A stretch of 64,000 nt of DNA from Candidatus Poribacteria bacterium (lineage in GTDB: Bacteria; Poribacteria; WGA-4E; PCPOR2b). Below are positions 1 through 64,000 of the stretch, piece by piece; within the stretch, counting starts at the first letter, position 1; the number at the start of each line of letters is the position of its first letter. The translations under genes and the position numbers were made by a program. Where the stretch lies: the NCBI GenBank assembly GCA_021295755.1, contig JAGWBT010000003.1, forward strand, positions 43,129 to 107,128, written 5' to 3'. The notes below the pieces were generated by a model. That model did not search any database. It was given only the letters and a program-made list of their open reading frames with translations, and had not been told where the DNA came from.

Positions 1-867
1 GGGCGGAATCTTACCAATCCAATCAAGGATTTGGTACAATTCACGCGGAAGGTTGCCGGGGGTAACTTGAACGAGCAATGCGAGGTGAAGATGCACGACG
101 AAATTGGCGACCTCACTGTTGCGTTTAATCAAATGACGCGTGACCTGCGAAATTCACGAAATGAGCTGATAAGTGCTGAACGCCTCGCCACAGCGGGCAA
201 GATGGCAGCATCCTTTGCCCACGAGATCCGGAATCCACTCTCATCGATGCAGATGCTAGCGCAGATGCTAATGCGAAAGGAAGATCTCTTGGAAGCGAGG
301 CGAAAACAGTCGATGCAATATATCCTTGAGGAAATTGAACGGATTGATGTTATTGTCAAAGGGTTCATGGATTTCGCCCGTCCTGCCTCTCTTAATCCTG
401 CGCTCCACGATCTGAATCAGGTGTTACAGGGGGTCTTGGATCTGATGGAGGCTAACCTAAATCATCATCAAATCTCGCTAATCAAGAAATTTGCGCCCAA
501 CCTTCCACCGGTTTCGTTGGATCGGGATAAGTTGAAACAGGCGTTTATGAATATCGTATTAAATGCTATGGACGCCATGCCAGAAGGCGGTGCTTTGAAA
601 ATCGTGACACTACAGGATTCAGACAAGGTCCGTATTGATGTCGTAGACACAGGAATTGGGATCCCACCGGAAGATTTAAATCAACTTTTTGAGCCTTTCT
701 TCACGACAAAATCACAAGGAACCGGGCTTGGGCTGGCAAACGCGAAACGCGTTCTTGAACAACATGGTGGGGATATACAGGGCAGAAGCATTGTTGGACG
801 GGGAACAACAATATCGCTTTGGCTACCACTGTCTAGTGATCCCTCACCTTCAAAATCAAAAAAATAG
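1..867 (+). CDS. Sensor histidine kinase, C-terminal part (HAMP-HisKA-HATPase); the gene starts upstream of the window
   Basis: H-box FAHEIRNPL, HATPase G-box GTGLGLA and a HAMP-like segment at the N-terminal edge. The frame is open back to nt 1, and the listed ORF start at 31 is a TTG. Confidence 0.85.
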   Translation, partial: GRNLTNPIKDLVQFTRKVAGGNLNEQCEVKMHDEIGDLTVAFNQMTRDLRNSRNELISAERLATAGKMAASFAHEIRNPLSSMQMLAQMLMRKEDLLEARRKQSMQYILEEIERIDVIVKGFMDFARPASLNPALHDLNQVLQGVLDLMEANLNHHQISLIKKFAPNLPPVSLDRDKLKQAFMNIVLNAMDAMPEGGALKIVTLQDSDKVRIDVVDTGIGIPPEDLNQLFEPFFTTKSQGTGLGLANAKRVLEQHGGDIQGRSIVGRGTTISLWLPLSSDPSPSKSKK

Positions 868-876
868 GAGAATAGT

Positions 877-1491
877 ATGGCAGAACAGAAGGCAACGAAT
901 ATTACGTGGCACGAAGCGAACGTTGTCCAGAAAGATAGGGAGCAGCTGCTCAATCAGAAGGGATGTGTCATCTGGTTCACAGGGTTGTCAGGCTCCGGCA
1001 AATCCACACTCGCCTTGGAAGTGGAAAGTCAATTATACCAGCGCGGGCATCTCACCTATGTTCTCGATGGCGATAACATCCGACACGGTCTAAACAAGAA
1101 CCTGGGCTTCTCGCCGGAAGATCGGGAGGAGAACATCCGCCGTATTGGGGAGGTTGCGAAGTTGTTTGCCGATGCCGGCGTTATTGCGATGACAGCCTTT
1201 ATTTCGCCCTACCGCACAGATCGAGACAATGCGCGTGACCTACTTGGCGAAGGCCGATTTGTGGAGGTATTCGTTGATTGCCCGTTGGAAGTGTGCGAAG
1301 CACGAGATACTAAGGGGTTATATGAGAAGGCGCGGGCAGGCGAGATCAAAGAGTTCACGGGAATCAGTGCACCTTACGAAGCACCGAGCCAACCGGAACT
1401 GACGGTGAATACAGACAACCAGAACCTTGAGGAATGCACGGAACGCGTCATTGCCCTCCTCACAAGCAAGGGGCTTATTCCTGCGTCATAA
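877..1491 (+). CDS. cysC: Adenylyl-sulfate (APS) kinase
   Basis: P-loop GLSGSGKST, 204 aa, typical CysC length. A GGAG-type RBS precedes the ATG. Confidence 0.9.
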
Positions 1492-1620
1492 TGAGCTTAG
1501 GAGTTGGGCAGTTCAGTTTGTAGGAGCGCGATTCATTGCGTGTCCGGATGGACGATAAATCACTTGACTACAAATCTTACCCGTTGCTCCCGACAGGGTA
1601 GGTTCAGAATCTCATTAATC

Positions 1621-1650
1621 GTAGGGGCAACCCTTGTGGTTGCCCAATTC
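1621..1650. terminator. Hairpin GGGCAACC-CTTGT-GGTTGCCC between the convergent cysC (+) and radical-SAM (-) genes; possible bidirectional terminator
   Basis: Perfect 8-bp stem with a 5-nt loop. It lies between convergent gene ends, and a related hairpin recurs at 10632-10650. Confidence 0.45.
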
Positions 1651-1685
1651 TTTGAATCGTAGTACATCGAGACATTAGTTAAGTT

Positions 1686-2906
1686 TCAAAATCCCATCAA
1701 TCCACAGCATCGACGACACACAGGCATAGGACCGTCGGTGCTGATAGAATTGCGAAATTTACGAGCGGCGGTGTTATTCCACATATCCTCGACAGCATCC
1801 GTTTTAATATTGCCAATGATGTAGTCATGGTAATCACGGCAGAGGCTAACGTCGCCGTTACTGTCAATTTCCATTGTCATGTAAATGCTGACACACTGAT
1901 TGTAGCCGAACACTTCCGTGTGGTCGGTGTAGTATCGCTGGATCTCATCTCGTGTGTTGAGTTTTGGCATCATCATCGGTGGGCACCGCCGCGTCTCTTT
2001 GGAGAGTTTTTCCATCTGCTCAAACTTATCGAGGATAACACCGTGATCAAAATCTTTCCACGTCCCAATCCAACCGTAGTGGGTTTGGGGCTTGAACCCA
2101 AAACGATCCTCAAAATCTTCGGTGTGTGCCTGTGCGGAATGTGAGTCGATCCACCACGTCAGGTACAAGATCTGTGCATCTGCATACTGGTTCGTGAATT
2201 TGTAGAGATCAACGACATAGTCGATATTGTACATCGTAACGCAACTGAGCGGGACGATATACGGAAATGCAACATTCCGACGCTTCTTTTCTTCGCTTAA
2301 TGTTTCAAGGGCTGCCTTTACGTCCTTAAAATTGTCGTAATTCTCCGAAACCCCAGGACGCTGATTGTTGTGAATTTCCTCATTTGGTCCGTCAACGCTC
2401 AAATATAGAATTTTGCATGTTTCCAGAATGTCGTCGGCGCGTCTGGCGAGATGGGTCCCATTTGTCACAAGCGAGATTGCCATATCCCGTTCTTTGATGT
2501 AATGCAGCAATTCAATCAAACCGGGGTAGAGCATCGGCTCACCGCCCCAGATATACCAGACAGGAGACCAGCCGGCATCAACAACCTGATCGACAAGCCG
2601 TTTGTAGTATTCAACGGGAACCTCCCGTTGCTTCAACGATTTGAGAGATTCGCCGAGCAGATATCCGTTATCTCCCCACTGTCCACAGGAGTGACAGCGT
2701 AGGTTGCACATATCCGTGATTCGTAGGCTCACTAGTTGGACATCGTCGCCCTTGCCATGCGTGGCACCAAACGGATGCCTCCAATTAAAACTTTCCTTCG
2801 CGATCTGATATTTCATGAGTGCGTAGGAAGTTGCCCAATCATCAGACATCGCAGTTGCAAGTTCATTCACAAAAAAACGGGGTGAAACACGACTTCGAAT
2901 TGCCAT
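1686..2906 (-). CDS. Radical SAM enzyme with a C-terminal SPASM-type Cys-rich domain
   Basis: CNLRCHSCGQWG (CxxxCxxC) near the N-terminus, GGEPMLYP, and a C-terminal Cys cluster CRDYHDY...CRRCCG. Confidence 0.8.
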   Translation of the reverse strand: MAIRSRVSPRFFVNELATAMSDDWATSYALMKYQIAKESFNWRHPFGATHGKGDDVQLVSLRITDMCNLRCHSCGQWGDNGYLLGESLKSLKQREVPVEYYKRLVDQVVDAGWSPVWYIWGGEPMLYPGLIELLHYIKERDMAISLVTNGTHLARRADDILETCKILYLSVDGPNEEIHNNQRPGVSENYDNFKDVKAALETLSEEKKRRNVAFPYIVPLSCVTMYNIDYVVDLYKFTNQYADAQILYLTWWIDSHSAQAHTEDFEDRFGFKPQTHYGWIGTWKDFDHGVILDKFEQMEKLSKETRRCPPMMMPKLNTRDEIQRYYTDHTEVFGYNQCVSIYMTMEIDSNGDVSLCRDYHDYIIGNIKTDAVEDMWNNTAARKFRNSISTDGPMPVCRRCCGLMGF

Positions 2907-2998
2907 AGCCTTCCTCTCTGTTACAGGACACCAAGTCTAAATAAACTTATGAACTCTTAAATACTTAAACCGACCTTCCTCCGCTCTACGCCTTGGTT

Positions 2999-4204
2999 TT
3001 ACCCTTCTTCTGTGGCCCGCCCTAAAACACGAGACTCTGTCGCTGAAAGAATTTCGTATCGAACACCGCCCCATACAATCTTACTCTGAAATAGCGCGTA
3101 CACCGCATTCAGCCCTGCGAGAAACATCGCTATCGGTACGACTAGCGAGGCAGCGCGGAGGGTTTCACGTATCTTAGGTATATCTTTCAGCCAGCGGGGC
3201 AAATTTCGAGAAAACATGCGAAAGCTTTGGATCTCTATAAATGGAACAAGCAATACGAGGAGAAATCTTCTATCGGCATAGAATGTAAGCGGAATTGAGC
3301 CAAGCACAAGCAAAGCCTTCGGCAAAAGTACCAACAAGGTGCCCCACCACTGCGCCTTTAGTCCCATCCGAAAGGTCATCACTATTTGTCGATTGGTAAA
3401 CTCTATGACCTGTTTCCATGTCCGTTTTTCAGTATGGGTAACTGCGATGCAGTCCGGCACAAAATGAACTTTGCGTTTAAGAGATCTCACCGCATGTGTC
3501 AAATTGTGGTCTTCAATAGTTGCGTTGTCCCAACGTTGTAGTACCTTGCTTTTTTCAAAGGATTCACGACGGATTGCGTTGGACCCTCCCCAAACCATAG
3601 CGAATGGATGATCGCCCTGCAACGCTATCTGAAAATTGATCCAAACTGCCTCGACAAGCGATGCCGTATTGAAGGTATGTGGAAAATAAAATCTTGCTCC
3701 CACTGTCGCGCCGACTGTGTTGTCCTGAAGCGGTTGGACGAGCAGCTTTAGCCAATCTCGCTCGATTGTCGCATCCGCATCGACAAAAGCGATGATCTCA
3801 ACATCATCTGAAAAGGTTTCAATTGCTGTTATCAGGTTCTGAACCTTCTGTGAACGCGGGAGGGAGTTATCCACAATGTTCGGTGCAAGCAGTGTATGCA
3901 CATTGGGTTGTCCTTCGGCGATCTCAAGCAGGTACGGATACGACTCATCGTAACCGGATTCCCCCTTTGCGTGCGTGACAAAAAACACTTCATATGAGCC
4001 TGCATAATCCTGATTGAGCAGCCGCTTTACATTCTCTGCTGTCTGATCGTCCCAGCCATAGTGCGGTGCGATGATAGCCGCTTTTGGGGTATAATCTGGC
4101 CGTTTGGCATTTCTCTCCCGACGTGCATATCGGAATGAGTTGATGATTAGCAGCACTTCAAAGATAAGGACGAAATAGGCTGCTCCAATAATGTATGAAA
4201 TCAT
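2999..4204 (-). CDS. Family-2 glycosyltransferase (membrane-associated)
   Basis: N-terminal TM helix, a DxD-type motif (FVDADATIERD) and a C-terminal multi-TM region. It is co-directional with, and upstream of, the radical SAM gene. Confidence 0.7.
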   Translation of the reverse strand: MISYIIGAAYFVLIFEVLLIINSFRYARRERNAKRPDYTPKAAIIAPHYGWDDQTAENVKRLLNQDYAGSYEVFFVTHAKGESGYDESYPYLLEIAEGQPNVHTLLAPNIVDNSLPRSQKVQNLITAIETFSDDVEIIAFVDADATIERDWLKLLVQPLQDNTVGATVGARFYFPHTFNTASLVEAVWINFQIALQGDHPFAMVWGGSNAIRRESFEKSKVLQRWDNATIEDHNLTHAVRSLKRKVHFVPDCIAVTHTEKRTWKQVIEFTNRQIVMTFRMGLKAQWWGTLLVLLPKALLVLGSIPLTFYADRRFLLVLLVPFIEIQSFRMFSRNLPRWLKDIPKIRETLRAASLVVPIAMFLAGLNAVYALFQSKIVWGGVRYEILSATESRVLGRATEEG

Positions 4205-4387
4205 AGGGCAATATGTGCTGAGTGTTTGAAATGATTGATGATTCTACAAAATCCCATCTTAACATACATGAGCGGGTTCAGTCAATATAAAAATAGAAGG
4301 AGAATTTGTAAAGTTTATGTCAGTATAAACGGGTGATGTGTTATTATATATACAGATGTTTGAGATTATGTGACAAAGGAGGGTTTT

Positions 4388-7102
4388 ATGGCAAATCAAT
4401 ACGATTTTCAAGAGGTTGGCAGACTACCAGCGCCGAGCGATAACGTAGCAATCACCACGCGAAGAGTAGATGCGGGCGCAGAAATTAACTACGACGTTCA
4501 TCGTTTTACTGTATCCCATACAATTTTAGAGGGGCACCGGTTCGCAATTCAGGCGATTCCCGAGGGGGAACCACTGTTGTCGTGGGGGTTGCCTTTCGGG
4601 GTGGCAATTACTGACCTGTCTCCTGGCGACTATGCTTGTAACCAGAAGATCCTTGACGCACTTGGGATACGCGATATCGACTTCGCGCTACCCTCCCAGC
4701 CAAACTTCAAAGATCAAATTGCCCCCTACATCCTTGATGAAAACACATTCCAGCCGGGAGCACAAGTTCCTCGATATGATCACGATAGATCTTTCCTCGG
4801 CTATCGGCGAGACGGAGGGCGTGGCGTCGGAACACGAAATTATATTGTTATCATGGGAACCACCTCCCAGACTTCCGGCTATGCGAAGGCGCTTGCAGCC
4901 CGATTCCAAGAGGTTAGTGAAAATTACGAAAACATTGACGGAGTCGTCGCCGTAACGCACACCGAGGGCGGGGAGAGCGCAACACCCAATAACCTGGAGA
5001 TGTTGCTTCGGACACTTGCAGGTTTTACGGTTCATCCCAACATCGGAGCGATCCTAGCTGTTGATTACGGTTCAGAAGTAGTGACGAATCAGATGCTGCA
5101 GCGCTATATGGATGAAAACAACTATCCGTTGGAGGCTGTGCCACACCGTTTTCTGAGCATACACGGCGGCTTTGATACCAGTTTGGAGGCAGGCGAAGCA
5201 ATCATCAAAGAGTGGTTAGGGCCGGTAAACGCAATGCAGCGTACCGAGGAATCTCTCTCCAATGTGAAAATTGCACTTCAATGCGGTGGCTCAGACGCGT
5301 TCTCCGGCGTATCGGGCAACCCACTGGCAGCCCACGTTGCAAAGGAAGTTATCCGTTACGGTGGTGCCGCCAATCTCGCAGAAACCGACGAATTGATCGG
5401 CGCTGAACCGTATGTGCTACAGAACGCCAGAGATTTTGAGACTGCTCGCACGTTTTTAGACACAATCGAACGATTTAAGGAGCGGGCGCGTTGGCACGGC
5501 CATACCGCCGAGGCGAATCCCTCCGGGGGAAACAATTTTCGAGGGTTATACAATATTGTAATCAAATCAATCGGTGCTGCGATGAAACGCGATCCGGAAG
5601 TCTGTCTCGATTACGTCATCGACTATAGTGAACGGATGCGTGCGCCGGGCTACTACTTCATGGACAGCCCCGGAAATGACCTTGAAAGTATCGCAGGGCA
5701 GGTAGCCTCCGGTTCAAATATGATCTTCTTTGTCACCGGCAACGGATCGATTACGAACTTTCCGTTTGTTCCGACAATCAAAATTGTTACCACTACCCCG
5801 CGATACGAAATGTTGAAAAACGACATGGATGTCAACGCCGGTGCTTACCAAGATGGCGTACCGATGCAGGAATTAGGGCAACAGATGCTCGATCTCACCG
5901 TCAATGTTGCTGCTGGGGAGCGGTCTGTCGGGGAGAAGGCAGGGCATTCGCAGGTGTCGATATGGCGGAATTGGAAGCAGACAGGACCTGTCAATCCAGA
6001 AGCAGTGCTTCCAGCCGACGCTCCAACCGGTGAACCGATCCCAATTCAACTCAATATCCTACAATCAGAACACACTTTTAGTGCTATACAGACCGAAAGC
6101 GGTTACCGCAGCGATCAGATCGGGTTGGTCTTGCCGACAAGTCTCTGCTCCGGTCAGATTGCCCAGATGATTGCTGACCGGCTCAACCAAAAAGGGCTCG
6201 GGCGCGAACACGGCATTTCGCGCTATGTTGCGTTGGCGCATACAGAGGGGTGTGGCGTATCGGGCGGAAACTCGGAAGATATCTACAGACGCACACTCAT
6301 CGGGCATCTGATTCACCCAGTGGTTGCCCTCGGGTTACCCTTGGAACATGGCTGTGAAAAAACCCACAACGACTACATCCGCCACGCCCTCACCGAACAG
6401 GATATCCCACTTGAACGATACGGTTGGGCGAGTGTGCAGTTGGATGGCGGCATTGATGCAGTGATTCAAAAAGTCGAGGATTGGTTCAGTCGATCCTTGG
6501 AATCAATGCCCCGACCCGATTACGCCGAGGTCGGTCTGGAACACCTTCGGATCGGATTGACATCGAGCGGTAAAGTGACAGAAACGGTTGCACAGAGTCT
6601 AGCGCATCTCACCCAAACCATCGCCGGTGCAGGTGGAACGGTCGTCGTTCCAGCAAATGTGCCCTTCTTGACTTCACATGCCTATGTTGGGAGCGCGCTT
6701 GGCAATCGTTCTCAAGTGAGAAACACCCTGTCTTACGGTCAACCTATCACTGAACCCGGATTTCATGTCATGGAGACCCCCACCGATCATGTTGTGGAAA
6801 CGTTAACAGGATTGGGTGCGACAGGGGTTGATTTGATGTTCGCGCATGTCGTTGGGCATCCCCTTCAAGCACACCGAATGATTCCGTTGATCCAAGCCAC
6901 GACGGACGAGACCACAGGGTCAATCTATGAAGCGGATTTGGACCTCCTACCCGCTGATGAGAATTGGACGCCGGAGGGCTTTTCGGCACAAATGTTGGAA
7001 ACTATCCTAGAGGTCGCCTCGCGCCGCTACACACCCAAACTTTATGGGAAAGGAAACACAGATTTCCAATTTACGCGCGGACTGCTCGGCATTTCGATGT
7101 GA
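4388..7102 (+). CDS. Altronate/galactarate dehydratase (UxaA/GarD) family protein, unusually long (about 900 aa) with an internally duplicated C-domain
   Basis: N-terminal SAF-like segment (HRFAIQAIPEGEPLLSWGLPFGVA). GTRNYIVIMGTTSQTSGYAKALA...VTHTEGG is echoed later by IGLVLPTSLCSGQIAQMIADRL...LAHTEGCG. An AGGAGG RBS precedes the ATG at 4388; the listed ORF begins at a GTG at 4370. Confidence 0.7.
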   Translation: MANQYDFQEVGRLPAPSDNVAITTRRVDAGAEINYDVHRFTVSHTILEGHRFAIQAIPEGEPLLSWGLPFGVAITDLSPGDYACNQKILDALGIRDIDFALPSQPNFKDQIAPYILDENTFQPGAQVPRYDHDRSFLGYRRDGGRGVGTRNYIVIMGTTSQTSGYAKALAARFQEVSENYENIDGVVAVTHTEGGESATPNNLEMLLRTLAGFTVHPNIGAILAVDYGSEVVTNQMLQRYMDENNYPLEAVPHRFLSIHGGFDTSLEAGEAIIKEWLGPVNAMQRTEESLSNVKIALQCGGSDAFSGVSGNPLAAHVAKEVIRYGGAANLAETDELIGAEPYVLQNARDFETARTFLDTIERFKERARWHGHTAEANPSGGNNFRGLYNIVIKSIGAAMKRDPEVCLDYVIDYSERMRAPGYYFMDSPGNDLESIAGQVASGSNMIFFVTGNGSITNFPFVPTIKIVTTTPRYEMLKNDMDVNAGAYQDGVPMQELGQQMLDLTVNVAAGERSVGEKAGHSQVSIWRNWKQTGPVNPEAVLPADAPTGEPIPIQLNILQSEHTFSAIQTESGYRSDQIGLVLPTSLCSGQIAQMIADRLNQKGLGREHGISRYVALAHTEGCGVSGGNSEDIYRRTLIGHLIHPVVALGLPLEHGCEKTHNDYIRHALTEQDIPLERYGWASVQLDGGIDAVIQKVEDWFSRSLESMPRPDYAEVGLEHLRIGLTSSGKVTETVAQSLAHLTQTIAGAGGTVVVPANVPFLTSHAYVGSALGNRSQVRNTLSYGQPITEPGFHVMETPTDHVVETLTGLGATGVDLMFAHVVGHPLQAHRMIPLIQATTDETTGSIYEADLDLLPADENWTPEGFSAQMLETILEVASRRYTPKLYGKGNTDFQFTRGLLGISM

Positions 7103-7180
7103 AATAAAATCCATTCACAATAGATCATTATTGACTTAAATCTACCGCGGATTCCAAGCAACTTGAGATGATTTTGAATC

Positions 7181-7281
7181 CTGTAGGTCGATTTTCCAAA
7201 ATAGACCGCCTTTCGTAGTCATCCCGATACATCGGGATGATCATGGCATAGGAAAATGTCGAAATATGAATCTCGACCTAC
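7181..7281. repeat. MITE-like small element with terminal inverted repeats GTAGGTCGA...TCGACCTAC and an inner hairpin ATCCCGAT/ATCGGGAT; a shorter copy lies at 13741-13798
   Basis: The 5' about 30 nt and 3' about 25 nt are near-identical to 13741-13798. The terminal inverted repeats are exact reverse complements. Confidence 0.6.
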
Positions 7282-7461
7282 TCCGTGACTAAGGTGCATT
7301 GGTTCATTAATGAACTAGCGAGCTTTCGGCGTCGTTCACTGCAACCTACACCGCTTGATTTTCATCTTGACTGACATATAGGATCGTGCTATCATTGGCA
7401 TCGGGAACTATCTTTCCGCATTTGGGAACACATCCTAGCAAGTTAATCAGGGGAGGAAACT

Positions 7462-8586
7462 GTGAAAATCGCAGATCTCAAAGTATTTCCGGTGGGGCAG
7501 TTCATATATGTCAAGATCGTGACTGACGAAGGACTATATGGTATTGGAGAAGGCTCGTTAAGCGGCAGATCGTTGGCTGTTGTCGGGGCGTTGGAAAATC
7601 ATATTAAACCACTCCTGATTGGACAGGACGCTACCCGAATAGAGCATATATGGCAGGACATCTTCCGGGGGACGTTCTGGCGCGGTGGTCCCGTGCTACA
7701 ATCTGCGCTCGCCGGGGTTGACATTGCGCTGTGGGATCTAGCAGGAAAGGCACTCGGTGTGCCGACCTACCGATTGCTTGGTGGTGCCACGCGGGATAAG
7801 GTGCTAGTCTATCGACATACCGGCGGAGGCACACCGGAACAACTCATTGAAACAGCACAGCGACAGTTGGAAGAAGGGTGGAAAGTCTTACGAATCTCGC
7901 CTATTGACACCATTGAGGGTGGCTTCAATCAAAAACTCGCAGTTATGCGTGGGGTTGAGCATTTTAGTGCGCTCCGGAAAGCAATCGGGGACGAAGCTGA
8001 GATTATCTTTGAGGTGCATACTCGCTTGACGCCAACCCGCGCCATCGAGTTGTGCAACGCAATTGAGGAATATCACCCATTCTTTGTCGAAGATCCCATC
8101 CGCTCCGAGAATCCGATCTCGTTTGCGACGCTACGCGAGCATACAAATGTCCCCATTGGCACCGGTGAGCAACTGCCGACGAAATGGATGTTTCGAGAAC
8201 TGATTGAACAGGAATTAATCGATTACATTCGGGTGGACATCTGTCACAGCGGCGGAATAACGGAAGGAAAGAAGATCGCGACGATGGCGGAAGTCCATTA
8301 TCAAGAACTAGCGTGTCATTACACCTCAAGTCCTGTTAGTTCCGCAGCGATGTTGCATCTGAATATGTCGATTCCTAACTGTGCGGTGCAAGAGTATGCC
8401 CCATCGTCAGGTTGGATGGACGAAGTTATTCAACACGACCTGCGGACAGAGGATGGCTATCTCCTCGCCCCTGAATCACCGGGCTTGGGAATTGACCTGA
8501 ACGAAGAAGCCGCAGCTGCCTATCCGCCCACACCGGGTGAGCCCCCACATTTGCGACGGGAGGACGGTTCGGTTCAGGATTGGTAA
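7462..8586 (+). CDS. Enolase-superfamily dehydratase (mandelate racemase/muconate lactonizing enzyme family; D-mannonate/galactonate dehydratase-like)
   Basis: N-terminal capping domain MKIADLKVFPVG...YVKIVTDEGLYGIGEG, barrel-domain signatures and a length of 374 aa. Confidence 0.8.
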   Translation: MKIADLKVFPVGQFIYVKIVTDEGLYGIGEGSLSGRSLAVVGALENHIKPLLIGQDATRIEHIWQDIFRGTFWRGGPVLQSALAGVDIALWDLAGKALGVPTYRLLGGATRDKVLVYRHTGGGTPEQLIETAQRQLEEGWKVLRISPIDTIEGGFNQKLAVMRGVEHFSALRKAIGDEAEIIFEVHTRLTPTRAIELCNAIEEYHPFFVEDPIRSENPISFATLREHTNVPIGTGEQLPTKWMFRELIEQELIDYIRVDICHSGGITEGKKIATMAEVHYQELACHYTSSPVSSAAMLHLNMSIPNCAVQEYAPSSGWMDEVIQHDLRTEDGYLLAPESPGLGIDLNEEAAAAYPPTPGEPPHLRREDGSVQDW

Positions 8587-8624
8587 TTACTTGAGTCGCT
8601 CATCTATACAACAGGAGATACGGT

Positions 8625-10604
8625 ATGCAGTTTCCCCGCCTTTTTTCTCCAATAAAGGTTGATTCACTAGAGTTAAAAAATCGCGTTGTTTTGGCACCGC
8701 TTGATGTCGGGCTGCATGATCCAGAAGGGCACGTCACTGACCGTTATATAGATTTTCTGGTTGAGCGAGCAAAGGGCGAAACGAGCCTGATTATCACTGA
8801 ATTCACTTCCGTTTGGCCCGAACAACGTGTGATTACCACAGCGGTTTGGGATGATAAATTCGTGCCAGGGCTTACGCGCATGGCAGAAGCCGTTAAGGAC
8901 GCCGGATCCAAGATATTCATGCAGATTGCTGTACTAGGTGGAAAATCTTATATTGAGCCGTTTGCCCCCTCCGCGATCGAAAGCGAACTCTACACCGAGG
9001 TGCCGCGCGAAATGACGGTGGATGATATTAAAAGAGTAATAGAAGCATTCATCTTGGGAGCAACGCGGGCGAAACGAGCCGGTTTCGACGGGGTGGAGTA
9101 TCACTGTGCACATTCATATCTCGGTGGACAATTTATGTCGCCCCACACAAATCAACGGGATGATGACTACGGCGGTGACTTTGAACGGCGTATGCGGTTC
9201 GGCACCGAAATTGTCACAGGGATTAAGCAGGTTTGCGGTGAGGATTTTCCAGTCGGTTTTAAGTTCAGTGCGCATGAACATCTCCATGGCGGCGTGAATG
9301 ACCGATACGACGAAGATGTGAAAGATGACCTTCATCTGCAGATTGCGGAATATATGGAAAATCTCGGTGTCGCCTACCTGCATGTAGCGACTACTTCTGC
9401 GACGATTATGCAGGTCAAAGGATTCGTGGAATGTACCCATCCATCTGTGCCACCGCTATATATCAAGCCCAATACGCTGGTTGATCTGGCAGAGGAGGTT
9501 AAGCAGAATGGCGCTAAAATCCCTGTTATCGCCACGGGCGGAATCACCGACCCCGTACATGCAGAAGAGATTATTTCGCAGGGACGCGCTGATATGGTTG
9601 CCCTTGGTCGCACGCTGATTGCCGATGCGCACTGGGCAAAGAAAGCTCATGAAGGTGAGAATATTGTTCCATGTATTCGGTGTAATTTTTGTCACACCTT
9701 TGTGGTCATGGATCGTGGCGGTGTGCAGTGTACGACAAATCCCATCGTCGGCAGAGAACAACTGATCGCGTTCAACAAAACGGATTTGCCCAAAAAGGTG
9801 GTTGTCGTCGGAGCGGGTCCCGGCGGTCTAGAGGCGGGTTTGCGTGCCAAGGAGATGGGGAATGATGTTATCGTATACGAAAAACGGGATGTCATTGGTG
9901 GAGAGATGATTTCGGCATCGATACCCGACTTCAAATGGGATATTAAACGCCTGCTCCAGTATTATATTACAGAAGTTCAGAAGGTGGGCTTAGAGGTTCG
10001 GACGGGCACGACCGTGACGTTAGATACACTAAGAGCCGACGACCCGGATGTCGTGATCCTTGCAACAGGCGGCGAGGCAATTATTCCAGATATCCCCGGC
10101 ATTGACAGAGACAACGTAATTACCGCAATTGACGCGATAGTCCGCTGGGACGAACTGGAGGTCGGTGAGCGGGTCATGGTGCTTGGTGCAGGGCTTGTCG
10201 GATATGAGGTCGCGTGGTTTGCCGCACAGCAGGGACGCGATGTTGTTCTGGTTTCACGCCGTAGTGAAGATGATGTCATCAAATTGAAAGAACACGGCAC
10301 AAACTTGGCTGTGCTTAGAAAAGGTGTTCGGGAGTCAGGGGCGAGGATACTGGCAAGCCGTGAGTTGAAGCGAGTTGACAAAACGGGGGCTGTGCTGACC
10401 TCGGACGATGGGACAGAGGAATTCCATCCCGTTGAGACCCTGATAATCAGTCGTGGCTATACGCCACGAAGCGGACTCAAGCGGGATATTGAAGCTGCTG
10501 ACTTGCGATGCGAGGTTTACGAAGTAGGAGACTGCGTCGAAGTCCGAAATTTCTTTGATGCAATTAATGAAGGCGCGCATGTTGTCCGGGAGAAACTTGG
10601 ATAA
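8625..10604 (+). CDS. Old-Yellow-Enzyme-type NADH:flavin oxidoreductase fused to an FAD/NAD(P)-binding domain (2,4-dienoyl-CoA reductase-like)
   Basis: OYE N-terminus (LFSPIKVDSLELKNRVVLAPL), a Cys cluster CIRCNFCHTF, and a Rossmann GxGxxG (VVVVGAGPGGLEAG) in the C-terminal half. Confidence 0.8.
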   Translation: MQFPRLFSPIKVDSLELKNRVVLAPLDVGLHDPEGHVTDRYIDFLVERAKGETSLIITEFTSVWPEQRVITTAVWDDKFVPGLTRMAEAVKDAGSKIFMQIAVLGGKSYIEPFAPSAIESELYTEVPREMTVDDIKRVIEAFILGATRAKRAGFDGVEYHCAHSYLGGQFMSPHTNQRDDDYGGDFERRMRFGTEIVTGIKQVCGEDFPVGFKFSAHEHLHGGVNDRYDEDVKDDLHLQIAEYMENLGVAYLHVATTSATIMQVKGFVECTHPSVPPLYIKPNTLVDLAEEVKQNGAKIPVIATGGITDPVHAEEIISQGRADMVALGRTLIADAHWAKKAHEGENIVPCIRCNFCHTFVVMDRGGVQCTTNPIVGREQLIAFNKTDLPKKVVVVGAGPGGLEAGLRAKEMGNDVIVYEKRDVIGGEMISASIPDFKWDIKRLLQYYITEVQKVGLEVRTGTTVTLDTLRADDPDVVILATGGEAIIPDIPGIDRDNVITAIDAIVRWDELEVGERVMVLGAGLVGYEVAWFAAQQGRDVVLVSRRSEDDVIKLKEHGTNLAVLRKGVRESGARILASRELKRVDKTGAVLTSDDGTEEFHPVETLIISRGYTPRSGLKRDIEAADLRCEVYEVGDCVEVRNFFDAINEGAHVVREKLG

Positions 10605-10631
10605 TTGATATTGCACTAAAGTGTGTGTAGA

Positions 10632-10743
10632 GGCAAACCTTGTGGTTGCCCTCATTCCTTTCGCTCCAGAGGAGCGATATGTCTATAGAAGGGTAATGGG
10701 ACCAATCCACGCGCTCCAGAGGAGCGCAATGTGTAAGCAAAGT
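10632..10743. repeat. REP-like palindromic repeat block: hairpin GGCAAACC-TTGT-GGTTGCC plus two tandem units CGCTCC-AGA-GGAGCG followed by ATGTCTATAGA or ATGTGTAAG
   Basis: A paralogous block lies at 13917-14003, where the stems differ by compensatory changes. Confidence 0.6.
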
Positions 10744-10809
10744 ATGTCCAACACCAATACCCCAAATTCCCAACAGGACGACAAATATCTAATATATGGA
10801 GGAATAATA

Positions 10810-12255
10810 ATGTATTTGAGATTGGAACAACCCAAAATTAGACGAAAGATTGTCGTCTGGTTTCTGGCAGTTGTTTTGGGAACCGGGGGCATTGTCTCAG
10901 AAAGCGTCGCAGAACACGATTGGACAGACCAGATTGCTGCTTTCAAACCGATGGTTGTGAATGTGGAGACCTCTTCAGAGGTTGTGTTTGAAACGGAGTC
11001 GAAAGGGACTAGTTTCGCCACCGGTTTCATCGTTGATGCTGAGCAAGGGATTATCGTGACCAATCGGCATGTAACGGGCAGCAGTCCGTCTTATGTCAAG
11101 ATCAATTTCTACGATGGTAGCTTTACAGAAGCACAGGTGCTTTACTACGATCCCACGCACGACTTCGGCTTTTATCAGATTGATCCGAAGGAAGTGTTGT
11201 TTGAACTCCAAGCTGTGCAACTCGGTTCATGGCGGGATCTTGCGCTCGGGGACGAGCTGCTTCTAATCGGCAATAATGAGAAAGAGGAGTATTCCATCAA
11301 GCGCGGCAGGGTTGCCAATCTCAATGTGAACAAAGGCGATCGGCATTCCAGCTACATCCATACAACGTTTGATCGCACAGGTGGATCAAGCGGCAGTCCG
11401 GTGTGGAACACGAAAGGCGAGGTCATCGCCATCCATGCGCGTGGAACCGATACCTCTAGCTTTGAATTACCAGTCAATTATGTGATTGATACCCTCAAAC
11501 AGATTCAAAGCGGAGGGACAATCCAACGTGGAGAGATTGGGGTGGATTTAGAGTTGATCTCGATTGGGGAGGCAATTAAGCATTTTGGATTACCTGAAGC
11601 TTCCCGTGCAGAGATAGGCCCCTCTGAGGCGGGAACGCCGAAAGTGATACAGATTGAATCGATTATTCCCAAAACGACAGGTGAGGCAGGCCTTCTTGCT
11701 TCCGATATCATCTATAGGATAAATGGAAAACTAATTCGTGATGACCTGTATACTTTTGATGCAATCCTCAACGAAAACGCCGGGGAAAGTGTGATCTTGG
11801 ATATCTATCGCAACGGAAAGGCTGTGACAGTTGAAGTCATGGTAGAAGATATGGAGTTGAAGAAAGTTCGCCGATTCGTCCGATTCGCCGGATCTGTCTT
11901 CCACGACATAACACCTCAGCTTAGGCATCTGCTTTACTTTGAGGCTGATGGGGTCTACCTCCCACATGCTGATGCGGGAAGTAGCTTTTCCCGGGTTGGC
12001 ATCCGCGAACGCAGCGGCAACTCAAAAGTGGTCATTCTGGAGATTAACGGACGGGCGATTAGGAATCTTGACGATTTTATCGCTGCCTGCGCAGAGATTT
12101 CGGGAGGACAGCATACCTATGTGGTCATCCGCGACTTCAATCGCTTTGACAGTTCACCGACCCCTAGGAGTTTAACGATTAACCTGAAATTTGGTACCCT
12201 TGACGTATTTGAGTGGAATGAGAACAATCTCGATTGGGAAAAAGTTGAGGAATGA
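10810..12255 (+). CDS. Trypsin-like serine protease with C-terminal PDZ-like domain(s) (DegP/HtrA-like), secreted
   Basis: Catalytic-triad contexts TNRHVTG, HDFGFYQID and GGSSGSPV, plus a signal-like N-terminus MYLRLEQPKIRRKIVVWFLAVVLG. The start is moved to the ATG at 10810, which has a GGAGG RBS; the longer listed ORF covers the repeat block. Confidence 0.75.
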   Translation: MYLRLEQPKIRRKIVVWFLAVVLGTGGIVSESVAEHDWTDQIAAFKPMVVNVETSSEVVFETESKGTSFATGFIVDAEQGIIVTNRHVTGSSPSYVKINFYDGSFTEAQVLYYDPTHDFGFYQIDPKEVLFELQAVQLGSWRDLALGDELLLIGNNEKEEYSIKRGRVANLNVNKGDRHSSYIHTTFDRTGGSSGSPVWNTKGEVIAIHARGTDTSSFELPVNYVIDTLKQIQSGGTIQRGEIGVDLELISIGEAIKHFGLPEASRAEIGPSEAGTPKVIQIESIIPKTTGEAGLLASDIIYRINGKLIRDDLYTFDAILNENAGESVILDIYRNGKAVTVEVMVEDMELKKVRRFVRFAGSVFHDITPQLRHLLYFEADGVYLPHADAGSSFSRVGIRERSGNSKVVILEINGRAIRNLDDFIAACAEISGGQHTYVVIRDFNRFDSSPTPRSLTINLKFGTLDVFEWNENNLDWEKVEE

Positions 12256-12295
12256 CACACTGAACCTAATGCGTATTTTGATGGAAGGAAATGAG

Positions 12296-13711
12296 ATGCG
12301 TTATAAACCCGTTTCTGCAATGTTTGCAGTGACTTGTTTGATGTTGTGCGCGCTCGGTCCAGCGATTGGGGATATTGAAATTGATATCTTCCTGCTGAAC
12401 ACTGAGTTCTTTTTCGATAATAAGAAACCGCATGGAGAAGTTGTCGGCAAATCGGTGCCTGTGCCAACCGCAGAGCAATATGAGGCAAAAGCCAAAACCA
12501 TCGCTGAACTTATTGACACCCACAAGGCAAATATCGTCGGGCTCATTGAAGTTGAAAACCGAGCTGTCCTCGAAAAAGTCAAATATTACCTCGCAAGTCC
12601 CGACGATTGGGAAATCGCTTTCGATGAAGGCAGGGATACCTATACCGGTCAAGATGTCGCCATTCTCACGAAATTTCGGATTGTGCGGGGGAGTGCGACA
12701 AACTTTCCGGAGGAGCGTGAGATCTACTTTGTGAATGACCAAGAGTACGATGTGAACCCTTCAAAGATTCTGGGTGTCGAATTAAAGATTGACAACCAAT
12801 CGTTCTATGTCCTAATCACTCACCTCATTTCTCGACGTAACCCAAGGGACGCCAAGCGGCTTGCACAAGCCACCGTCCTGCGGCGGCAGGCCGTCAAAGC
12901 GATGATGGAAGATAAGAATGTCATTGTCATGGGAGACATGAACGACACACCGGCAACGCCGGTAATTAACCGGCTCCGTGGGTTCGATGACATTTGGGGT
13001 GATTTCTTGCAGACTGCCAATGCAGTTGAAGCTAATAATCGGTATACGTACATCCACGAAGGTCAGAAAAATCTGATCGATTACATCCTCATCAGTCCGA
13101 GCCTGCGAAATGAGTTTCGCAATGTTGAGAAGACAAAGCGGTGTGAAATTATTGATGTCAGCGAGCTATCGGATCATCGGGCAATCCTTGCTCGATTGCG
13201 GATTATCCATCCTGTTGTTGTTCTTGAAACGGACAAAGGGACCATCGAAATCGAACTTTACCCAGATGTTGCCCCGAAAACTGTCGCCAACTTTATCAAG
13301 CTAATTGAAATGGACTTTTACGACGGTCTCACCTTTCACCGGTATGTGGAGAGCTTTGTGATTCAGGGCGGAGATCCGGAGGGTAGTGGTAGTGGTGGTC
13401 CAGGATGGACAATTCCGGGCGAGTTTCAAAATTCGAAACTCCGTGCGAAGATGCCTCGACACAGAAAAGGGGTGGTGGCTATGGCACGAGCGAACAAGCC
13501 GGACTCCGCAGGAAGTCAATTCTACATCTGCTTGGACGCAAAGCCCTCTCGCTATTTTAGCCTTAACGGTCAGTATACCACTTTTGGGAAAGTCATTGCA
13601 GGCATTGATGTAGTCGATCAACTCCGCAAAGGAGATGTGATGAACACAGTGCAGATAAAGGGCAAGAACGAAGAATCAGCCGCACCAACTGGGGAACAGA
13701 CATCTCAATAA
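12296..13711 (+). CDS. Fusion protein: endonuclease/exonuclease/phosphatase (EEP) domain plus a cyclophilin-type peptidyl-prolyl isomerase
   Basis: The C-terminal half has cyclophilin signatures (FHRYVESFVIQGGDP, GVVAMARANKPDSAGSQFYI). The N-terminal half is EEP-like with a signal peptide. The start is set at the ATG after a GGAAGGA RBS to avoid overlap with the protease. Confidence 0.7.
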   Translation: MRYKPVSAMFAVTCLMLCALGPAIGDIEIDIFLLNTEFFFDNKKPHGEVVGKSVPVPTAEQYEAKAKTIAELIDTHKANIVGLIEVENRAVLEKVKYYLASPDDWEIAFDEGRDTYTGQDVAILTKFRIVRGSATNFPEEREIYFVNDQEYDVNPSKILGVELKIDNQSFYVLITHLISRRNPRDAKRLAQATVLRRQAVKAMMEDKNVIVMGDMNDTPATPVINRLRGFDDIWGDFLQTANAVEANNRYTYIHEGQKNLIDYILISPSLRNEFRNVEKTKRCEIIDVSELSDHRAILARLRIIHPVVVLETDKGTIEIELYPDVAPKTVANFIKLIEMDFYDGLTFHRYVESFVIQGGDPEGSGSGGPGWTIPGEFQNSKLRAKMPRHRKGVVAMARANKPDSAGSQFYICLDAKPSRYFSLNGQYTTFGKVIAGIDVVDQLRKGDVMNTVQIKGKNEESAAPTGEQTSQ

Positions 13712-13740
13712 AGGATTGGCATAACCCATGTTGCTCGGTT

Positions 13741-13840
13741 CTGTAGGTCGATTTTCCAAAATCGACGTGCTGTGTCGAGATATGAATCTTGACCTACAGG
13801 TTGCAACCAATCCCCGTAGGTCGGGCATCTTGCCCGACCT
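13741..13840. repeat. Short copy of the MITE-like element (CTGTAGGTCGA...TCAAGACCTACAG) followed by a related hairpin AGGTCGGGC-ATCTT-GCCCGACCT
   Basis: Sequence identity of its ends with 7181-7281. The adjacent perfect 9-bp hairpin shares the GTAGGTCG core. Confidence 0.55.
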
Positions 13841-13916
13841 CCTTATCGGGCGGTGCGACATGTGTTAAAGTAGAAATGGAGGAAAAACCAGAGATATTAA
13901 TCTTTGCTTACTTTCG

Positions 13917-14003
13917 TTTTTCGCCCCAGAGGGGCGACATGTCTATAGGGTAGCGGTATACCTAATCTTCGCGCTCCAGAGGAGTGCTATGTGTATAGTA
14001 GAG
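13917..14003. repeat. Second REP-like block: CGCCCC-AGA-GGGGCG then ACATGTCTATAGGG, and CGCTCC-AGA-GGAGTG then CTATGTGTATAG
   Basis: Paralogous to 10660-10743. The stem change CGCTCC/GGAGCG to CGCCCC/GGGGCG preserves base pairing. Confidence 0.6.
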
Positions 14004-14061
14004 TTTTCATTGTGATAACAAGGCAGATAATTTGCCAACAACATCAAGGAGGTAACAAAAC

Positions 14062-14706
14062 ATGTCAGAATCGTTGAAACAACGTCTACACCGGGGCGAG
14101 AGCCTTAAAGTCGCAGGATCCTCTATAGATGCATCGAGGAGCGAACTCGAAGCCCTTCTCAGTCAAGATTCCTACGATATAGTCTCTATCGACAGCCAGC
14201 ACGCAGCGTTCAATGAAGACAGATTGGTTTCATTTTGCGCCATGGCAGCCGAGTTGAGCGTGCCTACCCAATTTCGCATCAAAAACACGCGGCAGGCGTA
14301 CTTAATCGGCAACTACCTAGACCTCGGACCATTTTCCATTGTGGTGCCACAGGTTGAGGACGAGGAAACCGTCGATGAGGCGATAAACGCCTTCTACTAT
14401 CCACCAATCGGCAAAAGGAGTTGGGGTCCCAGTTCGGGGTACGGCTTCAAACCGGATATGGAACGACTGGAGTACGCCGAATGGTGGAACAACAACGGCA
14501 TCCTTGCTATCCAACTAGAGTCGGTCAATGCCGTAACCAATGCACGACACCTCGGCAAACCGGGTATTGACATGTTCCTCTTTGGCGCAAATGACATGAA
14601 CTTTAGTTTGGAACAATACCCAGACCATCCGTTCAAGACGGTTGAGGATATGATTCAGCACGTTGTGGAACAAATGGAAGGCACACACGTCAAGGTCAAT
14701 GCTTGA
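14062..14706 (+). CDS. HpcH/HpaI-family aldolase (2-keto-3-deoxy sugar-acid aldolase-like)
   Basis: Family-typical IVSIDSQHAAFNEDRL context, 214 aa, and a GGAGG RBS. Confidence 0.65.
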   Translation: MSESLKQRLHRGESLKVAGSSIDASRSELEALLSQDSYDIVSIDSQHAAFNEDRLVSFCAMAAELSVPTQFRIKNTRQAYLIGNYLDLGPFSIVVPQVEDEETVDEAINAFYYPPIGKRSWGPSSGYGFKPDMERLEYAEWWNNNGILAIQLESVNAVTNARHLGKPGIDMFLFGANDMNFSLEQYPDHPFKTVEDMIQHVVEQMEGTHVKVNA

Positions 14707-14823
14707 GAATGCGCGAAACTTGATGCGTAGGGTGTAGGTTGGGTTGAACGGTTAACCCCAAATCCCTATCAAGCACAATGGAGTTTCCGTTTTCCAACAT
14801 CGCATCTTTTCGTATAGAGATAG

Positions 14824-14880
14824 TGAAACCCAACACCCCAATCCAACCGACGCTCAAACGTTGGGTTTCACTCGATTTTT
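14824..14880 (+). terminator. Hairpin GTGAAACCCAAC...GTTGGGTTTCAC followed by TCGATTTTT
   Basis: 12-bp perfect stem with a large 24-nt loop and a T-rich tail. It lies about 120 bp downstream of the aldolase stop codon. Confidence 0.35.
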
Positions 14881-14989
14881 GACCTTTTAACTAGTCCTAC
14901 ACCACCCGATCCAATTGTAATGCGCGATATTTTTGATTTTTTCCCCGTTCAATTCAACCACGGATCAATGAACGAATGAACCTTTGACC

Positions 14990-15022
14990 GTTTACGCATT
15001 ACGTTTCATGTTTTACGCTTCA
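14990..15022. repeat. TTTACGC / ACGTTT direct-repeat cluster (CCGTTTACGCATTACGTTTCATGTTTTACGCTTCA)
   Basis: The same ACGTTTTACGCATCACGTTT-like motif recurs at 25704-25730, 61427-61455 and 45764-45790, and on the reverse strand near 42137-42160. Confidence 0.5.
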
Positions 15023-15066
15023 TTCTAGCACTGCCTTCCCGCCCTCATACACCTTGCTAAGAGAGG

Positions 15067-15129
15067 TCACGGATATCCGTGAATCCCTTTATTTTATGCC
15101 TTGATCTCTCTTTTGTGTCATGCTATAAT
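15067..15129 (+). promoter_or_regulatory. Candidate promoter of the bc-complex operon: perfect 16-bp palindrome TCACGGATATCCGTGA, then TTGATC, a 17-bp spacer and an extended -10 TGcTATAAT
   Basis: The palindrome centre lies about 50 bp upstream of the -10 start. The identical palindrome, at the same spacing from a TGcTATcAT -10, is found at 24718-24781. Confidence 0.5.
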
Positions 15130-15237
15130 GACTGCCGATTCGACGAACTGCAATCAAAATACTCGGGTCGTGTCCTTTGCTTTCATTACACACCGTTTTA
15201 CTATATTCCACAAACTTTGAAATTTGAGGTGAAGTTG

Positions 15238-15726
15238 GTGCTATCACGACGTTCATTTTTTAAGTTTCTGGGCTGGGGAAATTTCCTCGCTGCTACCGGC
15301 CTTGCCTTTGGTCCCGGATTGATCCGATTCTTATACCCGCGAGTCCTTTTTGAACCATCCTCGGTCTTTAAGGCTGGATTTCCCGGCGAATATCCTCCCG
15401 GAACGGTTAGCGAGAAGTTCAAGAAAAATCCGTATCGCGTCTGGATTGTTCGAAAAGAAGATGGCGAGTTTTACGCATTGTTAGCTATTTGCACCCACCT
15501 CGGTTGCACCCCTCGATGGTTTGCATCTGAGAATAAATTTAAGTGCCCTTGTCACGGCAGCGGATTTGACCGTGAAGGGATGCACTTTGAAGGCCCTGCA
15601 CCGCGTCCCCTTGAGCGCGTGCAAATTACGCTGGCGGAGGATGGACAACTGCTGATTGATAAGTCCGTAAAGTTTCTGGAAGAGCGGGGCGATTGGGGAA
15701 AACCAGGGTCTTCTTTAAGGGTTTAA
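15238..15726 (+). CDS. Rieske [2Fe-2S] protein of a cytochrome bc-type complex, Tat-exported
   Basis: Rieske boxes CTHLGC and CPCHGSGF, and a twin-arginine motif SRRSFFKFL right after the GTG at 15238 (GAGGTGA RBS). The longer listed ORF from 15079 would cover the promoter elements. Confidence 0.8.
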   Translation: MLSRRSFFKFLGWGNFLAATGLAFGPGLIRFLYPRVLFEPSSVFKAGFPGEYPPGTVSEKFKKNPYRVWIVRKEDGEFYALLAICTHLGCTPRWFASENKFKCPCHGSGFDREGMHFEGPAPRPLERVQITLAEDGQLLIDKSVKFLEERGDWGKPGSSLRV

Positions 15727-15733
15727 TAAAGTA

Positions 15734-15758
15734 GTAGGCATACTCTGTATGCCGTAAC
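15734..15758. repeat. 3'-UTR hairpin element GTAGGCATAC-TCT-GTATGCCGTAAC immediately after the Rieske stop codon
   Basis: 7-bp stem and 3-nt loop. Near-identical elements follow the stop codons at 20806 and 22620. Confidence 0.55.
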
Positions 15759-15941
15759 CGATTTATAGTAGATATACTCTGTCTTGATCTCCGCGACGAG
15801 GCTTTGAAGGTTCGACTGCGTAAATTCTAATTCTACTAAATTATACCCTTTTGGTGCGGTCTTAACAAGAAAACCAAATTGAGCAAGAAAGGAGCTATAC
15901 AGCCTTGGTGATGCTAACGCGAAACAGGCTGAGTTGTTATT

Positions 15942-16715
15942 ATGAATGAAAGACGTAATGGATTAAAAGAGAAAATCACAAATAACCAGATCTGGCAGTC
16001 GATGTTTCGCCACGGCTACGAAAAAACAGGAAGACGATATACCCTCCAAGTCCTCCAAAATGTCTGGCTTCATCTGCATCCTCCCCGCGTTACCCGCCAC
16101 GCGATTAACTTCCGATTTACATGGTGCATGGGCGGGATTACCTTTCTGATGTTTCTTGTCACCGCCGTTACTGGTGTGTTATTGATGTTCTACTATCGTC
16201 CCACCGCAGAATACGCATTCCGTGATATCCAGTATCTTGAATTTGACATCCCATTCGGGATGCTCCTGCGTAATATGCACCGTTGGGCAGCCCACGGCAT
16301 GGTCATCGCAGTGATGCTCCACATGTTCCGCGTTTTCCTGACCGGGTCCTATAAAAAACCTCGCGAATTTAACTGGGGGGTCGGTGTCATCCTACTGCTT
16401 GTCACCTTTTTCCTCAGCTTTACCGGCTATCTGCTGCCGTGGGATCAGCTCGCATTTTGGGCGGTCACCGTCGGAACGAACATGGCGCGAGCAACACCCG
16501 TCTTAGGACATGAAGGTCCCTTCGCCCCGCAGGATATTGTTACTCAATCGAATGATGTCCGCTTCGCCCTCCTTGGGGGAACAATTGTTGGACCTTCAAC
16601 GCTATTACGATTTTACATCCTTCATTGTGTCGCCGTGCCGCTTTTGGCAAGCGTGTTGATGGCTCTACATTTCTGGCGTGTCCGTAAGGATGGCGGTATT
16701 TCTGGACCCCTGTAG
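15942..16715 (+). CDS. Cytochrome b, N-terminal (b6-like) half of a split cytochrome b
   Basis: Heme-ligand regions LLRNMHRWAAHGMVIAVMLHMFR and YLLPWDQLAFWA. It is 257 aa and is followed by a separate C-terminal-half gene. Confidence 0.85.
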   Translation: MNERRNGLKEKITNNQIWQSMFRHGYEKTGRRYTLQVLQNVWLHLHPPRVTRHAINFRFTWCMGGITFLMFLVTAVTGVLLMFYYRPTAEYAFRDIQYLEFDIPFGMLLRNMHRWAAHGMVIAVMLHMFRVFLTGSYKKPREFNWGVGVILLLVTFFLSFTGYLLPWDQLAFWAVTVGTNMARATPVLGHEGPFAPQDIVTQSNDVRFALLGGTIVGPSTLLRFYILHCVAVPLLASVLMALHFWRVRKDGGISGPL

Positions 16716-16756
16716 AACTGAATTCATTTCAATACTTATTTTCAGTGAGGTGATAT

Positions 16757-17623
16757 ATGGAGCATTTTCTTTTATTGGTTACGAAGCCGGATAACGTTCC
16801 AATTGTTGCAATTGTGTTGTTGTTACCTTTCTTCACTTGGCTTGCATTCAGCCAAGGGCGCAGAAATGACCGAGCCGGCACACCCGCAGAAGCAGCACTT
16901 AACGATAAAGTCTACTGCTGGCCCTACCTTTGCCGCAACGAGTTTCTCTGTGCGATTATTGTAATGCTCGTGCTGGGGATATGGTCTATTACCATTGATG
17001 CCCCCCTCGAAGAGCCCAGCGATCCAACAAAAACCCCGAATCCATCTAAGGCCCCATGGTATTTCCTCGCGCTACAGGAAATGCTAGTTTACTTTGATCC
17101 GTGGATTGCAGGTGTTGTCTTGCCAGGATTGATTATCGCCGGTTTAGTCGCCATTCCCTTTATAGATATCAATCCCAAAGGAAAAGGCTACTATACCCTA
17201 AAAGAGCGTCCGTTTGCACTTATTATCTTCTGTTTCGGCTTTTTCGTGTTATGGATCGTGTTGATGGTCGTCGGCACCTTCCTGAGGGGACCCGGTTGGA
17301 ACTTTTTCGCCCCATGGAAAGAGTGGGATCCGCACAAAATTGTGCCGTTAACCAACGTCAACCTCTCTTACCTATTTGGCATCCGGAACGAACAGCCCGC
17401 CGGTATCTTCGGGATGTGTGTTGTCGTCGGCTATTTTGCTCTGGGTCCCATCTATTATTATCTAAAAAGAGGAACGAGTAAGTTCCTTCAAGAGTTGGGA
17501 TTAGTGCGATACATCGTGGTTTCATTCCTGTTTTTAACGATGATGTCTTTGCCTATCAAGATGATTCTTCGGTGGACATTGAATATCAAGTATATTTGGG
17601 TTTCTCCGTGGTTCAATATCTAG
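16757..17623 (+). CDS. Cytochrome b C-terminal half (subunit-IV/PetD-like), extended
   Basis: Multi-TM protein with PEWY-region-like PWYFLALQEMLVYF. It sits immediately downstream of the b6-like gene. Confidence 0.75.
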   Translation: MEHFLLLVTKPDNVPIVAIVLLLPFFTWLAFSQGRRNDRAGTPAEAALNDKVYCWPYLCRNEFLCAIIVMLVLGIWSITIDAPLEEPSDPTKTPNPSKAPWYFLALQEMLVYFDPWIAGVVLPGLIIAGLVAIPFIDINPKGKGYYTLKERPFALIIFCFGFFVLWIVLMVVGTFLRGPGWNFFAPWKEWDPHKIVPLTNVNLSYLFGIRNEQPAGIFGMCVVVGYFALGPIYYYLKRGTSKFLQELGLVRYIVVSFLFLTMMSLPIKMILRWTLNIKYIWVSPWFNI

Positions 17624-17680
17624 GGCGTATTGGACAATGTGTAATTCGTCCATTCAAATAGTAAGGAGTCAATAGGAATC

Positions 17681-20600
17681 GTGAGGAGCAATAAAGAAAT
17701 TCAGGTTGAGGAAAAATCTTACGCAGCACTGTTTTTTATCCTTTCCGGTTTGTTGGGATTCGTTACGCTGTGGGGTTTCTATAACGAGACTATCACTAGA
17801 CGACCATGGAAGGAAATTCAGCGGCAATTTTACGAATACGAATATCAAAAAACCAAGATCGATTTGGAAAAGGCAAAACAGGATCTGCCTGAGATTGAAG
17901 CACCTCAAGAAATTGACCCTAAACAGGAGAGCAGCCTAAAAGGTGCGATTGCGAAGTTGCAGATAAAACTGGACGAAGCCCTGCAGGAACGCAAATTTGA
18001 TCAGAGTGAATCGGATGCAATCAATTATAAATATCAGCATGCACTGCACCACGGGGAACAAGAGAAAGCCGAAAAATGGAAAAAGAAATTAGACGAATTT
18101 GAAAGTCGGATTGAGGGACCATTGACGGACGCTGTACTGGAGGCGGAGCGGAATCTTGCCGATGCTTATAAGGATCTCGCTGAGCTTTATGATACCAATG
18201 GACACGTTGAGGCAGCGTTAAGTGAATATCTCCTTGTTCGAAAATATAATGCAGCAGACTCGACAGCTTCGGCGAAGATTGATGAACTTCAGGCGAAAAT
18301 TGAGGATGCGAAAGCGGATAAAGCCAAATACGCTGAGGTAGACAGACTTGAGGAGAAGCTCCATTCCGTTGGCGGTATTAAGCGCACTTTCATCGGCACG
18401 TTGGCGGAAAGCCCCTTCACAAAGACGCGCACGGTTGTGCAATACTACATTGAAGATTTTGACTATACGGCAGATCGATGTGCAACCTGTCACTTCGCTT
18501 CGGACAAAGCTGGATATGACAAGTTCGCCAAAGAGCAGTTTGAGGAAATCGAGGGGGATGGCGAAAGCCTGTTGACACTCCAATTAAAACATCCCTACAT
18601 TAATACAGATAGCGAAACGGTGCTCATTGATGAGGAAGATGCCGAAGAGGGTAGCTATGAGTTAAGCGAAGACGGCAAGTTGACCTTCACCGATCCGGAT
18701 GTTTTTGCCGATCTCGTCGAAATCGCGTATGAAACCGGATATGATCCCGTGCTTCGGACGCACCCCCACCGGGATGTGCTGCTCGGTAAACACCCCGGTG
18801 AAAGATTTGGATGCACCCCCTGCCACGGCGGACAGGGACAAGGTCTGACTCAAATAGCCGCACACGCCCTAGACCATAAGAAGGAGTATTGGTTGACACC
18901 TGTCTTGGGGTTGGATGAACACACAGGTAAGGCTTCAGAAGAATTGCACGGCTACATGGAGTCTAATTGTCGGCGCTGCCATGATGGCGTGATGATGCTA
19001 GACGCTCCGAATCCAGAGACAGGGCAGCTCCAAGATTATTCACCGGTTCTCTCGAAGGGAATGGCACTCTTTGAGGATATCGGGTGTCATGGCTGTCATG
19101 CTGTTGAGGGATATTCCGTGTTAGCGGACCTCGACCAAGTTGGTCCATCGCTTGCTAAAGTCGGTAGTAAAGTCAATGGTGTTGACTGGTTGGAAGGGTG
19201 GATTAAGCAGCCCACCGCCTATCTACCAGAGACCAAGATGCCAGATTTCTTCCCCGTCGAAAAGTTGACCCAAGCGGTTTATCTCAAAAATGGAAATAAG
19301 CACTACGGCGTCGTCACCAAGACCGACACCGGCATTATTCTCCAAAAAGACGATGGCACGAAATATCCTTATCCTGACACCGCTGTTGAAAGGGTTGTTG
19401 ATGAAGTGAAATCAATTGCGGCATACTTGGCACAGATGAAAGACCCGGCGATAGATCAGGCCGATACCTCATACTCGACGGCATCCCGTGCGATTGCTGC
19501 CGGTGAACAGGTCGTTAAATCTGTTGGCTGCCTGTCATGTCATGCAGTTGATGGACTCGGAAGCGATTTCGCACCAAAATTGGATAATGTGGGCAGCAAA
19601 CTCACACCACAATTTCTCCGTCAATGGATCAGCGATCCAAAATCTTACGACCCCGACACCGCTATGCCCAGCCTCCGTTTGACCAAAACTGAGGTGAACA
19701 ATGCGGTTGCCTATCTGATGTCGTTGCAAGAGACGGCAATCTCTCCTATTGCCGGCAACGAAAATCCGCACGCAGCGGTTGATCCGATGGAAGGCGAAAA
19801 GCTAGTTCGCACCTACGGTTGCTTCGGTTGCCATAACATCCCCGGCTTCGAGAATGAGTCGAAGGTCGGTGCAGATCTCGGCGAATTTGGCGCCAAGACC
19901 GTTGAGGAACTAGACTTTGGAGATACGACGGATATCGAACACAGTTGGCACGGTTGGACAATCGGCAAGGTGACCAATCCAAGACGCTATCAAACGCGTC
20001 GCATTGTATCCCGGATGCCCGTCTTTAGTGAACACACCATCGGCGAGGAAGAGGCACGTGCCCTCGCTGTTCTGCTCAAGAGTTTCCAACCCGTAAAATA
20101 CCCTGTGAGCTACCTCCACCAACCGAGCGAAAAAACATGGCAGGTTGATGCCGGACGCCGTCTCGCCAAAAAATACAACTGTACCGGCTGCCATGAGATT
20201 GAAGGAAAAGGCGGCGATTTTGTCAATGTTGTTGCCGCTAATGAAGACCTAGACCTACTAAACGCCAAGCGCTTCGCCCCGCCTACTCTGCAAGCGCAAG
20301 GTGCTAAGGTTTATCCGGAGTGGTTGTTTGAGTTCCTGAAATCACCTACTCCTATCCGCTACGGGCTTGAAGTTCGGATGCCGACTTTCGGTTTAGCAGA
20401 CGAGGAAGCGACTGCGCTTGTCAAATACTTCTCTGCGCTTGACGATGAGGTTTTCCCGTATGAGACCATCGCATTACAACCGGCGTCGCGAGGGGAGCTC
20501 CGTGTCGGCAAACAGATCTTTGACGCGCTCCAGTGTATCTCCTGCCACCCGGAACAAGGCGAAGTTATACCACCGGGCAGCGATAAAACCGGACGCCCCG

Positions 20601-20806
20601 ACCTTGCATTAGCGAAGGGTCGTCTCAAAGCGGACTGGGTCATTGAATGGCTCAAGGATCCACAATCCTTCCAACCGGGGACTGCGATGCCGCAAGCTTG
20701 GCCCAAAATCGGCGGCGCATATCAACCTGTTGATGGGTTTGCAGTCGATGATGCCGAAGAGCAGATCCGGCTGGTGAGAGATTACCTCAACTCGCTGGGC
20801 GAGTAA
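17681..20806 (+). CDS. Membrane-anchored octaheme c-type cytochrome of the bc complex, with a long coiled-coil-like linker
   Basis: Eight CxxCH motifs: CATCH, CTPCH, CRRCH, CHGCH, CLSCH, CFGCH, CTGCH and CISCH. It has an N-terminal TM helix and a GTG start with an AGGAG RBS. Confidence 0.8.
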   Translation: MRSNKEIQVEEKSYAALFFILSGLLGFVTLWGFYNETITRRPWKEIQRQFYEYEYQKTKIDLEKAKQDLPEIEAPQEIDPKQESSLKGAIAKLQIKLDEALQERKFDQSESDAINYKYQHALHHGEQEKAEKWKKKLDEFESRIEGPLTDAVLEAERNLADAYKDLAELYDTNGHVEAALSEYLLVRKYNAADSTASAKIDELQAKIEDAKADKAKYAEVDRLEEKLHSVGGIKRTFIGTLAESPFTKTRTVVQYYIEDFDYTADRCATCHFASDKAGYDKFAKEQFEEIEGDGESLLTLQLKHPYINTDSETVLIDEEDAEEGSYELSEDGKLTFTDPDVFADLVEIAYETGYDPVLRTHPHRDVLLGKHPGERFGCTPCHGGQGQGLTQIAAHALDHKKEYWLTPVLGLDEHTGKASEELHGYMESNCRRCHDGVMMLDAPNPETGQLQDYSPVLSKGMALFEDIGCHGCHAVEGYSVLADLDQVGPSLAKVGSKVNGVDWLEGWIKQPTAYLPETKMPDFFPVEKLTQAVYLKNGNKHYGVVTKTDTGIILQKDDGTKYPYPDTAVERVVDEVKSIAAYLAQMKDPAIDQADTSYSTASRAIAAGEQVVKSVGCLSCHAVDGLGSDFAPKLDNVGSKLTPQFLRQWISDPKSYDPDTAMPSLRLTKTEVNNAVAYLMSLQETAISPIAGNENPHAAVDPMEGEKLVRTYGCFGCHNIPGFENESKVGADLGEFGAKTVEELDFGDTTDIEHSWHGWTIGKVTNPRRYQTRRIVSRMPVFSEHTIGEEEARALAVLLKSFQPVKYPVSYLHQPSEKTWQVDAGRRLAKKYNCTGCHEIEGKGGDFVNVVAANEDLDLLNAKRFAPPTLQAQGAKVYPEWLFEFLKSPTPIRYGLEVRMPTFGLADEEATALVKYFSALDDEVFPYETIALQPASRGELRVGKQIFDALQCISCHPEQGEVIPPGSDKTGRPDLALAKGRLKADWVIEWLKDPQSFQPGTAMPQAWPKIGGAYQPVDGFAVDDAEEQIRLVRDYLNSLGE

Positions 20807-20810
20807 TGTG

Positions 20811-20837
20811 GTCAGCATACTCCGTATGCCGTGACCT
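20811..20837. repeat. 3'-UTR hairpin element GGTCAGCATAC-TCC-GTATGCCGTGACC
   Basis: Same family as 15734-15758 and 22618-22643. It lies 5 nt after the stop codon. Confidence 0.55.
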
Positions 20838-20875
20838 CCGTGGTTCATGTGAAAAAAATGTGTGAAGCGATCCAA

Positions 20876-20908
20876 AGAAACCGAGCTTTTTCTTGAAAAC
20901 TCGGTTTC
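20876..20908 (+). terminator. Hairpin AGAAACCGAGCTTTT-TCTTG-AAAACTCGGTTTC
   Basis: A 12 to 13-bp near-perfect stem followed by T-rich sequence. An almost identical hairpin lies at 25609-25640. Confidence 0.5.
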
Positions 20909-20982
20909 TTTCCACGATTTCTTAACATAAGCGATGACGTGTATTCAATCCTTCCTATCGTGGTACTAAAAGGGGGCTACAA

Positions 20983-22620
20983 ATGCTTCAAGCCAATCCC
21001 TCCGTATCTTCCGAAGCCTCAACAGCAGGAAATAGTGGCCAACGTATCCTCATCGGCATCGTTATCGCCATCATCGTTGGGCTTATTGTCGGTGGTTGGA
21101 TACCAAACTTCGCCGCAAAGACAACCCTGCTCGGCGACATATTCTTGAATGCCCTAAAAATGATTGTCGTCCCGCTGGTCATGTTTTCAATGATTGTTGG
21201 CATTACCGGCTTAGGGGACATTCGCAACCTCGGCCCAATAGGTGGACGCACTGTCCTCTATTACATGGCGACCACTGGGATTTCCGTGCTCATCGGTATC
21301 ATTTTGGTCAACATCACCCAACCGGGGAAAGGAATTTCTCGCGGCGCAGATTATCCAGAGTATACCTACACCGTTGGTGGCGAAAACAATCGCACTGTTA
21401 CGTTCACCAACGGCACCTGGGAGAACACACGTTTTGACGACAGGTATGTCCTGATTTTATCCGATCAAGGGGTGCAAGGTGCGATTCAGTCAATGACTGA
21501 AAACTCCGCTACAGTAAAGTTGTGGGAACCCACCCAAGGCGGTGAGGAGGTCTATATTGAGGCGGAGGATGGCACACGCCTGCCTTTTCGGCGGGTCGGA
21601 GGGCAGCTCGTTTCCGATGAACCGGAGCTGCAACCCGGAGGAAAAGGCGTAAAAATTGACCTACCTATCGCCGGGGCAGTTCGCGGCAAAGAAGAGCGAA
21701 ACATCGGCAACATCTTGTCGGAAGTCCTGATTGGAAACGAAGAAACCGGAAAAGAGGGCTTGATTCCGCGAAACCTGTTCAACGCGATGGTACGGACTGA
21801 CATCCTCCCGTTGATCTTTTTCTCGTTGCTGATCGGCAGCGCATTTTCCATCTTGGGTGAACGTGGACAGAATGCCATTAATTTTATTTCGGTGCTGAAC
21901 GATGGTGTCATGCGTATTGTGCACTGGATCATGATTTTCGCGCCAATCGGTATCTTCGGATTAGTTGCAGGTCGTATTGGACGCGCCGGTGGATTCACCA
22001 AATTTCTGCCTGAACTGCTTGCAGTTGGGAAATATAGTTTCACAGTCCTATTTGGACTCGCTATACACGCCGTTGTTGTGTTGCCGCTAATCCTCCTGCT
22101 AATTGGTAGACGGAATCCGTTGACCTACGTAAAGGGGATGGGAGCAGCGCTGCTAAACGCTTTCTCCACAGCATCAAGCTCAGCGACACTGCCGTTGACA
22201 ATGGAAGGCACTGAGAAGAAAAATGGCATATCCAATCGGACTTCAAGTTTCGTCTTACCACTTGGTGCAACAATTAATATGGACGGCACTGCCCTCTACG
22301 AAGCCGTTGCTGCGATGTTTATCGCACAGGTCTACGGAATAACCCTCGGTCCTGTGGAGCAGATTGTTATCTTTCTGACCGCGACGATTGCCGCTATCGG
22401 GGCTGCAGGTATCCCTGAGGCGGGGCTTGTGACAATGGTGATTGTCTTAAAAGCCGTTGGATTGCCGATTGAAGGTATTGGATTGATCCTGACTATCGAT
22501 TGGTTCCTTGACCGATGCCGGACAACCATCAACGTCTGGGGCGATAGTGTGGGTGCTGGTGTAATTGAGACGCTTGAATCGAGGACTGCTCCAGAACAGG
22601 AGGCAGACTCCTTAAGGTAG
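20983..22620 (+). CDS. Dicarboxylate/amino acid:cation symporter (DAACS, GltP-like) with an insertion of about 140 aa in a hydrophilic loop
   Basis: DAACS TM-core signatures (MIVVPLVMFSMIVGITGLGD; ATINMDGTALYEAVAAMFIAQ) plus a long insert from GADYPEYTYTV to LIGNEE. Confidence 0.75.
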   Translation: MLQANPSVSSEASTAGNSGQRILIGIVIAIIVGLIVGGWIPNFAAKTTLLGDIFLNALKMIVVPLVMFSMIVGITGLGDIRNLGPIGGRTVLYYMATTGISVLIGIILVNITQPGKGISRGADYPEYTYTVGGENNRTVTFTNGTWENTRFDDRYVLILSDQGVQGAIQSMTENSATVKLWEPTQGGEEVYIEAEDGTRLPFRRVGGQLVSDEPELQPGGKGVKIDLPIAGAVRGKEERNIGNILSEVLIGNEETGKEGLIPRNLFNAMVRTDILPLIFFSLLIGSAFSILGERGQNAINFISVLNDGVMRIVHWIMIFAPIGIFGLVAGRIGRAGGFTKFLPELLAVGKYSFTVLFGLAIHAVVVLPLILLLIGRRNPLTYVKGMGAALLNAFSTASSSATLPLTMEGTEKKNGISNRTSSFVLPLGATINMDGTALYEAVAAMFIAQVYGITLGPVEQIVIFLTATIAAIGAAGIPEAGLVTMVIVLKAVGLPIEGIGLILTIDWFLDRCRTTINVWGDSVGAGVIETLESRTAPEQEADSLR

Positions 22621-22643
22621 TAGGCAGACTCCGTATGCCGTAA
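22618..22643. repeat. 3'-UTR hairpin element GTAGTAGGCAGAC-TCC-GTATGCCGTAAC overlapping the symporter stop codon
   Basis: Same family as 15734 and 20811. There is one stem mismatch. Confidence 0.5.
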
Positions 22644-22729
22644 CTGTGTAGCTCCAGAACAAGGGTCAGATTCCCCCGCACTGTCGAGTTAAGTGGAATC
22701 ATGCGAATAACAAAGGTGGTATCGTTCAA

Positions 22730-23104
22730 ATGATTCGACATCTTCTCATCATCGTTGGGATATTTGCCGCTAGTATGAGTTGGCTGATTTGGCTCTGTCG
22801 GGCGGTAGACCCCAGTACACGATACGGCTCCGAAGTCGAGTACAATTATGCTAGATATTGTGCCGGTTGTCATGGTGCGAACGGTGAAGGCAATGGACGG
22901 ATTGGACGGTTCAAAAAGCTAGAACCTGCAGATCTGACGACAACCGAATTTTGGGAGGGTCGTACCGACGAACAACTTATCCACAGTATTGATGCCGGCA
23001 AGGATAATATGCCGGCATTTTTTTACTACCTAACCGATGAAGAACAGTGGGAACTGTTCGAGTTTATCAAAGAGACTTTTCGACCAACGCCGACGCATGA
23101 TTAG
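22730..23104 (+). CDS. Monoheme class-I c-type cytochrome, membrane-anchored
   Basis: CAGCHG heme motif and an N-terminal hydrophobic helix; 124 aa. Confidence 0.75.
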   Translation: MIRHLLIIVGIFAASMSWLIWLCRAVDPSTRYGSEVEYNYARYCAGCHGANGEGNGRIGRFKKLEPADLTTTEFWEGRTDEQLIHSIDAGKDNMPAFFYYLTDEEQWELFEFIKETFRPTPTHD

Positions 23105-23268
23105 GCACATCGTTTTTCTCGTTATGTGTCGTCAGACAGAGTAAAACCTCCTCAACCACTTCATTGCAAAACTAGCTACGGGTATAGTTATGGGGAACAG
23201 ATACGAAAATGTGCGTATCCGTTTTGCCCATCCTAACCTTTTTAGTTTCAAAACTAAGGAGGTTCAAA

Positions 23269-24195
23269 ATGAACATCGGAAGATTCACCAAATTCGCTTC
23301 TGTACTGACGATTGTTGCCCTGATTGTGGGGCTTTCAGCCTGTGACCAAATCGGACAACTTCTCCTCCCTGCTCCTACACCACCTGAGATGGACGGGCTT
23401 CCCGGAGAAATTATCATCGGTGTCTCCCTGCAGCTGGAAGGCGAAGATGCCACTCGCTTCCGCTGCCGGTCTGAGCGCGCTTAGCGATTTGTTTTCCGGA
23501 CAGGGCTCCCCACAAATGTGCTAAATCCAGCGGGTATCCGGGTGAGTCAGGCGAAACTCGGCTATCAACGGGCAGCACTGATATATGATGAGGCCGATGT
23601 CTATTCCACGAGTAGCAACGAGGAGGTAAGTAAAGCCCTTGCTGCTAGTGGTGTCGATATTGTGATTACAGAGACCATCCAAACCGATGGGACTGATTTT
23701 AGGTCACAATTAACTCGGATAATGGAGACAAATCCTGAGGCTGTCTTTATCTCCGCCTTATCCGCCCAGATGACTGATATTATGATTCAAGGGCGTGAGG
23801 TCGGTATCCCTGCCTCTGTTACGTACATTGTTCCCGATCTGACCGGAATCGAAGTGCAAATCGCAGGGGAAGCCGCCGAGGGGGCGATTGCTTTTACCAA
23901 TTGGAGTGCTATGGCTGACACCCCGGGCAATCAAGCTTTTGTCGAGAATTACCGGGCGAAATATGGTATCGAAGCTGGTCCCTGGGCCGCACAGTCGTAT
24001 GCTACCCTTTATATTCTAGCAGAAGCGATTGCGAATGCACAATCCACCGAGGCAACGGCAGTTCGGGACGCACTCGCAAAGACCATGGATTTCCCCACCG
24101 TTATGGGGAATTTCTCTTTTGATGAAGTCGGGGACGCGGTTTACGACCCAATTATACTGACTGTTGAAAATGGCGAACTTGTCGCATTTGAGTAA
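23269..24195 (+). pseudogene. Degraded branched-chain amino-acid ABC substrate-binding protein (LivJ-like): lipoprotein signal peptide and the C-terminal two-thirds survive in three different frames
   Basis: The signal peptide with a lipobox (LIVGLSAC) and GEIIIGVS are in frame A. ...AAGLSALSDLF is in frame B. The LivJ-like remainder (NPEAVFISALSAQ...AIAFTNW...FDEVGD) is in frame C. About 100 residues of the N-domain are missing. Confidence 0.65.
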
Positions 24196-24217
24196 GTCTC
24201 AGTGGTAAATATGCATG

Positions 24218-24270
24218 ACCGACCCCTGTTATCAGTCGTTTGCTGATGGCAGGGGGTCGGTTCTAATTTG
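24218..24270 (+). terminator. Hairpin ACCGACCCCT...AGGGGGTCGGT followed by TCTAATTT
   Basis: A roughly 10-bp GC-rich stem, with a nested small hairpin in the loop. It sits right after the LivJ-like pseudogene. Confidence 0.4.
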
Positions 24271-24687
24271 GTAACCCCTCGTTGTAAAGGAGGTTGCCTT
24301 AAAATGAAATTCACATCAAGGAGAGTTACCGGTCAGATCTGGTATACCACTGTTCTCGGAGTGACCATCTACGTTTTTTTGTTCTTGGTTGCGTATATAT
24401 GGATTGACCATGCTTCTAACCGCGAGGAATTCCCTATCCATATACTCGGTCCGATGTATATCGGCCTTTCGTTCTACCAGATCTTATCCATCATCAACGT
24501 TGCATGGTTGTTCTTTCTAATGGCAGATCTGTCCTCCGCGCTGCGCTTACTAACCCCTCCACGAAAAGGAAAACTTCGAGGTATCGTGATACGCCTAGGC
24601 AGCATCCTGTTATCAATTGCAGCGGTTGTTACGGTGCAGTGGGCTGCCTCGTCGCTAAAACGTGTGGCCGACGCTTACGCGATCTAA
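24268..24687 (+). CDS. Hypothetical small integral membrane protein
   Basis: ORF with 3 to 4 predicted hydrophobic helices. No recognisable motif, and the start is uncertain (an ATG at 24304 is an alternative). Confidence 0.35.
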   Translation: MVTPRCKGGCLKMKFTSRRVTGQIWYTTVLGVTIYVFLFLVAYIWIDHASNREEFPIHILGPMYIGLSFYQILSIINVAWLFFLMADLSSALRLLTPPRKGKLRGIVIRLGSILLSIAAVVTVQWAASSLKRVADAYAI

Positions 24688-24717
24688 TTACATCCGCCAA
24701 CCATAAGCAGATAATAT

Positions 24718-24781
24718 TCACGGATATCCGTGACATCTTCTTTTTTAACCCTTGATTCCCCTTTTCGTATGCTGCTATCAT
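24718..24781 (+). promoter_or_regulatory. Candidate promoter of the cupredoxin/bd-like/cytochrome-c operon: palindrome TCACGGATATCCGTGA, then TTGATT, an 18-bp spacer and TGcTATcAT
   Basis: Identical 16-bp palindrome and near-identical geometry to 15067-15129. Confidence 0.5.
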
Positions 24782-24845
24782 AAATACCATCAACATACAA
24801 TCATTTCAACATCGGACTTAAATAAAGAAAGGATCGGTTCAAATC

Positions 24846-25595
24846 ATGAAAACTGCAATAACTCTGGCCGCACTCAGCTTTATGCTCATCGCAAGCCTGA
24901 CGTATGCCGGCACAATCACCGGAACAGTTATGTATGATGGGGAGGCCCCAGCACGCCCAGCGATGCAAGCGACCAAAGACCAGCACTGTGTTGATTCGCT
25001 AAAAAATGGCAAATCTGAAGCCCTTGTAGTCTCTAAAGGCAAAGGAATTAAAAACGTCGTTGTCTACTTGCGGGCACGAGGCGCGAAGCCAACAATTCCC
25101 ACCAAAAATCCAGTCATGGATCAGGTCAACTGCATGTACTATCCGCATGTCCTCGTTGTGACCGCAGGCACCACAATAGATGTGACCTCCAGCGACCCGG
25201 TTGCCCATAACGTCCATTCTCATGCAACGAAGAACGAGGCACCGAATTGGCAAATACCGGGTCCCGGTAAAAAGTTGCCTCTGAAACTAGAAAAACGTGA
25301 AGCTATTAAATTCACCTGCGACATCCACAATTGGATGACGGGATATATCTTTGTTACGGACAATGACTATTACGCTGTGACCGGCTATAAGGACAAAGAC
25401 GGCAAATGGATCAGTTCCGATGCCTACGAAGGTTCGAGCGATACGGGTGCCTACATGATCAAAGATGTTCCCGCCGGCAAATACCGGGCTATAGCATGGC
25501 ACGAGGAGCTTGGAGAGACCAAAGCTCAGGTTGTCGAAGTTGCAGACGGAGACGTTGAGATTAACTTTACCAGTGCTGATTTCAAGAAGAAGTAA
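24846..25595 (+). CDS. Secreted cupredoxin-like (type-1 copper, plastocyanin/amicyanin-like) protein
   Basis: Signal peptide; copper-ligand pattern H (VAHNVHSH) ... C-x2-H-x2-M (TCDIHNWM). It is paralogous to 31850-32629. Confidence 0.6.
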   Translation: MKTAITLAALSFMLIASLTYAGTITGTVMYDGEAPARPAMQATKDQHCVDSLKNGKSEALVVSKGKGIKNVVVYLRARGAKPTIPTKNPVMDQVNCMYYPHVLVVTAGTTIDVTSSDPVAHNVHSHATKNEAPNWQIPGPGKKLPLKLEKREAIKFTCDIHNWMTGYIFVTDNDYYAVTGYKDKDGKWISSDAYEGSSDTGAYMIKDVPAGKYRAIAWHEELGETKAQVVEVADGDVEINFTSADFKKK

Positions 25596-25608
25596 CACTG
25601 CCGACGCA

Positions 25609-25640
25609 GAAACCGAGTTTTTTCTTCAAAACTCGGTTTC
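25609..25640 (+). terminator. Hairpin AGAAACCGAGTTTT-TTCTTC-AAAACTCGGTTTC
   Basis: 13-bp perfect stem, 14 nt after the stop codon; near-identical to 20876-20908. Confidence 0.5.
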
Positions 25641-25703
25641 TCTGAACGTTTTCCACTTTTTTTGACATGAAACCCGTGGGTCAGATACCAATGAACAAAT
25701 TGT

Positions 25704-25730
25704 GTTTACGTTTTACGCATCACGTTTTAA
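25704..25730. repeat. GTTTACGTTTTACGCATCACGTTTTAAGC direct-repeat motif upstream of the bd-like gene
   Basis: Same motif family as 14990-15022 and 61427-61455. Confidence 0.5.
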
Positions 25731-25800
25731 GCCCTTGGTGTTTGGCATTTGCTTTTGGCATGAGCCTCGATATTAAGTCTGGAGTGACAGAGAAAAACCA

Positions 25801-27624
25801 ATGTATCTCACCAAACATCTCAATATGAGCCAGTCCAAAAACAGGCTATATTTTCTTCTCGCTCTGCTTGCTATGTATCTGCTGTTGACGGTTGCGACTG
25901 TCTTCGCTCAAGATGCGACTGACACAGAATACCGCCCCTTCCCGGGGATCGGCAGCCGTAACGCCGCATGGATCGCTGCCCAGCTGCATCTGTTGTTCGG
26001 TTCCTTCATCTTGGGTGTTCCGATGTTTGCGGTTGTCATTGAGTTTGTCGGGCTGAAAACGAAGGACAAACGGTATGACAAGATGGCGCAGGAGTTCATC
26101 AAACTGTGTATGGGAGCGTTCTCAACGACCGCGTTGATGGGCGGGGTACTTGTTTTTATCCTCATCTGGTGTTACCCGAAAGTGATGAACAAACTGTCAG
26201 GAATCTTCGGTCCTTCGATGATTTTCTACGTCATCCTGTTTTTTGGGGAGACCTTTACGCTCTATCTCTATTCTTACGGGTGGGATCGGATGCAGGGCAG
26301 GGTGTCGAAAATGTGGCACCTATTTCTCGGCGTGCTCCTGAACGTGTTCGGTACAGCGATTATGTTCGTCTCTAACGCTTGGCTGACATACCAGACAAGC
26401 CCAGCGATTATGGGCCCCAAACCCGACCACGAGGCAATTCCGCTTCATGATGAGTCGGGCGCATTCATCGGTACGCTGTGGCAGGCAATCAATAACTATA
26501 CGTGGATGCCTGTCAATATCCACCGTCTCATTGGGAATATAGCTTTCGGTGGTGCAATCGTTGGTGCCTATGCCGCCTTTCGGTTCCTTGCTGCCAAAAC
26601 GCAGGAAGACAGGGCGCATTACGACTGGATGGGATATACGGGCAATTTTATCGCACTGTGCGGATTGATTCCATTGCCATTCGCCGGATATTGGTTGGGA
26701 CGGGAAATCTATATGTTCAACCAAACGATGGGCATCAACATGATGGGAAGCCTCTTTTCTTGGCTGTTTATTATTCAAGCGGTGATGATTGGAGTGCTGT
26801 TCATCGGAGCGAATTACTATCTCTGGTCTGGCATGACCCGCATCGCAGGCGGCGAGGTATACGCTCGTTTTCGTCCCTACATGATCGCTATCATTGTTCT
26901 ATCTGTCGCAGTCTGGATGACGCCGCGCACACTCATTGTGACGCCTACGGAGTCGGCTGCAATGGGTGGGCCAAATCACCCGCTCGTTGGACTTTTCGGC
27001 TTGATGACAGCGAAGAACACGGTTGTCAATCTCATTATCTTGACCACCTTTCTCAGCTTTCTGTTTTACCGTCGATCCGGTAAAACACCGACAGTGAGTT
27101 GGCGCAAAGCGGGCAATATCGTCATCGCAGCGATTTTTGGACTGGCTGTCGCAGCGATTGTTACAATTGGGATCGTAGGGTTCAAGGTTAACACTGACTT
27201 CCGCGTCAATGTCCTAACGCCGATACAAGTGATGGTCGCGTTAGCTGTCATGGTTTTGGTAACGGTGATTGACTTGATTATGTATCGCAAAGCGATGCGT
27301 TCAAGCGAAATCAGTTGGGGGCAGATGACGGACCGGTCACAATATGTGCTGATTTTACTCGCCATTACCTTTACCTCATTGATGGGATTGATGGGCTACG
27401 CACGGTCGGGGCTTCGAGAGGCGTGGCATATTTTCGGTGTAATGCCCGACAAGTCGCCGGATGCACACACCCCGCTGCTTGCGGATGCCGTTAACATGAT
27501 TGCCGTTATTATAGTGATTTTCTTCGCTTTGGTAGGCTTTATTTTCTGGCTCGGTTTGTGGGGCGATAAGAAAAAAGAGGGACAGCCACCCGTTAAAGCA
27601 GAAGCCTCCGCAGGAGATGATTAA
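25801..27624 (+). CDS. Cytochrome bd oxidase subunit-I (CydA)-like polytopic membrane protein, enlarged (607 aa), with no adjacent cydB ('bd-like')
   Basis: By eye, it has a CydA-like helix 1 with a His (AAQLHLLFGSFILGVPMF) and a helix-5-like segment PVNIHRLIGNIAFGGAIVGAYAAFRFL. It has about 12 to 14 hydrophobic helices and a signal-like N-terminus. This is pattern recognition only. Confidence 0.5.
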   Translation: MYLTKHLNMSQSKNRLYFLLALLAMYLLLTVATVFAQDATDTEYRPFPGIGSRNAAWIAAQLHLLFGSFILGVPMFAVVIEFVGLKTKDKRYDKMAQEFIKLCMGAFSTTALMGGVLVFILIWCYPKVMNKLSGIFGPSMIFYVILFFGETFTLYLYSYGWDRMQGRVSKMWHLFLGVLLNVFGTAIMFVSNAWLTYQTSPAIMGPKPDHEAIPLHDESGAFIGTLWQAINNYTWMPVNIHRLIGNIAFGGAIVGAYAAFRFLAAKTQEDRAHYDWMGYTGNFIALCGLIPLPFAGYWLGREIYMFNQTMGINMMGSLFSWLFIIQAVMIGVLFIGANYYLWSGMTRIAGGEVYARFRPYMIAIIVLSVAVWMTPRTLIVTPTESAAMGGPNHPLVGLFGLMTAKNTVVNLIILTTFLSFLFYRRSGKTPTVSWRKAGNIVIAAIFGLAVAAIVTIGIVGFKVNTDFRVNVLTPIQVMVALAVMVLVTVIDLIMYRKAMRSSEISWGQMTDRSQYVLILLAITFTSLMGLMGYARSGLREAWHIFGVMPDKSPDAHTPLLADAVNMIAVIIVIFFALVGFIFWLGLWGDKKKEGQPPVKAEASAGDD

Positions 27625-27651
27625 CAATCAAACACAATCAGGACGAGAGCG

Positions 27652-29154
27652 ATGCAAAGAAGACTAATTAGAATTATCTGCCTAATTTTAATGGTTGTGA
27701 GTTTTATCGCCTATATCGCGAAAGCGCCGGCTTTCCCGATCGCTTCGGAAAACCTACTGCCGTGGTCTGCATGGTTTTTTATCTTTGCTTTGGCGAATAT
27801 CATACTCTGGCAGAGCGTGGTCAAACTCATGTCATTTGCGTTGATGGTCATCTGGTTCTATGCGTTTGCGGCCAGCATTGTTCCAGAAACATCGACTGCG
27901 ACGTTTGACCCTAACGCCGTAGACCGGACGCCGGATGCGTTTATTGAGGTTGGGGAGATAATCTTTAACGGGAAAGGAAAATGCAACACCTGCCATACAC
28001 TTGATCCGTCTGCGCCAAAAAGTCGCTGTCCCGATTTAACGGATATTGGCACTCGCGCTGCAACACGCCAACCGGGAATGACTGCGAAGGAGTATCTCAT
28101 CGAATCCACCTATGAACCCCACAAATTCCTTGTTCCCGGCTACAGCAACATTATGCCGCCCGTCTGGAAACCACCAATCAGTCTAACTGAGTTGGAAATC
28201 GAAACCGTCATTGCCTTCCTCCAGAGTCAGGGTGGAGAAGTGGATGTAACAAAGTTTGAGCCGCCCGTTGATATCGGAAGTGCGGAAGCCATAGCCGAGG
28301 AATTGCCACCCCTCCTCACAGGCGACGTAGAACGTGGTAAAAAGGTTTTTGTAGAGGGCGCGAAGTGTATCGCGTGTCACGCTGTCGCTGGTGTCGAGCA
28401 ACCTACCGGTCAAACGCTTGACGAAGGTGTTGAAGTTGTCGCTGCACCCGAATTGACGGATATCGCTGGGTTAAACAGTCTCCGGTATATTGAGGAATCC
28501 GTCCTATTACCGAATGCTCAAATTGTGAGCGGATACGGTTCCGTTACGGTGAAAACCGGCGGTGCCACAATTCAGGGAACGCTTGTTACGCAAGATAATG
28601 AGCAGATCAGTGTGCGTGTTAAGGACGTAGCCGGTAACGAAGAAGAGCACACCATTCTATTGAGCGAGCTCGATCCAGAGCCGATTGAAGAGTTGACAGA
28701 TCTGACAGGGAAAGGATACTTCTGGATTCAAGTAACGCTTGCCGACACGGGAGCCACCGTAAGTGGCGATCTCGTAGAAGAGGACGACGAAAACATTATA
28801 CTTCAGGCGGGTGGAGAGACGCAAACGGTTTCTAAGTCGAACGTGAAGGTTCAGGCGACATTGATTGACTTTGATGAGAATGTTATCGTTGGGGAATTGG
28901 TATCGGAAAATGAGGACGAAGTCATCTTAAACGTTGATGGTGAGGAGCAGATCATTGATACATTCGATATCGACGAAGGTCCGAACTACAGCCGTGCTTT
29001 CGGTAAGCGATTGGTTGTAACTTCCCCGATGCCGAATAACTTTCCGTTGTTGCTATCGGTTTCCGACATGAGCGATCTACTCGCCTATCTAGCAAGCTTA
29101 ACGGGTGCGACAGACGCGACAGCGGCTGAGGGAGCAGAGGCAACCGCCGAATAA
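27652..29154 (+). CDS. Diheme c-type cytochrome with an N-terminal membrane domain and three C-terminal beta-rich repeats of about 35 aa
   Basis: CNTCH and CIACH motifs. Internal repeats: TGATIQGTLVTQDNEQISVRVKD, TGATVSGDLVEEDDENIILQAGG and VIVGELVSENEDEVILNVDG. Confidence 0.7.
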   Translation: MQRRLIRIICLILMVVSFIAYIAKAPAFPIASENLLPWSAWFFIFALANIILWQSVVKLMSFALMVIWFYAFAASIVPETSTATFDPNAVDRTPDAFIEVGEIIFNGKGKCNTCHTLDPSAPKSRCPDLTDIGTRAATRQPGMTAKEYLIESTYEPHKFLVPGYSNIMPPVWKPPISLTELEIETVIAFLQSQGGEVDVTKFEPPVDIGSAEAIAEELPPLLTGDVERGKKVFVEGAKCIACHAVAGVEQPTGQTLDEGVEVVAAPELTDIAGLNSLRYIEESVLLPNAQIVSGYGSVTVKTGGATIQGTLVTQDNEQISVRVKDVAGNEEEHTILLSELDPEPIEELTDLTGKGYFWIQVTLADTGATVSGDLVEEDDENIILQAGGETQTVSKSNVKVQATLIDFDENVIVGELVSENEDEVILNVDGEEQIIDTFDIDEGPNYSRAFGKRLVVTSPMPNNFPLLLSVSDMSDLLAYLASLTGATDATAAEGAEATAE

Positions 29155-29170
29155 GGAGAGTTAAACCGCC

Positions 29171-29950
29171 ATGCAAAGATTATCCCTTTTCACAAAATGC
29201 CTAATCATATTTGTTGTGCTTTGGCTCTTTTTAAGATTCTTCATCGGTGGTGTATGGTCTGTGCCGTTACCCGCTAGCGTGATCTCAATGTATTTGGGGC
29301 TTATTCTATTGGCGATTCTGGTTCACGTGTCCGTCGAAGATGACAGGTTTCGAGAATTTCTCCGTCCTGTCAAAGAGACCTTGGCTGATGAGGATAGGGG
29401 GACAAGGCGTACTGTGTTGTTTGTCCTTATTCCTTTGGTTATGCTTGGTTTAAGTTTTTCTAGGTTGTCAACAAAGGCAGATCCACCAGCCGCGCTGCGC
29501 ACTGCCCATCCGGCGCCACCTGATGAACTGACCTACCGCGACAAGGTTATCGGTCCCACGCAACAGGTGGAAAACCCCTTCCGGCACCTTGAAAAAGATG
29601 ACAAGGAAGCATTTAAGGCTCATGTAGAGAACGGACGGCGGGTCTATTATCAAAACTGTTTCTACTGCCACGGCGACGATCTTGATGGCGAAGGACATTT
29701 CGCTCACGGTTTCAACCCACCGCCTGCAAACTTTCAGGACCCTGGGATTATTCCGAACTTCCAGGAATCTTTCTTCTTCTGGCGTATTAGTAAGGGAGGC
29801 CCCGGTCTGCCGCCAGCTGCAACCCCGTGGGATTCTGCCATGCCGGTCTGGGAGGATCACCTGACAGAGGAGGAGATTTGGGATGTGATTCTCTTCCTGT
29901 CTGAATACACAGGGTATCGACCACGGACGTTTGGTGAAGCGGCGCATTAA
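29171..29950 (+). CDS. Membrane-anchored monoheme c-type cytochrome
   Basis: CFYCHG motif and two N-terminal hydrophobic helices. Confidence 0.7.
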   Translation: MQRLSLFTKCLIIFVVLWLFLRFFIGGVWSVPLPASVISMYLGLILLAILVHVSVEDDRFREFLRPVKETLADEDRGTRRTVLFVLIPLVMLGLSFSRLSTKADPPAALRTAHPAPPDELTYRDKVIGPTQQVENPFRHLEKDDKEAFKAHVENGRRVYYQNCFYCHGDDLDGEGHFAHGFNPPPANFQDPGIIPNFQESFFFWRISKGGPGLPPAATPWDSAMPVWEDHLTEEEIWDVILFLSEYTGYRPRTFGEAAH

Positions 29951-29972
29951 GATTGGAGCGGAAGAAAAAACA

Positions 29973-31715
29973 ATGAAAAAGCAATCCTATAATACAATGT
30001 TGATTTCAGTCGCCGGTCTTATTTTGTTGTTAGTGGTTTTTCCAATTACATCTCTTGCCCAAGGGAAACAGGCACCCGCAGCCTCCGAAGCAGGAAAGGC
30101 ACTCTATGATGATAAGTGTGCGCACTGCCACGGTATAGAGGGAGCGGGCGATGGATCTGCAGCAGAAAACCTGTTGCCAAGACCGAGGGATTTCACGCGG
30201 GGGCTTTACAAAATCCGTTCGACGGAAAGCGCTCAACTGCCCACCGATCAAGATCTCTTTGACATCATATCGAACGGTATGCCGGGATCCTCAATGCCAG
30301 CTTGGAGCGAACTGCTGAGTGAGGATCAACGGTGGCAACTCGTTGCCCATATCAAAACATTCCACGACGGCTTTGAAGGGGCTTCACCGCGGTTAATTGA
30401 TGTGTCGGGCAAAGTTCCATATTCTGAAGAGAGTGTCGCAAAAGGAAAAGAATTTTACACCACTCTTGGGTGTGTCGATTGCCACGGAGTGATTGGCAGA
30501 GGCGATGGTACGTCCGCCCCAGATCTGACCGATGAGTGGGGCTTTCGCACATGGCCCGCCAATCTATGGGAACAGTGGAATTATCGGGGCGGTGCGACAA
30601 CTGAGGATATTTTCAAACGATTCATCGGTGGTATTGCTGGCTCGCCGATGCCTTCGTTCATCTCAAGTTTTCGACTCGGTCTGACAGATGAGGAATCGGC
30701 TCGTATGAATGAGCTAGAACTCAAAATGGATGACGACGGTCTTTCAGAAGCGGAAGACGAAGAATACGCAGCGCTTGAGGAAAAGTTGTTTATGTTTGAA
30801 GACATCATGCTCAAGGTTGAAGAAGGCGAAGAACTTGAACCTGACGAACAGACTAAACTCGATACAGCCCTGAAGCCGATTTTTGAGAAAAGCTGGCACC
30901 TCGCAAATTATGTAAAATCCCTAGGACCCGAAGAGCGACCACCAGCGGCAGTCGGCGACAAAGTACTACGCTCACAATATCGCGCCGGTGCCTTGCCGGG
31001 CATAAACGATGAAGTGTGGAATGAAATTCAAGAAGCCAGTTATTTTCCGCTGGTCGGTCAAATTGTTATTGACCCTCGACAATTCAACCCCTCGATCGAT
31101 TCAATAATGGCAAAGTCGTTCTATAACGATAATGAAATTGCGTTTCTATTTACATGGGATGATCGGACGAAAACCCTTCCCCAGACAGACGACGAGACCG
31201 GAGAGACGGTTGAAGATGCTCTAGCAATTCAATTTCCGGTGAAGATTGCTGAAGGTCCGACGGATCCCAAACCTTACTTCATCTGGGGCGATCGGCTTCC
31301 CGTCTATCTCTGGAGTTGGAAGGTCGCTGAGCCGTCAACGGTGACAGAGATGACTGCGAAGGGGATCGATAAAGCGACTGTCCAAGCTGATCAAAGCCTA
31401 ATACAGGCTGAAGGGGTTTACGAAGATGGGCAATATCAACTATGGGTTAAAAGATCCCTCACAACCGATGACAAAAGAAATGACGTGCAGTTTACACCGG
31501 GCGTATTCATACCCATCGCTTTTTCTGCATGGGATGGCGCAAATGGTGATGTAAAAACGAAGCGAGCCATTTCAACGTGGTACACATTCGTCCTTGATCC
31601 CGTTCCATCGAACAAGCGATTTGTCTATCCGCCGCTGGTTGCCCTTATCTCCGTTGGCCTCCTTTTCGGCTTGAGAAGTAGTGTCAGGAGACGACAGAAT
31701 ACAGAAGAAGTTTAA
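29973..31715 (+). CDS. Diheme c-type cytochrome with a large C-terminal domain and a C-terminal TM anchor
   Basis: CAHCHG and CVDCHG motifs, a signal peptide, and a terminal hydrophobic helix YPPLVALISVGLLFGL. The start is the ATG at 29973 after GGAG; the listed ORF begins at an upstream TTG that overlaps the previous gene. Confidence 0.7.
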   Translation: MKKQSYNTMLISVAGLILLLVVFPITSLAQGKQAPAASEAGKALYDDKCAHCHGIEGAGDGSAAENLLPRPRDFTRGLYKIRSTESAQLPTDQDLFDIISNGMPGSSMPAWSELLSEDQRWQLVAHIKTFHDGFEGASPRLIDVSGKVPYSEESVAKGKEFYTTLGCVDCHGVIGRGDGTSAPDLTDEWGFRTWPANLWEQWNYRGGATTEDIFKRFIGGIAGSPMPSFISSFRLGLTDEESARMNELELKMDDDGLSEAEDEEYAALEEKLFMFEDIMLKVEEGEELEPDEQTKLDTALKPIFEKSWHLANYVKSLGPEERPPAAVGDKVLRSQYRAGALPGINDEVWNEIQEASYFPLVGQIVIDPRQFNPSIDSIMAKSFYNDNEIAFLFTWDDRTKTLPQTDDETGETVEDALAIQFPVKIAEGPTDPKPYFIWGDRLPVYLWSWKVAEPSTVTEMTAKGIDKATVQADQSLIQAEGVYEDGQYQLWVKRSLTTDDKRNDVQFTPGVFIPIAFSAWDGANGDVKTKRAISTWYTFVLDPVPSNKRFVYPPLVALISVGLLFGLRSSVRRRQNTEEV

Positions 31716-31849
31716 CCGCAACGTATGAGGGTAGACCATAACTCTTATTGCGAGAAGGTTCAAATATCTTGACTGTATTTGAAGCAGTCAAACATAATTG
31801 CCTCTCACTTATAACCTGTTCAAACAATAATTTCAAAAGGAGTTCAATC

Positions 31850-32629
31850 ATGAAAACCAAAGTTGTTACAATCCTAACCCTGCTCATTGCATGTGTTTAC
31901 GTTACCACTGCCATCGCTGCCGGTGGGGACGAAGAGGTCGAGTCGCTAGTCTTCCCGGCTTCCTATAAAGCAATGAGTGTCTCTAATGGTGGCACTATCA
32001 GCGGAATGGTAAAATTTGATGGCGCCGCGCCCGAGATGAAAAAACTCGAAATTACCAAAGACACACAAGTTTGTGGTAAAACCGACAAGCATGATGAGTC
32101 GATTGTTCTTGGCGAAGGAAATGGTTTGCAGAACACCATCGTCTATCTGATGGACATCTCATCAGGAGCCGATTTTCCAAGCGATGCCAAATACGAAATC
32201 GATCAGAAAGGCTGCCACTTTAAGCCACATGTGCGCCTCCTGCCGGTTGGAAAACGGCTGACCATGATCAATCCTGACAGGATCAACCATAACGTTCATA
32301 TCTTTAGTTCGGTGAATCCCGCATTTAATAAATCGCAGCCCGGAACTAGACGGAAGATGAACGTTAAGGCCATAAAGAAAGCCGAAGGGCCCGTACCAGT
32401 TAAATGCGATGTGCACGGCTGGATGAAGGCTTGGATTGCATACATTCCCCATCCGTATTTTACGGTCACCGACGAGAACGGGCAGTACACCCTTGAAAAT
32501 GTTCCGCCGGGAACCTACAAGTTAGGCTATTGGCAAGAAGCCTGTGGTTCAAATAAAGACGCACCCGTTTCGGTTACTGTTGAAGCTGGGGGAACAGTTG
32601 CACAAGACTTTACACTCGCGCTAAAATGA
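31850..32629 (+). CDS. Secreted cupredoxin-like protein, paralogue of 24846-25595
   Basis: Signal peptide; H (INHNVHIF) ... C-x2-H-x2-M (KCDVHGWM). An AAGGAG RBS precedes the ATG at 31850. Confidence 0.6.
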   Translation: MKTKVVTILTLLIACVYVTTAIAAGGDEEVESLVFPASYKAMSVSNGGTISGMVKFDGAAPEMKKLEITKDTQVCGKTDKHDESIVLGEGNGLQNTIVYLMDISSGADFPSDAKYEIDQKGCHFKPHVRLLPVGKRLTMINPDRINHNVHIFSSVNPAFNKSQPGTRRKMNVKAIKKAEGPVPVKCDVHGWMKAWIAYIPHPYFTVTDENGQYTLENVPPGTYKLGYWQEACGSNKDAPVSVTVEAGGTVAQDFTLALK

Positions 32630-32643
32630 GCAAATGAGGGAAG

Positions 32644-33606
32644 ATGTTCCCTATCAAAGTCGAGAATCTCTCGTACGCTTATGGGGCTCGGCGGGCACTT
32701 GTAGATGTAACCTTTAGCATCTCACAAGGCGAAGTCTTCGGGTTTCTTGGCCCAAACGGCAGCGGTAAAACCACACTCTTTAAGATACTTTCTACCCTGA
32801 TTCCGGTTAATCAAGCTGCGGTCAATATTCTTGGTCATGAGCTTGCCAGAGAATCGCAAAGCGTCAGGCAGTATCTGGGTGTGGTTTTTCAGCATCCGAG
32901 TTTGGATCTAAAACTCACAGTCACGGAGAATCTCCGGCATCACGGTCACCTGTACGGGCTGCGGGGTAAAACGCTGAAGCAGCGAATCCAAGAGGCGCTC
33001 AACCAATTTGAATTGACCGATCGCGCTCATGAGGGCGTGGAAACACTATCGGGTGGACTAAGAAGGCGTGCGGAGTTGGCAAAGGCGACCCTTCACAAGC
33101 CGAAGCTTCTGCTACTGGACGAGCCGAGCACCGGACTCGATCCCGGGGCACGCAGAAGTTTCAGAGAATATTTGGCGAGTTTGCAAGAAACAACCGTTAT
33201 CCTGACAACCCACATTTTGGATGACGCCGAAGCGTGTGACCGCGTGGGGATTCTCAACGCGGGGGAATTGGTTGCCATCGGAACACCGGACGAACTGAAA
33301 GATCATGTTGGTGGAGATGTTGTCATCGTTGATTCTCCAGCGCCTGAAGAACTAGCGCCGAAAGTAAGCCAACGATTTGGGCGTACGGCAACATTGATTG
33401 AGGGGCTGTTACGAATCGAATGCCACAACGGACATGAATTTGTTCGAGATGTAGTCGCTGCGTTTCCGAGCGAAATCCGATCCGCGCGCTTTGGAAAGCC
33501 CACATTGGAAGATGTGTTTATCAAACTGACAGGACGTCGCTTTGAGGAAAACGGTTCCAGTCAAAATTCAGTAGAATTGAAAAGCAGCCACACTGAAACG
33601 CACTAA
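32644..33606 (+). CDS. ABC transporter ATP-binding protein (ABC-2 exporter type)
   Basis: Walker A GPNGSGKTT, signature LSGGLRRR and Walker B LLLLDEPSTGLD. Confidence 0.85.
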   Translation: MFPIKVENLSYAYGARRALVDVTFSISQGEVFGFLGPNGSGKTTLFKILSTLIPVNQAAVNILGHELARESQSVRQYLGVVFQHPSLDLKLTVTENLRHHGHLYGLRGKTLKQRIQEALNQFELTDRAHEGVETLSGGLRRRAELAKATLHKPKLLLLDEPSTGLDPGARRSFREYLASLQETTVILTTHILDDAEACDRVGILNAGELVAIGTPDELKDHVGGDVVIVDSPAPEELAPKVSQRFGRTATLIEGLLRIECHNGHEFVRDVVAAFPSEIRSARFGKPTLEDVFIKLTGRRFEENGSSQNSVELKSSHTETH

Positions 33607-33614
33607 ACTGAACT

Positions 33615-34409
33615 GTGCCAATATCAAGATTCTTACTCCCTGTGGCGACGATTTGGTGGCGTGAGATCATTCGATTTCTACGCCAACGGAGCCGTCTATT
33701 GAGCGCGGTTGCGCAACCGTTAATCTTTTGGCTGCTTTTGGGTGGTGGGCTGAACGCTTCATTTAAGCCGCCCGGCGTTCCCGAAGGAACGAGCTACATC
33801 GAATATTTTTACCCCGGTATCATCACGCTTACACTACTGTTTACAGCAATTTTTGCAACAATTTCGGTTGTCCAAGACCGTCGAGAAGGTTTTCTTCAAG
33901 GTGTGCTTGTTGCCCCGGTTTCAAGATGGGTTATCGTGCTGGGACAAGCACTTGGCGGCACAACGTTAGCACTCTTGCAGGGTGGTCTTTTTCTGTTTCT
34001 CGCACCGATAGTTGGAGTGCCGCTAAGCTTCTTCTCCGTGCTCGCAGCACTCGGTGTGATGTTGACCTTGTCCTTTGGCTTGACGAACTTAGGATTAATG
34101 ATCGCGTGGCGAATGGATTCTACACAAGGTTTTCATGCGATTATGAATCTTATTCTAATCCCAATTTGGCTGCTCTCCGGTGCTTTCTTCCCCGTATCTG
34201 GGGTGCCGATACTCCTTGAGTGGGTAATGAAATTAAATCCGCTTACCTACGGCGTTGCAGCCTTACGTCGTTGTCTATACTTTAACGCACCCATAATTTC
34301 TGAGGGAATTCCTCAACTCGCGTTATCGCTACTTGTTACCGGCGCGTTCTGCGTTATTACATACTTTGGTGCTGCTCGAACGGCATACCGTCGTCCGAAT
34401 GTAGCGTAA
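33615..34409 (+). CDS. ABC-2 family transporter permease
   Basis: Six-TM ABC-2 type, 264 aa, directly downstream of the ATPase. Confidence 0.75.
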   Translation: MPISRFLLPVATIWWREIIRFLRQRSRLLSAVAQPLIFWLLLGGGLNASFKPPGVPEGTSYIEYFYPGIITLTLLFTAIFATISVVQDRREGFLQGVLVAPVSRWVIVLGQALGGTTLALLQGGLFLFLAPIVGVPLSFFSVLAALGVMLTLSFGLTNLGLMIAWRMDSTQGFHAIMNLILIPIWLLSGAFFPVSGVPILLEWVMKLNPLTYGVAALRRCLYFNAPIISEGIPQLALSLLVTGAFCVITYFGAARTAYRRPNVA

Positions 34410-34453
34410 AAGAGATTGACTTACAAATTCAGCAGCCTCGAAAGGAGCTTTTA

Positions 34454-35081
34454 ATGAATTGGCTGAATTTTCCTGCATGGCTTCCAGAGAATGTCTCAAC
34501 TTTTGGAAAAGGGGTCGATGACCTCTTTATCCTAATCTACTGGATTACCTCAATTGTATTTTTGGCTGTTATGGCGGTACTCATTGTCTTCATCATTAAG
34601 TGGAGTACATTGAAGGTAGCACAACCCTTGAAATCGTATGGACTGCTGCGACCACCGTCATTGTGTTTGGACTTGCAATGTTGAGTCTGCCCCAATGGAA
34701 CAAGATTAAATTCCCTTCCCAATTTCCCGGCGACCCCGGCGCTGTCGTTCAAGTGAGTGGGAAACAATTTAACTGGGATATGACTTATCCAGGACCTGAT
34801 GGCGAATGGGGCACTGACGATGACTTAGTACTTGAGAACCAGCTGCATGTCCCGGTTAACGAGATTGTGCATATCAGGCTCACATCTATTGATGTTATTC
34901 ATAGCTTCTTTGTCCCTCAACTCCGGCTCAAGCAGGATGCCCTTCCTGGAAGGTTTATAAACATGTGGTTTGAAGCGACGAAACCGGGTACGTATTTGGA
35001 CACTCCGGGATGCTTGGATACCTTACCGTCCACACGGCTGAGGACTACGCAGCGTGGACAAATGAACGGTGGGGAGAATAA
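34454..35081 (+). pseudogene. coxB: Heme-copper oxidase subunit II (coxB/ctaC-like) interrupted by two -1 frame changes and lacking the CuA Cys-x-E-x-Cys-Gly motif
   Basis: The TM1 segment (34454-34684) is in frame A. The TM2 and cupredoxin-fold part (STTLEIVWT, VSGKQFNWDM, DVIHSFFVPQL, KPGTY; 34600-about 34998) is in frame B. The C-terminus (FGHSGMLGYLTVHTAEDYAAWTNERWGE, ending with TAA at 35079) is in frame C. No Cys pair occurs in any frame. Confidence 0.6.
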
Positions 35082-35105
35082 TGAAAAGAAAGGAGTCAAT
35101 ATAGA

Positions 35106-36953
35106 ATGAATGATCACGCACATGAATCTCATGATCATCATCATGAAGAGAGTTTTGTTCGTAAATACCTCTTTTCGCTCGATCATAAAATGATTGGCAA
35201 GCAGTTCCTGATCTTTGGTCTGGTTATGTTCATGGTTGGGGGCGGGCTAGCACTGCTTTTCCGTTGGCAACTCGCATGGCCCGACAGGCCCCTTCCCATC
35301 ATTGGAGTCTCCAAAGCATATCAGGAAGAGGGCGAAGTCACAACCGCTGCAGACCGTAAATGGGAGGAACGGTTCGATGATGACAAAGAAACATGGATAG
35401 AGACGAACATGCCGGCCGGCGTAATAGACCCAGCATTTTATAATTCGCTGTTTACAATGCATGCGACTATCATGGTTTTCTTTGTGGTTGTGCCGCTACT
35501 TGTTGGCGCGTTTGGTAATTTCCTCATACCATTGATGATCGGGACCAGAGATATGGCTTTTCCTGTCCTGAATATGCTATCTTTCTGGTTCAACATGCTG
35601 GGAGGGGTTATCATGATGGCTGGGTTCTTCGTCCCCGGTGGGCACGCTGCTGCGGGCTGGACTGGATACGCACCGCTCTCTTCAGTCCCTGAGCTTAGCG
35701 GTGTAGATTGGGGACAGAATCTCTGGTGCATCAGCCTTATCGTCATGGGTATCTCCTCACTGATGGGGTCCATCAACTATATCACCACGATTATCAATAT
35801 GCGAGCACCGGGGATGACCTGGTTCCGTCTCCCACTTGCGATTTGGGCGCTCTTTATCGTCGCTATTCTTCTACTGCTTGCATTCCCTGTGGTCGCTTCT
35901 GCGCTCGCACTAATCCTCTTTGACCGAATGGCGGGAACGTCCTTCTTTTTGGCGGAAGGTGGTGGCGACTCGTTGCTGTGGCAACACCTCTTCTGGTTCT
36001 TCGCGCATCCAGAGGTTTATATCCTCATTCTGCCCGGCATGGGCATGGCATCAGAGATGCTTCCTGTCTTTGCCAGAAAGCCCATCTTCGGCTATAAATC
36101 AATGGTTTTTGCCATGATATCGATCGCCTTTCTCAGTTGGATTGTGTGGGGACACCACATGTTCCAGAGTGGGATGAACCCTGCGCTCGGAGCGAGTTTC
36201 ATGACCACAACCATGTTAATCGCTGTCCCTTCGGCAATCAAAACCTTTAACTGGATCGGCACCCTTCACCGTGCATCAATCCGATTCACGGTGCCAATGT
36301 TAAACACGTTGGCTTTTGTCTCGATGTTTGTTATCGGTGGTCTTAGCGGTATCTACATGGCGAACTCGCCAGTCGATATCTACATCCACGATACATACTA
36401 CATTGTGGCGCATATCCATTACGTTGTCTTCGGTGGAAGCGTCTTCGCTATCTTTGGCGGCATCTTTTACTGGTTCCCTAAGATGTTCGGGCGACACATG
36501 AATGCGACGCTTGGCAAGATTCATTTCTGGATCACCTTCCTCGCCTTTAACGGTGTCTTTTTCCCGATGCACATCCTCGGTGTTGGTGGACACATGCGAC
36601 GCATCGCCAACCCGACGCAGTATGAATTCTTACAACATATGCAAGGGATAAATGTGTTTATTACGATCAGTGCATTTATTTTAGGTGTGGCTCAAATTCT
36701 GCTGCTAGTCAACGTATTCTGGAGTATCTTCCGCGGGAAAGTCGCTGAACAGAATCCGTGGCAAGCAAATACTCTCGAGTGGCATGCACCAACGCCTGTC
36801 CCTCACGGCAACTTCGGAGCGATTCCGCAGGTGTATCACGGACCCTATGAGTACAGCGTTCCCGGTGCTGAAACGGACTGGACGCCGCAGACGGAGCCGA
36901 ACGGCGAATCAGTGCACGGTGAACCCGTCCCTGCCGGAGCTAGTGCGGATTAA
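35106..36953 (+). CDS. coxA: Heme-copper oxidase subunit I
   Basis: LFWFFAHPEVYILILPGMG, the TM6 ligands HH in HIHDTYYIVAHIHYV, 12 or more helices, and 615 aa. Confidence 0.92.
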   Translation: MNDHAHESHDHHHEESFVRKYLFSLDHKMIGKQFLIFGLVMFMVGGGLALLFRWQLAWPDRPLPIIGVSKAYQEEGEVTTAADRKWEERFDDDKETWIETNMPAGVIDPAFYNSLFTMHATIMVFFVVVPLLVGAFGNFLIPLMIGTRDMAFPVLNMLSFWFNMLGGVIMMAGFFVPGGHAAAGWTGYAPLSSVPELSGVDWGQNLWCISLIVMGISSLMGSINYITTIINMRAPGMTWFRLPLAIWALFIVAILLLLAFPVVASALALILFDRMAGTSFFLAEGGGDSLLWQHLFWFFAHPEVYILILPGMGMASEMLPVFARKPIFGYKSMVFAMISIAFLSWIVWGHHMFQSGMNPALGASFMTTTMLIAVPSAIKTFNWIGTLHRASIRFTVPMLNTLAFVSMFVIGGLSGIYMANSPVDIYIHDTYYIVAHIHYVVFGGSVFAIFGGIFYWFPKMFGRHMNATLGKIHFWITFLAFNGVFFPMHILGVGGHMRRIANPTQYEFLQHMQGINVFITISAFILGVAQILLLVNVFWSIFRGKVAEQNPWQANTLEWHAPTPVPHGNFGAIPQVYHGPYEYSVPGAETDWTPQTEPNGESVHGEPVPAGASAD

Positions 36954-36969
36954 GATAATATAGGACGTA

Positions 36970-37011
36970 GAGAACGCAGAGCAAATACTTTTTCTCTGCG
37001 CTCTCTGCGTT
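36970..37011 (+). terminator. Hairpin GAGAACGCAGAG...CTCTGCGCTCTC/CTCTGCGTT after coxA
   Basis: Alternative 9 to 12-bp stems, 17 nt after the stop codon, followed by AAGATTTTA. Confidence 0.35.
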
Positions 37012-37161
37012 AAGATTTTACCACTAACAACTCATTCTATTTTCTTGCATGGAAAGCCAAAGTATCTGTGCGATGGCTTCCAAAACCATCGGTCTAAAAG
37101 AGATCCCCAAATCTGTGTTTATCTGCGTCCTATCTAAGCCAAGGAGGTTGTTACTGGCTCA

Positions 37162-38304
37162 ATGTATCGTCCATGGCTTCATAGACTTGCTGTACTTACC
37201 GCTGTAACGACTTTCATCCTGATCTGCATGGGTGGGCTTGTAACTAGCACGAATTCAGGGATGGCTGTCCCCGATTGGCCCACAACATTCGGATACAACA
37301 TGTTTCTCTATCCGCTCTCTAAAACGGTCAGCGGATTCCTGTTCAGCGTTGATCCAAATCTCCAAGCTGATTTGGATACGGGCAATCTGTCCGTGGGGCT
37401 ACGGAAGGCACTTGAAAAAAACGAGATTTCCGTATCAGAAAATGTTATAATTTCAACCGAAGAGCAGGGCAGTAAGTGGAGACTCGCAGATCGAAAGAAT
37501 GAACGAACCTATACGCTGATTAAATCGGGCGAGCGGCTTGATGTATATGTTCATGGCGTGCTGTACGAACATAGCCATCGGTTGATTGGTTCTATCGTTG
37601 GTTTTCTGACGATTGCATTGATGGTATCAATCTGGGCGAAAGATAGGCGGAAATGGATGAAATGGCTCGGCGTTATCGCCCTCGTTGCAGTTATTGCTCA
37701 GGGGGTGATGGGTGGCCTCCGTGTTACGAATCTCAGTAGGGTTCTGGCTATCATACACGCCTGTTTTGCCCAAGCGTTTTTTGCGTTGACTGCAAGTCTT
37801 GCGTTGTTTACTTCGCTCAGTTGGTTGCAAATGTCGGCGAAAATTGAGATTACAGATGCTGCGCGCCTGAAAAATTTGAGTCTCATCACATTGGGACTTA
37901 TCTATATCCAATTCATCTTTGGTGCCGTGTTGAGGCATACAGGGAATCGACTGGATGCCCACCTGCTTTTCGCGGGCCTAGTAACAATTCACATATTTCT
38001 CCTTTTGAGACGAATCTCGAAAAATTATCCGGAAAATCCAGCCCTTGTTCGTCTTATTTTGCTGTTGAGTGGTCTGCTTGCCGTACAATTGACTTTGGGT
38101 ATCGGGGCATACCTCGCCGAGTTCACCGCTTTTGGCGAAGGCGTGCCTCCTGTTGCCGGTGTAATAATCACAACGGCCCATGCTGCCATTGGTGCTTTAA
38201 TGTTGGTTGTTTCTGTCGTACTAACACTGGACGTTTTTCGATTCACAAGTAGATCAGAACCTGTTGCAAGTCGAAGTATCGTTTCCGATGAGGTGTCTGC
38301 ATGA
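37162..38304 (+). CDS. ctaA: Heme A synthase (CtaA/COX15 family)
   Basis: N-terminus RLAVLTAVTTFILICMGGLVTST and His-containing helices (HRLIGS, HACFAQ, HLLFAGLVTIH). The predicted periplasmic loop 1 carries no Cys pair. Confidence 0.8.
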   Translation: MYRPWLHRLAVLTAVTTFILICMGGLVTSTNSGMAVPDWPTTFGYNMFLYPLSKTVSGFLFSVDPNLQADLDTGNLSVGLRKALEKNEISVSENVIISTEEQGSKWRLADRKNERTYTLIKSGERLDVYVHGVLYEHSHRLIGSIVGFLTIALMVSIWAKDRRKWMKWLGVIALVAVIAQGVMGGLRVTNLSRVLAIIHACFAQAFFALTASLALFTSLSWLQMSAKIEITDAARLKNLSLITLGLIYIQFIFGAVLRHTGNRLDAHLLFAGLVTIHIFLLLRRISKNYPENPALVRLILLLSGLLAVQLTLGIGAYLAEFTAFGEGVPPVAGVIITTAHAAIGALMLVVSVVLTLDVFRFTSRSEPVASRSIVSDEVSA

Positions 38305-39203
38305 TATCAACAACAGAGACGCTAGGGGTTGACCTATCCCAAATGAGTCGTCGAATGTCGGCTCTTGTTGAACTGACAAAGCCACGGCTCGTTTCGATGA
38401 TACTGATTACAACATCAGCCGGCTTTTATATTGCCTCCTCGCAACCGCTTAATTGGTTGCAACTAATTCACACCATCGTCGGCACGGGGTTATCAGCAGC
38501 GGGCGTATTAGCGCTCAATCAGTACCTTGAACGTGATCTGGACGCCCAGATGGTGAGAACGTGCCACCGCCCGCTGCCGGATCAACGTCTTCAACCGACG
38601 ACAGCCCTGTTTTTTGGGGTTTTATTGACCGTCAGCGGTTTGCTCTATATGGCATTTTCCGTGAACGCCCTAGGCGCATTGGTCATCTCTGCTATCGTTG
38701 TGACGTATCTGTTTGTCTATACCCCACTGAAGCAGAAAACATCGCTCTGTACTGTTGCAGGTGCGTTTCCGGGGGCGTTACCACCTGTTATCGGTTGGGT
38801 TGCAGCGCGAGGGACACTCAATATCGAAGCGTGGGTGCTTTTTGCAATTCTGTTCCTTTGGCAACTACCACACTCGCTGTCAATCGCGTTTATCTATCGT
38901 GAAGAGTACGCCCAAGCTGGATTCCGTTTGTTGCCGGTTATCCATCCTGACGGCAAGAGCACGAACAGACAGATTGTCATCAACTGTCTTGGACTTCTCG
39001 TTGTAGCGCTACTGCCTACGTTAATAGGTATTGCTGGTATCATTTATTTTTTCGCCGCGCTTACGTTGAGCATCATCTTTCTTGGATTTGGCATCAACCT
39101 ATCTATTTCTCGATCGACCGTAGCAGCAAAACGATTGCTGTACGCCTCATTGATGTATCTGCCGCTTGTGTTTCTGGTCATGGCACTCGACAGATTGGTA
39201 TAA
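38301..39203 (+). CDS. ctaB: Protoheme IX farnesyltransferase (heme O synthase)
   Basis: UbiA-family signatures (NQYLERDLDAQMVRTCHRPLP), 300 aa, and an overlap with the ctaA stop codon. Confidence 0.88.
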   Translation: MISTTETLGVDLSQMSRRMSALVELTKPRLVSMILITTSAGFYIASSQPLNWLQLIHTIVGTGLSAAGVLALNQYLERDLDAQMVRTCHRPLPDQRLQPTTALFFGVLLTVSGLLYMAFSVNALGALVISAIVVTYLFVYTPLKQKTSLCTVAGAFPGALPPVIGWVAARGTLNIEAWVLFAILFLWQLPHSLSIAFIYREEYAQAGFRLLPVIHPDGKSTNRQIVINCLGLLVVALLPTLIGIAGIIYFFAALTLSIIFLGFGINLSISRSTVAAKRLLYASLMYLPLVFLVMALDRLV

Positions 39204-39421
39204 TGGCATGGGGGTATCAAATTTAAATGAGTGCTAACGAAAAACAGGGTCAAAACCGACGGATCGGTTGGTTCTTATTCGCGATATTTATCATCCTATT
39301 TATTTGTGCAACGATTCTCGCAATCGTCAAAAACTAATGTATTGTGATCGAGGTTTTCTAGCCTCGATTGTATCGCAATAAAGATTTTCCACCTTTTTTA
39401 CGTTTCATTTTTTTACCGACG

Positions 39422-40027
39422 ATGAATGAACTAGAACACACATCATACGAACGTGCGGAAGAGGAAAACCGACCAATCAGCAATGCACGGTTAGCTGTGT
39501 TGGTACTCCTAGGAGCCGAAATCATGTTTTTCGCAGGGTTGATCGGGACATTCCTTGTATTCCGTTTGGGGAGTGTCACTTGGCCCCCCCCATCGCAGGC
39601 TGATGTTCGTTTGCCCATTGGTGTGACTGGACTGAATACAATCGTCCTGCTCTTGAGCGGCTATACAATGTTTCAGGGGCTACGAGCCATTCGGCAGGAT
39701 CGTCAGAAAGAACTCAGAAACTGGCTGTTCGCGACGGGACTTCTTGGTGTAATTTTCCTTGTGGTGCAAGGCTCTGAATGGGTCCGTTTAGTGCATCACG
39801 GTTTTACACTTTCATCGGGGGTATACGGCTCAGTCTTCTATGTCCTCATCGGTTGTCATGCTTTGCATGTTCTGATAGCAGTTTTCTGGCTGTTAGCGGT
39901 TTTCGCTCGGGCAATAGCCGGCCGGTTTTCTGCGAATCAATACGTTGGAGTTGAAGTTTGTGCAATTTACTGGGCGTTTGTTGTCGTGTTATGGCCCCTT
40001 CTTTATATTCTTGTATACTTAATCTAA
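39422..40027 (+). CDS. coxC: Heme-copper oxidase subunit III (short 5-TM type), copy 1
   Basis: COX3 family signature GSVFYVLIGCHALHVLIAVFWL. The start is uncertain: the ATG at 39422 is used here, and an upstream TTG at 39368 is possible. Confidence 0.75.
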   Translation: MNELEHTSYERAEEENRPISNARLAVLVLLGAEIMFFAGLIGTFLVFRLGSVTWPPPSQADVRLPIGVTGLNTIVLLLSGYTMFQGLRAIRQDRQKELRNWLFATGLLGVIFLVVQGSEWVRLVHHGFTLSSGVYGSVFYVLIGCHALHVLIAVFWLLAVFARAIAGRFSANQYVGVEVCAIYWAFVVVLWPLLYILVYLI

Positions 40028-40077
40028 ATGGAGTTTAGCGGAGAGCAGGACCTCTCTAGCTCCCTGGAGATTCAGAA

Positions 40078-40299
40078 ATGACAGCCATACCCAAAAAAAG
40101 GCACCAATCAAAAAAGAAAAAAGCTCTTGATTCGATAAATGAAGAAACCGTTGTGCAATGTCAGTCGCAAAAACCGATTTGGAAAGTTGTTGCTGATATT
40201 GGGTCACAGATTCCCTTGGCAACGTGGGAAAAAGTCCCCGATGATGCTTCAATTAATTTCAAGCATTATCTTTACGGGGAACCCAAAAGGAACGCATGA
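40078..40299 (+). CDS. Putative antitoxin of a type II toxin-antitoxin pair (VapB-like)
   Basis: 73-aa Lys-rich ORF whose stop codon overlaps the PIN-toxin start codon (ATGA). Its C-terminal motif (...INFKHYLYGEPKR) resembles those I associate with PIN-partner antitoxins. Confidence 0.5.
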   Translation: MTAIPKKRHQSKKKKALDSINEETVVQCQSQKPIWKVVADIGSQIPLATWEKVPDDASINFKHYLYGEPKRNA

Positions 40300-40712
40300 A
40301 TGCCGTATTTGCTGATGCGGGATATTGGATTGCGCTGTTCAATCCTCGCGATCGGTTGCATGACATAGCAACTGCTGTGTCTCAAACTATAGAGAATCGA
40401 TCCATTGTTACCAGTCAGTTGGTGTTAATGGAATTCCTCAATTACTATGCCTCACTGGGTCGGATATTTCGGCAACGGGCAGTAGAAGTCGCGAGAAGTC
40501 TTCAACAATATCCGAACGTTGAAGTTGTCCCTTTGTCTGATGAACAGTTTGAAGCGGCATTGACTATGTATGCTCAGCGGCAAGATAAAACATGGGGGCT
40601 CATCGACTGTGCATCATTCCTCATTATGCAACAACGGCGTATTACAGAAGCACTTGCCTATGATGAACATTTCAGGCAAGCAGGTTTCATTCCTTTATTA
40701 CGCGAGAATTAG
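40296..40712 (+). CDS. vapC: PIN-domain toxin (VapC family)
   Basis: PIN acidic motifs: the N-terminal FADAGYWIALFNPRD and the distal LIDCASFLIMQQRRITEALAYDEHF; 138 aa. Confidence 0.75.
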   Translation: MNAVFADAGYWIALFNPRDRLHDIATAVSQTIENRSIVTSQLVLMEFLNYYASLGRIFRQRAVEVARSLQQYPNVEVVPLSDEQFEAALTMYAQRQDKTWGLIDCASFLIMQQRRITEALAYDEHFRQAGFIPLLREN

Positions 40713-40861
40713 ATGAAGGGGTACCTATCACGTCGGTGTGTCTGACAAGTTTTTCCAATGCAGGTCGGGATTGTTGGAAACGGTACGGCGTCAAAACTGA
40801 TTTTACAGTATGCAAATTCGTATAAGTCGTTATCTTCATTTCGCGAGTAAGGAGATTTCTT

Positions 40862-41116
40862 ATGATTCGTCGATATTTTTCACTCATAGTAGGGATTATG
40901 GTTCTTGCGTTGCTGATACCAACAGTTGTGGAAGCCTGTCCCTCATGTAAGACGATTGATGACCCAATTGTTCAGGGCTTTAAGTGGAGTATTCTATTCC
41001 TTATGGCAATGCCCTATATTGTTTCCGGCCTAATTGGCGGTGGCGTGTTCTATGTATACTACCGCACACATCGGGCCGGTAATCGTAAACCACCTTCAAA
41101 TGTGAAAGGAGTGTGA
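40862..41116 (+). CDS. Small membrane protein with a periplasm-proximal CxxC (CPSC) motif; possible oxidase accessory or assembly subunit
   Basis: 84 aa with two hydrophobic helices and an AGGAG RBS. It sits between the vapBC pair and the second coxC. Confidence 0.4.
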   Translation: MIRRYFSLIVGIMVLALLIPTVVEACPSCKTIDDPIVQGFKWSILFLMAMPYIVSGLIGGGVFYVYYRTHRAGNRKPPSNVKGV

Positions 41117-41119
41117 AAA

Positions 41120-41764
41120 TTGGAAGAAACTACAACACTCGATCATTCCGCAGATGTCTACGAACCATCCCTCACGCCCGATAGTCTGGGCAAGCTGGGG
41201 ATGTGGCTCTTTCTTATTAGCGATGCGATGTCCTTTGGTGCGTTGCTCGCTGCCTACGGTGCCGTGCGCGCCGGTGCAGCGGAATGGGCACCCCCAGCCG
41301 AAATACTCGGCATTAACCTCACAGCGGGCATGACCTTTCTGTTAATCTGCAGTAGTGTTACGATGGTCAAAGCCCTTGAAGCTATCCAGAACGGTAACCA
41401 ATCGAGGATGTGTACCTTTCTCGGCTTGACGATTCTGGGTGGACTAATCTTCCTAGGGCTGCAAGCGTATGAATGGACAGCACTAATCAAGCACGGTCTC
41501 ACCCTCACCACAATTCCTCATCACGGGTTGACTGGTGCTGAGATTTCCGGCTCGGTGCTTTTTGGTCCAACTTTCTACACTATTACAGGTTTCCACGGTG
41601 CCCACGTCACCGGCGGGGTCATCTACCTTATCGTTATCTTGATTAAGGGGCTGCGAGGAACATACACAGCCGAATATAACCACAAAGTTGAGATTTTGGG
41701 GCTATATTGGCACTTCGTTGACCTAATCTGGATCATGGTCTTTACTTTTGTCTATCTACTGTAA
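41120..41764 (+). CDS. coxC: Heme-copper oxidase subunit III, copy 2
   Basis: COX3 family segment MWLFLISDAMSFGALLAAY...TITGFHGAHVTGGVIYL. It has a TTG start with an AAGGAG RBS and is paralogous to 39422-40027. Confidence 0.75.
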   Translation: MEETTTLDHSADVYEPSLTPDSLGKLGMWLFLISDAMSFGALLAAYGAVRAGAAEWAPPAEILGINLTAGMTFLLICSSVTMVKALEAIQNGNQSRMCTFLGLTILGGLIFLGLQAYEWTALIKHGLTLTTIPHHGLTGAEISGSVLFGPTFYTITGFHGAHVTGGVIYLIVILIKGLRGTYTAEYNHKVEILGLYWHFVDLIWIMVFTFVYLL

Positions 41765-41784
41765 TCACCGAATGGAGAATCAAG

Positions 41785-42126
41785 ATGGAACACGCTCATA
41801 AAGAACATCCGAAATACATGAGAATATTTTGGATTCTTTTCGCACTCACAATCCTTGAAGTCGCTGTCGCCATGCCTTTTTTGAAGGCGGTTTTGGGGCA
41901 GACTGCGACTGCACTCCTGCTAATTGGTATGGCATGTTCTAAAGCGGTTTATGTCGCGCTCTATTTCATGCACCTGAAATTTGAGAAAAGAACCTTGATG
42001 ATCATTGCGCTGACACCATTTATTATCTGTGTTTTTCTCGTGTTTATGCTGCTTCCGGATCTGATGGACGATGCTCGCCATGAGGGAGCTAAAGCGGAAT
42101 CTCAGGTCGTTGATACATCTCGCTAA
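41785..42126 (+). CDS. coxD: Heme-copper oxidase subunit IV (CoxD/CyoD-like)
   Basis: 113 aa with three TM helices; HPKYMRIFWILFALTILEV is typical of prokaryotic subunit IV. Confidence 0.65.
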   Translation: MEHAHKEHPKYMRIFWILFALTILEVAVAMPFLKAVLGQTATALLLIGMACSKAVYVALYFMHLKFEKRTLMIIALTPFIICVFLVFMLLPDLMDDARHEGAKAESQVVDTSR

Positions 42127-42188
42127 TGTAAAAAGTAACGCGTGAAACGTGAGATTTTTTATGTTGCACGTATTAGGGTTTATGCCTT

Positions 42189-42857
42189 ATGTCTATGGAA
42201 GCCGAAGTCAAATCTTCAGAACAGGACGCTAGACCCAGTGACCGTATGCTGCGCGGACTTCTCTGGGGTGTGTTAGCCCTCGTGATTGTTGGCATCTTGG
42301 GTGCCAATTTCTGGACCTTCGTTCATCAAAAGTCCAGCACAACTTCTGAGTCGGCAACTTCGTTGTCAGAACTCGCGGCTCATGGACAACTGCCGGACTT
42401 TTCCTTGACTGATCAGCTTGGTGCTTCCTTTGCGTTGTCCGATCTCCAGGATAAAGTTTGGGTCGCCGATTTCATCTTTACCAGTTGTGGGACAATCTGT
42501 CCGCCAATGACGATTGAAATGGCACGTCTTCAAGACGAATTTGCCGCGGGGGACCTCCATTTCGTCTCTTTCTCCGTAGATCCAGAACAGGATACCCCTG
42601 AAGCTCTCTTTCGTTATGCAGATTACTATGGGGCAGACAGCGATCGTTGGTCGTTCTTGACCGGACAGAAAGAAGCTATCTATCAACTGGCTCAAGATGG
42701 TTTTAGCTTAGCAGCCGGTCATCGTGGAAGCGAAATCCTTCACAGTACCCGGTTTGTGCTCGTTGATCGAAACCAGCAGGTACGTGGCTACTACGATAGT
42801 CGGAGCAAGGCACATCTCCAACAACTTCGCCAGGATATGCAAACCCTGCTCAGGTAA
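42189..42857 (+). CDS. sco: SCO1/SenC copper chaperone (thioredoxin fold)
   Basis: CxxxCP motif FTSCGTICP and a conserved His downstream, with an N-terminal TM anchor. Confidence 0.8.
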   Translation: MSMEAEVKSSEQDARPSDRMLRGLLWGVLALVIVGILGANFWTFVHQKSSTTSESATSLSELAAHGQLPDFSLTDQLGASFALSDLQDKVWVADFIFTSCGTICPPMTIEMARLQDEFAAGDLHFVSFSVDPEQDTPEALFRYADYYGADSDRWSFLTGQKEAIYQLAQDGFSLAAGHRGSEILHSTRFVLVDRNQQVRGYYDSRSKAHLQQLRQDMQTLLR

Positions 42858-42967
42858 AATCCGTTGTGGTTTCCAGATTGAGCCTGCTACATACTTGTGC
42901 CTCTAGGCACCCATTAACGCTGGCTTAAAATGCGTTCCTAAGTAAAGAAAGGATACAGGAAAGGTTT

Positions 42968-44671
42968 ATGATTGAATACGATGTGCTCGTTATTGGCGGC
43001 GGTTTGGCGGGGATGAGTGCTGCCCTGCATGCGGGAGAGGCCGGTGCGAGCGTGGCAATGGTGTCCAAGGTTTACCCAACCCGCTCCCACTCGGCTGCTG
43101 CACAAGGTGGTATTAACGCAGCGCTAGGGATTGAAGACTCGTGGGAGGTTCACGCTTATGAGACCGTCAAGGGCAGCGACTTCTTAGGCGACCAAGATGC
43201 CATCGAAATCCTTTGCCGCGACGGTATTCAGGATGTCTTCGCTCTTGAACATTGGGGCGTTATTTTTGACCGCAACGAAGAGGGAAACATCCACATGCGT
43301 GGCTTCGGCGGAACTGACAAGAGCCGTACGTGCCATGTCGGTGATATGACCGGGCAGACCATTTTGCACGTCATGTATGAGCGCCTGCTCAGGATGAATG
43401 TCAAATCCTACGATGAATGGTTCGTGACGACGCTGCTCATGGAAGAAGGCGCATGCTGTGGTGCCGTGGCGATGGATATAACGAGTGGCAAGTTAGAAGT
43501 CTTTAAGGCGAAAGCGGTCATTATCTGCACCGGCGGTTGTGGACGGGTCTACGAGCCAAGTACCAATGGGCTTATTGTGACGGGCGATGGGTTGTCTTTA
43601 GCCTACCGTGTTGGTGCCCTGCTTATGGACATGGAGATGGTACAATATCATCCGACTACACTTCCTGCCAACGGCTTTCTCATCACGGAGGGCGCGCGCG
43701 GCGAAGGCGCGTATCTGCTGAACTCCGAGGGCGAACGGTTTATGCAGGAGGAACGCTACGGCGCAACAACATTGGAGGAAAAAGCCTCGCGCGATGTGGT
43801 CTCTCGCGCTGAAACAATCGAAATCCAAGAAGGACGTGGGATTGATGGCTGCGTGTTGCTCGATTGCCGACACATCAAAGACCGTATTTTAGAAGCTTTT
43901 CATCAAATTTCTGAACTCGCAATTGATTATGCTGGGGTGGACATTACGCAGCAGCCCCTACCGATTCGACCAGGGATGCATTATATGATGGGTGGCATTA
44001 AGACCGATATAGATGGGCGCTGCTATCGACATAACGGCGATGGGTCAGAACCACTGCCCGGCTTGTACTCGGCCGGTGAGGCTGCCTGTGTCTCAGCACA
44101 TGGAGCAAATCGACTCGGAGGCAACAGCCTGCTGGACTGTGTTACATTTGGCCGGAAAGCGGGGGTACATGCAGCGGAATATGCCAGCAGCATTAACTCC
44201 CCCAATATCTCCGAAGCGGTCACTGGGGTGGAGGAGCAGAAAATTAGTGACCTCTTTGCCCGCTCGACGAACGAGCGTGCCCCCGCTCTGCGACTGGAAA
44301 TGGGCGAGATTATGCATACCTTCACTGGTGTGTTTCGCGAAGAAGCCGGTTTGCTTGAAGCACAGCGCAGAATCCACGCTGTCCGTGAACGTTTTCCAGA
44401 AGTTTCTGTTCACGACAAGGGTAGAGTGTTCAATACCGATTTGCTAGCTGTTTTAGAGCTGGACTTCATGTTCGATTGTGCTGAAACGATTATCGCTAGT
44501 GCCCTTGCGCGCAAAGAGAGCCGCGGTGCCCACACCCGCACCGATTATCCTGAACGGGACGATGAGAACTGGCTTAAGCATGTGGCTGTCTACCATACCC
44601 CTGATGGACCTGTAGTTACCTATCTGCCGGTAACGATTACAAAATGGCAGCCAGAGGCACGCCAGTACTAA
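42968..44671 (+). CDS. sdhA: Succinate dehydrogenase/fumarate reductase flavoprotein subunit
   Basis: GGGLAG dinucleotide fold and the covalent-FAD His context RSHSAAAQGG; 567 aa. Confidence 0.92.
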   Translation: MIEYDVLVIGGGLAGMSAALHAGEAGASVAMVSKVYPTRSHSAAAQGGINAALGIEDSWEVHAYETVKGSDFLGDQDAIEILCRDGIQDVFALEHWGVIFDRNEEGNIHMRGFGGTDKSRTCHVGDMTGQTILHVMYERLLRMNVKSYDEWFVTTLLMEEGACCGAVAMDITSGKLEVFKAKAVIICTGGCGRVYEPSTNGLIVTGDGLSLAYRVGALLMDMEMVQYHPTTLPANGFLITEGARGEGAYLLNSEGERFMQEERYGATTLEEKASRDVVSRAETIEIQEGRGIDGCVLLDCRHIKDRILEAFHQISELAIDYAGVDITQQPLPIRPGMHYMMGGIKTDIDGRCYRHNGDGSEPLPGLYSAGEAACVSAHGANRLGGNSLLDCVTFGRKAGVHAAEYASSINSPNISEAVTGVEEQKISDLFARSTNERAPALRLEMGEIMHTFTGVFREEAGLLEAQRRIHAVRERFPEVSVHDKGRVFNTDLLAVLELDFMFDCAETIIASALARKESRGAHTRTDYPERDDENWLKHVAVYHTPDGPVVTYLPVTITKWQPEARQY

Positions 44672-44750
44672 GGTGTAATATATAAAGCTTAGAGAGTAAA
44701 AAGTCAATAGACGTTTAGACACATTACTCACGACGTACAGGAGATAAAGA

Positions 44751-45713
44751 ATGATAGAAGCCAATTTGAAAGTATACCGTTACGACCCGCAGACAGCCCA
44801 GGAACCGCATTATGATACCTATGAAGTAAAAGAGTTGCCCGATTTTGCAACCGTGCTGGATGCGCTCATCAAAGTCCGCGAAGATATCGACGGCACACTG
44901 GCAATGCGCTGTTCATGTCGCAGCGCGGTTTGCGGTTCATGTGCCTTTCGGGTCAATGGACACGCGAAGTTGGGCTGCAAGACCAAAGTCTCAACGCTTG
45001 CACCTGACGGTGAGGAAATTTGTGTTGAGCCGATGGGCAACATGAAGGTGATTAAAGACCTTGTTACTGAAATGGATATCTTCTGGGATAAATTGAAACA
45101 GGTGAAACCGTGGATTGAGACAGCAGGGGAACCGCCAGAACGTGAGTATCAGGTCCCACACGAGAAGATGGTCGAACTGCAACAACCGATGAACTGCATC
45201 ATGTGCGGCGCGTGTGTGAGCGATTGCACAGTGCTGGAGGAGGATTCAAACTTCTTAGCCCCGGCGGCGCTGGCGAAGGCGTACCGCGTGGTCGGCGATC
45301 CTCGCCACGGTAAAACCACAGAGTGGTTGACGGATCTGAGTGAAGAGGGCGGTATCTGGGATTGCACGCGGTGTCTGGAATGCGTGGAGGTCTGTCCGAA
45401 GGATGTCGCACCAATGGACCAAATTATCAAGCTGCGCGAGCAGGCAATTGAGGAAGGGTTGACCGACAACATAGGCGCGAAACATGTGCTTCACTTCACC
45501 GAAAGCGTAGCACATACCGGCGTCCTCGATGAGCGTATGCTACCGATAAAGGCTGCCGGTTGGGGCTGGGCCGTTAAGAACGCAGGTATTGCGATCAAAG
45601 CAACCCTGAAAGGGAAAATCAAACCCCTGTTGCCCGGTTCGCACCCTTCAGTGACAGAGGTCCAGGATGTCCGGCGCATTCATGAAGAATTGGAAGCAGG
45701 AAAAAAGAAATAG
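44751..45713 (+). CDS. sdhB: Succinate dehydrogenase iron-sulfur subunit
   Basis: 2Fe-2S CSCRSAVCGSCAF, and 4Fe-4S/3Fe-4S clusters CIMCGACVSDC and CTRCLECVEVCP. Confidence 0.9.
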   Translation: MIEANLKVYRYDPQTAQEPHYDTYEVKELPDFATVLDALIKVREDIDGTLAMRCSCRSAVCGSCAFRVNGHAKLGCKTKVSTLAPDGEEICVEPMGNMKVIKDLVTEMDIFWDKLKQVKPWIETAGEPPEREYQVPHEKMVELQQPMNCIMCGACVSDCTVLEEDSNFLAPAALAKAYRVVGDPRHGKTTEWLTDLSEEGGIWDCTRCLECVEVCPKDVAPMDQIIKLREQAIEEGLTDNIGAKHVLHFTESVAHTGVLDERMLPIKAAGWGWAVKNAGIAIKATLKGKIKPLLPGSHPSVTEVQDVRRIHEELEAGKKK

Positions 45714-45811
45714 CGGACTGAAGGAAAATCACGATGAGAAAGTGATCCTCGAATTCTGAGAATACCTTTTACGTCTCACGTTCTAAATTATAATTGATAC
45801 CGGAGGATATA

Positions 45812-46687
45812 ATGAGAGTTGCCTACTTCCCTGGCTGTGTTGCCAAGGGAAACTGTCCAGAACTGAACCAAGCCACCAAAAGGATTGCGCCCTTAATTGG
45901 TATTGAGTTGGTCGAATTGACCGGTGCCCCTTGTACCGGCGCAGGTGTGCTTCAAGCGCAGAATCCGGTCCTTGCCGACACATACAACGCCAAGACCCTT
46001 GCGCTCGCGGAGGAGCTGGACCTACCGCTGATGACGGTCTGTTCGACCTGCATCGGTTGTTTACGCAAAAGCAATCAGAAACTGTCCGAGGACGAGGGGT
46101 ACCGGGCAGAGGTCAACGCGGTGCTTAAGTCAGGTGGTCACGAGTATCATGGGGGTGTAGATGTCACCCACCTTCTCTATGTCCTTATCAAAGAACTCGG
46201 TCTGGATAATCTACGCGGCATGGTCAAAAAACCGTTGACCGACTTGCGGGTCGCGCCGTTTTACGGCTGCTACATTCTGCGTCCTGCCAGCATCATGGGG
46301 ATTGACGACCCCGACAATCCCACTTCGATGGAACGCGTGATTGAAGCGTTGGGTGGGACTCCAGTGGACTACTACGGCAAAACACGCTGTTGCGGTTTCC
46401 CGATCGGACTTGAGAACGAAGAAGCGTCATACAAAATGGCTGGGAAGCATATTGGCGAGGCGAAAGATAAGGGAGCGGATTGCATGGTAACGCCTTGTCC
46501 GCTCTGCCACATGAACCTTGATCTCCTGCAGCCCGGCGTCAGTCAGGTAGTTAAACGTCAACTTGATATGCCGGTGTTCCATCTGCCGCAAATGATCGGC
46601 TTGGCGCTTGGCTTGCCACCAAAAGAGTTGGGCCTCAGCAAACACATAGTATCAGCCCAAAGCGTACTAGCAAAGGTAGGGGGATAG
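45812..46687 (+). CDS. sdhE: HdrB-like CCG-domain subunit of a type-E (non-classical) succinate dehydrogenase (SdhE)
   Basis: Two Cys-rich CCG-like motifs (FPGCVAKGNCPE...; PFYGCY...TRCCGFP) with no TM anchor. The start is the ATG at 45812 after GGAGGA. Confidence 0.75.
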   Translation: MRVAYFPGCVAKGNCPELNQATKRIAPLIGIELVELTGAPCTGAGVLQAQNPVLADTYNAKTLALAEELDLPLMTVCSTCIGCLRKSNQKLSEDEGYRAEVNAVLKSGGHEYHGGVDVTHLLYVLIKELGLDNLRGMVKKPLTDLRVAPFYGCYILRPASIMGIDDPDNPTSMERVIEALGGTPVDYYGKTRCCGFPIGLENEEASYKMAGKHIGEAKDKGADCMVTPCPLCHMNLDLLQPGVSQVVKRQLDMPVFHLPQMIGLALGLPPKELGLSKHIVSAQSVLAKVGG

Positions 46688-46809
46688 GTGAGTGTTGTAA
46701 GAATCTTCGGAAAGCACTAAGCGGTTCATTAGCCTTCTCACACGCTTGAATCAACGGATTGCCGACAATCGTGCAGAACCATATCACCAGAAGTCACTTG
46801 GAGAGGTAA

Positions 46810-48198
46810 ATGCAAACAAGAACTGAATCAGACAGCATGGGGAAGATTGAGGTCGCAACAGATCGGTATTGGGGAGCACAGACCCAGCGTTCATTGCAGA
46901 ACTTTAAGATTGGCGGGGAACGTTTCCCGCGTGAGATGATCTGGGCACTCGGTATTGTCAAACAATCTGTCGCTGAGGTTAACGCCGAGTTAGAGACGCT
47001 AGATACGGATCTGGCTGAAATTATCATCAAAGCCGCACAGGAAGTAATTGATGGCGATCTGGATAGCCATTTTCCGCTGGTTGTTTGGCAGACCGGCAGT
47101 GGCACCCAAACCAACATGAACGTCAACGAAGTGATTTCAAACCGTGCCATCGAAATGCTTGGTGGCGTCCTCGGCAGCAAAGAACCCGTCCACCCCAACG
47201 ACCACGTCAACAAATCTCAATCTACCAACGATGCTTTCCCAACGGCTATTCATGTCGCTGTCGTCGACCGGATTCACAATCACCTGATTCCTTCGGTGAC
47301 TGCCCTGCGCGATGCGCTTGCAGCGAAAGCCGAAGCCTTTACGGATATTGTCAAGACCGGACGCACCCATCTTCAAGACGCTACCCCGTTGACGTTGGGA
47401 CAGGCGTTTTCCGGATATGTTACACAGTTAAACAATTCGCTTCGCGCAATCGATCACGCACTACCACACCTATACGAACTGCCAATCGGTGGAACGGCGG
47501 TCGGCACAGGATTGAACACCCATCCCGACTACGCAACGAAAGCCGCCGCTGCAATCTCGAAGCGCACCGGATTTTCCTTTGTTACTGCGCCCAACAAATT
47601 TGAGGCTCTCGGCGCTCGAGATGCTATTGTCGAGGCAAGCGGTGCGATCAAAACCCTAGCATGTGCGTTGAACAAAATAGCGAACGACCTACGTTGGCTT
47701 GGCAGCGGTCCTCGCTGCGGCATTGGCGAGCTCCTGTTACCAGAAAACGAGCCGGGAAGTTCGATTATGCCGGGGAAAGTGAACCCGACACAATGCGAAG
47801 CCATGACAATGGTTTGCGCCCAAGTTATCGGCAGCGACACGACAGTTGCTATCGCAGGTGCATCGGGCAATTTTGAACTGAATGTGTTTATGCCCGTCAT
47901 CGCTTTTAATGCGCTCCAATCCATCCGCCTACTTGCGGATGCCTGTGATTCGTTCAATGAAAACTGTGTCGTCGGCATTGAGCCAAATCGAGAAAAAATC
48001 CAGGAATACCTGAACGACTCATTGATGCTCGTTACAGCACTTAACCCCTACATTGGCTATGACAATGCAGCACTGGTTGCCAAAACTGCCCATCAGGAAG
48101 GTAAAACGCTACGGCAGACTGTGGTCGAATTGAATCTGCTGAGCGAGGAAGAGTTTGATCGAGTGGTTATTCCTAGCCAGATGATTGGACCAAAGTAA
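46810..48198 (+). CDS. fumC: Class II fumarate hydratase
   Basis: Signature [19 protein letters not shown]; 462 aa. Confidence 0.93.
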
Positions 48199-48295
48199 AA
48201 CGGTGAAAATTAACACGGCCAAGAGACATCGTAGATAGAGCAAAGATCAAAAAAACATAATTTGTTAATGGAAAATTGACATTGGAGGGAGAAAG

Positions 48296-50239
48296 ATGTT
48301 CAAAAAAATCTATGTACCTGTTGACAACTCGGACCATTCCGATGCGAGCGTCAATTTCGCTGTGGAGTTCGCCAAAAAATTTCAATCGCAACTCGTCGGC
48401 TCTCACGTCTATGCGGCGAAGATGCACGATGTGCGCTTCAAACAGATGGAGTACACGCTTCCCGAAGAATATCAGGATGAAGCCGAGCTTGAAAAACAGC
48501 GCCGGATTCATGACACATTGATTACGATGGGACTTCAGTTGATCTCCGATTCGTATTTGGAGGTCATGAAGAACAAGTGTGCTGAAAATGACATTCCCTT
48601 TGAAGCCAAGATGCCTGAGGGCAAACACTTCATCAAATTAGCAGAGGACATTCAGGCAAGCGATTATGACCTCGTGATCATGGGTGCCCTCGGTATGGGT
48701 GCCGTTAAGGATAGCCTACTCGGCGGCGTGGTTGAACGGGTTGTGCGACGTATTGAGACCGATACCCTTGTCGTCCGAAATATTGAGGAGATGCACGAAC
48801 AGAAGGGGCATATCCTCGTCGGGATCGACGGCAGCCCCGAATCCTTCGGCGGACTGAAGACGGCAATACGAATGGGCAAGGAGTTTGGTAGACAGGTTGA
48901 GGCAGTTGGTGTTTACGACCCGTATCTCCACTATGTGGTGTTCAACTCGGTTGTCAGCGTCCTAACCGAGCGAGCTTCCAAAACCTTCCGATTCAAAGAG
49001 CAGGAGCAGCTGCACGAGGAGGTCATTGACACCGGACTTGCCAAAATTTATCAATCCCATCTAGAGATTGCCCGGACCATCGCTAAGGAAGACCACAACT
49101 ACGACCTCAAAATTACCTTGCTAGACGGGAAAGCGTTTGAGAAGATCCTACAATATGCCCGAAAAACCGAACCGTGGATGTTAATGCTGGGCAGAATCGG
49201 TGTTCACAGCGATCCCGACATGGACATCGGCAGCAACACCGAAAACTTACTGCGCCTTGCTCCGTGTAATGTGTTCCTATCGAGCCAGCGGTATGTCCCA
49301 AAAGTTGATGTCAGGGCAGAGGAGACGGTGGTCTGGACACAGGAAGCCTTGGATCGGATGGCTAAGGCACCGCCGCAAGTGCAAGGTATCGCACGCACCG
49401 CTGTCCACCGTTTCGCCATTGAGCGTGGACACTCTGTGATTACGGAGAGCGTCATAGAGCAGGCAATGGACACCTTTATGCCGGGACGTTCGGCAGAACG
49501 GATGACCAAGGTTGCCAAAGAGATTGCAACGCAAACGGTTTTGGATTCCAATGCCATTAAGACCTACATCTGTGGGGATTGCGGCTATGCCGCCCGTGAC
49601 CAACAGCCGGTGAAATGTCCCGTTTGCGGCGTGGACGGAGATCAATTCCAGATGGTTGATAAAGATTCTCTCCAGAGGGTTGCGGATCAAGAGGGCGGCG
49701 TCAGTGAAGAACAGACCTTCGACGGTGTGCGTCTCCAATGGTCGGATCAAGCGAAAAAGGCTTTGCGCAATGTCCCAAGAGGATATATGCGTCGCAACGT
49801 CAAAGCGCGGATCGAAAAATCGGCACGTGTCCAAAAAATCGGTACAATCACCAACGAGTTTGCGATGCAGATTATCAACGAGAGTATGGATCAAGCTTCC
49901 GCTGTCCGTGAAGACGCGCCTGAACTGAAAGCTGTCGCGCAGTCCCGTGAGTCCACTGATACTTCCCAAGGAGAAATATTTGAAAGTCCGCTTGAATGGA
50001 CTTCAGATGCCCGTGAACGGCTGAACCTCGTGCCCGCTGGATTTATGCGGAACATCACGCAATCCCGTGTCGAGCAGCGAGCGCAGGAAGCCAACCTTAC
50101 AACAATCAACCTAGATTTCGCAGCGCAGGTGATTGAAGAAGGACGAAGTCTGGACAATGAGGTGCTTGGAACTTATTACCAGCAGGGTGAAGACACTACT
50201 GAAACGGAGAGCGATGAAGAGGAAGCGACGCAAGCGTAA
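48296..50239 (+). CDS. Multidomain protein: 2 x universal-stress-protein (USP) domains, a rubredoxin-like zinc ribbon and 3 x ChlB/BchB-C-terminal-like (PCP_red-like) domains
   Basis: Two USP-like halves (YVPVDNSDHS...; ILVGIDGSPES...). PCP_red-like repeats: VWTQEALDRMAKAPPQVQGIARTAVHRFAIERGHSVITESV, QWSDQAKKALRNVPRGYMRRNVKARIEKSAR and EWTSDARERLNLVPAGFMRNITQSRVEQRAQ. Zinc ribbon: CGDCGY...CPVCG. Confidence 0.6.
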   Translation: MFKKIYVPVDNSDHSDASVNFAVEFAKKFQSQLVGSHVYAAKMHDVRFKQMEYTLPEEYQDEAELEKQRRIHDTLITMGLQLISDSYLEVMKNKCAENDIPFEAKMPEGKHFIKLAEDIQASDYDLVIMGALGMGAVKDSLLGGVVERVVRRIETDTLVVRNIEEMHEQKGHILVGIDGSPESFGGLKTAIRMGKEFGRQVEAVGVYDPYLHYVVFNSVVSVLTERASKTFRFKEQEQLHEEVIDTGLAKIYQSHLEIARTIAKEDHNYDLKITLLDGKAFEKILQYARKTEPWMLMLGRIGVHSDPDMDIGSNTENLLRLAPCNVFLSSQRYVPKVDVRAEETVVWTQEALDRMAKAPPQVQGIARTAVHRFAIERGHSVITESVIEQAMDTFMPGRSAERMTKVAKEIATQTVLDSNAIKTYICGDCGYAARDQQPVKCPVCGVDGDQFQMVDKDSLQRVADQEGGVSEEQTFDGVRLQWSDQAKKALRNVPRGYMRRNVKARIEKSARVQKIGTITNEFAMQIINESMDQASAVREDAPELKAVAQSRESTDTSQGEIFESPLEWTSDARERLNLVPAGFMRNITQSRVEQRAQEANLTTINLDFAAQVIEEGRSLDNEVLGTYYQQGEDTTETESDEEEATQA

Positions 50240-50278
50240 AATCACGCCTTGAATGTCAATTTAGATCGGAGTTTGCCA

Positions 50279-50977
50279 ATGCCCCCCAGAAATCCTTTAC
50301 ATTTTGCGGAAATCCTTGTGTGTCTCGATGACTCAAACTATTCTCAGGCAGCGGTCGAATATGCCACCCAAATCGCTCTTGACCATGACGCATCACTGAC
50401 CGGTATCGGAGTAATCGATCTGCCGGGTATCCAACGTTCAAGCGGTCCCGCGCCAATTGGAGCGATGCACTACGATCGACTAGCTGACCAGCAACGCTTC
50501 CAGGAGACGCGGGAGGTAGTGTCTGGGGTCCTTGAAAATTTTGGGAAAACCTGTCAGGAAAAAGAGATCCGCCACTCCATCCATTCAGAGATGGGTAGCC
50601 CATTTCGGGAAATTATCGAAGAATCAAAATTCCACGATTTTATTATCATTGGGCAGAAGACCTTTTTTCGGTATAGCGTCAGACACGAACCGGGTAACAC
50701 CCTGGATCGAATCCTTCATAACGGGTTGACGGCGGCCCTTGCAGTCCCCGATTCTGTCAGACAGATTAAAAAAGTGCTTGTTGCTTATGATAACAGCGTC
50801 CAAGTTACCAAAGCAATTCAGATGTTTCTTCTGCTTCATATCTGGAATCAATGCGACATCACCCTCCTGAATGTCAACAACAATGCAAGTCGTGGAATAC
50901 AGTTGCTCGGCAGGCTCGGCGATTACTTCTGTAGGTATGGGGTACAGACAGAGAAAGTCCAAAATCGAAACGTATGA
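50279..50977 (+). CDS. Universal stress protein family protein
   Basis: USP-like ILVCLDDSNYSQAAVEYATQIA...; a partial second USP-like segment (KVLVAYDNS) follows. The start is uncertain (ATG 50279 versus TTG 50249). Confidence 0.55.
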   Translation: MPPRNPLHFAEILVCLDDSNYSQAAVEYATQIALDHDASLTGIGVIDLPGIQRSSGPAPIGAMHYDRLADQQRFQETREVVSGVLENFGKTCQEKEIRHSIHSEMGSPFREIIEESKFHDFIIIGQKTFFRYSVRHEPGNTLDRILHNGLTAALAVPDSVRQIKKVLVAYDNSVQVTKAIQMFLLLHIWNQCDITLLNVNNNASRGIQLLGRLGDYFCRYGVQTEKVQNRNV

Positions 50978-51867
50978 AAACCTACAAAGACCTCCCCGCC
51001 GATGGCGGTTCTAACATCGTTGGACAAGTGACACAGCAAGTCAATCGTTTGCAAAAACGGCTTGCATCAGTCCACCACACTGTTGCTATCATGAGTGGCA
51101 AAGGCGGTGTGGGCAAGAGTTCAGTCACGGCAAACCTTGCTTCGGCACTTAGATTGCGTGGGCACAATGTTGGTGTGATTGACGCTGACATCAACGGTCC
51201 TTCGATTGCTAAAATAATGGGGGTGAGAGGCCAGCGAATTGATTATGGTGACGATGGTGTAAAACCCGCTCTCAGTCCGCTAGGGGTCAAGGTGATGTCG
51301 ATGGATCTATTCCTCAAGGACGACGAAACACCAGTCCTCTGGGAATCCCAAACACAGAAGGATGCCTTCACTTGGCGGGGGACGATGGAAATGAGTGCTC
51401 TCCGCGAATTTCTCTCTGATACTGAATGGGGAACGCTTGATTATTTGCTGATTGATCTTCCACCCGGCGCAGATCGATTGCCAAATATCGTCGATCTCCT
51501 GCCAAATCTTAGCGGAACGGTTGTTGTCACAATTCCTTCTGGAGTGTCACAGCTTGTCGTCAAAAAATCGCTGACGATGGCAAAGAAACTACTTAACGCG
51601 CCGGTGATCGGCATCGTCGAAAATATGGCCGCTTATGTGTGCGCCGATTGTGGTAAAACCGAAGACCTGTTTCCGTCGGGACACACCGAGGAGATGGCAC
51701 GTCAATTCGACATCCCTCTACTTGGTAAAATACCTTTTGATCCGCGCATCTCTATTGCAGCGGATGAAGGCAGTGTGTTTGTCGATCAATACGAAGATAC
51801 TCCCGCAGGACAAACGTTTTTCCGCATCACAGATGAAATTCGGATGTTCTTGGAACGGAAAATGTAA
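50974..51867 (+). CDS. apbC: Mrp/NBP35/ApbC-family Fe-S cluster carrier ATPase
   Basis: Deviant Walker A GKGGVGKSS and the conserved CxxC (CADCGK) of Mrp/NBP35 proteins; 297 aa. Confidence 0.85.
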   Translation: MKTYKDLPADGGSNIVGQVTQQVNRLQKRLASVHHTVAIMSGKGGVGKSSVTANLASALRLRGHNVGVIDADINGPSIAKIMGVRGQRIDYGDDGVKPALSPLGVKVMSMDLFLKDDETPVLWESQTQKDAFTWRGTMEMSALREFLSDTEWGTLDYLLIDLPPGADRLPNIVDLLPNLSGTVVVTIPSGVSQLVVKKSLTMAKKLLNAPVIGIVENMAAYVCADCGKTEDLFPSGHTEEMARQFDIPLLGKIPFDPRISIAADEGSVFVDQYEDTPAGQTFFRITDEIRMFLERKM

Positions 51868-51887
51868 CGTATAAATGGAGTCAACCA

Positions 51888-52388
51888 ATGAAATTCTTAT
51901 GTCTTGAATGTAACACAGCGATGGAATTTAAGGAAACAGCGACGCCGGATCAAGGTTCGTTGACGGCGATCTTCGAGTGCCCAGATTGCTTCGCTGAGTT
52001 CGCAATGCACATGAACCCGTGGGAAACCCAGATGCTGAAATCCCTCGATGTGCAACTCGGTGGTAAAAGCGAAGCAGCACAGCCGATGCAGGTCGTACGT
52101 TCCTTCTTGAGTGAAAAGAACCCCGAAAATCTGACCTCCGAGGCACCTACAGCGTCCACGGAAGGTGGTGGGAAATGCCCGTTTACATCAGTTGTATCGG
52201 AAGCGTTTCAGGAGGCGGAGGCGAGCGGACCGGTATGGACACCAGAAGCATTAACGCGTTTAGAGCGCGTACCTAGTTTCGTCCGCTCAATGGCGAAAAA
52301 CAGCATCGAAGAGTTCGCCCGCGAAAATGGACACACCGAAATCACCACCGAAGTGATGGATACTGCACGCGGTGACTTTGGAATGTAG
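51888..52388 (+). CDS. Zinc-ribbon protein with a C-terminal PCP_red-like domain
   Basis: CLECN...CPDCF treble-clef-like Cys pairs, and the C-terminal VWTPEALTRLERVPSFVRSMAKNSIEEFARENGHTEITTEVM. Confidence 0.55.
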   Translation: MKFLCLECNTAMEFKETATPDQGSLTAIFECPDCFAEFAMHMNPWETQMLKSLDVQLGGKSEAAQPMQVVRSFLSEKNPENLTSEAPTASTEGGGKCPFTSVVSEAFQEAEASGPVWTPEALTRLERVPSFVRSMAKNSIEEFARENGHTEITTEVMDTARGDFGM

Positions 52389-52470
52389 GAGTTGATCATA
52401 GGGAAAGCGAAAGGGATTTTTCTCACACAAGTTGCGATAGACCCGCCATCGTATCCTATTTCACTCACTT

Positions 52471-52980
52471 ATGGCTCCAATTGTCGAACTGTTCATCCGA
52501 TGGATACATTTTACCGCCGCAATCGTTTGGCTTGGCGGAATCTTTTTTTCTCTCAGCGTCGCAACTCCGATTCTGAGAAAGCATTTTCAAATCCTTGAAA
52601 GTGTCCAACATACCACCACGATCCGGAATCGTCTGCGGCACGTTATCCGATTCACAATCCACATTCTCCTGATTACCGGTGCGATGAACCTGTTCATCGT
52701 CGGATTGAACACGCAGATGCGCTTTTCTCAGGACTACGGCTATTTTGTCCTTTTTATTGTAAAACTTGCCTTTGTAGGATTGATGACGCTTTTTCATAGC
52801 CTGCATATCGCAGTTTTCAATCGAAAATTAGAGTCAGCGGTGACAAACCCGAATTTCGATGCTTCAGAAGTCGCCAAGCTGCGAAGGAAAGTAGACCTAT
52901 TCGGAATTTTGACTATCTTTGCTGGACTTGTTGTCTTTGCATGCTCCCTGTATCTCCGCCAAATGATAGGGGGCCAATAA
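52471..52980 (+). CDS. Four-TM membrane protein, HemJ/CopD-like (a conserved His in TM1)
   Basis: IRWIHFTAAIVWLGGIFF resembles the W-x-H...W-x-G N-terminal helix of the HemJ and CopD families; 169 aa. Confidence 0.35.
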   Translation: MAPIVELFIRWIHFTAAIVWLGGIFFSLSVATPILRKHFQILESVQHTTTIRNRLRHVIRFTIHILLITGAMNLFIVGLNTQMRFSQDYGYFVLFIVKLAFVGLMTLFHSLHIAVFNRKLESAVTNPNFDASEVAKLRRKVDLFGILTIFAGLVVFACSLYLRQMIGGQ

Positions 52981-53088
52981 GGCTGAAATTCACGTCAAAA
53001 CATGTGGACTGGTGTAATCAAAAACTCTGCGTTCTCCGTGTCTCTGCGGTGAAATACATGACAGCATATCAAGTTTTAAGGAACACTC

Positions 53089-54390
53089 ATGGAAACGAAA
53101 GTCCAAGCCGTTTCGTGGAATATCACACGGCTATGCAATCTCAAATGTACACACTGCTATCTCCCCGCTGGGTTTGTTGATACCAACGAGTTTCCGAGCG
53201 GATATTATCGAGATACAGAGTTGACTCAATCCCAGTGTTTTCGCGTGATTGATGAGATTGCCGAAATCAATCCCAATATTCTCCTCATTCTCACAGGTGG
53301 TGAACCGTTGCTGCGGCCTGATATCCTGAAAATATCAGATTACGCGGCCCGCACCGGATTCTTAGTGGTGATGGGCACAAACGGCGTTCTGCTGAACGAT
53401 GAAACGGTTCAGAAGATGAGCGACCACGGTGTCGCTGGCGCAGGCATCAGTTTGGATGCTGTGGATCCGGTCAATCACGACAAGTTCCGAGGCATGGACG
53501 GGGCTTGGGAAGGCACGATGAACGGCGTCGAAGCCCTTAAGCGTGCAAACCTCGATTTCCTTGTGCAGACTTCCGTGACGCGCTGGAATTACGACGAAAT
53601 TCCACAAATTGTTGATTTCGCCTATGAACTCGGTGCGAAGGTGTTCAATCTCTATTTCCTCGTGAGAACTGGCAGAGGAAAAACAGTGATGGATATCACT
53701 CCAGCTCAATATGAACGTATGCTCTCAACGCTCTTTGAATTGCAAGCGAAATATCGAGGCAAAATGCTTGTTGCGGCGAAATGTGCGCCACACTACAAAC
53801 GGGTCATCTATGAGCAACAATCGGATTCCCCATTCCTGCAAGCCTATCCGAGTGGCACCTGCCCCTGTGGTATCTACTACTGCCGCATCACACCTGAAGG
53901 CGATTTGACACCGTGCCCATACATGCCGGTAAATGTCGGGAATCTGAAGACTGAAAGTTTTGCGACCCTCTGGAATCAATCGAAGGTTTTTCATGAACTA
54001 CGAGATCGGAAATTGTTGGAAGGTAAGTGTGGTGCCTGTGAATTTCGAGACGTTTGCGGCGGTTGTCGCGCCCGTGCTTATGCCCTCACCGACAACTATC
54101 TCGCTGAAGATCCATCCTGCGAATACCAACCGGGACAGGCGGGAAATCAAAACATCCGTTTTGAAAAAACGACGCCCTTTGCAGCTGAAACCGACTACGA
54201 GTTACAATGGACAGATGCTGCACAACAAAGATTACAGCGTGTCCCCTCCTTTGCACGGGGGATGGTCACCAAAAGCGTCGAAAAATACGCCCGTGAGCAC
54301 GGCTACAATGAAATCACGCCGGAAATCATGAAAGCTGTCAAGGATCGGTTTGATAAAACGGGCATTCCGTCCTTCAGACCCCGGCGGTAA
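53089..54390 (+). CDS. Radical SAM/SPASM enzyme (AhbD/NirJ/PqqE-like) with a C-terminal PCP_red-like domain
   Basis: CNLKCTHCY radical-SAM cluster, TGGEPLLRPD, a SPASM-type Cys cluster (CPCG...CGACEFRDVCGGCRARA) and the C-terminal QWTDAAQQRLQRVPSFARGMVTKSVEKYAREHGYNEITPEIM. Confidence 0.75.
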   Translation: METKVQAVSWNITRLCNLKCTHCYLPAGFVDTNEFPSGYYRDTELTQSQCFRVIDEIAEINPNILLILTGGEPLLRPDILKISDYAARTGFLVVMGTNGVLLNDETVQKMSDHGVAGAGISLDAVDPVNHDKFRGMDGAWEGTMNGVEALKRANLDFLVQTSVTRWNYDEIPQIVDFAYELGAKVFNLYFLVRTGRGKTVMDITPAQYERMLSTLFELQAKYRGKMLVAAKCAPHYKRVIYEQQSDSPFLQAYPSGTCPCGIYYCRITPEGDLTPCPYMPVNVGNLKTESFATLWNQSKVFHELRDRKLLEGKCGACEFRDVCGGCRARAYALTDNYLAEDPSCEYQPGQAGNQNIRFEKTTPFAAETDYELQWTDAAQQRLQRVPSFARGMVTKSVEKYAREHGYNEITPEIMKAVKDRFDKTGIPSFRPRR

Positions 54391-54432
54391 ACTATAGCTG
54401 ACAGACATATTTTCAATTGAGGAGAGAAAATA

Positions 54433-54846
54433 ATGAGCAGTGAAAATAAAGTTGAAGAACGATTATCTGCGGTCGAAGACCGGTTGAATCGCTTAGAAGA
54501 TCTACTAGTTGGTATCAGTCAGAAACTGGATCAGAAACCTCAACCGACGGCAATTGATGAGGAGAAAGGGGAAGCATTCAAAGGTTGGGTGACCGATTAC
54601 GTGTCCATGCGCTTGCAGCAACTCGTACCAGAGACGTGCGACCATCCCGCCGAAGCGAAAGCGGGAGAAGGCCCATTTTTGGGTAACACCTCAATCCGTT
54701 GCACGGAGGAAGTCGTTCACCGTGTCAAGCGAATCCCCATCCCATTTGTTCGAGAGATGGTTGTCCAGCGTGTTGCTGACAATGCACGGCGGGCGAATGT
54801 AGATGTGGTCGAAATTGATTTCTTTGAAAAAGCGGCAACCTTTTGA
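54433..54846 (+). CDS. Small protein: N-terminal coiled-coil plus one PCP_red-like domain
   Basis: RCTEEVVHRVKRIPIPFVREMVVQRVADNARRANVDVVEIDF aligns with the repeats in the neighbouring genes. Confidence 0.5.
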   Translation: MSSENKVEERLSAVEDRLNRLEDLLVGISQKLDQKPQPTAIDEEKGEAFKGWVTDYVSMRLQQLVPETCDHPAEAKAGEGPFLGNTSIRCTEEVVHRVKRIPIPFVREMVVQRVADNARRANVDVVEIDFFEKAATF

Positions 54847-54933
54847 CAATGCGAAGCAACGGAGGAGTTTCCTCTGCCGCACTTCCACTGGGAGGATTTT
54901 TTAACATCTCCTCTTTGAGATGATGCCGATCCC

Positions 54934-55428
54934 ATGTCAACATACCCACTCGATGAAAATCAACGGGAAGCCTATCAAGCCTTAGCCGCTCACATCGATT
55001 CCGGGGCTAAGGGCGGGACGGTATGTCTCGTCGGAGAATTTCAGTCCGGTAAAACAAATTTAGTCAAGCATCTACTCAAGAAAAAAATTGGTAACTCTAC
55101 AGATTACTATGTAAACCTAAATCTGTATCTGCTTGATGAATTAGACAAGCAGCGGGGATCAATCGCATACGCCGGCGCGAAAGCGAAAATACACCTCCTG
55201 ATACAGATCGCAATTGAAGATCTGCTAGACAAGCATTTCCAAACGCACAATCTCCTCGTCCTTGATGCTATTGAAATGGTATATTCCTACGAGCTCAATC
55301 TCGTTGCCATTACCGATCGCTTTGCCCGCGATGGTAAGTGCTGTATCATCTGCGTGCCTGAAAGCGAAAAAAATAATTACCACTTCGACTTTAGTTGGGA
55401 ACTTGCAGAGGCGATCCGAATCAACTGA
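54934..55428 (+). CDS. Small P-loop NTPase of unknown function
   Basis: Walker A GEFQSGKTN and a Walker-B-like LLVLD; 164 aa. Confidence 0.45.
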   Translation: MSTYPLDENQREAYQALAAHIDSGAKGGTVCLVGEFQSGKTNLVKHLLKKKIGNSTDYYVNLNLYLLDELDKQRGSIAYAGAKAKIHLLIQIAIEDLLDKHFQTHNLLVLDAIEMVYSYELNLVAITDRFARDGKCCIICVPESEKNNYHFDFSWELAEAIRIN

Positions 55429-55747
55429 AAATGGAATTGGGACTGTTTATGAAGCTGCTGTGAGGCATCGGTAGAACCGCTGCTGTCTATCGCTCCAGTC
55501 TCTTTGCCTATTTGTGCGGGGCTATCTGACTTTGGTGTTGACTGAAATTGCGAAATGTGATATAGTTATTTAGCAATGTTATAATTGATAACCTTCCTTG
55601 ATATTGAGGTGGCTTGATACAGAGAGCAACGCGAGGACGACCTAAGTAAACACCAAGGATTAGAGATAAACTGTAAGCGATCGGATGCTCGCGAGTGCTA
55701 ACATCAAGCCTGCACAACCCACCTATACCACCAGATTGGAAAGATTC

Positions 55748-56260
55748 ATGAGTAAGCAAGCTGAAATCGCCAACGACCGAGCCATTGAATATTGGAAACA
55801 GAATCGCTTTGACGAGGCAATTGCTCAATGGGAAGAAATCGTTCGTAAAGATTTGAATCTTGCGGAGATACACTATAACCTTGGAAATGCTTACATGTAC
55901 CAAGGCAAAATTGAGAGTGCGATCGACGCATTTAAGCGAGCGCTATCTATCGATCCTACCCTGCCTGAAGCGTACAACAAGTTGGGAATTATCTGTTACA
56001 AGCAAGGCAATGCAGGACTGGCGTTCGCCTGTTGGAAGCAAGCATTAGTGATTAATCCGGACTTTGAAGAAGCACGCCGTAATATTGGATTAATCCAGAA
56101 CGCTCCCCAGTTTGATGTAGAAGACGAAATACCTGCTTACCAACATGTAGCGGAGGGTGATGCAACAGGCGATGCAAACGCTAGCATTGAGGATAGCGAC
56201 GACCTACCCACATGGAAAAATAAAATTCGTCAGGGTTGGGGCGCATTCCGAAGAAAATGA
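55748..56260 (+). CDS. TPR-repeat protein
   Basis: Three or more TPR-like 34-mers (AEIHYNLGNAYMYQGKIESAIDAFKRALSIDP ...). The start is the ATG at 55748; the listed ORF begins at an upstream TTG at 55685. Confidence 0.6.
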   Translation: MSKQAEIANDRAIEYWKQNRFDEAIAQWEEIVRKDLNLAEIHYNLGNAYMYQGKIESAIDAFKRALSIDPTLPEAYNKLGIICYKQGNAGLAFACWKQALVINPDFEEARRNIGLIQNAPQFDVEDEIPAYQHVAEGDATGDANASIEDSDDLPTWKNKIRQGWGAFRRK

Positions 56261-56376
56261 AGCGGCTTCCATGATAAGAGAGTAATCGAAACAATGCTGA
56301 TTTGGCTCGATTTTTTAAGAGCATCAAGAGCTTCTCAGCTAGTTCTCTACCCTGCATTGATTCTGTCTAGCCCAAT

Positions 56377-56411
56377 AAAAAAAGCCCTCAATTGCTTGAG
56401 AGCCTTTTTTT
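56377..56411. terminator. Bidirectional intrinsic terminator: A-run, hairpin GCCCTCAA-TTGC-TTGAGAGC, T-run
   Basis: Serves the convergent TPR gene (+) and cspA (-). U-tracts flank it on both strands. Confidence 0.6.
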
Positions 56412-56443
56412 CCCCGGTTTTATCCTTGTTAACTTTATCAATT

Positions 56444-56644
56444 TTAGATTTTTCTAACTTCTTCGGCTTGGAGTCCCTTCTCCCCTTCCACAACGTTGAA
56501 CTCGACCTCTTGTCCCTCATCAAGGGTTTTAAAGCCGGTTCCTTCAACGTTGGAATAATGGACGAAGACATCTTGTCCTTCATCAGTTACAATAAATCCG
56601 TAACCTTTCTGATCACTGAACCATTTCACTCGACCTGTTGCCAT
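56444..56644 (-). CDS. cspA: Cold-shock protein (CspA family)
   Basis: RNP motifs KGYGFI and VFVHY; 66 aa. Confidence 0.93.
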
Positions 56645-56953
56645 CGGTGTGTACCTCCTTTCCTAAAGATTCAGAACTGCAAATGAAAATCAAGTCTTAG
56701 CGCAAGAGGTACAAAATATAGCATATGGCCGGGGAAATGCTTCCATTTGAACCTAACACCACTTCTCTAATCCATTGTACAGTTACGTATAAAATTATAC
56801 TTGATTCAAAATAGGAATGCAAGCAAGAATTCTAGTGAAAAATCATTTAACAGCGAATTTGATCTCGAATTTACGTAGGATGAGTGCTTTCTGAAGGTTT
56901 TATTGCGCTCAATTTTATGATGGGTTGATGGTCTGTATCAAATTTAGTCGTCC

Positions 56954-57715
56954 CTAATGTTGCAGTGTTTGGGAAATAAAAAGTTGAGTACGTTCGTTCT
57001 GCGGATTATCGAAGAAAACCCCTGGTGCTGCTTCTTCTACAATCGCTCCTTCATCCATAAAAATTATTCGATCTGCTACCTCACGGGCAAACCCCATCTC
57101 ATGCGTGACAACCAACATTGTCATGCCAGACGCAGCTAACTCACGCATTACATCGAGTACTTCGTTTATCATCTCAGGGTCAAGGGCGCTTGTCGGCTCG
57201 TCGAATAGCATAATTTTGGGATGCATTGCCAAAGCCCTTGCAATTGCCACACGCTGTTGTTGCCCTCCCGAAATCTGTGCGGGAAATTTGTGAGCATGTT
57301 CTTCAATACCAACTCTTTCTAATAACGCTAAAGCCTCCGATTCCGCTTCCCTTTTTGATAGCTTCTTCACCCAGATAGGGCTTAACGTTACATTTTGCAG
57401 GACGGTCAGGTGGGGAAACAAGTTGAATTGTTGGAAGACCATGCCCACTTCTTGGCGGATACGGTCTATATTACGAAGGTCGTCGCTGAGTTCGATACCA
57501 TCAACGATAATGCGTCCCCTTTGGTGCGTCTCCAAACGATTTATTGTACGGATGAACGTAGACTTTCCCGATCCCGAAGGACCGCATATCACAACCTTCT
57601 CCCCTTTTTTGAACGCGGTCGTAATCCCTTTGAGTACGTGAAAATCGTCGAACCATTTATGGACATCCTCACAGACAATAATTGAGTCAGCCGGAGTATT
57701 TTCAAGATCTGCCAC
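56954..57715 (-). CDS. aapP: Polar amino-acid ABC transporter ATP-binding protein (AapP/GlnQ-like)
   Basis: [24 protein letters not shown]; 253 aa. Confidence 0.88.
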
Positions 57716-57759
57716 TGTTTAATCTCTCCCTTCCTAGAATGCACGAAATAACCTCATCC

Positions 57760-58950
57760 CTACCCGAATCCCAAAGCATCTTCAATTTTCTGACTGATAT
57801 ATGACATAGAATAACTGAAAACAAAATAGACCACTGCAGCGAATAGATATACCTCAGCTTGCAGTCCCAACCAGTCAGGATTTGCAATAACCGTTTTGGC
57901 TATACCCAATAGATCTAGCAGCCCGATGACAGTAACCAGCGATGTATCCTTAAAAAGGCTGATAAACTGCCCAACAATTGCCGGGATGACTGAGCGAAGT
58001 GCCTGTGGTAAGACGATAAGTAACATCGTAAGTGGATAATTGAGTCCGAGCGCATGGGCGGCTTCGTGCTGTCCTTTCGGGATCGATTGCAACCCGCCAC
58101 GGACGTTCTCCGCCATGTAAGCGGCGGAAAAAAGTGTGATACCGAGCATCGCCCGCAAAATTTTGTCAATGCGAAAATCAGGCAAGAAAATGGGGACCAT
58201 AATCTGTGCCATGAACAGAATTGTCACCAAAGGCACGCCGCGTACTGTCTCAATATACGCTGTCGAAAACCATTTAATCGCAGGGAGATTGCTCCGTCGC
58301 CCGAGAGCCAGAAGAACGCCTAGTGGAAATGAGACAACGATGCCAACGGCCGCGAGAATCAACGTTAGTAGCAGCCCACCCCAGTTGCTTGTAAAGACAG
58401 TAGGCAAACCCGAAAATCCGTGAAGCCATATCATAGTCCAAGGAAATGAGAGCAGCCAACCGCCCAGAACCCAAGGGCGCAATCCTGTTCTACCACGGGC
58501 AAGGAATAGGGCGGCTGCTAGCAGCGCCACCCCACCGAGCAGACCAAATCTATTAAAAAAGGTAGCGGGAAAAAAAGTGAGGATAATCCCAACGCCTCCC
58601 CCTATTCCTCCGATGACAAGAGAAAGCCGGAGGGCTAGGCCGCCCCAGATTCCAGAACTCAAGCCCAATAGGAGGCCCAAAGTATAAATCACAACCCATA
58701 CACGCCAGATCTCCTCTCTTGGATAAGCACCGACGAGAAAAATTTGCAGGTTAGCGGGTATAACGCCCCAATTTGCTTCAGTGAACGCCCAAGTCAAGAC
58801 TTCCTTAAAGACAACGTATAAAAAAACGATGGCTAAGAGGCTGAAGAGTGCGTTGTACCAAGTATTAAACAGATTTTCCTTCAGCCACCGCAATATGCCC
58901 TTCGATTCAGTGGGTGGTTTAACGACTGGGTTCGGTGCTTGCTCTTCCAC
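57760..58950 (-). CDS. aapM: General L-amino-acid ABC transporter permease (AapM-like)
   Basis: His/Glu/Gln/Arg/opine-family EAA-type loop GLQSIPKGQHEAAHALGL; 396 aa. Confidence 0.75.
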   Translation of the reverse strand: MEEQAPNPVVKPPTESKGILRWLKENLFNTWYNALFSLLAIVFLYVVFKEVLTWAFTEANWGVIPANLQIFLVGAYPREEIWRVWVVIYTLGLLLGLSSGIWGGLALRLSLVIGGIGGGVGIILTFFPATFFNRFGLLGGVALLAAALFLARGRTGLRPWVLGGWLLSFPWTMIWLHGFSGLPTVFTSNWGGLLLTLILAAVGIVVSFPLGVLLALGRRSNLPAIKWFSTAYIETVRGVPLVTILFMAQIMVPIFLPDFRIDKILRAMLGITLFSAAYMAENVRGGLQSIPKGQHEAAHALGLNYPLTMLLIVLPQALRSVIPAIVGQFISLFKDTSLVTVIGLLDLLGIAKTVIANPDWLGLQAEVYLFAAVVYFVFSYSMSYISQKIEDALGFG

Positions 58951-58965
58951 GTGCTTCTTATCCTC

Positions 58966-60186
58966 TCATCGTCCGATTCGATTAATCCTGCGGTTGTACC
59001 AATTCATGTACGCCGACGTCGCCAAGCTGATAATCAGATAGCTCATCATGATCATCCCAAAGATTGGGATGGATTGTCCGGTTTGATTCATCATCGTATT
59101 ACCGATGTTAAATAGATCTGGGAAGCCTATTGCGACAGCGAGACTGGAATTTTTAGTGAGATTCAAATACTGGCTGGTGAGCGGTGGTGCGATTACGCGC
59201 AATGCTTGGGGTAGGACAATCAACCGCAGCGTTTGAAATTCGTTTAAGCCTACCGCTTTAGCAGCCTCTCGTTGTCCCTTTGCCACGGACTGTATACCAC
59301 TCCTCACTACTTCAGCGATGAAAGCCCCGGTATAAATAACAAGTCCAACCAAAAGGGCAGAGAATTCGGGTGACAGATATATCCCTCCTGCAAAATTAAA
59401 GCCCTTCAAAGCAGGTAACTCCCAAGTATATGGTCTCCCCGGTGTCAGAAACCAGCCCACAAAAGCAACCAACAGAAACGCTGGCAAAGCCCACTTTGCC
59501 GGAAAACCGGGCTGCTCCATCTGTCGAAGTTTTCTCAACCGTACGAGATAGAGAATCAATGCTAAAATAAGTCCTCCAACGAGATAACCGAACCAAATCT
59601 TCACGCCCGATGTGGGTTGAGGCTCAGGAAGATATACCCCTCGTTGGTTGATGAACACGCCTCCAAAGAATGTGAAGCTCTTCCGGACCGAGGGCAGTTG
59701 AAGGATTACAGCGGTATACCAAAACAGAATCTGTAGCAGCAGCGGGATATTGCGGAAACATTCGACATAAATGGCTGCGATCGTTCTGACCAACCAGTTG
59801 CTTGATAGCCGAGCGATACCGACAACAAGCCCTAGGATTGTGGCGCACACAATTCCGATAATGCTGACCCTGATCGTGTTAATCACACCTACCCAAAACG
59901 CTCTTAGATAGGTATCTGAAGGTTCATAGGCAATTCCCTCGGCTATTCCAAATCCAGCCTCATCATTAAGAAAGTCGAGGTTCAAGGTCAAGCCGAGTCC
60001 ACGGAGTCCCCTCAACATATTCATGTAAAGGATACCAGCTAACAGGAGGACTCCGACAAGAAAGATGACCTGAAATAGAACACGCAGCACCCGAATATCC
60101 CGCCAAAAAGGGATTGTCTCTGATGCACTTTTAGTTGAGTTGTTTTCCATTGTGTTGTGGCTCAAGTGGTAACGCTGAGTTTGCAA
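58966..60186 (-). CDS. aapQ: General L-amino-acid ABC transporter permease (AapQ-like)
   Basis: EAA-type loop GIQSVAKGQREAAKAVGL; 406 aa. Confidence 0.75.
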   Translation of the reverse strand: MQTQRYHLSHNTMENNSTKSASETIPFWRDIRVLRVLFQVIFLVGVLLLAGILYMNMLRGLRGLGLTLNLDFLNDEAGFGIAEGIAYEPSDTYLRAFWVGVINTIRVSIIGIVCATILGLVVGIARLSSNWLVRTIAAIYVECFRNIPLLLQILFWYTAVILQLPSVRKSFTFFGGVFINQRGVYLPEPQPTSGVKIWFGYLVGGLILALILYLVRLRKLRQMEQPGFPAKWALPAFLLVAFVGWFLTPGRPYTWELPALKGFNFAGGIYLSPEFSALLVGLVIYTGAFIAEVVRSGIQSVAKGQREAAKAVGLNEFQTLRLIVLPQALRVIAPPLTSQYLNLTKNSSLAVAIGFPDLFNIGNTMMNQTGQSIPIFGMIMMSYLIISLATSAYMNWYNRRINRIGR

Positions 60187-60192
60187 CGCTCA

Positions 60193-61209
60193 CTAACGGA
60201 ACGGCATCGCGTACAACAGACCCCCTTGAGTCCAAGGCTTGTTGACGTCGCGCGGTAGGCCAATGGAGGTCAGGTTACGTTCAAAAATTTCGCCATAGTT
60301 GCCAACGGCAGCGATAACCTGACGCGCCCAATCTTTCGACAGACCGAGTTTCCCGCCCATATCGCCGGTTTCCCCCAAGAAGCGTCCAATCTCTGGGTTT
60401 TTCGATTTATAAGTGCCAACATTCGATTGGGTGATTCCCTGTTCCTCGGCGAAGAATGTGGCATAAACAACCCAGCTAACGACATCGTTCCATTTGTTGT
60501 CGCCATGGATAGTGACGGGTCCCAGCGGTTCCTTCGAGATAGTCACATCGAGGATAACGTGCGCCTCCGGGTTCTTCAAGACGTTGCGACGAGCGGCTAG
60601 CTGCGATTTATCACTTGTAACTACATCACAACGATCCTGTTCGTAACTGTTGTAAAGGGTATCAATCTCCTCAAAAACCACCGGCTTAAAATCTACCCCT
60701 AAAGCCCGCATCGTATCCGCGAGGTTTAGCTCAGTTGTGCTACCAGCGGTGACACAAATACTCGCACCTGCCAACTCCTCTAGGGAGGTAACGCCGAGTT
60801 CTTTACGCAGCATGAATCCCTGACCGTCGTAAAAGGTGGGTGGAGCGAAATCTGCCCCCACCTGGGTGTCGCGGGTAAGCGTCCAAGTGGTGTTTCGGAT
60901 CAAGACATCTATCTCCCCTGTCTGAAGGGCTGGAAAACGTTCCGGTGCCTTTAACGGCACGAATTCAACCTTATCTGGATCACCGAGAATAGCTGCAGCA
61001 ATTGCCCGACAATAATCCACGTCGAAGCCACTCCATGTGCCATCTTGATTGAGGAAGCTAAAACCGGGCAACCCGCCGTACACCCCACAAACGAGCCTCC
61101 CCCTGTTTTTTACTTTGTCCAATACGCTTTCCTGTCCGCTTGCCAGTGGTGGACCTACCAGTGAAATGGCTAGAACAAATACAAAAATGCTAAACCAAAC
61201 CCTACGCAT
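60193..61209 (-). CDS. aapJ: Periplasmic polar amino-acid binding protein (AapJ-like, SBP family 3)
   Basis: Signal peptide; 338 aa; first gene of the J-Q-M-P order on the - strand. Confidence 0.75.
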   Translation of the reverse strand: MRRVWFSIFVFVLAISLVGPPLASGQESVLDKVKNRGRLVCGVYGGLPGFSFLNQDGTWSGFDVDYCRAIAAAILGDPDKVEFVPLKAPERFPALQTGEIDVLIRNTTWTLTRDTQVGADFAPPTFYDGQGFMLRKELGVTSLEELAGASICVTAGSTTELNLADTMRALGVDFKPVVFEEIDTLYNSYEQDRCDVVTSDKSQLAARRNVLKNPEAHVILDVTISKEPLGPVTIHGDNKWNDVVSWVVYATFFAEEQGITQSNVGTYKSKNPEIGRFLGETGDMGGKLGLSKDWARQVIAAVGNYGEIFERNLTSIGLPRDVNKPWTQGGLLYAMPFR

Positions 61210-61426
61210 TAAAATTCTCCTTTTTACTTTTGAATAAAGACGAACTGAAAACCCGTAACTATTAGAAATTGGAAAGCCTTAAGTCGCTTGGCTTTAACAC
61301 AGATTCTAACACAATTCAAGATAGCTGTCAATCAACCTACTACCAAAGGTTAGGGCAATCGCATCTGTTAATTTGATCAGTTGTAAGCCGCTTCTCCCTA
61401 TTGGTTCATCCGTTGATTGGTTTCTT

Positions 61427-61455
61427 TTTTACGTTTTACGCATCACGTTTCACGT
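61427..61455. repeat. TTTTTTACGTTTTACGCATCACGTTTCACGTC direct-repeat motif
   Basis: Third clear copy of the ACGTTTTACGCATCACGTTT motif; it lies upstream of rqcH. Confidence 0.5.
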
Positions 61456-61562
61456 CAAGGGGATAGGCTAAGGGGCTAACAGCGGGTCAGAGGTTTCAAT
61501 CGCGTTCATATGCGATTGCCCTCACCACAGGTCAGTTTTTCGTGCCGTTCTCAGCGGAATTA

Positions 61563-61571
61563 TGGTATAAT
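61563..61571 (+). promoter_or_regulatory. Extended -10 element TGGTATAAT upstream of the rqcH-like gene
   Basis: TGnTATAAT match about 95 nt upstream of the start codon. No convincing -35 element. Confidence 0.3.
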
Positions 61572-61662
61572 GAGCAACCGTTCCGCCGGGCGACACGCTG
61601 AGAAACGCGATACGCTGAAGGTGTGAGAACCTACGACACATCACTTCCACGAGGTTTACATC

Positions 61663-63426
61663 ATGTCATTCGACAGTCTAGCTTTGCATCTTGTGACGGA
61701 TGAACTCCGTCGGACAATTCTGAATGGGACCATTCGGCATATTGAACAGTTGAACCCTCACAGCATTGTACTCAAAATCTCCCAAGCAGCCAAGACTCAC
61801 TTTTTGCTTATTTCAACCCATTCTATTCATGCCCGCGCACATCTCATTGAACGTTCGCCCAAAGGACAGTCTAGGTCCCATTTTGCCGACTTCCTGATGA
61901 AGCACGCTCTGCGTGGTCAGATCACAGCGATAGAACAGGTTGGCTTGGATCGGATACTAAAGCTTACTATCGCCCCCACATCCGACGTGCTTGAGGCGTC
62001 GCCTAAGTCGATTATCGCAGAGCTGATGGGGAAATACAGCAATATCATCCTCGTTGATGAAGCAAGTGGCAATATCCTCGAAAGCATCAAGCACATTGAT
62101 GAGACGATGAGTCGCTATCGTGAGGTATTGCCCGGTTTGACCTATACCTCACCACCACAGCAGGATAAATGGCATCCATTAAAATTAGATCAGGACACCT
62201 TTATTTCGATCGTTGAAAATCAGGAAGTAAGTTGGCGATTCCTTTTTAATCAGATTGATGGCTTGAGTCCAACCCTTGCCAAAGAAATTATCGCTCGCGT
62301 CAGTGATCAGTCTACCCTAGCAGACTTGTGGGAGGCATATCAGCAGGTTGTGGGCTGCTTCCAGCCTTCCCACAGCCAACCCCAAGTGCTTATTGAAGGG
62401 GGCAATTCGGGCAAACAGTTCCAACGAGAGGCTGAAGCAAGTAACCATGCTTACTTGCAAGACAGTGATAAAGTTGTCGCTGTGTCTGCATTAAAACTGG
62501 CGCAATTTCCAAACACTGAGAGCCGGTTTTTTCAAACAATGAGCGAGGCTCTATCCGCCTACTACGATGCCGTTACTCGTGATGAAGCGATGCAATCTGA
62601 GCGGAATGCGTTGCGCCAAATTTTGAACAAGATGACTGCTGCACTGGAACGAAAACAGGTATCGCTACGACAGGATTTGGTAAATGCGGAACAGGCTGAG
62701 GATTATCGAATCAAAGGCGAACTCCTCACTGCGAATTTACACCAAGTCGAGCGAGGACAGACAATTATCGAAGTGCAAAACTACTACGCTCCAGATTTAA
62801 ACGTCCTGCCAATCGAACTTGATCCGCAACTCAGTCCCTCAGAAAACGCCCAACAATACTTTAAGCAGTATACCAAAGCAAAGCGCGGGGTTTCGGTAAT
62901 CCACCGTTTGATTGCTGATAATGAAGCGGAACAGGAGGCGTTACAGGCATATGTCTCCGAAGTGGAAGAGGCAAAGGGGTTGAAGGAACTTCGAGCGATT
63001 CAGTCTGAGTTTGTAAAAAAAGGTTGGATAAAAGAAACCAAGCGTCGGTCCAAGCAGAGCGAATCCGCCGGTGCATTTCGGAAGTATACCTCGCCTGACG
63101 GTTTTCAGATTTATGTGGGTCGCAATAGCAAGGAAAATGACCTGCTCCTTCGCCGAATCGCTTCAAGTCAGGATATGTGGTTACACACAAAGCAGATTCA
63201 CGGTTCACACGTTATTATTCGCAATCCTGAAAAGAAGCCGGGTATTCCAATGCCAACGCTGCTAAAAGCCGCCCAGATTGCAGCGTTTTTCAGTAAAGCA
63301 CAACACGCTAGCTATGTCCCTGTCGACTATACATGGTTTCGGTATGTCGTCAAACCCAAGGGAACCGCTTCAGGCTTCGTGACTTACACCCATGAAAAGA
63401 CATTGTATGTTGAACCGAGCGTGTAA
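61663..63426 (+). CDS. rqcH: NFACT-family ribosome quality-control protein (RqcH/FbpA-like)
   Basis: NFACT-N start MSFDSLALHLVTDEL, and the NFACT-R block GRNSKENDLLLRRIASSQDMWLHTKQIHGSHVII; 587 aa. Confidence 0.8.
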   Translation: MSFDSLALHLVTDELRRTILNGTIRHIEQLNPHSIVLKISQAAKTHFLLISTHSIHARAHLIERSPKGQSRSHFADFLMKHALRGQITAIEQVGLDRILKLTIAPTSDVLEASPKSIIAELMGKYSNIILVDEASGNILESIKHIDETMSRYREVLPGLTYTSPPQQDKWHPLKLDQDTFISIVENQEVSWRFLFNQIDGLSPTLAKEIIARVSDQSTLADLWEAYQQVVGCFQPSHSQPQVLIEGGNSGKQFQREAEASNHAYLQDSDKVVAVSALKLAQFPNTESRFFQTMSEALSAYYDAVTRDEAMQSERNALRQILNKMTAALERKQVSLRQDLVNAEQAEDYRIKGELLTANLHQVERGQTIIEVQNYYAPDLNVLPIELDPQLSPSENAQQYFKQYTKAKRGVSVIHRLIADNEAEQEALQAYVSEVEEAKGLKELRAIQSEFVKKGWIKETKRRSKQSESAGAFRKYTSPDGFQIYVGRNSKENDLLLRRIASSQDMWLHTKQIHGSHVIIRNPEKKPGIPMPTLLKAAQIAAFFSKAQHASYVPVDYTWFRYVVKPKGTASGFVTYTHEKTLYVEPSV

Positions 63427-63485
63427 AAGGTAAAGCAGTAACCCGCTTTTTGCATTTGCCCCATTAACTTTAACGAGCATATGTA

Positions 63486-64000
63486 TCAAATCTTGAAAAT
63501 CTCGCCTAAACGTTCCCCCAGGATACGGCCCGCAGAAACTAAGCACGCTATCAGAATAAACATGCCCACCACACCCAACGCACAAGCAATATACGCCCCA
63601 CCAACCGGACGTTGTGACAGATTCCAAATCGCTTTGGTGATTGGATTATACTGATCTCGCATAGCAAGAATCAAGCTGTCAGCAACTTCCAGCATTGAGA
63701 ACGAGAACACAAGGATTGAGCCAGCGATGACATTGGCAATGACAAGGGGCAGCGTAATCTTATACAGCGTCCGTGCTGAGTTTGCGCCAAGATTCTGTGA
63801 CGCCTCTTCCAATGTTATACTGGTCTGCTGAAGGCCCGCGTAAATTGAACGGAGCATATACGGTAAACGTCTCACCGCATAACTGACGATTAGCAGTAAA
63901 ATCGGGTTTTGTCGAGGATCTAAGATAGATACGATGGACTGGGGCAAATGACGGAGCAAAAGCGTCGTATCCGCAAAGCTACCTACATAGCCAAAAGCGA
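63486..64000 (-). CDS. ABC transporter permease (binding-protein-dependent type), partial; the N-terminus lies beyond the window
   Basis: EAA-loop-like LEEASQNLGANSARTLYKITLP. The - strand frame stays open to nt 64000. Confidence 0.7.
   Translation of the reverse strand, partial: AFGYVGSFADTTLLLRHLPQSIVSILDPRQNPILLLIVSYAVRRLPYMLRSIYAGLQQTSITLEEASQNLGANSARTLYKITLPLVIANVIAGSILVFSFSMLEVADSLILAMRDQYNPITKAIWNLSQRPVGGAYIACALGVVGMFILIACLVSAGRILGERLGEIFKI

What the first reader, a model, noticed from the sequence alone, without database searches (positions are those of the whole stretch)
25801..27624. Enlarged CydA-like 'cytochrome bd-like' protein with no CydB, embedded among cupredoxins and three c-type cytochromes
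By eye this 607-aa polytopic protein carries CydA-like helix-1 and helix-5 His contexts. There is no cydB next to it. Instead it sits in an operon bounded by two paralogous type-1-copper-like proteins and followed by di-, mono- and di-heme cytochromes c, behind a candidate regulated promoter. Lone bd-like homologues have been proposed, but not biochemically established, as novel terminal oxidases in some nitrite oxidisers. This operon could encode a non-canonical cytochrome-c-linked oxidase or reductase.
Basis: partly seen in the sequence, partly recalled or inferred. Interest (0 to 1): 0.7.

Follow-up and report, generated by a model that had tools for sequence, protein, structure and literature searches.

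The report
Poribacterial bd-like (OR-N2) cytochrome operon
This is a real member of an already described but never purified family of "cytochrome bd-like" respiratory complexes (type OR-N2), here in a sponge-symbiont (Poribacteria) genome, so it is a known kind of enzyme whose activity is still unproven.

Summary
ORF 25801-27624 (607 aa) matches CydA (PF01654, E 1.5e-18), but only over the N-terminal heme-binding helices. No cydB and no second cydA-like gene lies in the 64-kb window. It is flanked by two paralogous cupredoxins and followed by di-, mono- and di-heme cytochromes c. The last of these also carries an EbdC/NxrC-like domain.

This is not a new kind of system. The residue signature, helix count and operon content match the OR-N2 subfamily of Murali, Gennis and Hemp (2021). 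That subfamily is the "bd-like oxidase" cluster known from Nitrospira, Nitrospina, Kuenenia and Manganitrophus. That paper already lists Poribacteria as having the OR-N family.

The four-gene core is conserved in 62 of 62 evaluable genome loci from a dozen or more phylum-level groups.

The most likely function is a cytochrome c/cupredoxin-fed O2 reductase. This remains unproven.

New details found here:
- A perfect 16-bp palindrome is shared by the promoters of this operon and the upstream Rieske/cytochrome b operon, and is conserved across Poribacteria.
- In 37 of 57 loci the module sits directly upstream of COX2-COX1.
- An AhbD/NirJ-like radical SAM gene set is often adjacent.

The parts
24718..24733 (.). 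Perfect 16-bp palindrome TCACGGATATCCGTGA. Candidate binding site for a regulator of the operon, centred about 62 bp upstream of the predicted transcription start.
   Evidence: There are exactly two copies in the 64-kb window; 0.39 are expected even when 3 mismatches are allowed. The core is conserved at this position in 11 Poribacteria loci while the flanking sequence diverges.
24752..24781 (+). Promoter-like TTGATT-18-TATCAT (with TG) upstream of the first cupredoxin gene.
   Evidence: Found by the consensus scan. The same layout, palindrome then about 18 nt then TTGATC-17-TATAAT, is present at 15067-15129. The scan as a whole is not enriched over shuffles (15 sites against 10.3 +/- 3.6).
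24846..25595 (+). Cupredoxin 1 (249 aa): signal peptide, type-1-copper-like domain (C158-x2-H161-x2-M164) and a C-terminal prealbumin/CarboxypepD_reg-like domain. A copy at this upstream position is specific to Poribacteria.
   Evidence: Pfam Copper-bind scores E 0.002, below the cutoff. PDB alignments to blue copper domains run through the Cu loop. It is a paralogue of 31748-32629. An upstream copy is present in 14 of 14 Poribacteria loci and 0 of 60 others.
25608..25641 (+). Hairpin with a 14-bp stem (AGAAACCGAGTTTT / AAAACTCGGTTTCT) between cupredoxin 1 and the CydA-like gene. Possible terminator or attenuator.
   Evidence: Read from the sequence. Conserved in L001, L002, L003 and L011, with an inverted loop in L001. 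Not flagged by the terminator scan.
25801..27624 (+). CydA-like subunit, OR-N2 type (607 aa): an N-terminal signal peptide or anchor plus about 13 transmembrane helices, and no CxxCH motif. Key residues are H63, Y143, E150, Y157, Y159, H173, H241, M402/N406, S536 and W542. H393 and H543 are further invariant His residues.
   Evidence: helix count; the top 10 Foldseek hits are all CydA; reference residues.
27652..29154 (+). Membrane-anchored diheme cytochrome c (500 aa): about 3 N-terminal transmembrane segments, CNTCH at 111 and CIACH at 239.
   Evidence: C111, C114, H115 and M168 are invariant in 68 of 68 homologues. It is syntenic in 62 of 62 loci.
29171..29950 (+). Membrane-anchored monoheme cytochrome c (259 aa): 3 N-terminal transmembrane segments, CFYCH at 163, M224.
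29931..31715 (+). Fusion protein (594 aa from the TTG start; the real start is probably the ATG at 29973). It has an N-terminal signal or anchor, a diheme c domain (CAHCH at 63, CVDCH at 181), an EbdC/NxrC-like (EB_dh) domain and a C-terminal transmembrane anchor.
   Evidence: Pfam EB_dh scores 62.5 bits against a 33.3-bit cutoff, and TIGR03477 gives E 3e-22. The diheme domain matches PDB 6h5l_B at E 2e-46, and the C-terminal domain matches NxrC 7b04_C and EbdC 2ivf_C.
31748..32629 (+). Cupredoxin 2 (293 aa from the TTG start; the real start is probably the ATG at 31850). Ligand set H181, C220-x2-H223-x2-M226, plus a CarboxypepD_reg-like domain.
   Evidence: ligands invariant in 51 of 51. A downstream cupredoxin is present in 44 of 57 evaluable loci.
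15067..15082 (.). Second copy of the same palindrome, at the head of the Rieske / cytochrome b6 / subunit IV / octaheme cytochrome c operon (about 15079-20806). Context: candidate co-regulation.
   Evidence: The operon genes were identified.
34600..36953 (+). COX2 and COX1 of an A-type heme-copper oxidase, followed by CtaA, CtaB and two COX3 genes up to 41764. Context: in many phyla this operon directly follows the OR-N2 module.
   Evidence: COX1 lies downstream on the same strand in 37 of 57 evaluable loci.
48296..54390 (+). Context, link unproven: a gene set of Usp+PCP_red protein, Usp, Mrp/ApbC-type Fe-S carrier, small PCP_red protein, CopD-like protein and an AhbD/NirJ-family radical SAM-SPASM enzyme fused to a BchB C-terminal-like domain. 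The same set lies directly beside the OR-N2 module in other phyla.

Best explanation
The locus encodes an OR-N2-type 'cytochrome bd-like' membrane complex of a Candidatus Poribacteria bacterium. Family membership is near certain.

The most likely mechanism is a cytochrome c/cupredoxin:O2 oxidoreductase that works without CydB and without a quinol site. I put this at about one chance in two. The proposed path is:
1. The co-regulated Rieske/cytochrome b complex oxidises quinol and reduces periplasmic carriers. These are its own octaheme cytochrome c, the 124-aa monoheme cytochrome c at 22730-23104, and the two cupredoxins.
2. The carriers feed the five c-hemes of the three membrane-anchored cytochromes. 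The EbdC-like domain of the third may also take part.
3. Electrons pass to a low-spin heme b held by His241 (helix 5) and probably Met402 of the CydA-like subunit.
4. They then reach a high-spin heme held by His63 (helix 1), near the periplasmic face, where O2 is reduced.
5. Protons arrive from the cytoplasm through the retained part of the bd proton channel (E150, H173, Y143). This would generate membrane potential by charge separation, as in cytochrome bd.

Shown here: the homology, the conserved residues, the gene content, the synteny and the shared operator-like site. Inferred: every cofactor, the direction of electron flow and the substrate.
For: **CydA homology.** Homology is limited to the four-helix heme core plus helix 5. 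Foldseek on a low-confidence model still returns only CydA chains as its top 10 hits.

**OR-N2 signature.** H63, Y143, E150, Y157, Y159, H173, H241, M402/N406, S536 and W542 reproduce the residues and spacings of the published OR-N2 reference. For example, H269 to M430 is 161 residues in the reference and H241 to M402 is 161 here; E190 to H213 is 23 and E150 to H173 is 23. These residues are invariant or nearly so in 81 sequences.

**Synteny.** The core four genes are syntenic in 62 of 62 evaluable loci from Poribacteria, Acidobacteriota, Gemmatimonadota, Methylomirabilota/Rokubacteria, Chloroflexi, Myxococcota, Nitrospinae and others.

**Lone cydA homologue.** It is the only cydA homologue within +/-10 kb in 79 of 80 loci, and the window has no cydB.

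**Periplasmic electron entry.** All c-heme motifs and their Met ligands are conserved. All three cytochromes have membrane anchors.

**Link to the bc complex.** An identical palindrome sits at the same distance from the promoters of this operon and of the bc-complex operon, and is conserved in divergent Poribacteria. This argues that the complex acts downstream of a quinol:cytochrome c oxidoreductase. In N. moscoviensis the NIDE0901-like bd-like gene is likewise clustered and highly co-expressed with a complex III (PMC6606698).

**Literature.** OR-N2 is treated as a putative cytochrome c-oxidising O2 reductase.
Against: - No member of the OR-N family has been purified or assayed. I found no such report up to 2026.
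- The E. coli E99 equivalent is Tyr143. By spacing to the published table, the heme b595 ligand E445 is Ser536. The three-heme site of cytochrome bd is therefore not fully conserved.
- The same cluster exists in strictly anaerobic anammox bacteria, which do not respire O2.
- A complete aa3-type oxidase operon lies 2 kb downstream, so an additional cytochrome c oxidase is not obviously needed.
- The Met heme-b ligand of EbdC/NxrC aligns with Trp452 here, and is Met in only 28 of 65 homologues. The 'periplasmic cytochrome b' label for the third subunit is therefore uncertain.
- The AlphaFold model is poor (mean pLDDT 54), so no geometry supports the cofactor assignment.
Confidence: 0.55

Rival explanations
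1. The complex is a quinone-interacting electron-transfer module rather than an oxidase. It would act as an 'alternative complex III'-like cytochrome c (or cupredoxin):quinone oxidoreductase. It could feed the adjacent aa3 oxidase, or in nitrite oxidisers run in reverse to reduce quinone.
For: This was proposed for the Nitrospina, Nitrospira and anammox clusters (PMC3578206; PMC6606698). In 37 of 57 loci the module (usually with a cupredoxin) sits directly upstream of COX2-COX1 on the same strand. Genes for alternative complex III are often placed upstream of an oxidase in the same way (PMC12342949). This reading would also explain the cluster's presence in anaerobic anammox bacteria.
Against: No recognisable quinol site exists. 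The Pfam match stops before the Q-loop, and the published analyses report that the quinol-binding residues are missing. No NrfD/PsrC-type or cytochrome b-type quinone subunit is in the operon. In Poribacteria the operon shares its operator-like site with a complete Rieske/cytochrome b complex that already does this job. The O2-site ligand H63 and the channel residues E150 and H173 are invariant or nearly so.
Confidence: 0.2
2. The complex reduces an acceptor other than O2, such as NO, nitrite or peroxide. It would use the CydA-like heme site as a detoxifying or anaerobic-respiratory reductase fed by cytochrome c.
For: Canonical cytochrome bd has roles in NO and peroxide detoxification (literature summarised in PMC10839748). 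The cluster occurs in anaerobic anammox bacteria next to nitrite oxidoreductase genes. The diheme domain of the third subunit is closely related to chain B of PDB 6h5l, at E 2e-46. That entry is a hydroxylamine-oxidoreductase-type enzyme structure from Kuenenia. I recall chain B as its diheme cytochrome c redox partner, but that is from memory and was not confirmed by a tool.
Against: The family is most abundant in aerobic lineages and is usually beside genes for aerobic respiration (COX, CtaA/B). There are no nitrogen-oxide genes in the window. There is no experimental support.
Confidence: 0.15
3. It is subunit I of an ordinary cytochrome bd quinol oxidase whose cydB partner is encoded elsewhere in the genome. 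This is the annotation that public records give its homologues ('cytochrome ubiquinol oxidase subunit I').
For: Database names of homologues. Poribacteria are also listed as having a canonical qOR2-type bd oxidase somewhere in their genomes.
Against: Only the N-terminal half matches CydA. It has about 13-14 helices instead of 9. The E99 equivalent is Tyr. The gene is invariably followed by three membrane cytochromes c in 62 of 62 loci and is never seen beside a second cydA-like gene, except in 1 of 80 loci. I did not scan the related loci for cydB with a CydB profile.
Confidence: 0.02
4. It is the membrane anchor and electron outlet of a periplasmic nitrite oxidoreductase (NXR), as suggested for Nitrospira and anammox bacteria.
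For: The third subunit is an 'alternative NxrC' by homology. That role was proposed for this subunit in Nitrospira.
Against: No molybdopterin or NxrA/B-like gene is in the 64-kb window. None of the homologues searched for in the related loci is an NXR gene, although NXR genes were not looked for there directly. The module occurs in many phyla that are not known to oxidise nitrite.
Confidence: 0.03

Closest known systems
OR-N2 subfamily of the cytochrome bd superfamily (Murali, Gennis and Hemp 2021). This covers the 'bd-like oxidase' clusters of Nitrospira (NIDE0901-like and the bd-like_3/alt_NxrC_2 cluster), Nitrospina gracilis, the Kuenenia stuttgartiensis nxr region and Manganitrophus TO_1.
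   Same: About 14 predicted helices, no quinol site and no CxxCH in the CydA-like subunit. The residue signature is the same: H19 equivalent kept, E99 replaced by Y, E107 kept, then Y-x-Y and H126, H186 and M393 equivalents. The operon has two membrane cytochromes c plus a diheme-c/EbdC-like 'alternative NxrC' with a transmembrane anchor, and cupredoxin genes nearby.
   Different: The host is a sponge-associated heterotroph lineage with no NXR genes in the window. There is an extra upstream cupredoxin found only in Poribacteria. There is no OR-N1 partner, even though a petA/B/D-type operon lies beside it. Trp replaces the EbdC-type Met ligand. The operon sits between a bc complex and an aa3 oxidase.
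Canonical cytochrome bd quinol oxidase (CydAB: E. coli, Geobacillus, Mycobacterium structures)
   Same: Homologous helices 1-5, with the helix-1 and helix-5 heme His ligands and part of the proton channel (E107 and H126 equivalents).
   Different: No CydB, no Q-loop or quinol site, and E99 and probably E445 not conserved. There are about four extra helices. The presumed electron donor is cytochrome c or cupredoxin instead of quinol.
Alternative complex III - caa3 oxidase gene clusters
   Same: A multi-heme, membrane-anchored module encoded directly upstream of COX2-COX1 in many genomes (PMC12342949).
   Different: No sequence relationship. The module has no molybdopterin-like, Fe-S or NrfD-type quinol subunits. 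The resemblance is one of gene placement only.
cbb3-type cytochrome c oxidase electron-entry subunits (CcoO/CcoP)
   Same: The cytochromes c of the operon and the octaheme cytochrome c of the neighbouring bc operon give partial matches to CcoP/CcoO (FixO) models.
   Different: All scores are far below the family cutoffs, and no CcoN catalytic subunit is present.

Membership tests
Cytochrome bd superfamily, subunit I (PF01654) | Significant profile match above the curated cutoff | tested here: met
   67 bits against a 26.2-bit cutoff, E 1.5e-18, residues 53-305. PDB CydA hits at E about 1e-5. The top 10 Foldseek hits are all CydA, from a low-confidence model.
Cytochrome bd superfamily, subunit I (PF01654) | Helix-1 His (E. 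coli H19) and helix-5 His (E. coli H186) heme ligands | tested here: met
   H63 aligns with Geobacillus H21, and H241 aligns with the helix-5 His of 9r2g_A. They are conserved in 79 of 81 and 81 of 81 sequences.
Canonical quinol-oxidising cytochrome bd (qOR, CydAB) | Q-loop and quinol-binding region between helices 6 and 7 | tested here: not met
   The profile match ends at position 239 of 418, and there is no similarity beyond helix 5. The literature reports the same for the family.
Canonical quinol-oxidising cytochrome bd (qOR, CydAB) | Adjacent cydB (subunit II) | tested here: not met
   No CydB among the non-shadow ORFs of at least 150 aa in the 64-kb window. The rest of the genome was not available.
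Canonical quinol-oxidising cytochrome bd (qOR, CydAB) | Both proton-channel glutamates (E99, E107) and the E445 heme b595 ligand | tested here: not met
   Y143 aligns with Geobacillus E101, and E150 with E108. The E445 equivalent is S536, inferred only by spacing to the published OR-N2 row, so that part is less certain.
OR-N2 subfamily | Residue signature of the reference (H99, Y183, E190, Y197, Y199, H213, H269, M430/N434, S563, W569) | tested here: met
   The window protein has H63, Y143, E150, Y157, Y159, H173, H241, M402/N406, S536 and W542, with identical spacings of 7, 7, 9, 23, 161, 4 and 6. A 12-residue Poribacteria-specific loop insertion accounts for the difference between H173 and H241. 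No direct alignment with the reference sequence itself was possible.
OR-N2 subfamily | About 14 predicted transmembrane helices | tested here: met
   Hydropathy and the secondary structure of the model give an N-terminal signal or anchor helix plus 13-14 helices. The exact count in the 268-310 region is ambiguous.
OR-N2 subfamily | Operon with several cytochromes c and an EbdC homologue; often no second cydA-like gene | tested here: met
   The arrangement is conserved in 62 of 62 loci, and the gene is the lone cydA homologue in 79 of 80.
OR-N2 subfamily | O2 reductase activity with cytochrome c as donor (the proposed function of the family) | not testable with these tools
   No biochemical data exist for any member.
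OR-N1 subfamily | E107 replaced by Gly; H186 to M393 equivalents 178 residues apart; encoded with petA/B/D | tested here: not met
   E150 is retained (81 of 81) and the spacing is 161, not 178. A pet operon is nearby but belongs to a separate transcription unit 4 kb upstream.
OR-C family | CxxCH heme c motifs within subunit I | tested here: not met
   No CxxCH in the 607-aa protein.
Heme-copper-like CuB site proposed for the Nitrospira NIDE0901 protein | A cluster of conserved His residues able to bind copper near the active-site heme | tested here: inconclusive
   Two further His residues (H393, H543) are invariant in 81 of 81 sequences and are predicted to face the periplasmic side. H273 is His in 64 of 81.
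Type-1 (blue) copper cupredoxins | His ... Cys-x2-His-x2-Met ligand set in a cupredoxin fold | tested here: met
   CDIHNWM in cupredoxin 1 and CDVHGWM in cupredoxin 2, aligned to the copper loops of 9cck_A and 5fc9_A. The ligands are invariant in 51 of 51 homologues. The Pfam Copper-bind score is below the cutoff (18.9 against 21.2 bits), so the fold rests on weak similarity.
EbdC/NxrC heme b subunits (type II DMSO-reductase gamma) | EB_dh domain with Met and Lys axial heme b ligands | tested here: inconclusive
   The domain is present (62.5 bits against a 33.3-bit cutoff). The position aligned with the Met of NxrC/EbdC is W452 here, and is Met in only 28 of 65 homologues. The Lys position is K544, split K 32 and R 31 among homologues. 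Which residues are the EbdC ligands (M108, K201) is recalled from the literature, not checked here.

The most novel reading that the evidence does not exclude
The OR-N2 module may be one part of a larger conserved respiratory unit, and its catalytic heme may be a modified tetrapyrrole made by a dedicated maturation system.

An AhbD/NirJ-family radical SAM-SPASM enzyme fused to a BchB C-terminal (tetrapyrrole-capping) domain lies in the window at 48296-54390. It is accompanied by two more PCP_red-domain proteins and an Mrp-type Fe-S carrier. The same set lies immediately beside the OR-N2 genes in Gemmatimonadota, Acidobacteriota, NC10/Methylomirabilales, Latescibacterota, Rhodothermaceae and Fibrobacteria, in different orders and orientations.

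If this enzyme tailors a heme for the CydA-like active site, it would explain how a bd-type site works without CydB. It would also point to a new heme-modification pathway.
Probability: 0.12. Interest if true: 0.8.

Novelty: new member of a known kind. Interest (0 to 1): 0.4.

Why it matters
OR-N 'bd-like' complexes are thought to be the main terminal oxidases of Nitrospira, Nitrospina and Manganitrophus, yet nobody has shown what they do. This locus adds nothing categorically new. It does show the complete module in an aerobic heterotroph symbiont lineage, sitting between a bc complex and an aa3 oxidase.

The comparison made here shows that the same four genes are kept together in at least a dozen phylum-level groups. 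In most cases they are next to aerobic respiration genes. That favours a general respiratory role over a nitrite-oxidation-specific one. It also points to cultivable carriers, for example among Gemmatimonadota, as places to test the activity.

The shared operator-like palindrome gives a concrete handle on regulation. The recurrent AhbD/NirJ-like radical SAM neighbours give a testable lead on cofactor maturation.

Tried and rejected
- **Structure prediction.** An alignment of 28 Poribacteria sequences gave a poor model (mean pLDDT 54, pTM 0.54). I used it only for helix counting and a fold check, not for distances between conserved His residues.
- **Second protein-database search.** A search with a 14-sequence profile returned essentially the same Poribacteria set and added no diversity.
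- **Genome-locus scan.** It worked with 14 sequences.
- **Nitrospirota relative.** I looked at the genomic context of P0274 (about 34% identity), hoping to find the Nitrospira or Manganitrophus cluster. It is a lone paralogue beside a NuoF-like gene and was not informative.
- **Promoter and terminator scan.** It found no more sites than shuffled sequence. The promoter argument rests on the conserved palindrome instead.
- **NosFY-like copper transporter.** I considered this for the ABC-2 transporter at 32644-34409. NCBIfam places it with DrrAB/NodIJ-type exporters, with no copper link.
- **PBP gene.** I first suspected a frameshift in the periplasmic-binding-protein gene. It is an in-frame stop plus a missing N-terminal part.
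- **Literature.** The original Nitrospira paper (PMC2922143) is not held. No paper in the library links PF08369 or AhbD/NirJ-like enzymes to bd-like oxidases.
Full report
**What is there.** The ORF at 25801-27624 (+) is real and encodes 607 aa. It matches the Pfam CydA model PF01654 well above the curated cutoff (67 bits against 26.2, E 1.5e-18). Only residues 53-305 align, to profile positions 3-239 of 418. A sequence search of solved structures finds only CydA chains (5doq_A and 9r2g_A, E about 1e-5). In those alignments His63 pairs with the helix-1 heme ligand (Geobacillus H21, E. coli H19). Tyr143 and Glu150 pair with the two proton-channel glutamates. His241 pairs with the helix-5 His. 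The protein has no CxxCH motif. Hydropathy and the secondary structure of an AlphaFold model give an N-terminal signal or anchor helix followed by 13-14 membrane helices. The model itself is poor (mean pLDDT 54). A Foldseek search with it nevertheless returns cytochrome bd subunit I chains as all ten best hits.

**The operon.** All genes are on the + strand.
- 24846-25595: a cupredoxin-like protein.
- 25801-27624: the CydA-like gene.
- 27652-29154: a diheme cytochrome c with about three N-terminal membrane segments.
- 29171-29950: a monoheme cytochrome c with three membrane segments.
- 29931-31715: a protein with a diheme c domain, an EbdC/NxrC-like EB_dh domain (62.5 bits against a 33.3-bit cutoff; TIGR03477 E 3e-22) and a C-terminal membrane anchor.
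- 31748-32629: a second cupredoxin-like protein.

The two cupredoxins are paralogues (31% identity over 235 aa, E 3e-29). Both carry a His plus Cys-x2-His-x2-Met ligand set that aligns with the copper loops of known blue copper domains. The set is invariant in 51 of 51 homologues. Their Pfam Copper-bind score is below the cutoff, so the fold assignment is weak and the motif assignment is strong. The diheme domain of the third cytochrome is closely related to chain B of PDB 6h5l (E 2e-46). That entry is a Kuenenia hydroxylamine-oxidoreductase-type structure. I recall chain B as its diheme cytochrome c partner, but this was not confirmed by a tool. The TTG starts listed for 29931 and 31748 are probably too far upstream; ATG codons at 29973 and 31850 precede typical signal sequences.

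**No CydB.** Every non-shadow ORF of at least 150 aa in the 64-kb window was scanned with Pfam, and none is CydB or a second CydA. tblastn of the protein against the window finds only itself. The rest of the genome is not available.

**Organism and neighbourhood.** The closest proteins (up to 95% identity) and loci come from Candidatus Poribacteria metagenome-assembled genomes of about 6 Mb. GC content is even across the region. The window is a respiratory island.
- 15079-20806: Rieske protein, cytochrome b6, subunit IV and a 1041-aa octaheme cytochrome c.
- 22730-23104: a 124-aa cytochrome c.
- 24846-32629: the bd-like operon.
- 32644-34409: an ABC-2 exporter.
- 34600-41764: COX2, COX1, CtaA, CtaB and two COX3 genes.
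- From 42968: succinate dehydrogenase and fumarase genes.

In other Poribacteria the bc operon, the small cytochrome c and the bd-like operon are contiguous. In this lineage a dicarboxylate symporter and a decayed binding-protein gene are inserted between them.

**Comparison with what is known.** Murali, Gennis and Hemp (bioRxiv 10.1101/2021.01.16.426971; ISME J 2021) divide the cytochrome bd superfamily into three families.
- qOR has a quinol site.
- OR-C has heme c motifs in subunit I.
- OR-N has neither.

Within OR-N, the OR-N1 and OR-N2 subfamilies have 14 helices. [quoted passage not shown] Their table of conserved residues for the OR-N2 reference lists H99, Y183, E190, Y197, Y199, H213, H269, M430/N434, S563 and W569. 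The window protein has H63, Y143, E150, Y157, Y159, H173, H241, M402/N406, S536 and W542. The spacings are the same: 7, 7, 9, 23, 161, 4 and 6. The single exception is a 12-residue loop insertion between H173 and H241, which the alignment shows to be Poribacteria-specific. OR-N1 differs, with Gly in place of E107 and a spacing of 178 rather than 161. I therefore file the protein under OR-N2. The caveat is that I could not align the reference sequences themselves.

The same paper already marks Poribacteria as carrying the OR-N family. The cluster type is a bd-like oxidase with 14 helices, a mono- and a diheme cytochrome c, an alternative NxrC and two cupredoxins. It was described earlier for Kuenenia, Nitrospira and Nitrospina (PMC3578206; PMC6606698) and as TO_1 in Manganitrophus. 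Reviews up to 2025 still call the function putative. A search for later biochemical work found none.

**How general the module is.**
- The exhaustive representative search found 193 clusters (50% identity level) with E <= 1e-30 and 1,053 with E <= 0.001.
- The scan of one genome per species found at least 593 genomes with a relative.
- The best 80 loci come from Poribacteria, Latescibacterota, Acidobacteriota, Gemmatimonadota, Methylomirabilota/Rokubacteria/NC10, Chloroflexi, Myxococcota, Nitrospinae, Rhodothermaceae, Fibrobacteria and others.
- tblastn with the window's proteins shows the order cydA-like, diheme c, monoheme c, diheme-c/EbdC-like in 62 of 62 loci with enough downstream sequence.
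- A cupredoxin follows in 44 of 57 loci.
- COX2-COX1 follow on the same strand within 10 kb in 37 of 57. This includes 19 of 19 Gemmatimonadota, 6 of 6 Rokubacteria and 3 of 3 Methylomirabilota.
- The upstream cupredoxin is found only in Poribacteria (14 of 14 against 0 of 60).
- A second cydA-like gene within +/-10 kb occurs in only 1 of 80 loci. A co-encoded CydAA' partner is therefore not a feature of this clade.
- Across 81 sequences, H173, H241, H393, H543, E81, E150, E302, E384, K405, M402, M528, M531 and the motif Y274-D-W-M277 are invariant. H63 is His in 79 of 81.

**Regulation.** The generic promoter scan is not enriched over shuffles. However, the perfect palindrome TCACGGATATCCGTGA occurs exactly twice in the window. 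One copy is at 24718-24733, upstream of the first cupredoxin gene. The other is at 15067-15082, at the head of the Rieske/cytochrome b operon. In both places it is followed after about 18 nt by TTGAT(T/C), then 17-18 nt, then TAT(C/A)AT. This puts its centre about 62 bp upstream of the predicted start, a position typical of activator sites. That last point is inference.

The 14-nt core is conserved at the bd-like operon in 11 Poribacteria loci. It is conserved at both operons in all seven loci that reach both, down to 71% protein identity, while the surrounding sequence diverges. No copy precedes the aa3 operon. It also suggests that the bd-like operon and the bc complex are switched together.

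A conserved hairpin with a 14-bp stem (25608-25641) separates the first cupredoxin gene from the CydA-like gene. The first cupredoxin may therefore be partly uncoupled from the rest of the operon.

**Most likely mechanism.** I judge family membership near certain and the activity uncertain. The best-supported reading is the published one: a cytochrome c (or cupredoxin):O2 oxidoreductase.

Points in favour:
- H63 is near-invariant (79 of 81), and E150 and H173 are invariant.
- The quinol site is lost.
- Five conserved c-hemes sit on membrane-anchored subunits at the periplasmic face.
- The operon appears co-regulated with a quinol:cytochrome c oxidoreductase.
- The module is prevalent in aerobic lineages.
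- Literature reports that the homologous genes are among the most highly expressed in Nitrospira and Manganitrophus, which lack or barely use other oxidases.

Points against:
- There is no biochemistry for any member.
- The bd three-heme ligand set is incompletely conserved.
- The cluster is present in anaerobic anammox bacteria.
- A full aa3 oxidase lies next door.
- The position of the EbdC/NxrC Met heme ligand is Trp452 here and is Met in only 28 of 65 homologues. The third subunit may therefore not be a conventional cytochrome b.

Rivals:
- A quinone-linked, complex-III-like module. Its placement upstream of COX genes fits. The lack of any quinone subunit and the co-regulated bc complex do not.
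- A reductase for NO, nitrite or peroxide.
- An NXR anchor. No NXR genes are present here.
- An ordinary CydA with a distant CydB. This is essentially excluded.

**An unexpected neighbour set.** At 48296-54390 the window encodes:
- a Usp protein with three PCP_red (BchB C-terminal) domains and a rubredoxin-like domain;
- a second Usp protein;
- an Mrp/ApbC-type Fe-S carrier (MrpORP model, E 6e-79);
- a small PCP_red protein;
- a CopD-like membrane protein;
- a radical SAM-SPASM enzyme fused to a PCP_red domain.

The best matches of the radical SAM enzyme are all tetrapyrrole-modifying enzymes: AhbD heme b synthase at E 4e-97, NirJ2 at 3e-90, then NirJ, NirJ1 and AhbC. All are below the equivalog cutoffs.

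The same set lies immediately upstream of the OR-N2 genes in Gemmatimonadota and NC10/Methylomirabilales. It lies immediately downstream in Acidobacteriota, Rhodothermaceae and Fibrobacteria. In a Latescibacterota genome it is on the opposite strand.

The reverse test was a metagenome scan seeded with the radical SAM enzyme. It found a cydA-like gene in 24 of 80 loci. Several further loci carried COX/CtaA/CtaB genes. Several long loci had neither. The association is therefore frequent but not obligatory.

It may simply reflect oxygen-independent heme supply for respiratory complexes. A dedicated heme-tailoring role for the bd-like active site is the most novel reading I cannot exclude. I give it about 12%. 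I found no paper that mentions this link.

**Verdict.** The system is a new member of a known, named, biochemically uncharacterised family, in a phylum already listed as having it. Interest is moderate (0.4). It rests on the still-open function of OR-N complexes and on the small new leads found here, not on novelty of kind.

Noticed in passing
window 15067-15082 and 24718-24733; also L004, L005, L008, L009, L010, L026, L080 (two copies each): The perfect 16-bp palindrome TCACGGATATCCGTGA occurs only twice in the window. Each copy is about 18 nt upstream of a -35-like TTGAT(C/T), at the heads of the Rieske/cytochrome b operon and the bd-like operon. It is conserved at both sites across divergent Poribacteria and is absent before the aa3 oxidase operon. 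This is a candidate shared regulator site; the regulator is unknown.
   Followed up: partly
window 48296-54390; L020 4494-9975; many of L012-L079 and L084-L163: A gene set recurs directly beside the OR-N2 module in several phyla. It consists of a Usp+PCP_red protein, an Mrp-type Fe-S carrier, a small PCP_red protein and an AhbD/NirJ-family radical SAM-SPASM enzyme fused to a BchB C-terminal-like domain. In the reverse scan, 24 of 80 loci seeded on the radical SAM enzyme carry a cydA-like gene. The set also occurs without the module. It may have a role in heme supply or heme modification.
   Followed up: partly
L020, L021, L030, L032, L033, L035-L036, L038-L042, L044, L047, L048 and others; window 32644-36953: In 37 of 57 evaluable loci the OR-N2 module, usually followed by a cupredoxin, is directly followed on the same strand by COX2-COX1 of an A-type heme-copper oxidase. 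In Poribacteria a DrrAB/NodIJ-like ABC-2 exporter is inserted between them. I did not find this placement mentioned in the papers read.
   Followed up: partly
window 31270-31300 (residues 447-457 of the 594-aa protein) and residue K544: In the EbdC/NxrC-like domain, the position aligned with the Met heme-b ligand of NxrC/EbdC is Trp452 in Poribacteria. Among homologues it is variable (M 28, W 11, G 10, F 9 of 65). The neighbouring P448-Y449-F450 and G453 are nearly invariant. Heme b binding by this domain is therefore not assured.
   Followed up: partly
window 17681-20806: The cytochrome c subunit of the Rieske/cytochrome b operon is a 1041-aa protein with eight CxxCH motifs. It gives partial matches to CcoO/FixO, CcoP and SoxX-type domains. 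This is an unusually large c-type subunit for a bc complex.
   Followed up: no
window 23209-24195: A Leu/Ile/Val-type periplasmic binding protein gene has an in-frame stop at 23482-23484 and lacks about 100 residues of the N-terminal half of the domain. It is probably a pseudogene. It and the dicarboxylate symporter (20983-22620) are insertions relative to other Poribacteria, where the bc and bd-like operons are contiguous.
   Followed up: partly
window 25608-25641: A hairpin with a 14-bp stem lies between the first cupredoxin gene and the CydA-like gene. It is conserved in close relatives, and L001 has the loop in inverted orientation. It may be a terminator or attenuator.
   Followed up: partly
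L024 6795-8702 (- strand): One Myxococcota locus carries a second, divergent cydA-like gene (43% identity) on the opposite strand next to the OR-N2 module. It is the only one of 80 loci with a paralogue nearby.
   Followed up: no
L081-L083 8001-9914: A Nitrospirota/Manganitrophaceae bd-like paralogue (about 34% identical to the window protein) stands alone next to a NuoF-like gene, with no cytochromes c nearby. The family therefore also has members outside the four-gene module.
   Followed up: no

What the first reader, a model, noticed from the sequence alone, without database searches (positions are those of the whole stretch)
34454..35081. coxB is split into three reading frames and shows no CuA cysteine pair in any frame, while the rest of the oxidase operon is intact
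Two successive -1 frame changes are needed to read a full subunit II, one near 34597-34605 and one near 34995-35001. After conceptual repair, the C-terminus reads KPGTY-FGHSGM..., like the CuA-less subunit II of quinol oxidases (CyoA has GFSGM), rather than the CxExCGxxHxxM of cytochrome c oxidases. Three readings are possible. The indels may be sequencing errors at short homopolymers (AAG/TTT). The gene may be a recent pseudogene. Or the aa3-type enzyme may in fact be a quinol oxidase. Each changes how the respiratory chain should be read, given the many cytochromes c upstream.
Basis: seen in the sequence. Interest (0 to 1): 0.6.

Follow-up and report, generated by a model that had tools for sequence, protein, structure and literature searches.

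The report
Two short deletions break coxB here
In this one deposited Poribacteria genome the gene for cytochrome c oxidase subunit II lacks two short pieces (25 and 28 bases), but other assemblies of the same population carry it intact with a normal copper site, so the damage is private to this record and not a new kind of oxidase.

Summary
The cause is different: two deletions of 25 nt (at 34601|34602) and 28 nt (at 34995|34996), not single-base slips.

The first deletion removes residues 50-58 (YRFQEGRKA). The second removes residues 190-198 (EIPCAELCG), which hold the CuA cysteine pair.

Six loci from five other ENA assemblies of the same population carry an identical, intact 681-nt coxB encoding CAELCGFGHSGM. 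These assemblies match the window at 99.87-100% outside the two gaps. The window's 628 nt equal that gene exactly once the two segments are removed.

These are the only indels inside genes anywhere in the 64 kb. Of the 120 best homologues, 119 have the CuA motif. The one exception is this record's own 169-aa product (MCE2393190.1).

Subunit I lacks the four quinol-site residues of E. coli CyoB, and its best solved-structure matches are cytochrome c oxidases. The quinol-oxidase reading is refuted.

What remains is either an assembly or curation error in this metagenome-assembled genome (my preference, about 0.6) or a very recent private null allele (about 0.33). Only the raw reads can decide. 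This is an ordinary finding of low interest.

The parts
34454..34601 (+). coxB 5' piece: residues 1-49 (first transmembrane helix) plus the first base of the Tyr50 codon
   Evidence: ORF list and translation. 100% identical to the intact gene in L002-L005, L014 and L015.
34601..34602 (+). Junction of the 25-nt deletion. ATCGCTTCCAAGAAGGTCGCAAAGC is missing, which removes residues 50-58 (YRFQEGRKA) and shifts the frame.
   Evidence: Alignments. No microhomology at the junction.
34602..34995 (+). coxB middle piece: residues 59-189 (second transmembrane helix and most of the cupredoxin domain, including the CuA ligand His158 in DVIHSF). NCBI annotates it as the 169-aa protein MCE2393190.1, reading 34600..35109.
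   Evidence: Pfam COX2, E=3e-14.
34995..34996 (+). Junction of the 28-nt deletion. TGAAATCCCCTGTGCTGAACTCTGTGGT is missing, which removes residues 190-198 (EIPCAELCG, holding CuA ligands Cys193, Glu195 and Cys197) and shifts the frame. The junction position is ambiguous by 1 nt.
   Evidence: Alignments.
34996..35081 (+). coxB 3' piece: (F)GHSGMLGYLTVHTAEDYAAWTNERWGE plus the stop codon. It retains CuA ligands His201 and Met204.
35106..36953 (+). coxA, A-family haem-copper oxidase subunit I, intact (615 aa). The same protein sequence is found on 8 other contigs.
   Evidence: Pfam COX1, E=3.5e-153..
37162..39203 (+). ctaA (COX15, haem A synthase) and ctaB (UbiA-family haem O synthase), both intact
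   Evidence: Same gene lengths as in the other assemblies.
39368..42857 (+). Rest of the oxidase cluster: COX3-like gene (39368..40027), a toxin-antitoxin pair with a PIN domain (40078..40712), an 84-aa ORF, COX3 (41120..41764), COX4_pro (41785..42126) and an SCO1/SenC copper chaperone (42189..42857)

Best explanation
The organism, a member of Candidatus Poribacteria, has an ordinary aa3-type (A-family) cytochrome c oxidase. Its subunit II carries a normal binuclear CuA centre that takes electrons from the c-type cytochromes encoded upstream.

In this one deposited metagenome-assembled genome, two internal segments of coxB are missing: 25 nt and 28 nt, 393 nt apart. I think the most likely cause is an error introduced when the record was made. 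That could be a local misassembly, or a join or excision step after assembly such as closed gaps, removed N runs or cut-out flagged spans. On this view the record does not reflect the state of the living cell.

Shown:
- the two deletions and their exact boundaries;
- that they are unique to this record;
- that the same population has an intact gene with a CuA site.

Inferred: that the cause is technical rather than mutational.
For: 1. Twelve loci from seven assemblies (six ENA SPAdes or scaffold assemblies and one Logan assembly) tile the whole 64-kb window at 99.87-100% identity outside the two gaps. Six loci from five ENA assemblies cover coxB, and all carry an identical intact 681-nt gene.

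2. The window's 628 nt equal that gene minus the two segments, with no other difference.

3. Across 64 kb the only other indels are +4 nt at 23130 and +3 nt at 56917, both intergenic. Both large deletions therefore fall in one 681-nt gene, about 1% of the window.

4. At roughly 0.05% divergence, two independent mutational deletions of 25 nt or more in one gene are very unlikely. One local technical fault producing both is less so.

5. The junctions have 0 and 1 nt of microhomology, and no flanking direct repeats, so replication slippage is not indicated.

6. The broken products (169, 148, 143 and 76 aa) are on no other contig. The 169-aa protein is a one-member cluster from one contig.

7. The junction sequences are absent from the JGI metagenome contigs, and junction 2 is also absent from the GTDB representative genomes.

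8. Local assembly errors that corrupt protein-coding genes are documented in metagenome-assembled genomes, for example 13 in a 1.13-Mb genome (PMC7111523).

9. The rest of the operon, including the copper chaperone SCO1, is untouched.
Against: No reads were available, so the artefact is inferred and not shown.

A pure de Bruijn graph assembler cannot create a junction k-mer that no read contains. A technical origin therefore needs a non-graph step (scaffold joining, gap closing, removal of Ns or of flagged spans, or polishing) that I could not identify.

The deleted segments do not resemble the common sequencing adaptors I could recall. The best local score was 10 for segment 2, reached by 3 of 400 control 28-mers.

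No other lesion of this kind occurs in the window, so no systematic artefact is demonstrated.
Confidence: 0.6

Rival explanations
1. A real, very recent, private null allele. The dominant strain in that one sample lost coxB function through two deletions that show no microhomology at the junctions. These could be end-joining repair of breaks or one complex repair event. The strain would respire with another oxidase, such as the bd-like enzyme encoded at 25801..27624.
For: The junctions are clean, and short-read graph assemblers normally need reads that contain them. A CydA-like oxidase gene sits in the same window. The flanking genes are intact, as expected if the event is recent. Host-associated bacteria do accumulate pseudogenes (general knowledge).
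Against: Every other assembly of the population that was read across coxB has the intact gene. Two frame-breaking deletions lie 393 nt apart, while there is no other coding indel in 64 kb and no base substitution in the 628 nt that remain. That pattern is improbable for independent mutations at about 0.05% divergence. No other record holds the broken products or junctions.
Confidence: 0.33
2. The enzyme is naturally a CuA-less quinol oxidase, with a CyoA/QoxA-like subunit II.
For: It rests only on the look of the repaired C-terminus, KPGTY-FGHSGM.
Against: The missing cysteines were removed by an out-of-frame 28-nt deletion, not replaced by substitution. The same population's intact gene reads CAELCGFGHSGM. 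Of the 120 best homologues, 119 have CxExCx3Hx2M, and the exception is this record itself. The best solved match for the intact subunit II is Paracoccus aa3 subunit II. CoxA has V44/L48/F108/S111 at the CyoB quinol-site positions R71/D75/H98/Q101 (the CyoB sequence was recalled from memory, and its numbering agrees with the literature).
Confidence: 0.01
3. Single-base sequencing errors at homopolymers, or two programmed -1 ribosomal frameshifts, so that a full-length protein is still made.
For: Each junction shifts the frame by -1.
Against: The frame shifts come from losses of 25 and 28 nt. Neither junction has an X XXY YYZ slippery heptamer (read from the sequence). No relative needs a frameshift. 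Even a frameshifted product would lack 18 residues, including both CuA cysteines.
Confidence: 0.01

Closest known systems
aa3-type cytochrome c oxidase subunit II (CoxB/CtaC), e.g. Paracoccus denitrificans, PDB 1QLE_B / 1AR1_B
   Same: The intact allele of this population has two N-terminal transmembrane helices and a cupredoxin domain. It has the full CuA ligand set, with CAELCGFGHSGM aligning to CSELCGINHAYM (E=2e-27). The operon also holds coxA, ctaA, ctaB, coxC, a subunit IV gene and SCO1.
   Different: The copy in this window lacks residues 50-58 and 190-198 and is out of frame twice. As written it cannot give a functional subunit.
Quinol oxidase subunit II (E. coli CyoA, Bacillus QoxA)
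   Same: The same fold and a distant sequence match (1FFT_B at E=6e-11, 6KOB_B at E=4e-15). The repaired window sequence superficially lacks the cysteine pair, as CyoA does.
   Different: CyoA lost its CuA ligands by in-frame substitution and pairs with a subunit I that binds quinol. Here the ligands were cut out by a frame-breaking deletion, the intact allele has them, and CoxA lacks the quinol-site residues.
Local assembly errors in metagenome-assembled genomes (Chen et al. 2020, Genome Res, PMC7111523)
   Same: A short stretch of consensus that differs from the true genome and corrupts a protein-coding gene in a public record. Such errors are reported at about one per 90 kb in one curated case.
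   Different: That paper defines such an error by the absence of even one perfectly supporting read, which I could not test. Here the error would be two clean deletions with no repeat nearby.

Membership tests
CuA-containing subunit II of A-family haem-copper cytochrome c oxidases (CoxB/CtaC) | Cupredoxin (COX2) domain preceded by transmembrane helices | tested here: met
   Pfam COX2 PF00116, E=3e-14. Both domains are on record for the intact 226-aa homologues.
CuA-containing subunit II of A-family haem-copper cytochrome c oxidases (CoxB/CtaC) | Six CuA ligands: H...CxExCx3Hx2M | tested here: not met
   In the window, C193, E195 and C197 are deleted, and H201/M204 lie in a different frame from H158. 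The intact allele of the same population meets this feature, as do 119 of 120 homologues.
CuA-containing subunit II of A-family haem-copper cytochrome c oxidases (CoxB/CtaC) | One uninterrupted reading frame | tested here: not met
   Three frames are needed, and the longest ORF is 169 aa.
Quinol oxidase (bo3 / aa3-600 type) | Subunit II lacks CuA ligands by substitution within an intact frame | tested here: not met
   The ligands were lost by a 28-nt out-of-frame deletion seen in no other record searched.
Quinol oxidase (bo3 / aa3-600 type) | Subunit I carries the quinol-site residues (E. coli CyoB R71, D75, H98, Q101) | tested here: not met
Cytochrome c oxidases outrank quinol oxidases in the search of solved structures.
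Programmed -1 ribosomal frameshifting | Slippery heptamer at the shift site, and the shift conserved in relatives | tested here: not met
   Neither junction has an X XXY YYZ motif. All relatives read in a single frame.
Local assembly error in a metagenome-assembled genome | No read perfectly supports the consensus across the site | not testable with these tools
   No reads were available. Indirect support: the lesion is unique to one record and the two deletions are clustered.
True pseudogene (null allele) | The lesion is present in the DNA of the organism, shown by read support or an independent assembly | tested here: inconclusive
   No independent assembly carries it. The source sample itself could not be examined.

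The most novel reading that the evidence does not exclude
The deletions are real. One natural Poribacteria strain has just knocked out its aa3 cytochrome c oxidase through two deletions, 393 nt apart, that show no microhomology at the junctions, and one of them removes exactly the CuA cysteine pair. The strain would live on its bd-like oxidase. That would be a snapshot of the first step of respiratory-chain loss in an uncultivated lineage.
Probability: 0.3. Interest if true: 0.25.

Novelty: not a real feature. Interest (0 to 1): 0.08.

Why it matters
The main value is as a caution. Read at face value, this record would suggest either a CuA-less aa3 oxidase or an organism unable to pass electrons from its many c-type cytochromes to oxygen. 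Neither holds for the population.

NCBI lists the truncated 169-aa product (MCE2393190.1) as 'cytochrome c oxidase subunit II'. It should not be used for alignments or for metabolic reconstruction.

If the deletions prove real, they would only mark a very young strain-level loss of one terminal oxidase.

Tried and rejected
1. Single-base homopolymer errors: rejected by the DNA alignments.

2. A generally error-prone assembly: rejected. There is no other coding indel in 64 kb against same-population assemblies, nor in about 17 kb against the sister species L001.

3. Slippage between direct repeats: rejected. Microhomology is 0 and 1 nt, and no repeats flank either deletion. The only oddity is a 10-nt, 90% complementary inverted match between segment 1 and a site 17 nt upstream of segment 2, which I judged to be chance.

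4. Hairpins spanning the deleted segments: only weak folds, -6.5 and -5.5 kcal/mol over about 75-80 nt. Not pursued.

5. Excision of adaptor-like sequence: the segments were compared with 12 adaptor sequences recalled from memory. Best scores were 6 and 10. The 10 is a shared ATCCCCTGTG with the 454 B adaptor, far too weak for any screen. UniVec and organelle screening databases were not available.

6. Other carriers of the lesion: exact look-ups of four possible gene products (169, 148, 143 and 76 aa) found nothing. The 148-aa query starts at a GTG codon and may not have been a valid test. Scans for junction 1 (JGI metagenome contigs) and junction 2 (JGI metagenome contigs and GTDB representative genomes) found nothing.

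7. A scan for the intact allele in the GTDB representatives also found nothing, so the species has no exact match among them.

8. A literature search on Poribacteria oxidases returned nothing relevant.

Full report
**What is in the sequence**

Between 34454 and 35081 the homology to cytochrome c oxidase subunit II runs through three reading frames.
- Residues 1-49 lie in the frame of the ATG at 34454.
- Residues 59-189 lie in the frame of the 169-aa ORF 34600..35109.
- The tail (F)GHSGMLGYLTVHTAEDYAAWTNERWGE* lies in the third frame and ends at 35081.

No frame contains a CxExC pair. The conceptually joined protein hits Pfam COX2 (E=3e-14). It also matches 226-227-aa CoxB proteins of Candidatus Poribacteria at E down to 1e-121.

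**What the lesions really are**

The protein alignment shows that the joined sequence is not short by a residue or two. It lacks nine residues at each junction: YRFQEGRKA (50-58) and EIPCAELCG (190-198; numbering).

DNA alignment to the sister species L001 (91% identity across the aligned coxB stretch, about 85-88% across the flanking genes) and to same-population assemblies shows two clean deletions.
- 25 nt (ATCGCTTCCAAGAAGGTCGCAAAGC) between 34601 and 34602.
- 28 nt (TGAAATCCCCTGTGCTGAACTCTGTGGT) at 34995|34996, with the position ambiguous by 1 nt.

Both lengths leave a remainder of 1 when divided by 3, which explains the two -1 shifts. These are not homopolymer slips.

**The decisive comparison**

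The window's CoxA protein (NCBI MCE2393191.1) is found, residue for residue, on eight other contigs. I fetched the DNA around it and around three other window genes. This gave twelve loci from seven assemblies that tile the whole window:
- ENA ERZ15614602, ERZ15614518, ERZ15614276, ERZ15614677, ERZ15614239 and ERZ23495260;
- Logan SRR35761419.

A further ENA assembly, ERZ15614336, was fetched separately for coxB. The twelve tiling loci match the window at 99.87-100% identity outside the two gaps. Six loci from five ENA assemblies cover coxB: L002-L005, L014 and L015. All six carry the same intact 681-nt gene. The window's 628 nt are identical to that gene once the two segments are removed, with no other difference.

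Across the full 64 kb, the only other indels against these assemblies are +4 nt at 23130 and +3 nt at 56917. Both are intergenic.

**The intact gene is a normal CuA subunit**

The intact allele reads ...KPGTYEIPCAELCGFGHSGM..., giving the ligands H158, C193, E195, C197, H201 and M204. Its best solved relative is subunit II of Paracoccus denitrificans aa3 oxidase, with CAELCGFGHSGM aligned to CSELCGINHAYM.

Of the 120 best database homologues, 119 contain CxExCx3Hx2M. The single exception is P0057 (MCE2393190.1), which is this record's own 169-aa ORF.

**Subunit I is not a quinol oxidase subunit**

CoxA is an A-family subunit I (Pfam COX1, E=3.5e-153). Its best matches among solved structures are actinobacterial, Paracoccus and mitochondrial cytochrome c oxidases, ahead of bo3 and aa3-600 quinol oxidases.

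Aligned to E. coli CyoB, it has V44, L48, F108 and S111 where CyoB has the quinol-site residues R71, D75, H98 and Q101. The quinol-oxidase reading is refuted. The resemblance of KPGTY-FGHSGM to CyoA is a by-product of the 28-nt deletion.

Programmed frameshifting is also excluded. Neither junction has a slippery heptamer, no relative needs a shift, and the product would still lack the copper site.

**Artefact or real allele**

The lesion was found in no other record.
- The 169-aa product is a one-member, one-contig cluster.
- None of four plausible gene products of the broken locus is on record elsewhere.
- The junction sequences are absent from the JGI metagenome contigs, and junction 2 is also absent from the GTDB representative genomes.

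The two deletions lie 393 nt apart in one 681-nt gene, about 1% of the window. Meanwhile the 628 nt that remain have no substitution, and the window differs from other assemblies by only about 0.05%. Two independent mutational deletions of 25 nt or more in that short time are very unlikely.

The junctions have 0 and 1 nt of microhomology and no flanking repeats, so slippage is not indicated.

Local assembly errors that corrupt genes are documented in metagenome-assembled genomes (PMC7111523). One local technical fault could produce both deletions.

Against the artefact view, graph assemblers need reads that contain a junction, so a non-graph step must be assumed. I could not identify that step. 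The segments do not resemble common adaptors.

I put an assembly or curation error at about 0.6 and a real, very recent private null allele at about 0.33. Only the raw reads can settle it.

**Context**

The window encodes a full aerobic chain:
- a Rieske protein, split cytochrome b and an octahaem 1041-aa cytochrome c (15238..20806);
- further c-type cytochromes;
- a CydA-like protein (25801..27624);
- the aa3 operon with ctaA, ctaB, two COX3 genes, COX4_pro and SCO1.

The c-type cytochromes upstream therefore do have a CuA acceptor in this population.

**Verdict**

The most interesting reading is refuted. What remains is an ordinary defect of one public record, or at most a private pseudogene allele. 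Interest is low.

Noticed in passing
window 35106..36953 (CoxA residues ~57-103): CoxA carries an insertion of roughly 40-45 residues (PIIGVSKAYQEEGEV...ETNMP) between the first and second transmembrane helices, relative to E. coli CyoB. Most solved-structure matches also start only at residue ~103-111. NCBI names the protein 'cbb3-type', but it is an A-family subunit I.
   Followed up: no
window 25801..31715: A 607-aa CydA-like gene (Pfam Cyt_bd_oxida_I on its counterparts in L001/L002) is followed by three c-type cytochrome genes: 500 aa (2 CxxCH), 259 aa (1 CxxCH) and 594 aa (2 CxxCH plus an EB_dh domain). This looks like a bd-like oxidase module linked to c-type cytochromes.
   Followed up: partly
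window 15238..20806: A Rieske protein and a split cytochrome b (257 aa and 288 aa) are followed by a 1041-aa cytochrome c with eight CxxCH motifs, an unusual bc-type complex.
   Followed up: no
window 39368..41764: Two COX3 paralogues (39368..40027 and 41120..41764) are separated by a small ORF plus a PIN-domain gene (40078..40299 and 40296..40712). This looks like a toxin-antitoxin pair inserted in the oxidase operon.
   Followed up: no
L001 8095..9021 and 10716..11039; window 39743: The sister species has a D12 DNA methyltransferase between the ABC ATPase and permease genes, and a DUF4926 gene between coxB and coxA. A 1-nt difference at window 39743 coincides with a shorter (173-aa) first COX3-like gene without a Pfam hit in L001.
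   Followed up: no
window 23130 and 56917: These are the only other indel differences from same-population assemblies: +4 nt (CGTC) and +3 nt (ATG), both intergenic. Each was seen against one comparator only.
   Followed up: partly
window 31748..34409: A CarboxypepD_reg-domain protein, an ABC ATPase and an ABC-2 permease sit directly upstream of coxB. The arrangement is conserved in the sister species. Their role is unknown, and a link to oxidase maturation is only a guess.
   Followed up: no
window 48296..54390: A cluster of genes with PCP_red domains, Usp domains, a ParA/CbiA-like ATPase and a radical SAM/SPASM protein (Pfam marks on L009). Function unclear.
   Followed up: no

What the first reader, a model, noticed from the sequence alone, without database searches (positions are those of the whole stretch)
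48296..55428. Gene cluster built around six copies of a ~45-aa ChlB/BchB-C-terminal-like (PCP_red-like) domain, combined with an Fe-S carrier, radical SAM/SPASM, zinc ribbons and USP domains
The six repeated segments are read directly from the translations. All share the pattern W(T/S)xxAxxRLxxVPxFxRxMxxxxxExxARExGxxxITxExM. I recognise this as the helical domain that, in DPOR subunit B, caps the protochlorophyllide-binding pocket. Here the copies are fused to USP domains, a rubredoxin-like ribbon, a treble-clef ribbon and a radical SAM/SPASM enzyme of the AhbD/NirJ type. The cluster also holds an ApbC/Mrp Fe-S carrier and a HemJ/CopD-like membrane protein. No nitrogenase-like catalytic subunits are present. 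My inference is that this is an uncharacterised tetrapyrrole or metallocofactor handling, maturation or trafficking module. I know of no described system with this composition.
Basis: partly seen in the sequence, partly recalled or inferred. Interest (0 to 1): 0.85.

Follow-up and report, generated by a model that had tools for sequence, protein, structure and literature searches.

The report
Haem-maturation genes linked to respiratory oxidases
This Poribacteria gene cluster, built around a small repeated helical domain, recurs in at least eight bacterial phyla next to an uncharacterised cytochrome bd-like oxidase and haem-synthesis genes, so it most likely makes and delivers haem for respiratory enzymes, a module I found described nowhere.

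Summary
The window (a Candidatus Poribacteria metagenome contig) has six PCP_red (PF08369) copies in four adjacent + strand genes at 48296-54846 and none elsewhere. Five copies are strong and one is degenerate.

The neighbourhood is conserved. The core set is a tandem-USP protein with 3-4 PCP_red copies, an Mrp/ApbC ATPase, a Cys4-ribbon PCP_red protein, and a radical SAM/SPASM-PCP_red fusion. It recurs in many phyla, including Acidobacteriota, Gemmatimonadota, Rhodothermales and Methylomirabilota.

In about half of the loci from other phyla it lies on the same strand beside an OR-N2-type cytochrome bd-like oxidase operon. That operon is also in this window, at 25801-31715. In other lineages the module lies next to HemY (proto/coproporphyrinogen oxidase), haem o synthase CtaB, or COX1-CtaA-CtaB.

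The radical SAM core is closest to AhbD/NirJ2 (42-43% identity to true AhbD). It fails both curated cut-offs and forms its own clade.

Best reading (inferred, not shown): a cytoplasmic, oxygen-independent module for the last step of haem synthesis and for haem hand-off to terminal oxidases.

The parts
48296..50239 (+). UspPCP: 647-aa cytoplasmic protein. Domain order: tandem USP domains, PCP_red, rubredoxin-like Cys4 ribbon, PCP_red, PCP_red.
   Evidence: Pfam: Usp 119 bits, PCP_red 96.4 bits in 3 stretches, RUBY_RBDX 27.6 bits. Homologues of 76-97% identity are named Candidatus Poribacteria. Orthologues occur in 31 of 53 other-phylum loci. Both USP halves carry conserved His/Asp-rich inserts, and the second has a G-x2-G-x9-G-S motif. 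No TM helices.
49334..49465 (+). PCP_red copy 1 (residues 347-390 of UspPCP)
   Evidence: Pfam best stretch 347-390; motif listing; own HMM iE 7.7e-25.
49565..49648 (+). Rubredoxin-like CxxC...CxxC ribbon (residues 424-451 of UspPCP)
   Evidence: PF21349, 27.6 bits against a 26.5-bit cut-off. The four Cys are conserved in about 79% of 38 orthologues.
49739..49873 (+). PCP_red copy 2 (residues about 482-526 of UspPCP)
   Evidence: own HMM iE 2.8e-25.
49997..50131 (+). PCP_red copy 3 (residues about 568-612 of UspPCP)
   Evidence: own HMM iE 2e-24.
50249..50977 (+). Single-domain USP protein (242 aa from a TTG start; the ENA gene call is 232 aa). It is a lineage-specific filler of the slot after UspPCP.
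   Evidence: Pfam Usp 49.4 bits; gene call. In Acidobacteria and in L043 this slot holds a GNAT-like gene instead.
50974..51867 (+). Mrp/ApbC/NBP35-type P-loop ATPase (Fe-S cluster carrier family) with a CxxC motif. It has no extra N- or C-terminal domains.
   Evidence: PF10609 260.5 bits. NCBIfam MrpORP 266 bits (below the 450 cut-off; only positions 2-249 of 365 are covered) and ApbC 180 bits. The CADCG motif is visible in the translation. Present in 30 of 53 other-phylum loci.
51888..52388 (+). ZnPCP: 166-aa protein. Invariant N-terminus MKFLCxxC...CPxC (Cys4 ribbon), then a conserved K-C-P-F motif, then PCP_red at residues 117-161 (nt 52236-52370).
   Evidence: PCP_red 68 bits. Across 29 orthologues from several phyla the four ribbon Cys are 97-100% conserved and C97-P98-F99 is 86-90% conserved. 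It almost always directly follows Mrp. NCBI names it 'PCP reductase family protein'.
52471..52980 (+). Small four-helix membrane protein, CopD/HemJ-like, with an N-terminal RWIHF...WLGG motif.
   Evidence: CopD 31.3 bits (cut-off 32.1) and UPF0093 18.2 bits; TM prediction. Conserved in 16 Poribacteria loci and, in the same position after ZnPCP, in Rhodothermales L056. The ENA gene caller instead annotated a minus-strand ORF here.
53089..54390 (+). Radical SAM/SPASM enzyme of the AhbD/NirJ2 branch, fused to a C-terminal PCP_red domain (residues 374-418, nt 54208-54342).
   Evidence: Radical_SAM 84.7, SPASM 38.6 and PCP_red 62.1 bits. AhbD 325.6 and NirJ2 303 bits, both below the 500 cut-off. 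CxxxCxxC plus nine invariant Cys. The fusion forms its own clan in 193 of 200 bootstraps.
54433..54846 (+). 137-aa protein: N-terminal coiled-coil-like segment plus a degenerate PCP_red copy (residues 93-134, nt 54709-54834). Specific to Poribacteria.
   Evidence: PCP_red 19.4 bits, E 1e-3, below the cut-off; own HMM E 7e-5. An iterative search links it to all PCP_red proteins, and orthologues occur only in Poribacteria loci.
54934..55428 (+). 164-aa weak P-loop protein. It is adjacent to the module but probably not part of it.
   Evidence: Only sub-threshold AAA_14 and BrxF hits. Found only in L001 and L006. A terminator-like hairpin at 54882-54895 precedes it.
25801..31715 (+). Partner operon in the same window, an OR-N2-type cytochrome bd-like complex. 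Genes: CydA-like membrane subunit (607 aa, about 13 TM, no CxxCH), a 500-aa dihaem cytochrome c, a 259-aa cytochrome c, and a 594-aa dihaem cytochrome c with an EbdC-like haem b domain.
   Evidence: Precomputed Pfam: Cyt_bd_oxida_I, Cytochrom_C, EB_dh. NCBIfam DMSO_red_II_gam 78.8 bits. TM and CxxCH counts. The composition matches the published description of OR-N2 operons. In other phyla this block is directly adjacent to the PCP_red module.

Best explanation
The cluster is a cytoplasmic accessory module that completes and hands over haem for membrane terminal oxidases. Its main client is the uncharacterised OR-N2 cytochrome bd-like complex, and also haem-copper oxidases through CtaB/CtaA.

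Proposed steps (all inferred):
1. The radical SAM/SPASM-PCP_red enzyme does the AhbD-type chemistry. This is SAM-dependent, oxygen-independent oxidative decarboxylation of the two propionates on rings A and B of a copro-type tetrapyrrole to vinyl groups. The substrate is most likely coproheme, giving haem b.
2. The Mrp/ApbC ATPase, with its constant partner ZnPCP, loads or repairs the three [4Fe-4S] clusters of that enzyme. The Cys4 ribbons or nearby ferredoxins serve as its redox partners.
3. The PCP_red domain is shared by the enzyme, ZnPCP and UspPCP. It is the common module that brings these proteins and the tetrapyrrole together, either as a tetrapyrrole-binding lid or as a docking domain. 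The conserved KCPF motif in ZnPCP may act as a transient haem site.
4. UspPCP, with two nucleotide-binding-type USP domains and 3-4 PCP_red copies, acts as a nucleotide- or stress-responsive scaffold or carrier. It couples haem supply to assembly of the oxidase under low oxygen.

What is shown: domain content, conservation, gene linkage and family placement.
What is inferred: substrate, product, binding, and the roles of Mrp, ZnPCP and UspPCP.
For: - Six PCP_red copies lie in one tight + strand gene row, with gaps of -4 to 108 bp.
- The rSAM core scores best on AhbD (325.6 bits) and NirJ2 (303), well above peptide maturases. It is 42-43% identical to loci proteins that pass the AhbD cut-off at 554-560 bits.
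- It keeps the CxxxCxxC motif and nine invariant Cys, as expected for two auxiliary clusters.
- In 53 loci from other phyla, UspPCP is present in 31, Mrp in 30, ZnPCP in 28, and a terminal-oxidase gene in 29. Twenty-four loci have both UspPCP and OR-N2. Of 13 AhbD-like genes without PCP_red, none has any of these neighbours.
- Same-strand adjacency to the block bd-like/cyt c/cyt c/cyt c-EbdC is seen in Acidobacteriota, Gemmatimonadota, Rhodothermales, Binatia, Anammoxibacter and others.
- The reciprocal scan started from the bd-like protein. About 17 of 27 long metagenome loci carry UspPCP plus the rSAM next to OR-N2.
- The gene after the rSAM is HemY in 16 or more of these loci (TIGR00562 241-264 bits against a 97.85 cut-off).
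- L043 reads cyt c, cyt c-EbdC, HemY, UspPCP, GNAT, Mrp, ZnPCP, rSAM-PCP, haem o synthase (TIGR01473 272.5 bits against 210.3), all on one strand.
- Methylomirabilota loci place the module after COX1-CtaA-CtaB. Other Poribacteria place it right after CtaA-CtaB-SCO1.
- Reviews state that AhbD replaces ChdC as the oxygen-independent coproheme decarboxylase in some organisms with the coproporphyrin pathway (PMC13564367; PMC7242693). ChdC/HemQ, a marker of that pathway, has been identified in Acidobacteria and Planctomycetes (PMC5095920).
- All module proteins lack TM helices and signal peptides. That fits cytoplasmic cofactor synthesis for b/d/o/a-type haems rather than periplasmic c-type haem attachment.
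Against: - No biochemical data exist for any member.
- The rSAM fails the curated AhbD and NirJ2 cut-offs and is a separate clade, so its substrate and product may differ.
- No ferrochelatase or ChdC was seen in any locus, and there is no HemY in this window.
- I could not test whether these genomes already have another terminal haem enzyme.
- About 8 of 27 long OR-N2 loci lack the module within 10 kb.
- In Nitrospina and Brocadia the fusion stands alone among unrelated genes.
- PCP_red has no demonstrated tetrapyrrole contact. The trans-acting helix of BchB lies upstream of it.
- HemY normally needs O2, whereas the rSAM is an O2-sensitive enzyme type.
- The structure models were too poor to test whether PCP_red docks on the active site.
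Confidence: 0.5

Rival explanations
1. The rSAM-PCP_red enzyme does not make ordinary haem b. It converts haem or a precursor into a special haem (d-like, or another modified macrocycle) that is used only in the active site of the OR-N2 bd-like subunit. The PCP_red proteins carry that special cofactor.
For: - The enzyme is a distinct clade that fails both the AhbD and NirJ2 equivalog cut-offs.
- Its relatives include NirJ, which replaces propionates with oxo groups (PMC7242693).
- Linkage is tightest to OR-N2 operons.
- OR-N proteins keep the ligand of the active-site haem (preprint 10.1101/2021.01.16.426971).
- One Brocadiaceae record annotates the fusion as 'nirJ 3', which hints at further paralogues.
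Against: - Linkage to HemY and to haem o synthase and to COX1-CtaA-CtaB without OR-N2 in Methylomirabilota points to the common haem b pool.
- Many OR-N2 loci lack the module.
- No evidence exists on the haem types in OR-N2.
Confidence: 0.17
2. PCP_red is not a tetrapyrrole-binding element but a small three-helix docking domain. The module is mainly a USP-based regulatory and Fe-S maintenance unit. It recruits an Fe-S enzyme, a redox ribbon protein and an Mrp ATPase into one complex under stress. The link to tetrapyrroles comes only from the rSAM.
For: - The Pchlide contact in BchB is assigned to helix 398-420, not to the PF08369 region at about 454-533.
- The conserved PCP_red positions (W, A, L, P, F, R, E, A, IT) look like a hydrophobic core rather than ligand residues.
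- Copy number varies from 1 to 4 and copies move between proteins. Brocadia has three on the rSAM and Anammoxibacter two, as expected of an interaction module.
- USP proteins beside respiratory operons rise under low O2 in Nitrospira marina (PMC8115632).
Against: - This is not exclusive with the best explanation, because it changes only the role of one domain.
- The conserved KCPF motif in ZnPCP resembles a haem-regulatory Cys-Pro motif (established knowledge of HRMs; my inference here).
- The domain's only other known home is a tetrapyrrole enzyme.
Confidence: 0.2
3. The rSAM/SPASM enzyme is a protein or peptide maturase, as most SPASM enzymes are. It installs a cross-link or other modification in an oxidase subunit or in one of the small PCP_red proteins, and PCP_red serves as the substrate-recognition element.
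For: - The SPASM domain and hits to many peptide maturases, though at lower scores (PqqE 130 bits, mycofactocin 132, anSME 77).
- Small proteins of 137 and 166 aa are encoded next to it.
- The closest solved structures are PqqE and SkfB.
Against: - Scores on AhbD/NirJ2 are 2-4 times higher than on any peptide maturase.
- Identity to bona fide AhbD is 42-43% over the whole core.
- HemY and CtaB are neighbours.
- In many loci only UspPCP accompanies the enzyme.
Confidence: 0.06
4. The adjacency is fortuitous. These would be unrelated stress, Fe-S and rSAM genes that happen to lie together in Poribacteria.
For: - Gene order between the core genes is variable.
- The slot after UspPCP holds different genes in different lineages (USP, GNAT).
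- The promoter and terminator scans are not above chance.
Against: - The same four families co-occur in at least eight phyla, at rates of 28-31 of 53 loci against 0 of 13 for AhbD-like genes without PCP_red.
- They share a rare domain.
- The reciprocal search from the oxidase recovers them.
Confidence: 0.02

Closest known systems
AhbD (haem b synthase; TIGR04545) and NirJ2 of the siroheme-dependent and hybrid coproporphyrin haem pathways
   Same: - Radical SAM CxxxCxxC plus a SPASM domain with two auxiliary clusters.
- Best family scores, at 325.6 and 303 bits.
- 42-43% identity over the core.
- Known to act as the oxygen-independent coproheme decarboxylase in organisms that otherwise use the coproporphyrin pathway.
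   Different: - Below the 500-bit equivalog cut-offs, whereas real AhbDs from the fetched loci score 554-560.
- Forms a separate clan (193 of 200 bootstraps).
- Always carries 1-3 C-terminal PCP_red domains.
- Embedded in a UspPCP/Mrp/ZnPCP set that true AhbD genes lack (0 of 13 loci).
- No AhbA/B/C-like neighbours.
C-terminal domain of DPOR subunit B (BchB/ChlB) and the stand-alone protein Asr4154 (PDB 2l09, 2kru, 2xdq, 3aek)
   Same: The same 45-residue three-helix domain, PF08369. The model of the 166-aa protein gives three helices at pLDDT of about 85.
   Different: - No nitrogenase-like BchN/BchB/BchL genes appear among the called genes of the window.
- Here the domain is fused to USP, Cys4 ribbons and a radical SAM enzyme, in a non-phototroph.
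- Its role in DPOR is itself unclear from what I read. The Pchlide-contacting helix is residues 398-420, upstream of the domain.
OR-N2 family of the cytochrome bd superfamily (Murali, Gennis, Hemp preprint 10.1101/2021.01.16.426971)
   Same: The partner operon (CydA-like with about 13-14 TM helices and no Q-loop haem c, several cytochromes c, an EbdC-like subunit) matches their description of OR-N2 operons.
   Different: - That work does not mention radical SAM, USP, Mrp or PCP_red genes in the text or the held supplements.
- The link to a putative haem-maturation module is new here.
- Subfamily placement was not tested by phylogeny.
Mrp/NBP35/ApbC Fe-S carriers, including MrpORP of the Desulfovibrio orange-protein complex
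   Same: P-loop NUBPL-type ATPase with a CxxC motif. The best NCBIfam hit is MrpORP.
   Different: - Only the ATPase core is present (positions 2-249 of 365), at 266 bits against a 450 cut-off.
- Lacks the C-terminal domain of MrpORP and the N-terminal domain of ApbC.
- Always paired with ZnPCP.
Dedicated oxidase cofactor and assembly gene sets (CtaA/CtaB/SCO1 for haem-copper oxidases; CydDC for cytochrome bd)
   Same: Accessory genes encoded beside the oxidase they serve. In this window CtaA, CtaB and SCO1 lie between the OR-N2 block and the module.
   Different: Entirely different protein families. No transporter is involved. The module acts upstream, at or before haem b.

Membership tests
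PF08369 PCP_red domain | Match to the Pfam HMM above the gathering score (32.5 bits) | tested here: met
   647-aa protein 96.4 bits (3 stretches), 166-aa protein 68.0, 433-aa protein 62.1. The sixth copy, in the 137-aa protein, scores 19.4 bits and fails the cut-off. It is recovered by a family-specific HMM (E 7e-5) and by iterative search.
AhbD haem b synthase (TIGR04545 equivalog) | Radical SAM CxxxCxxC motif and a SPASM domain with auxiliary-cluster cysteines | tested here: met
   C16-x3-C20-x2-C23. Invariant C232, C258, C265, C276, C314, C317, C323, C326 and C344. PF04055 and PF13186 hits.
AhbD haem b synthase (TIGR04545 equivalog) | Score at or above the curated equivalog cut-off (500 bits), and grouping with characterised AhbD | tested here: not met
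   325.6 bits. Fusions from six other phyla score 282-333, while AhbD from the Methanocella, Thermodesulfobacteriota and Syntrophus loci scores 554-560. The fusions form a separate clan in 193 of 200 bootstraps.
AhbD haem b synthase (TIGR04545 equivalog) | Catalyses coproheme to haem b | not testable with these tools
   Needs an anaerobic enzyme assay or genetic complementation.
NirJ2 (TIGR04055) / NirJ (TIGR04051) | Score at or above the curated cut-offs (500 / 515 bits) | tested here: not met
   303.2 and 190.1 bits.
Mrp/ApbC/NBP35 Fe-S carrier ATPase | NUBPL-type P-loop domain (PF10609) with a CxxC cluster-bridging motif | tested here: met
   260.5 bits against a 27.1 cut-off. 'CADCG' is present in the translation.
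MrpORP (NF041136 equivalog) | Full-length match at or above 450 bits, including the C-terminal domain | tested here: not met
   266 bits, covering only profile positions 2-249 of 365.
Universal stress protein (PF00582) | USP alpha/beta domain, with the ATP-type G-x2-G-x9-G-S/T motif | tested here: met
   119.1 bits in two stretches. The second domain has GRIGVHSDPDMDIGS, conserved across phyla. ATP binding itself was not tested.
CopD / HemJ (UPF0093) membrane protein superfamily | Pfam match above the gathering score | tested here: inconclusive
   CopD 31.3 against 32.1 bits; UPF0093 18.2 against 34.2. The Rhodothermales orthologue scores 29.7 on CopD. Four predicted TM helices and an N-terminal His-x6-W-x-GG motif.
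OR-N2 cytochrome bd-like oxidase operon (partner, window 25801-31715) | A CydA-like subunit with about 14 TM helices and no haem c site, encoded with several cytochromes c and an EbdC homologue | tested here: met
   Pfam Cyt_bd_oxida_I, Cytochrom_C and EB_dh; about 13 TM helices and no CxxCH; published description.
OR-N2 cytochrome bd-like oxidase operon (partner, window 25801-31715) | Phylogenetic placement within the OR-N2 clade and its signature residues | not tested
DPOR (nitrogenase-like protochlorophyllide reductase) | BchL/BchN/BchB catalytic subunits | tested here: not met
   No nitrogenase-component domain appears among the called genes of the window. The BchB models match only their last 55-80 residues.
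Coproporphyrin-dependent haem pathway context | Linkage to CgoX/HemY, CpfC and a coproheme decarboxylase | tested here: inconclusive
   HemY (TIGR00562 223-264 bits against a 97.85 cut-off) lies next to the module in L043 and in 16 or more metagenome loci. There is no HemY in this window, and no ferrochelatase was seen in any locus examined.

The most novel reading that the evidence does not exclude
PCP_red proteins are a previously unrecognised family of cytoplasmic haem or tetrapyrrole chaperones. Together with a new AhbD-like radical SAM enzyme and a dedicated Mrp ATPase, they form the missing maturation system for the OR-N cytochrome bd-like oxidases of nitrite oxidisers, anammox bacteria, Poribacteria, Acidobacteriota and others. 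They may supply a modified active-site haem, and they may be required to express these enzymes heterologously.
Probability: 0.25. Interest if true: 0.85.

Novelty: new variant of a known kind. Interest (0 to 1): 0.66.

Why it matters
The OR-N enzymes are putative high-affinity terminal oxidases of ecologically important bacteria, including Nitrospira, Nitrospina, anammox bacteria, soil Acidobacteriota, Gemmatimonadota and sponge Poribacteria. They are still uncharacterised: their subunit composition and function lack experimental confirmation (PMC10839748).

A conserved accessory module encoded beside them gives a concrete list of genes to co-express. It also gives a testable idea about how their haems are made and inserted when oxygen is scarce.

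The finding defines a new clade of tetrapyrrole-type radical SAM enzymes. It also gives the first functional context for PF08369 outside chlorophyll biosynthesis, where the domain is currently annotated only as 'PCP reductase family protein'.

If the enzyme is simply an AhbD isozyme, the result still extends the hybrid coproporphyrin/AhbD route to many Gram-negative phyla. It would also show that the route comes with dedicated Fe-S and carrier proteins.

Tried and rejected
- AlphaFold2 models. The rSAM fusion (12-sequence alignment) gave mean pLDDT 58.4 and pTM 0.53, with the SPASM part below 50. ZnPCP (18 sequences, Poribacteria only) gave mean pLDDT 53.6, with only the PCP_red helices confident. 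Both were too poor for fold searches or for judging whether PCP_red docks on the active site, so no fold search was run.
- Apparent Mrp-ZnPCP fusions (L044 817 aa, L061 470 aa, L040). Pfam showed truncated or absent ParA matches, so these are ORF-calling artefacts in high-GC DNA, not Rosetta-stone fusions.
- First NJ tree. My outgroup rule wrongly included three fusions, which gave a meaningless 0/50 result. I redid it as an unrooted clan test.
- Literature searches for PF08369/PCP_red, Asr4154, 'bd-like' plus radical SAM or USP, and AhbD plus anammox found nothing relevant.
- Neighbours of the solitary Nitrospina and Brocadia fusions are unrelated genes (type II secretion, two-component systems, tRNA synthetase) and say nothing about function.
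- One look-up with a TTG-start ORF failed because the recorded gene start differs.
- The second rSAM/SPASM gene of the window (1686-2906, minus strand) is not AhbD-like (52 bits) and was dropped.
- The representative-library search on the rSAM fusion was still queued after three collection attempts. It was never collected and none of its results are used.
- The promoter and terminator scan was not above shuffled expectation. It is used only as a weak hint for the g7/g8 boundary.

Full report
**What is in the window**

The window is part of an ENA metagenome contig (ERZ15614602 NODE_114, 118 kb). Its proteins are 76-100% identical to proteins labelled Candidatus Poribacteria.

Between 48296 and 55428 lie eight + strand ORFs separated by -4 to 108 bp. 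Pfam and NCBIfam give the following:
- g1 (48296-50239, 647 aa): USP, USP, PCP_red, rubredoxin-like ribbon, PCP_red, PCP_red.
- g2 (50249-50977): a single USP domain.
- g3 (50974-51867): an Mrp/ApbC P-loop ATPase.
- g4 (51888-52388, 166 aa): Cys4 ribbon plus PCP_red.
- g5 (52471-52980): a four-helix membrane protein with sub-threshold CopD/HemJ matches.
- g6 (53089-54390, 433 aa): Radical_SAM, SPASM, PCP_red.
- g7 (54433-54846, 137 aa): a degenerate PCP_red copy.
- g8 (54934-55428): a weak P-loop protein.

**Check of the observation**

Five PCP_red copies are far above the Pfam gathering score. The sixth, in g7, is below it at 19.4 bits. A family-specific HMM recovers it (E 7e-5), and an iterative search seeded with g7 pulls in all PCP_red proteins. 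A six-frame scan finds no other copy in the 64 kb.

PDB sequence searches tie the domain to the extreme C-terminus of BchB/ChlB and to the stand-alone protein Asr4154.
- g8 occurs only in the nearest relatives, and a terminator-like hairpin lies in front of it. It is probably not part of the unit.
- g5 is a real gene. It is conserved in 16 Poribacteria loci and, in the same position, in a Rhodothermales genome. The public gene call nevertheless annotates a minus-strand ORF there.

**Is the neighbourhood conserved?**

I aligned rSAM-PCP_red fusions (A1) and scanned one genome per GTDB species. I then annotated the 80 loci with the window's own proteins and a PCP_red HMM.

The fusion occurs in these groups:
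- Poribacteria
- anammox Planctomycetota (Brocadia, Scalindua, Anammoxibacter)
- Nitrospinaceae
- Methylomirabilota/Rokubacteria
- Anaerolineales
- Acidobacteriota (Vicinamibacterales, Thermoanaerobaculia)
- Gemmatimonadota
- Rhodothermales/Bacteroidota
- Binatia
- MAGs labelled Deltaproteobacteria

Of 53 loci outside Poribacteria:
- 31 carry a UspPCP orthologue,
- 30 an Mrp,
- 28 a ZnPCP, which nearly always directly follows Mrp,
- 29 a terminal-oxidase gene.

Thirteen AhbD-like genes without PCP_red, from archaea and Desulfobacterota, have none of these neighbours. Sixteen loci, mainly Nitrospina and anammox or short contigs, have the fusion alone.

**The unexpected partner**

In a Logan contig the fusion and UspPCP are flanked by a CydA-like gene, cytochromes c and an EB_dh protein. 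The same four-gene block sits in this window at 25801-31715. It is followed by an ABC transporter, an aa3-type oxidase operon with CtaA, CtaB and SCO1, succinate dehydrogenase and fumarase, and then the PCP_red cluster.

In 23-24 of the 53 other-phylum loci the block is directly adjacent to the module on the same strand. A typical order is bd-like, cyt c, cyt c, cyt c-EbdC, UspPCP, (GNAT), Mrp, ZnPCP, rSAM-PCP.

[quoted passage not shown] That preprint does not mention radical SAM, USP, Mrp or PCP_red genes. OR-N enzymes remain uncharacterised.

The reciprocal test started from the bd-like protein in JGI metagenomes. It recovered UspPCP plus the rSAM next to OR-N2 in about 17 of 27 loci of 18 kb or more. 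Eight long loci lack them, and that lineage has no Mrp or ZnPCP nearby.

**Links to haem synthesis**

In that metagenome lineage the gene following the rSAM is a HemY-family proto/coproporphyrinogen oxidase. It scores 241-264 bits on TIGR00562 against a cut-off of 97.85, in 16 or more loci.

In genome locus L043 one strand reads cyt c, cyt c-EbdC, HemY, UspPCP, GNAT-like, Mrp, ZnPCP, rSAM-PCP, haem o synthase (TIGR01473 272.5 bits against 210.3).

Methylomirabilota place the module after COX1-CtaA-CtaB. Several Poribacteria place it directly after CtaA-CtaB-SCO1. The module thus sits between a porphyrinogen oxidase and the enzymes that consume haem b.

**What the radical SAM enzyme is**

It scores 325.6 bits on AhbD and 303 on NirJ2, against 130 or less on peptide maturases. 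It is 42-43% identical to proteins in my loci that pass the AhbD cut-off with 554-560 bits.

Fusions from seven phyla, the window included, all score only 282-350 on both models, below the 500-bit cut-offs. They form one clan apart from AhbD, AhbC and NirJ2-like sequences in 193 of 200 NJ bootstraps. It is therefore a distinct subfamily of the tetrapyrrole side-chain radical SAM enzymes, not an AhbD equivalog.

It keeps the SAM-cluster motif and nine invariant cysteines. Reviews state that AhbD serves as the oxygen-independent coproheme decarboxylase in some organisms with the coproporphyrin pathway. HemQ/ChdC, a marker of that pathway, has been identified in Acidobacteria and Planctomycetes.

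**The other proteins**

ZnPCP is a sharply defined family. It has an invariant MKFLCxxC...CPxC, then a K-C-P-F motif conserved at 86-90%, then PCP_red. A Cys-Pro pair followed by a hydrophobic residue is the classic haem-regulatory motif. That is established knowledge, and its application here is my inference.

UspPCP has conserved His/Asp-rich inserts in both USP halves and an ATP-type glycine motif in the second. None of the module proteins has a TM helix or signal peptide. A ferredoxin precedes Mrp in one Longimicrobiales locus.

PCP_red copy number shifts between proteins:
- three on the rSAM in Brocadia,
- two on the rSAM and one on the USP protein in Anammoxibacter,
- four on UspPCP in the metagenome lineage.

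This fits a module that works within one complex.

**Caveat on the domain**

The cryo-EM study I could read assigns the trans contact with Pchlide to BchB helix 398-420. PF08369 aligns to about residues 454-533 of BchB. The domain may be a lid, a docking element or both; that is open.

**Verdict**

The most likely function is an oxygen-independent module for the terminal step of haem synthesis and for haem hand-off to terminal oxidases, above all OR-N2 (confidence about 0.5). The rivals are:
- a special haem for OR-N2 (0.17),
- PCP_red as a pure docking domain in a USP/Fe-S regulatory unit (0.2, which partly overlaps the best explanation),
- a protein or peptide maturase (0.06),
- chance adjacency (0.02).

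The components are known families. The conserved combination and its link to OR-N2 are not described in anything I could find. I rate it a new variant of a known kind, of clear interest to people working on haem biosynthesis and on unconventional terminal oxidases.

Noticed in passing
window 15079-48198: The finding sits at the end of a long respiratory island. In order: Rieske/cytochrome b genes, a 1041-aa multihaem cytochrome c, the OR-N2 bd-like block, an aa3-type oxidase operon with CtaA, CtaB, COX3 and SCO1, a succinate dehydrogenase with a CCG-type (SdhE/HdrB-like) anchor, and class II fumarase.
   Followed up: partly
window 52465-52806 (-) versus 52471-52980 (+): The public ENA gene call has a 113-aa minus-strand ORF where the conserved + strand CopD/HemJ-like membrane gene lies. 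This is probably a mis-call.
   Followed up: yes
window 31748-34409; also L034 12277-13341, L096 1078-2058, L109 1491-2390, L052 7099-7812: A CarboxypepD_reg/fn3-like protein, and in the window and L052 an ABC-2 permease (with an ABC ATPase in the window), recur next to OR-N2 blocks in several phyla. The arrangement recalls NosDFY-type accessory sets. Function unknown.
   Followed up: partly
L091, L096, L098, L101, L102, L108, L109, L111 (about 2000-15000 in each): In one metagenome lineage the four-gene OR-N2 block is tandemly duplicated. The first CydA-like copy is about 100 aa longer than the second.
   Followed up: no
L098 16752-18989; L122 6639-9038; similar genes in L136, L137, L140, L142: A HEAT/PBS-lyase-like repeat protein of 745-851 aa lies between UspPCP and the OR-N2 operon. 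It has CpcE/NblB-type repeats, a family that handles linear tetrapyrroles.
   Followed up: partly
L049 7928-8818; L036 13398-14318; L043 6228-7106: A GNAT-like acetyltransferase of about 300 aa occupies the slot after UspPCP in Acidobacteriota and in L043. Poribacteria have a single-domain USP gene there.
   Followed up: partly
L064 (Binatia), whole locus: The contig is a mirror image of itself around position 11500, with every gene repeated in inverted order. This is most likely an assembly artefact.
   Followed up: no
L049 and L020: The record titles (Bifidobacteriaceae; Nitrospiraceae NP85) do not fit the gene content. L049 looks like Vicinamibacterales, and the L020 rSAM is 73% identical to the Poribacteria one. 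Both are probably mis-binned MAG contigs.
   Followed up: no
window 40296-40712: A PIN-domain gene, with small ORFs beside it, sits inside the cytochrome oxidase cluster between the two COX3-like genes. It may be a toxin-antitoxin insertion.
   Followed up: no
window 1686-2906 (-): A second radical SAM/SPASM gene lies next to a glycosyltransferase. It is unrelated to AhbD (52 bits), and its best weak hits are to twitch-domain and tungsten-cofactor maturases.
   Followed up: partly
L113 3-1746: Two FGE-sulfatase (SUMF1-like) genes lie directly upstream of UspPCP in one metagenome locus.
   Followed up: no
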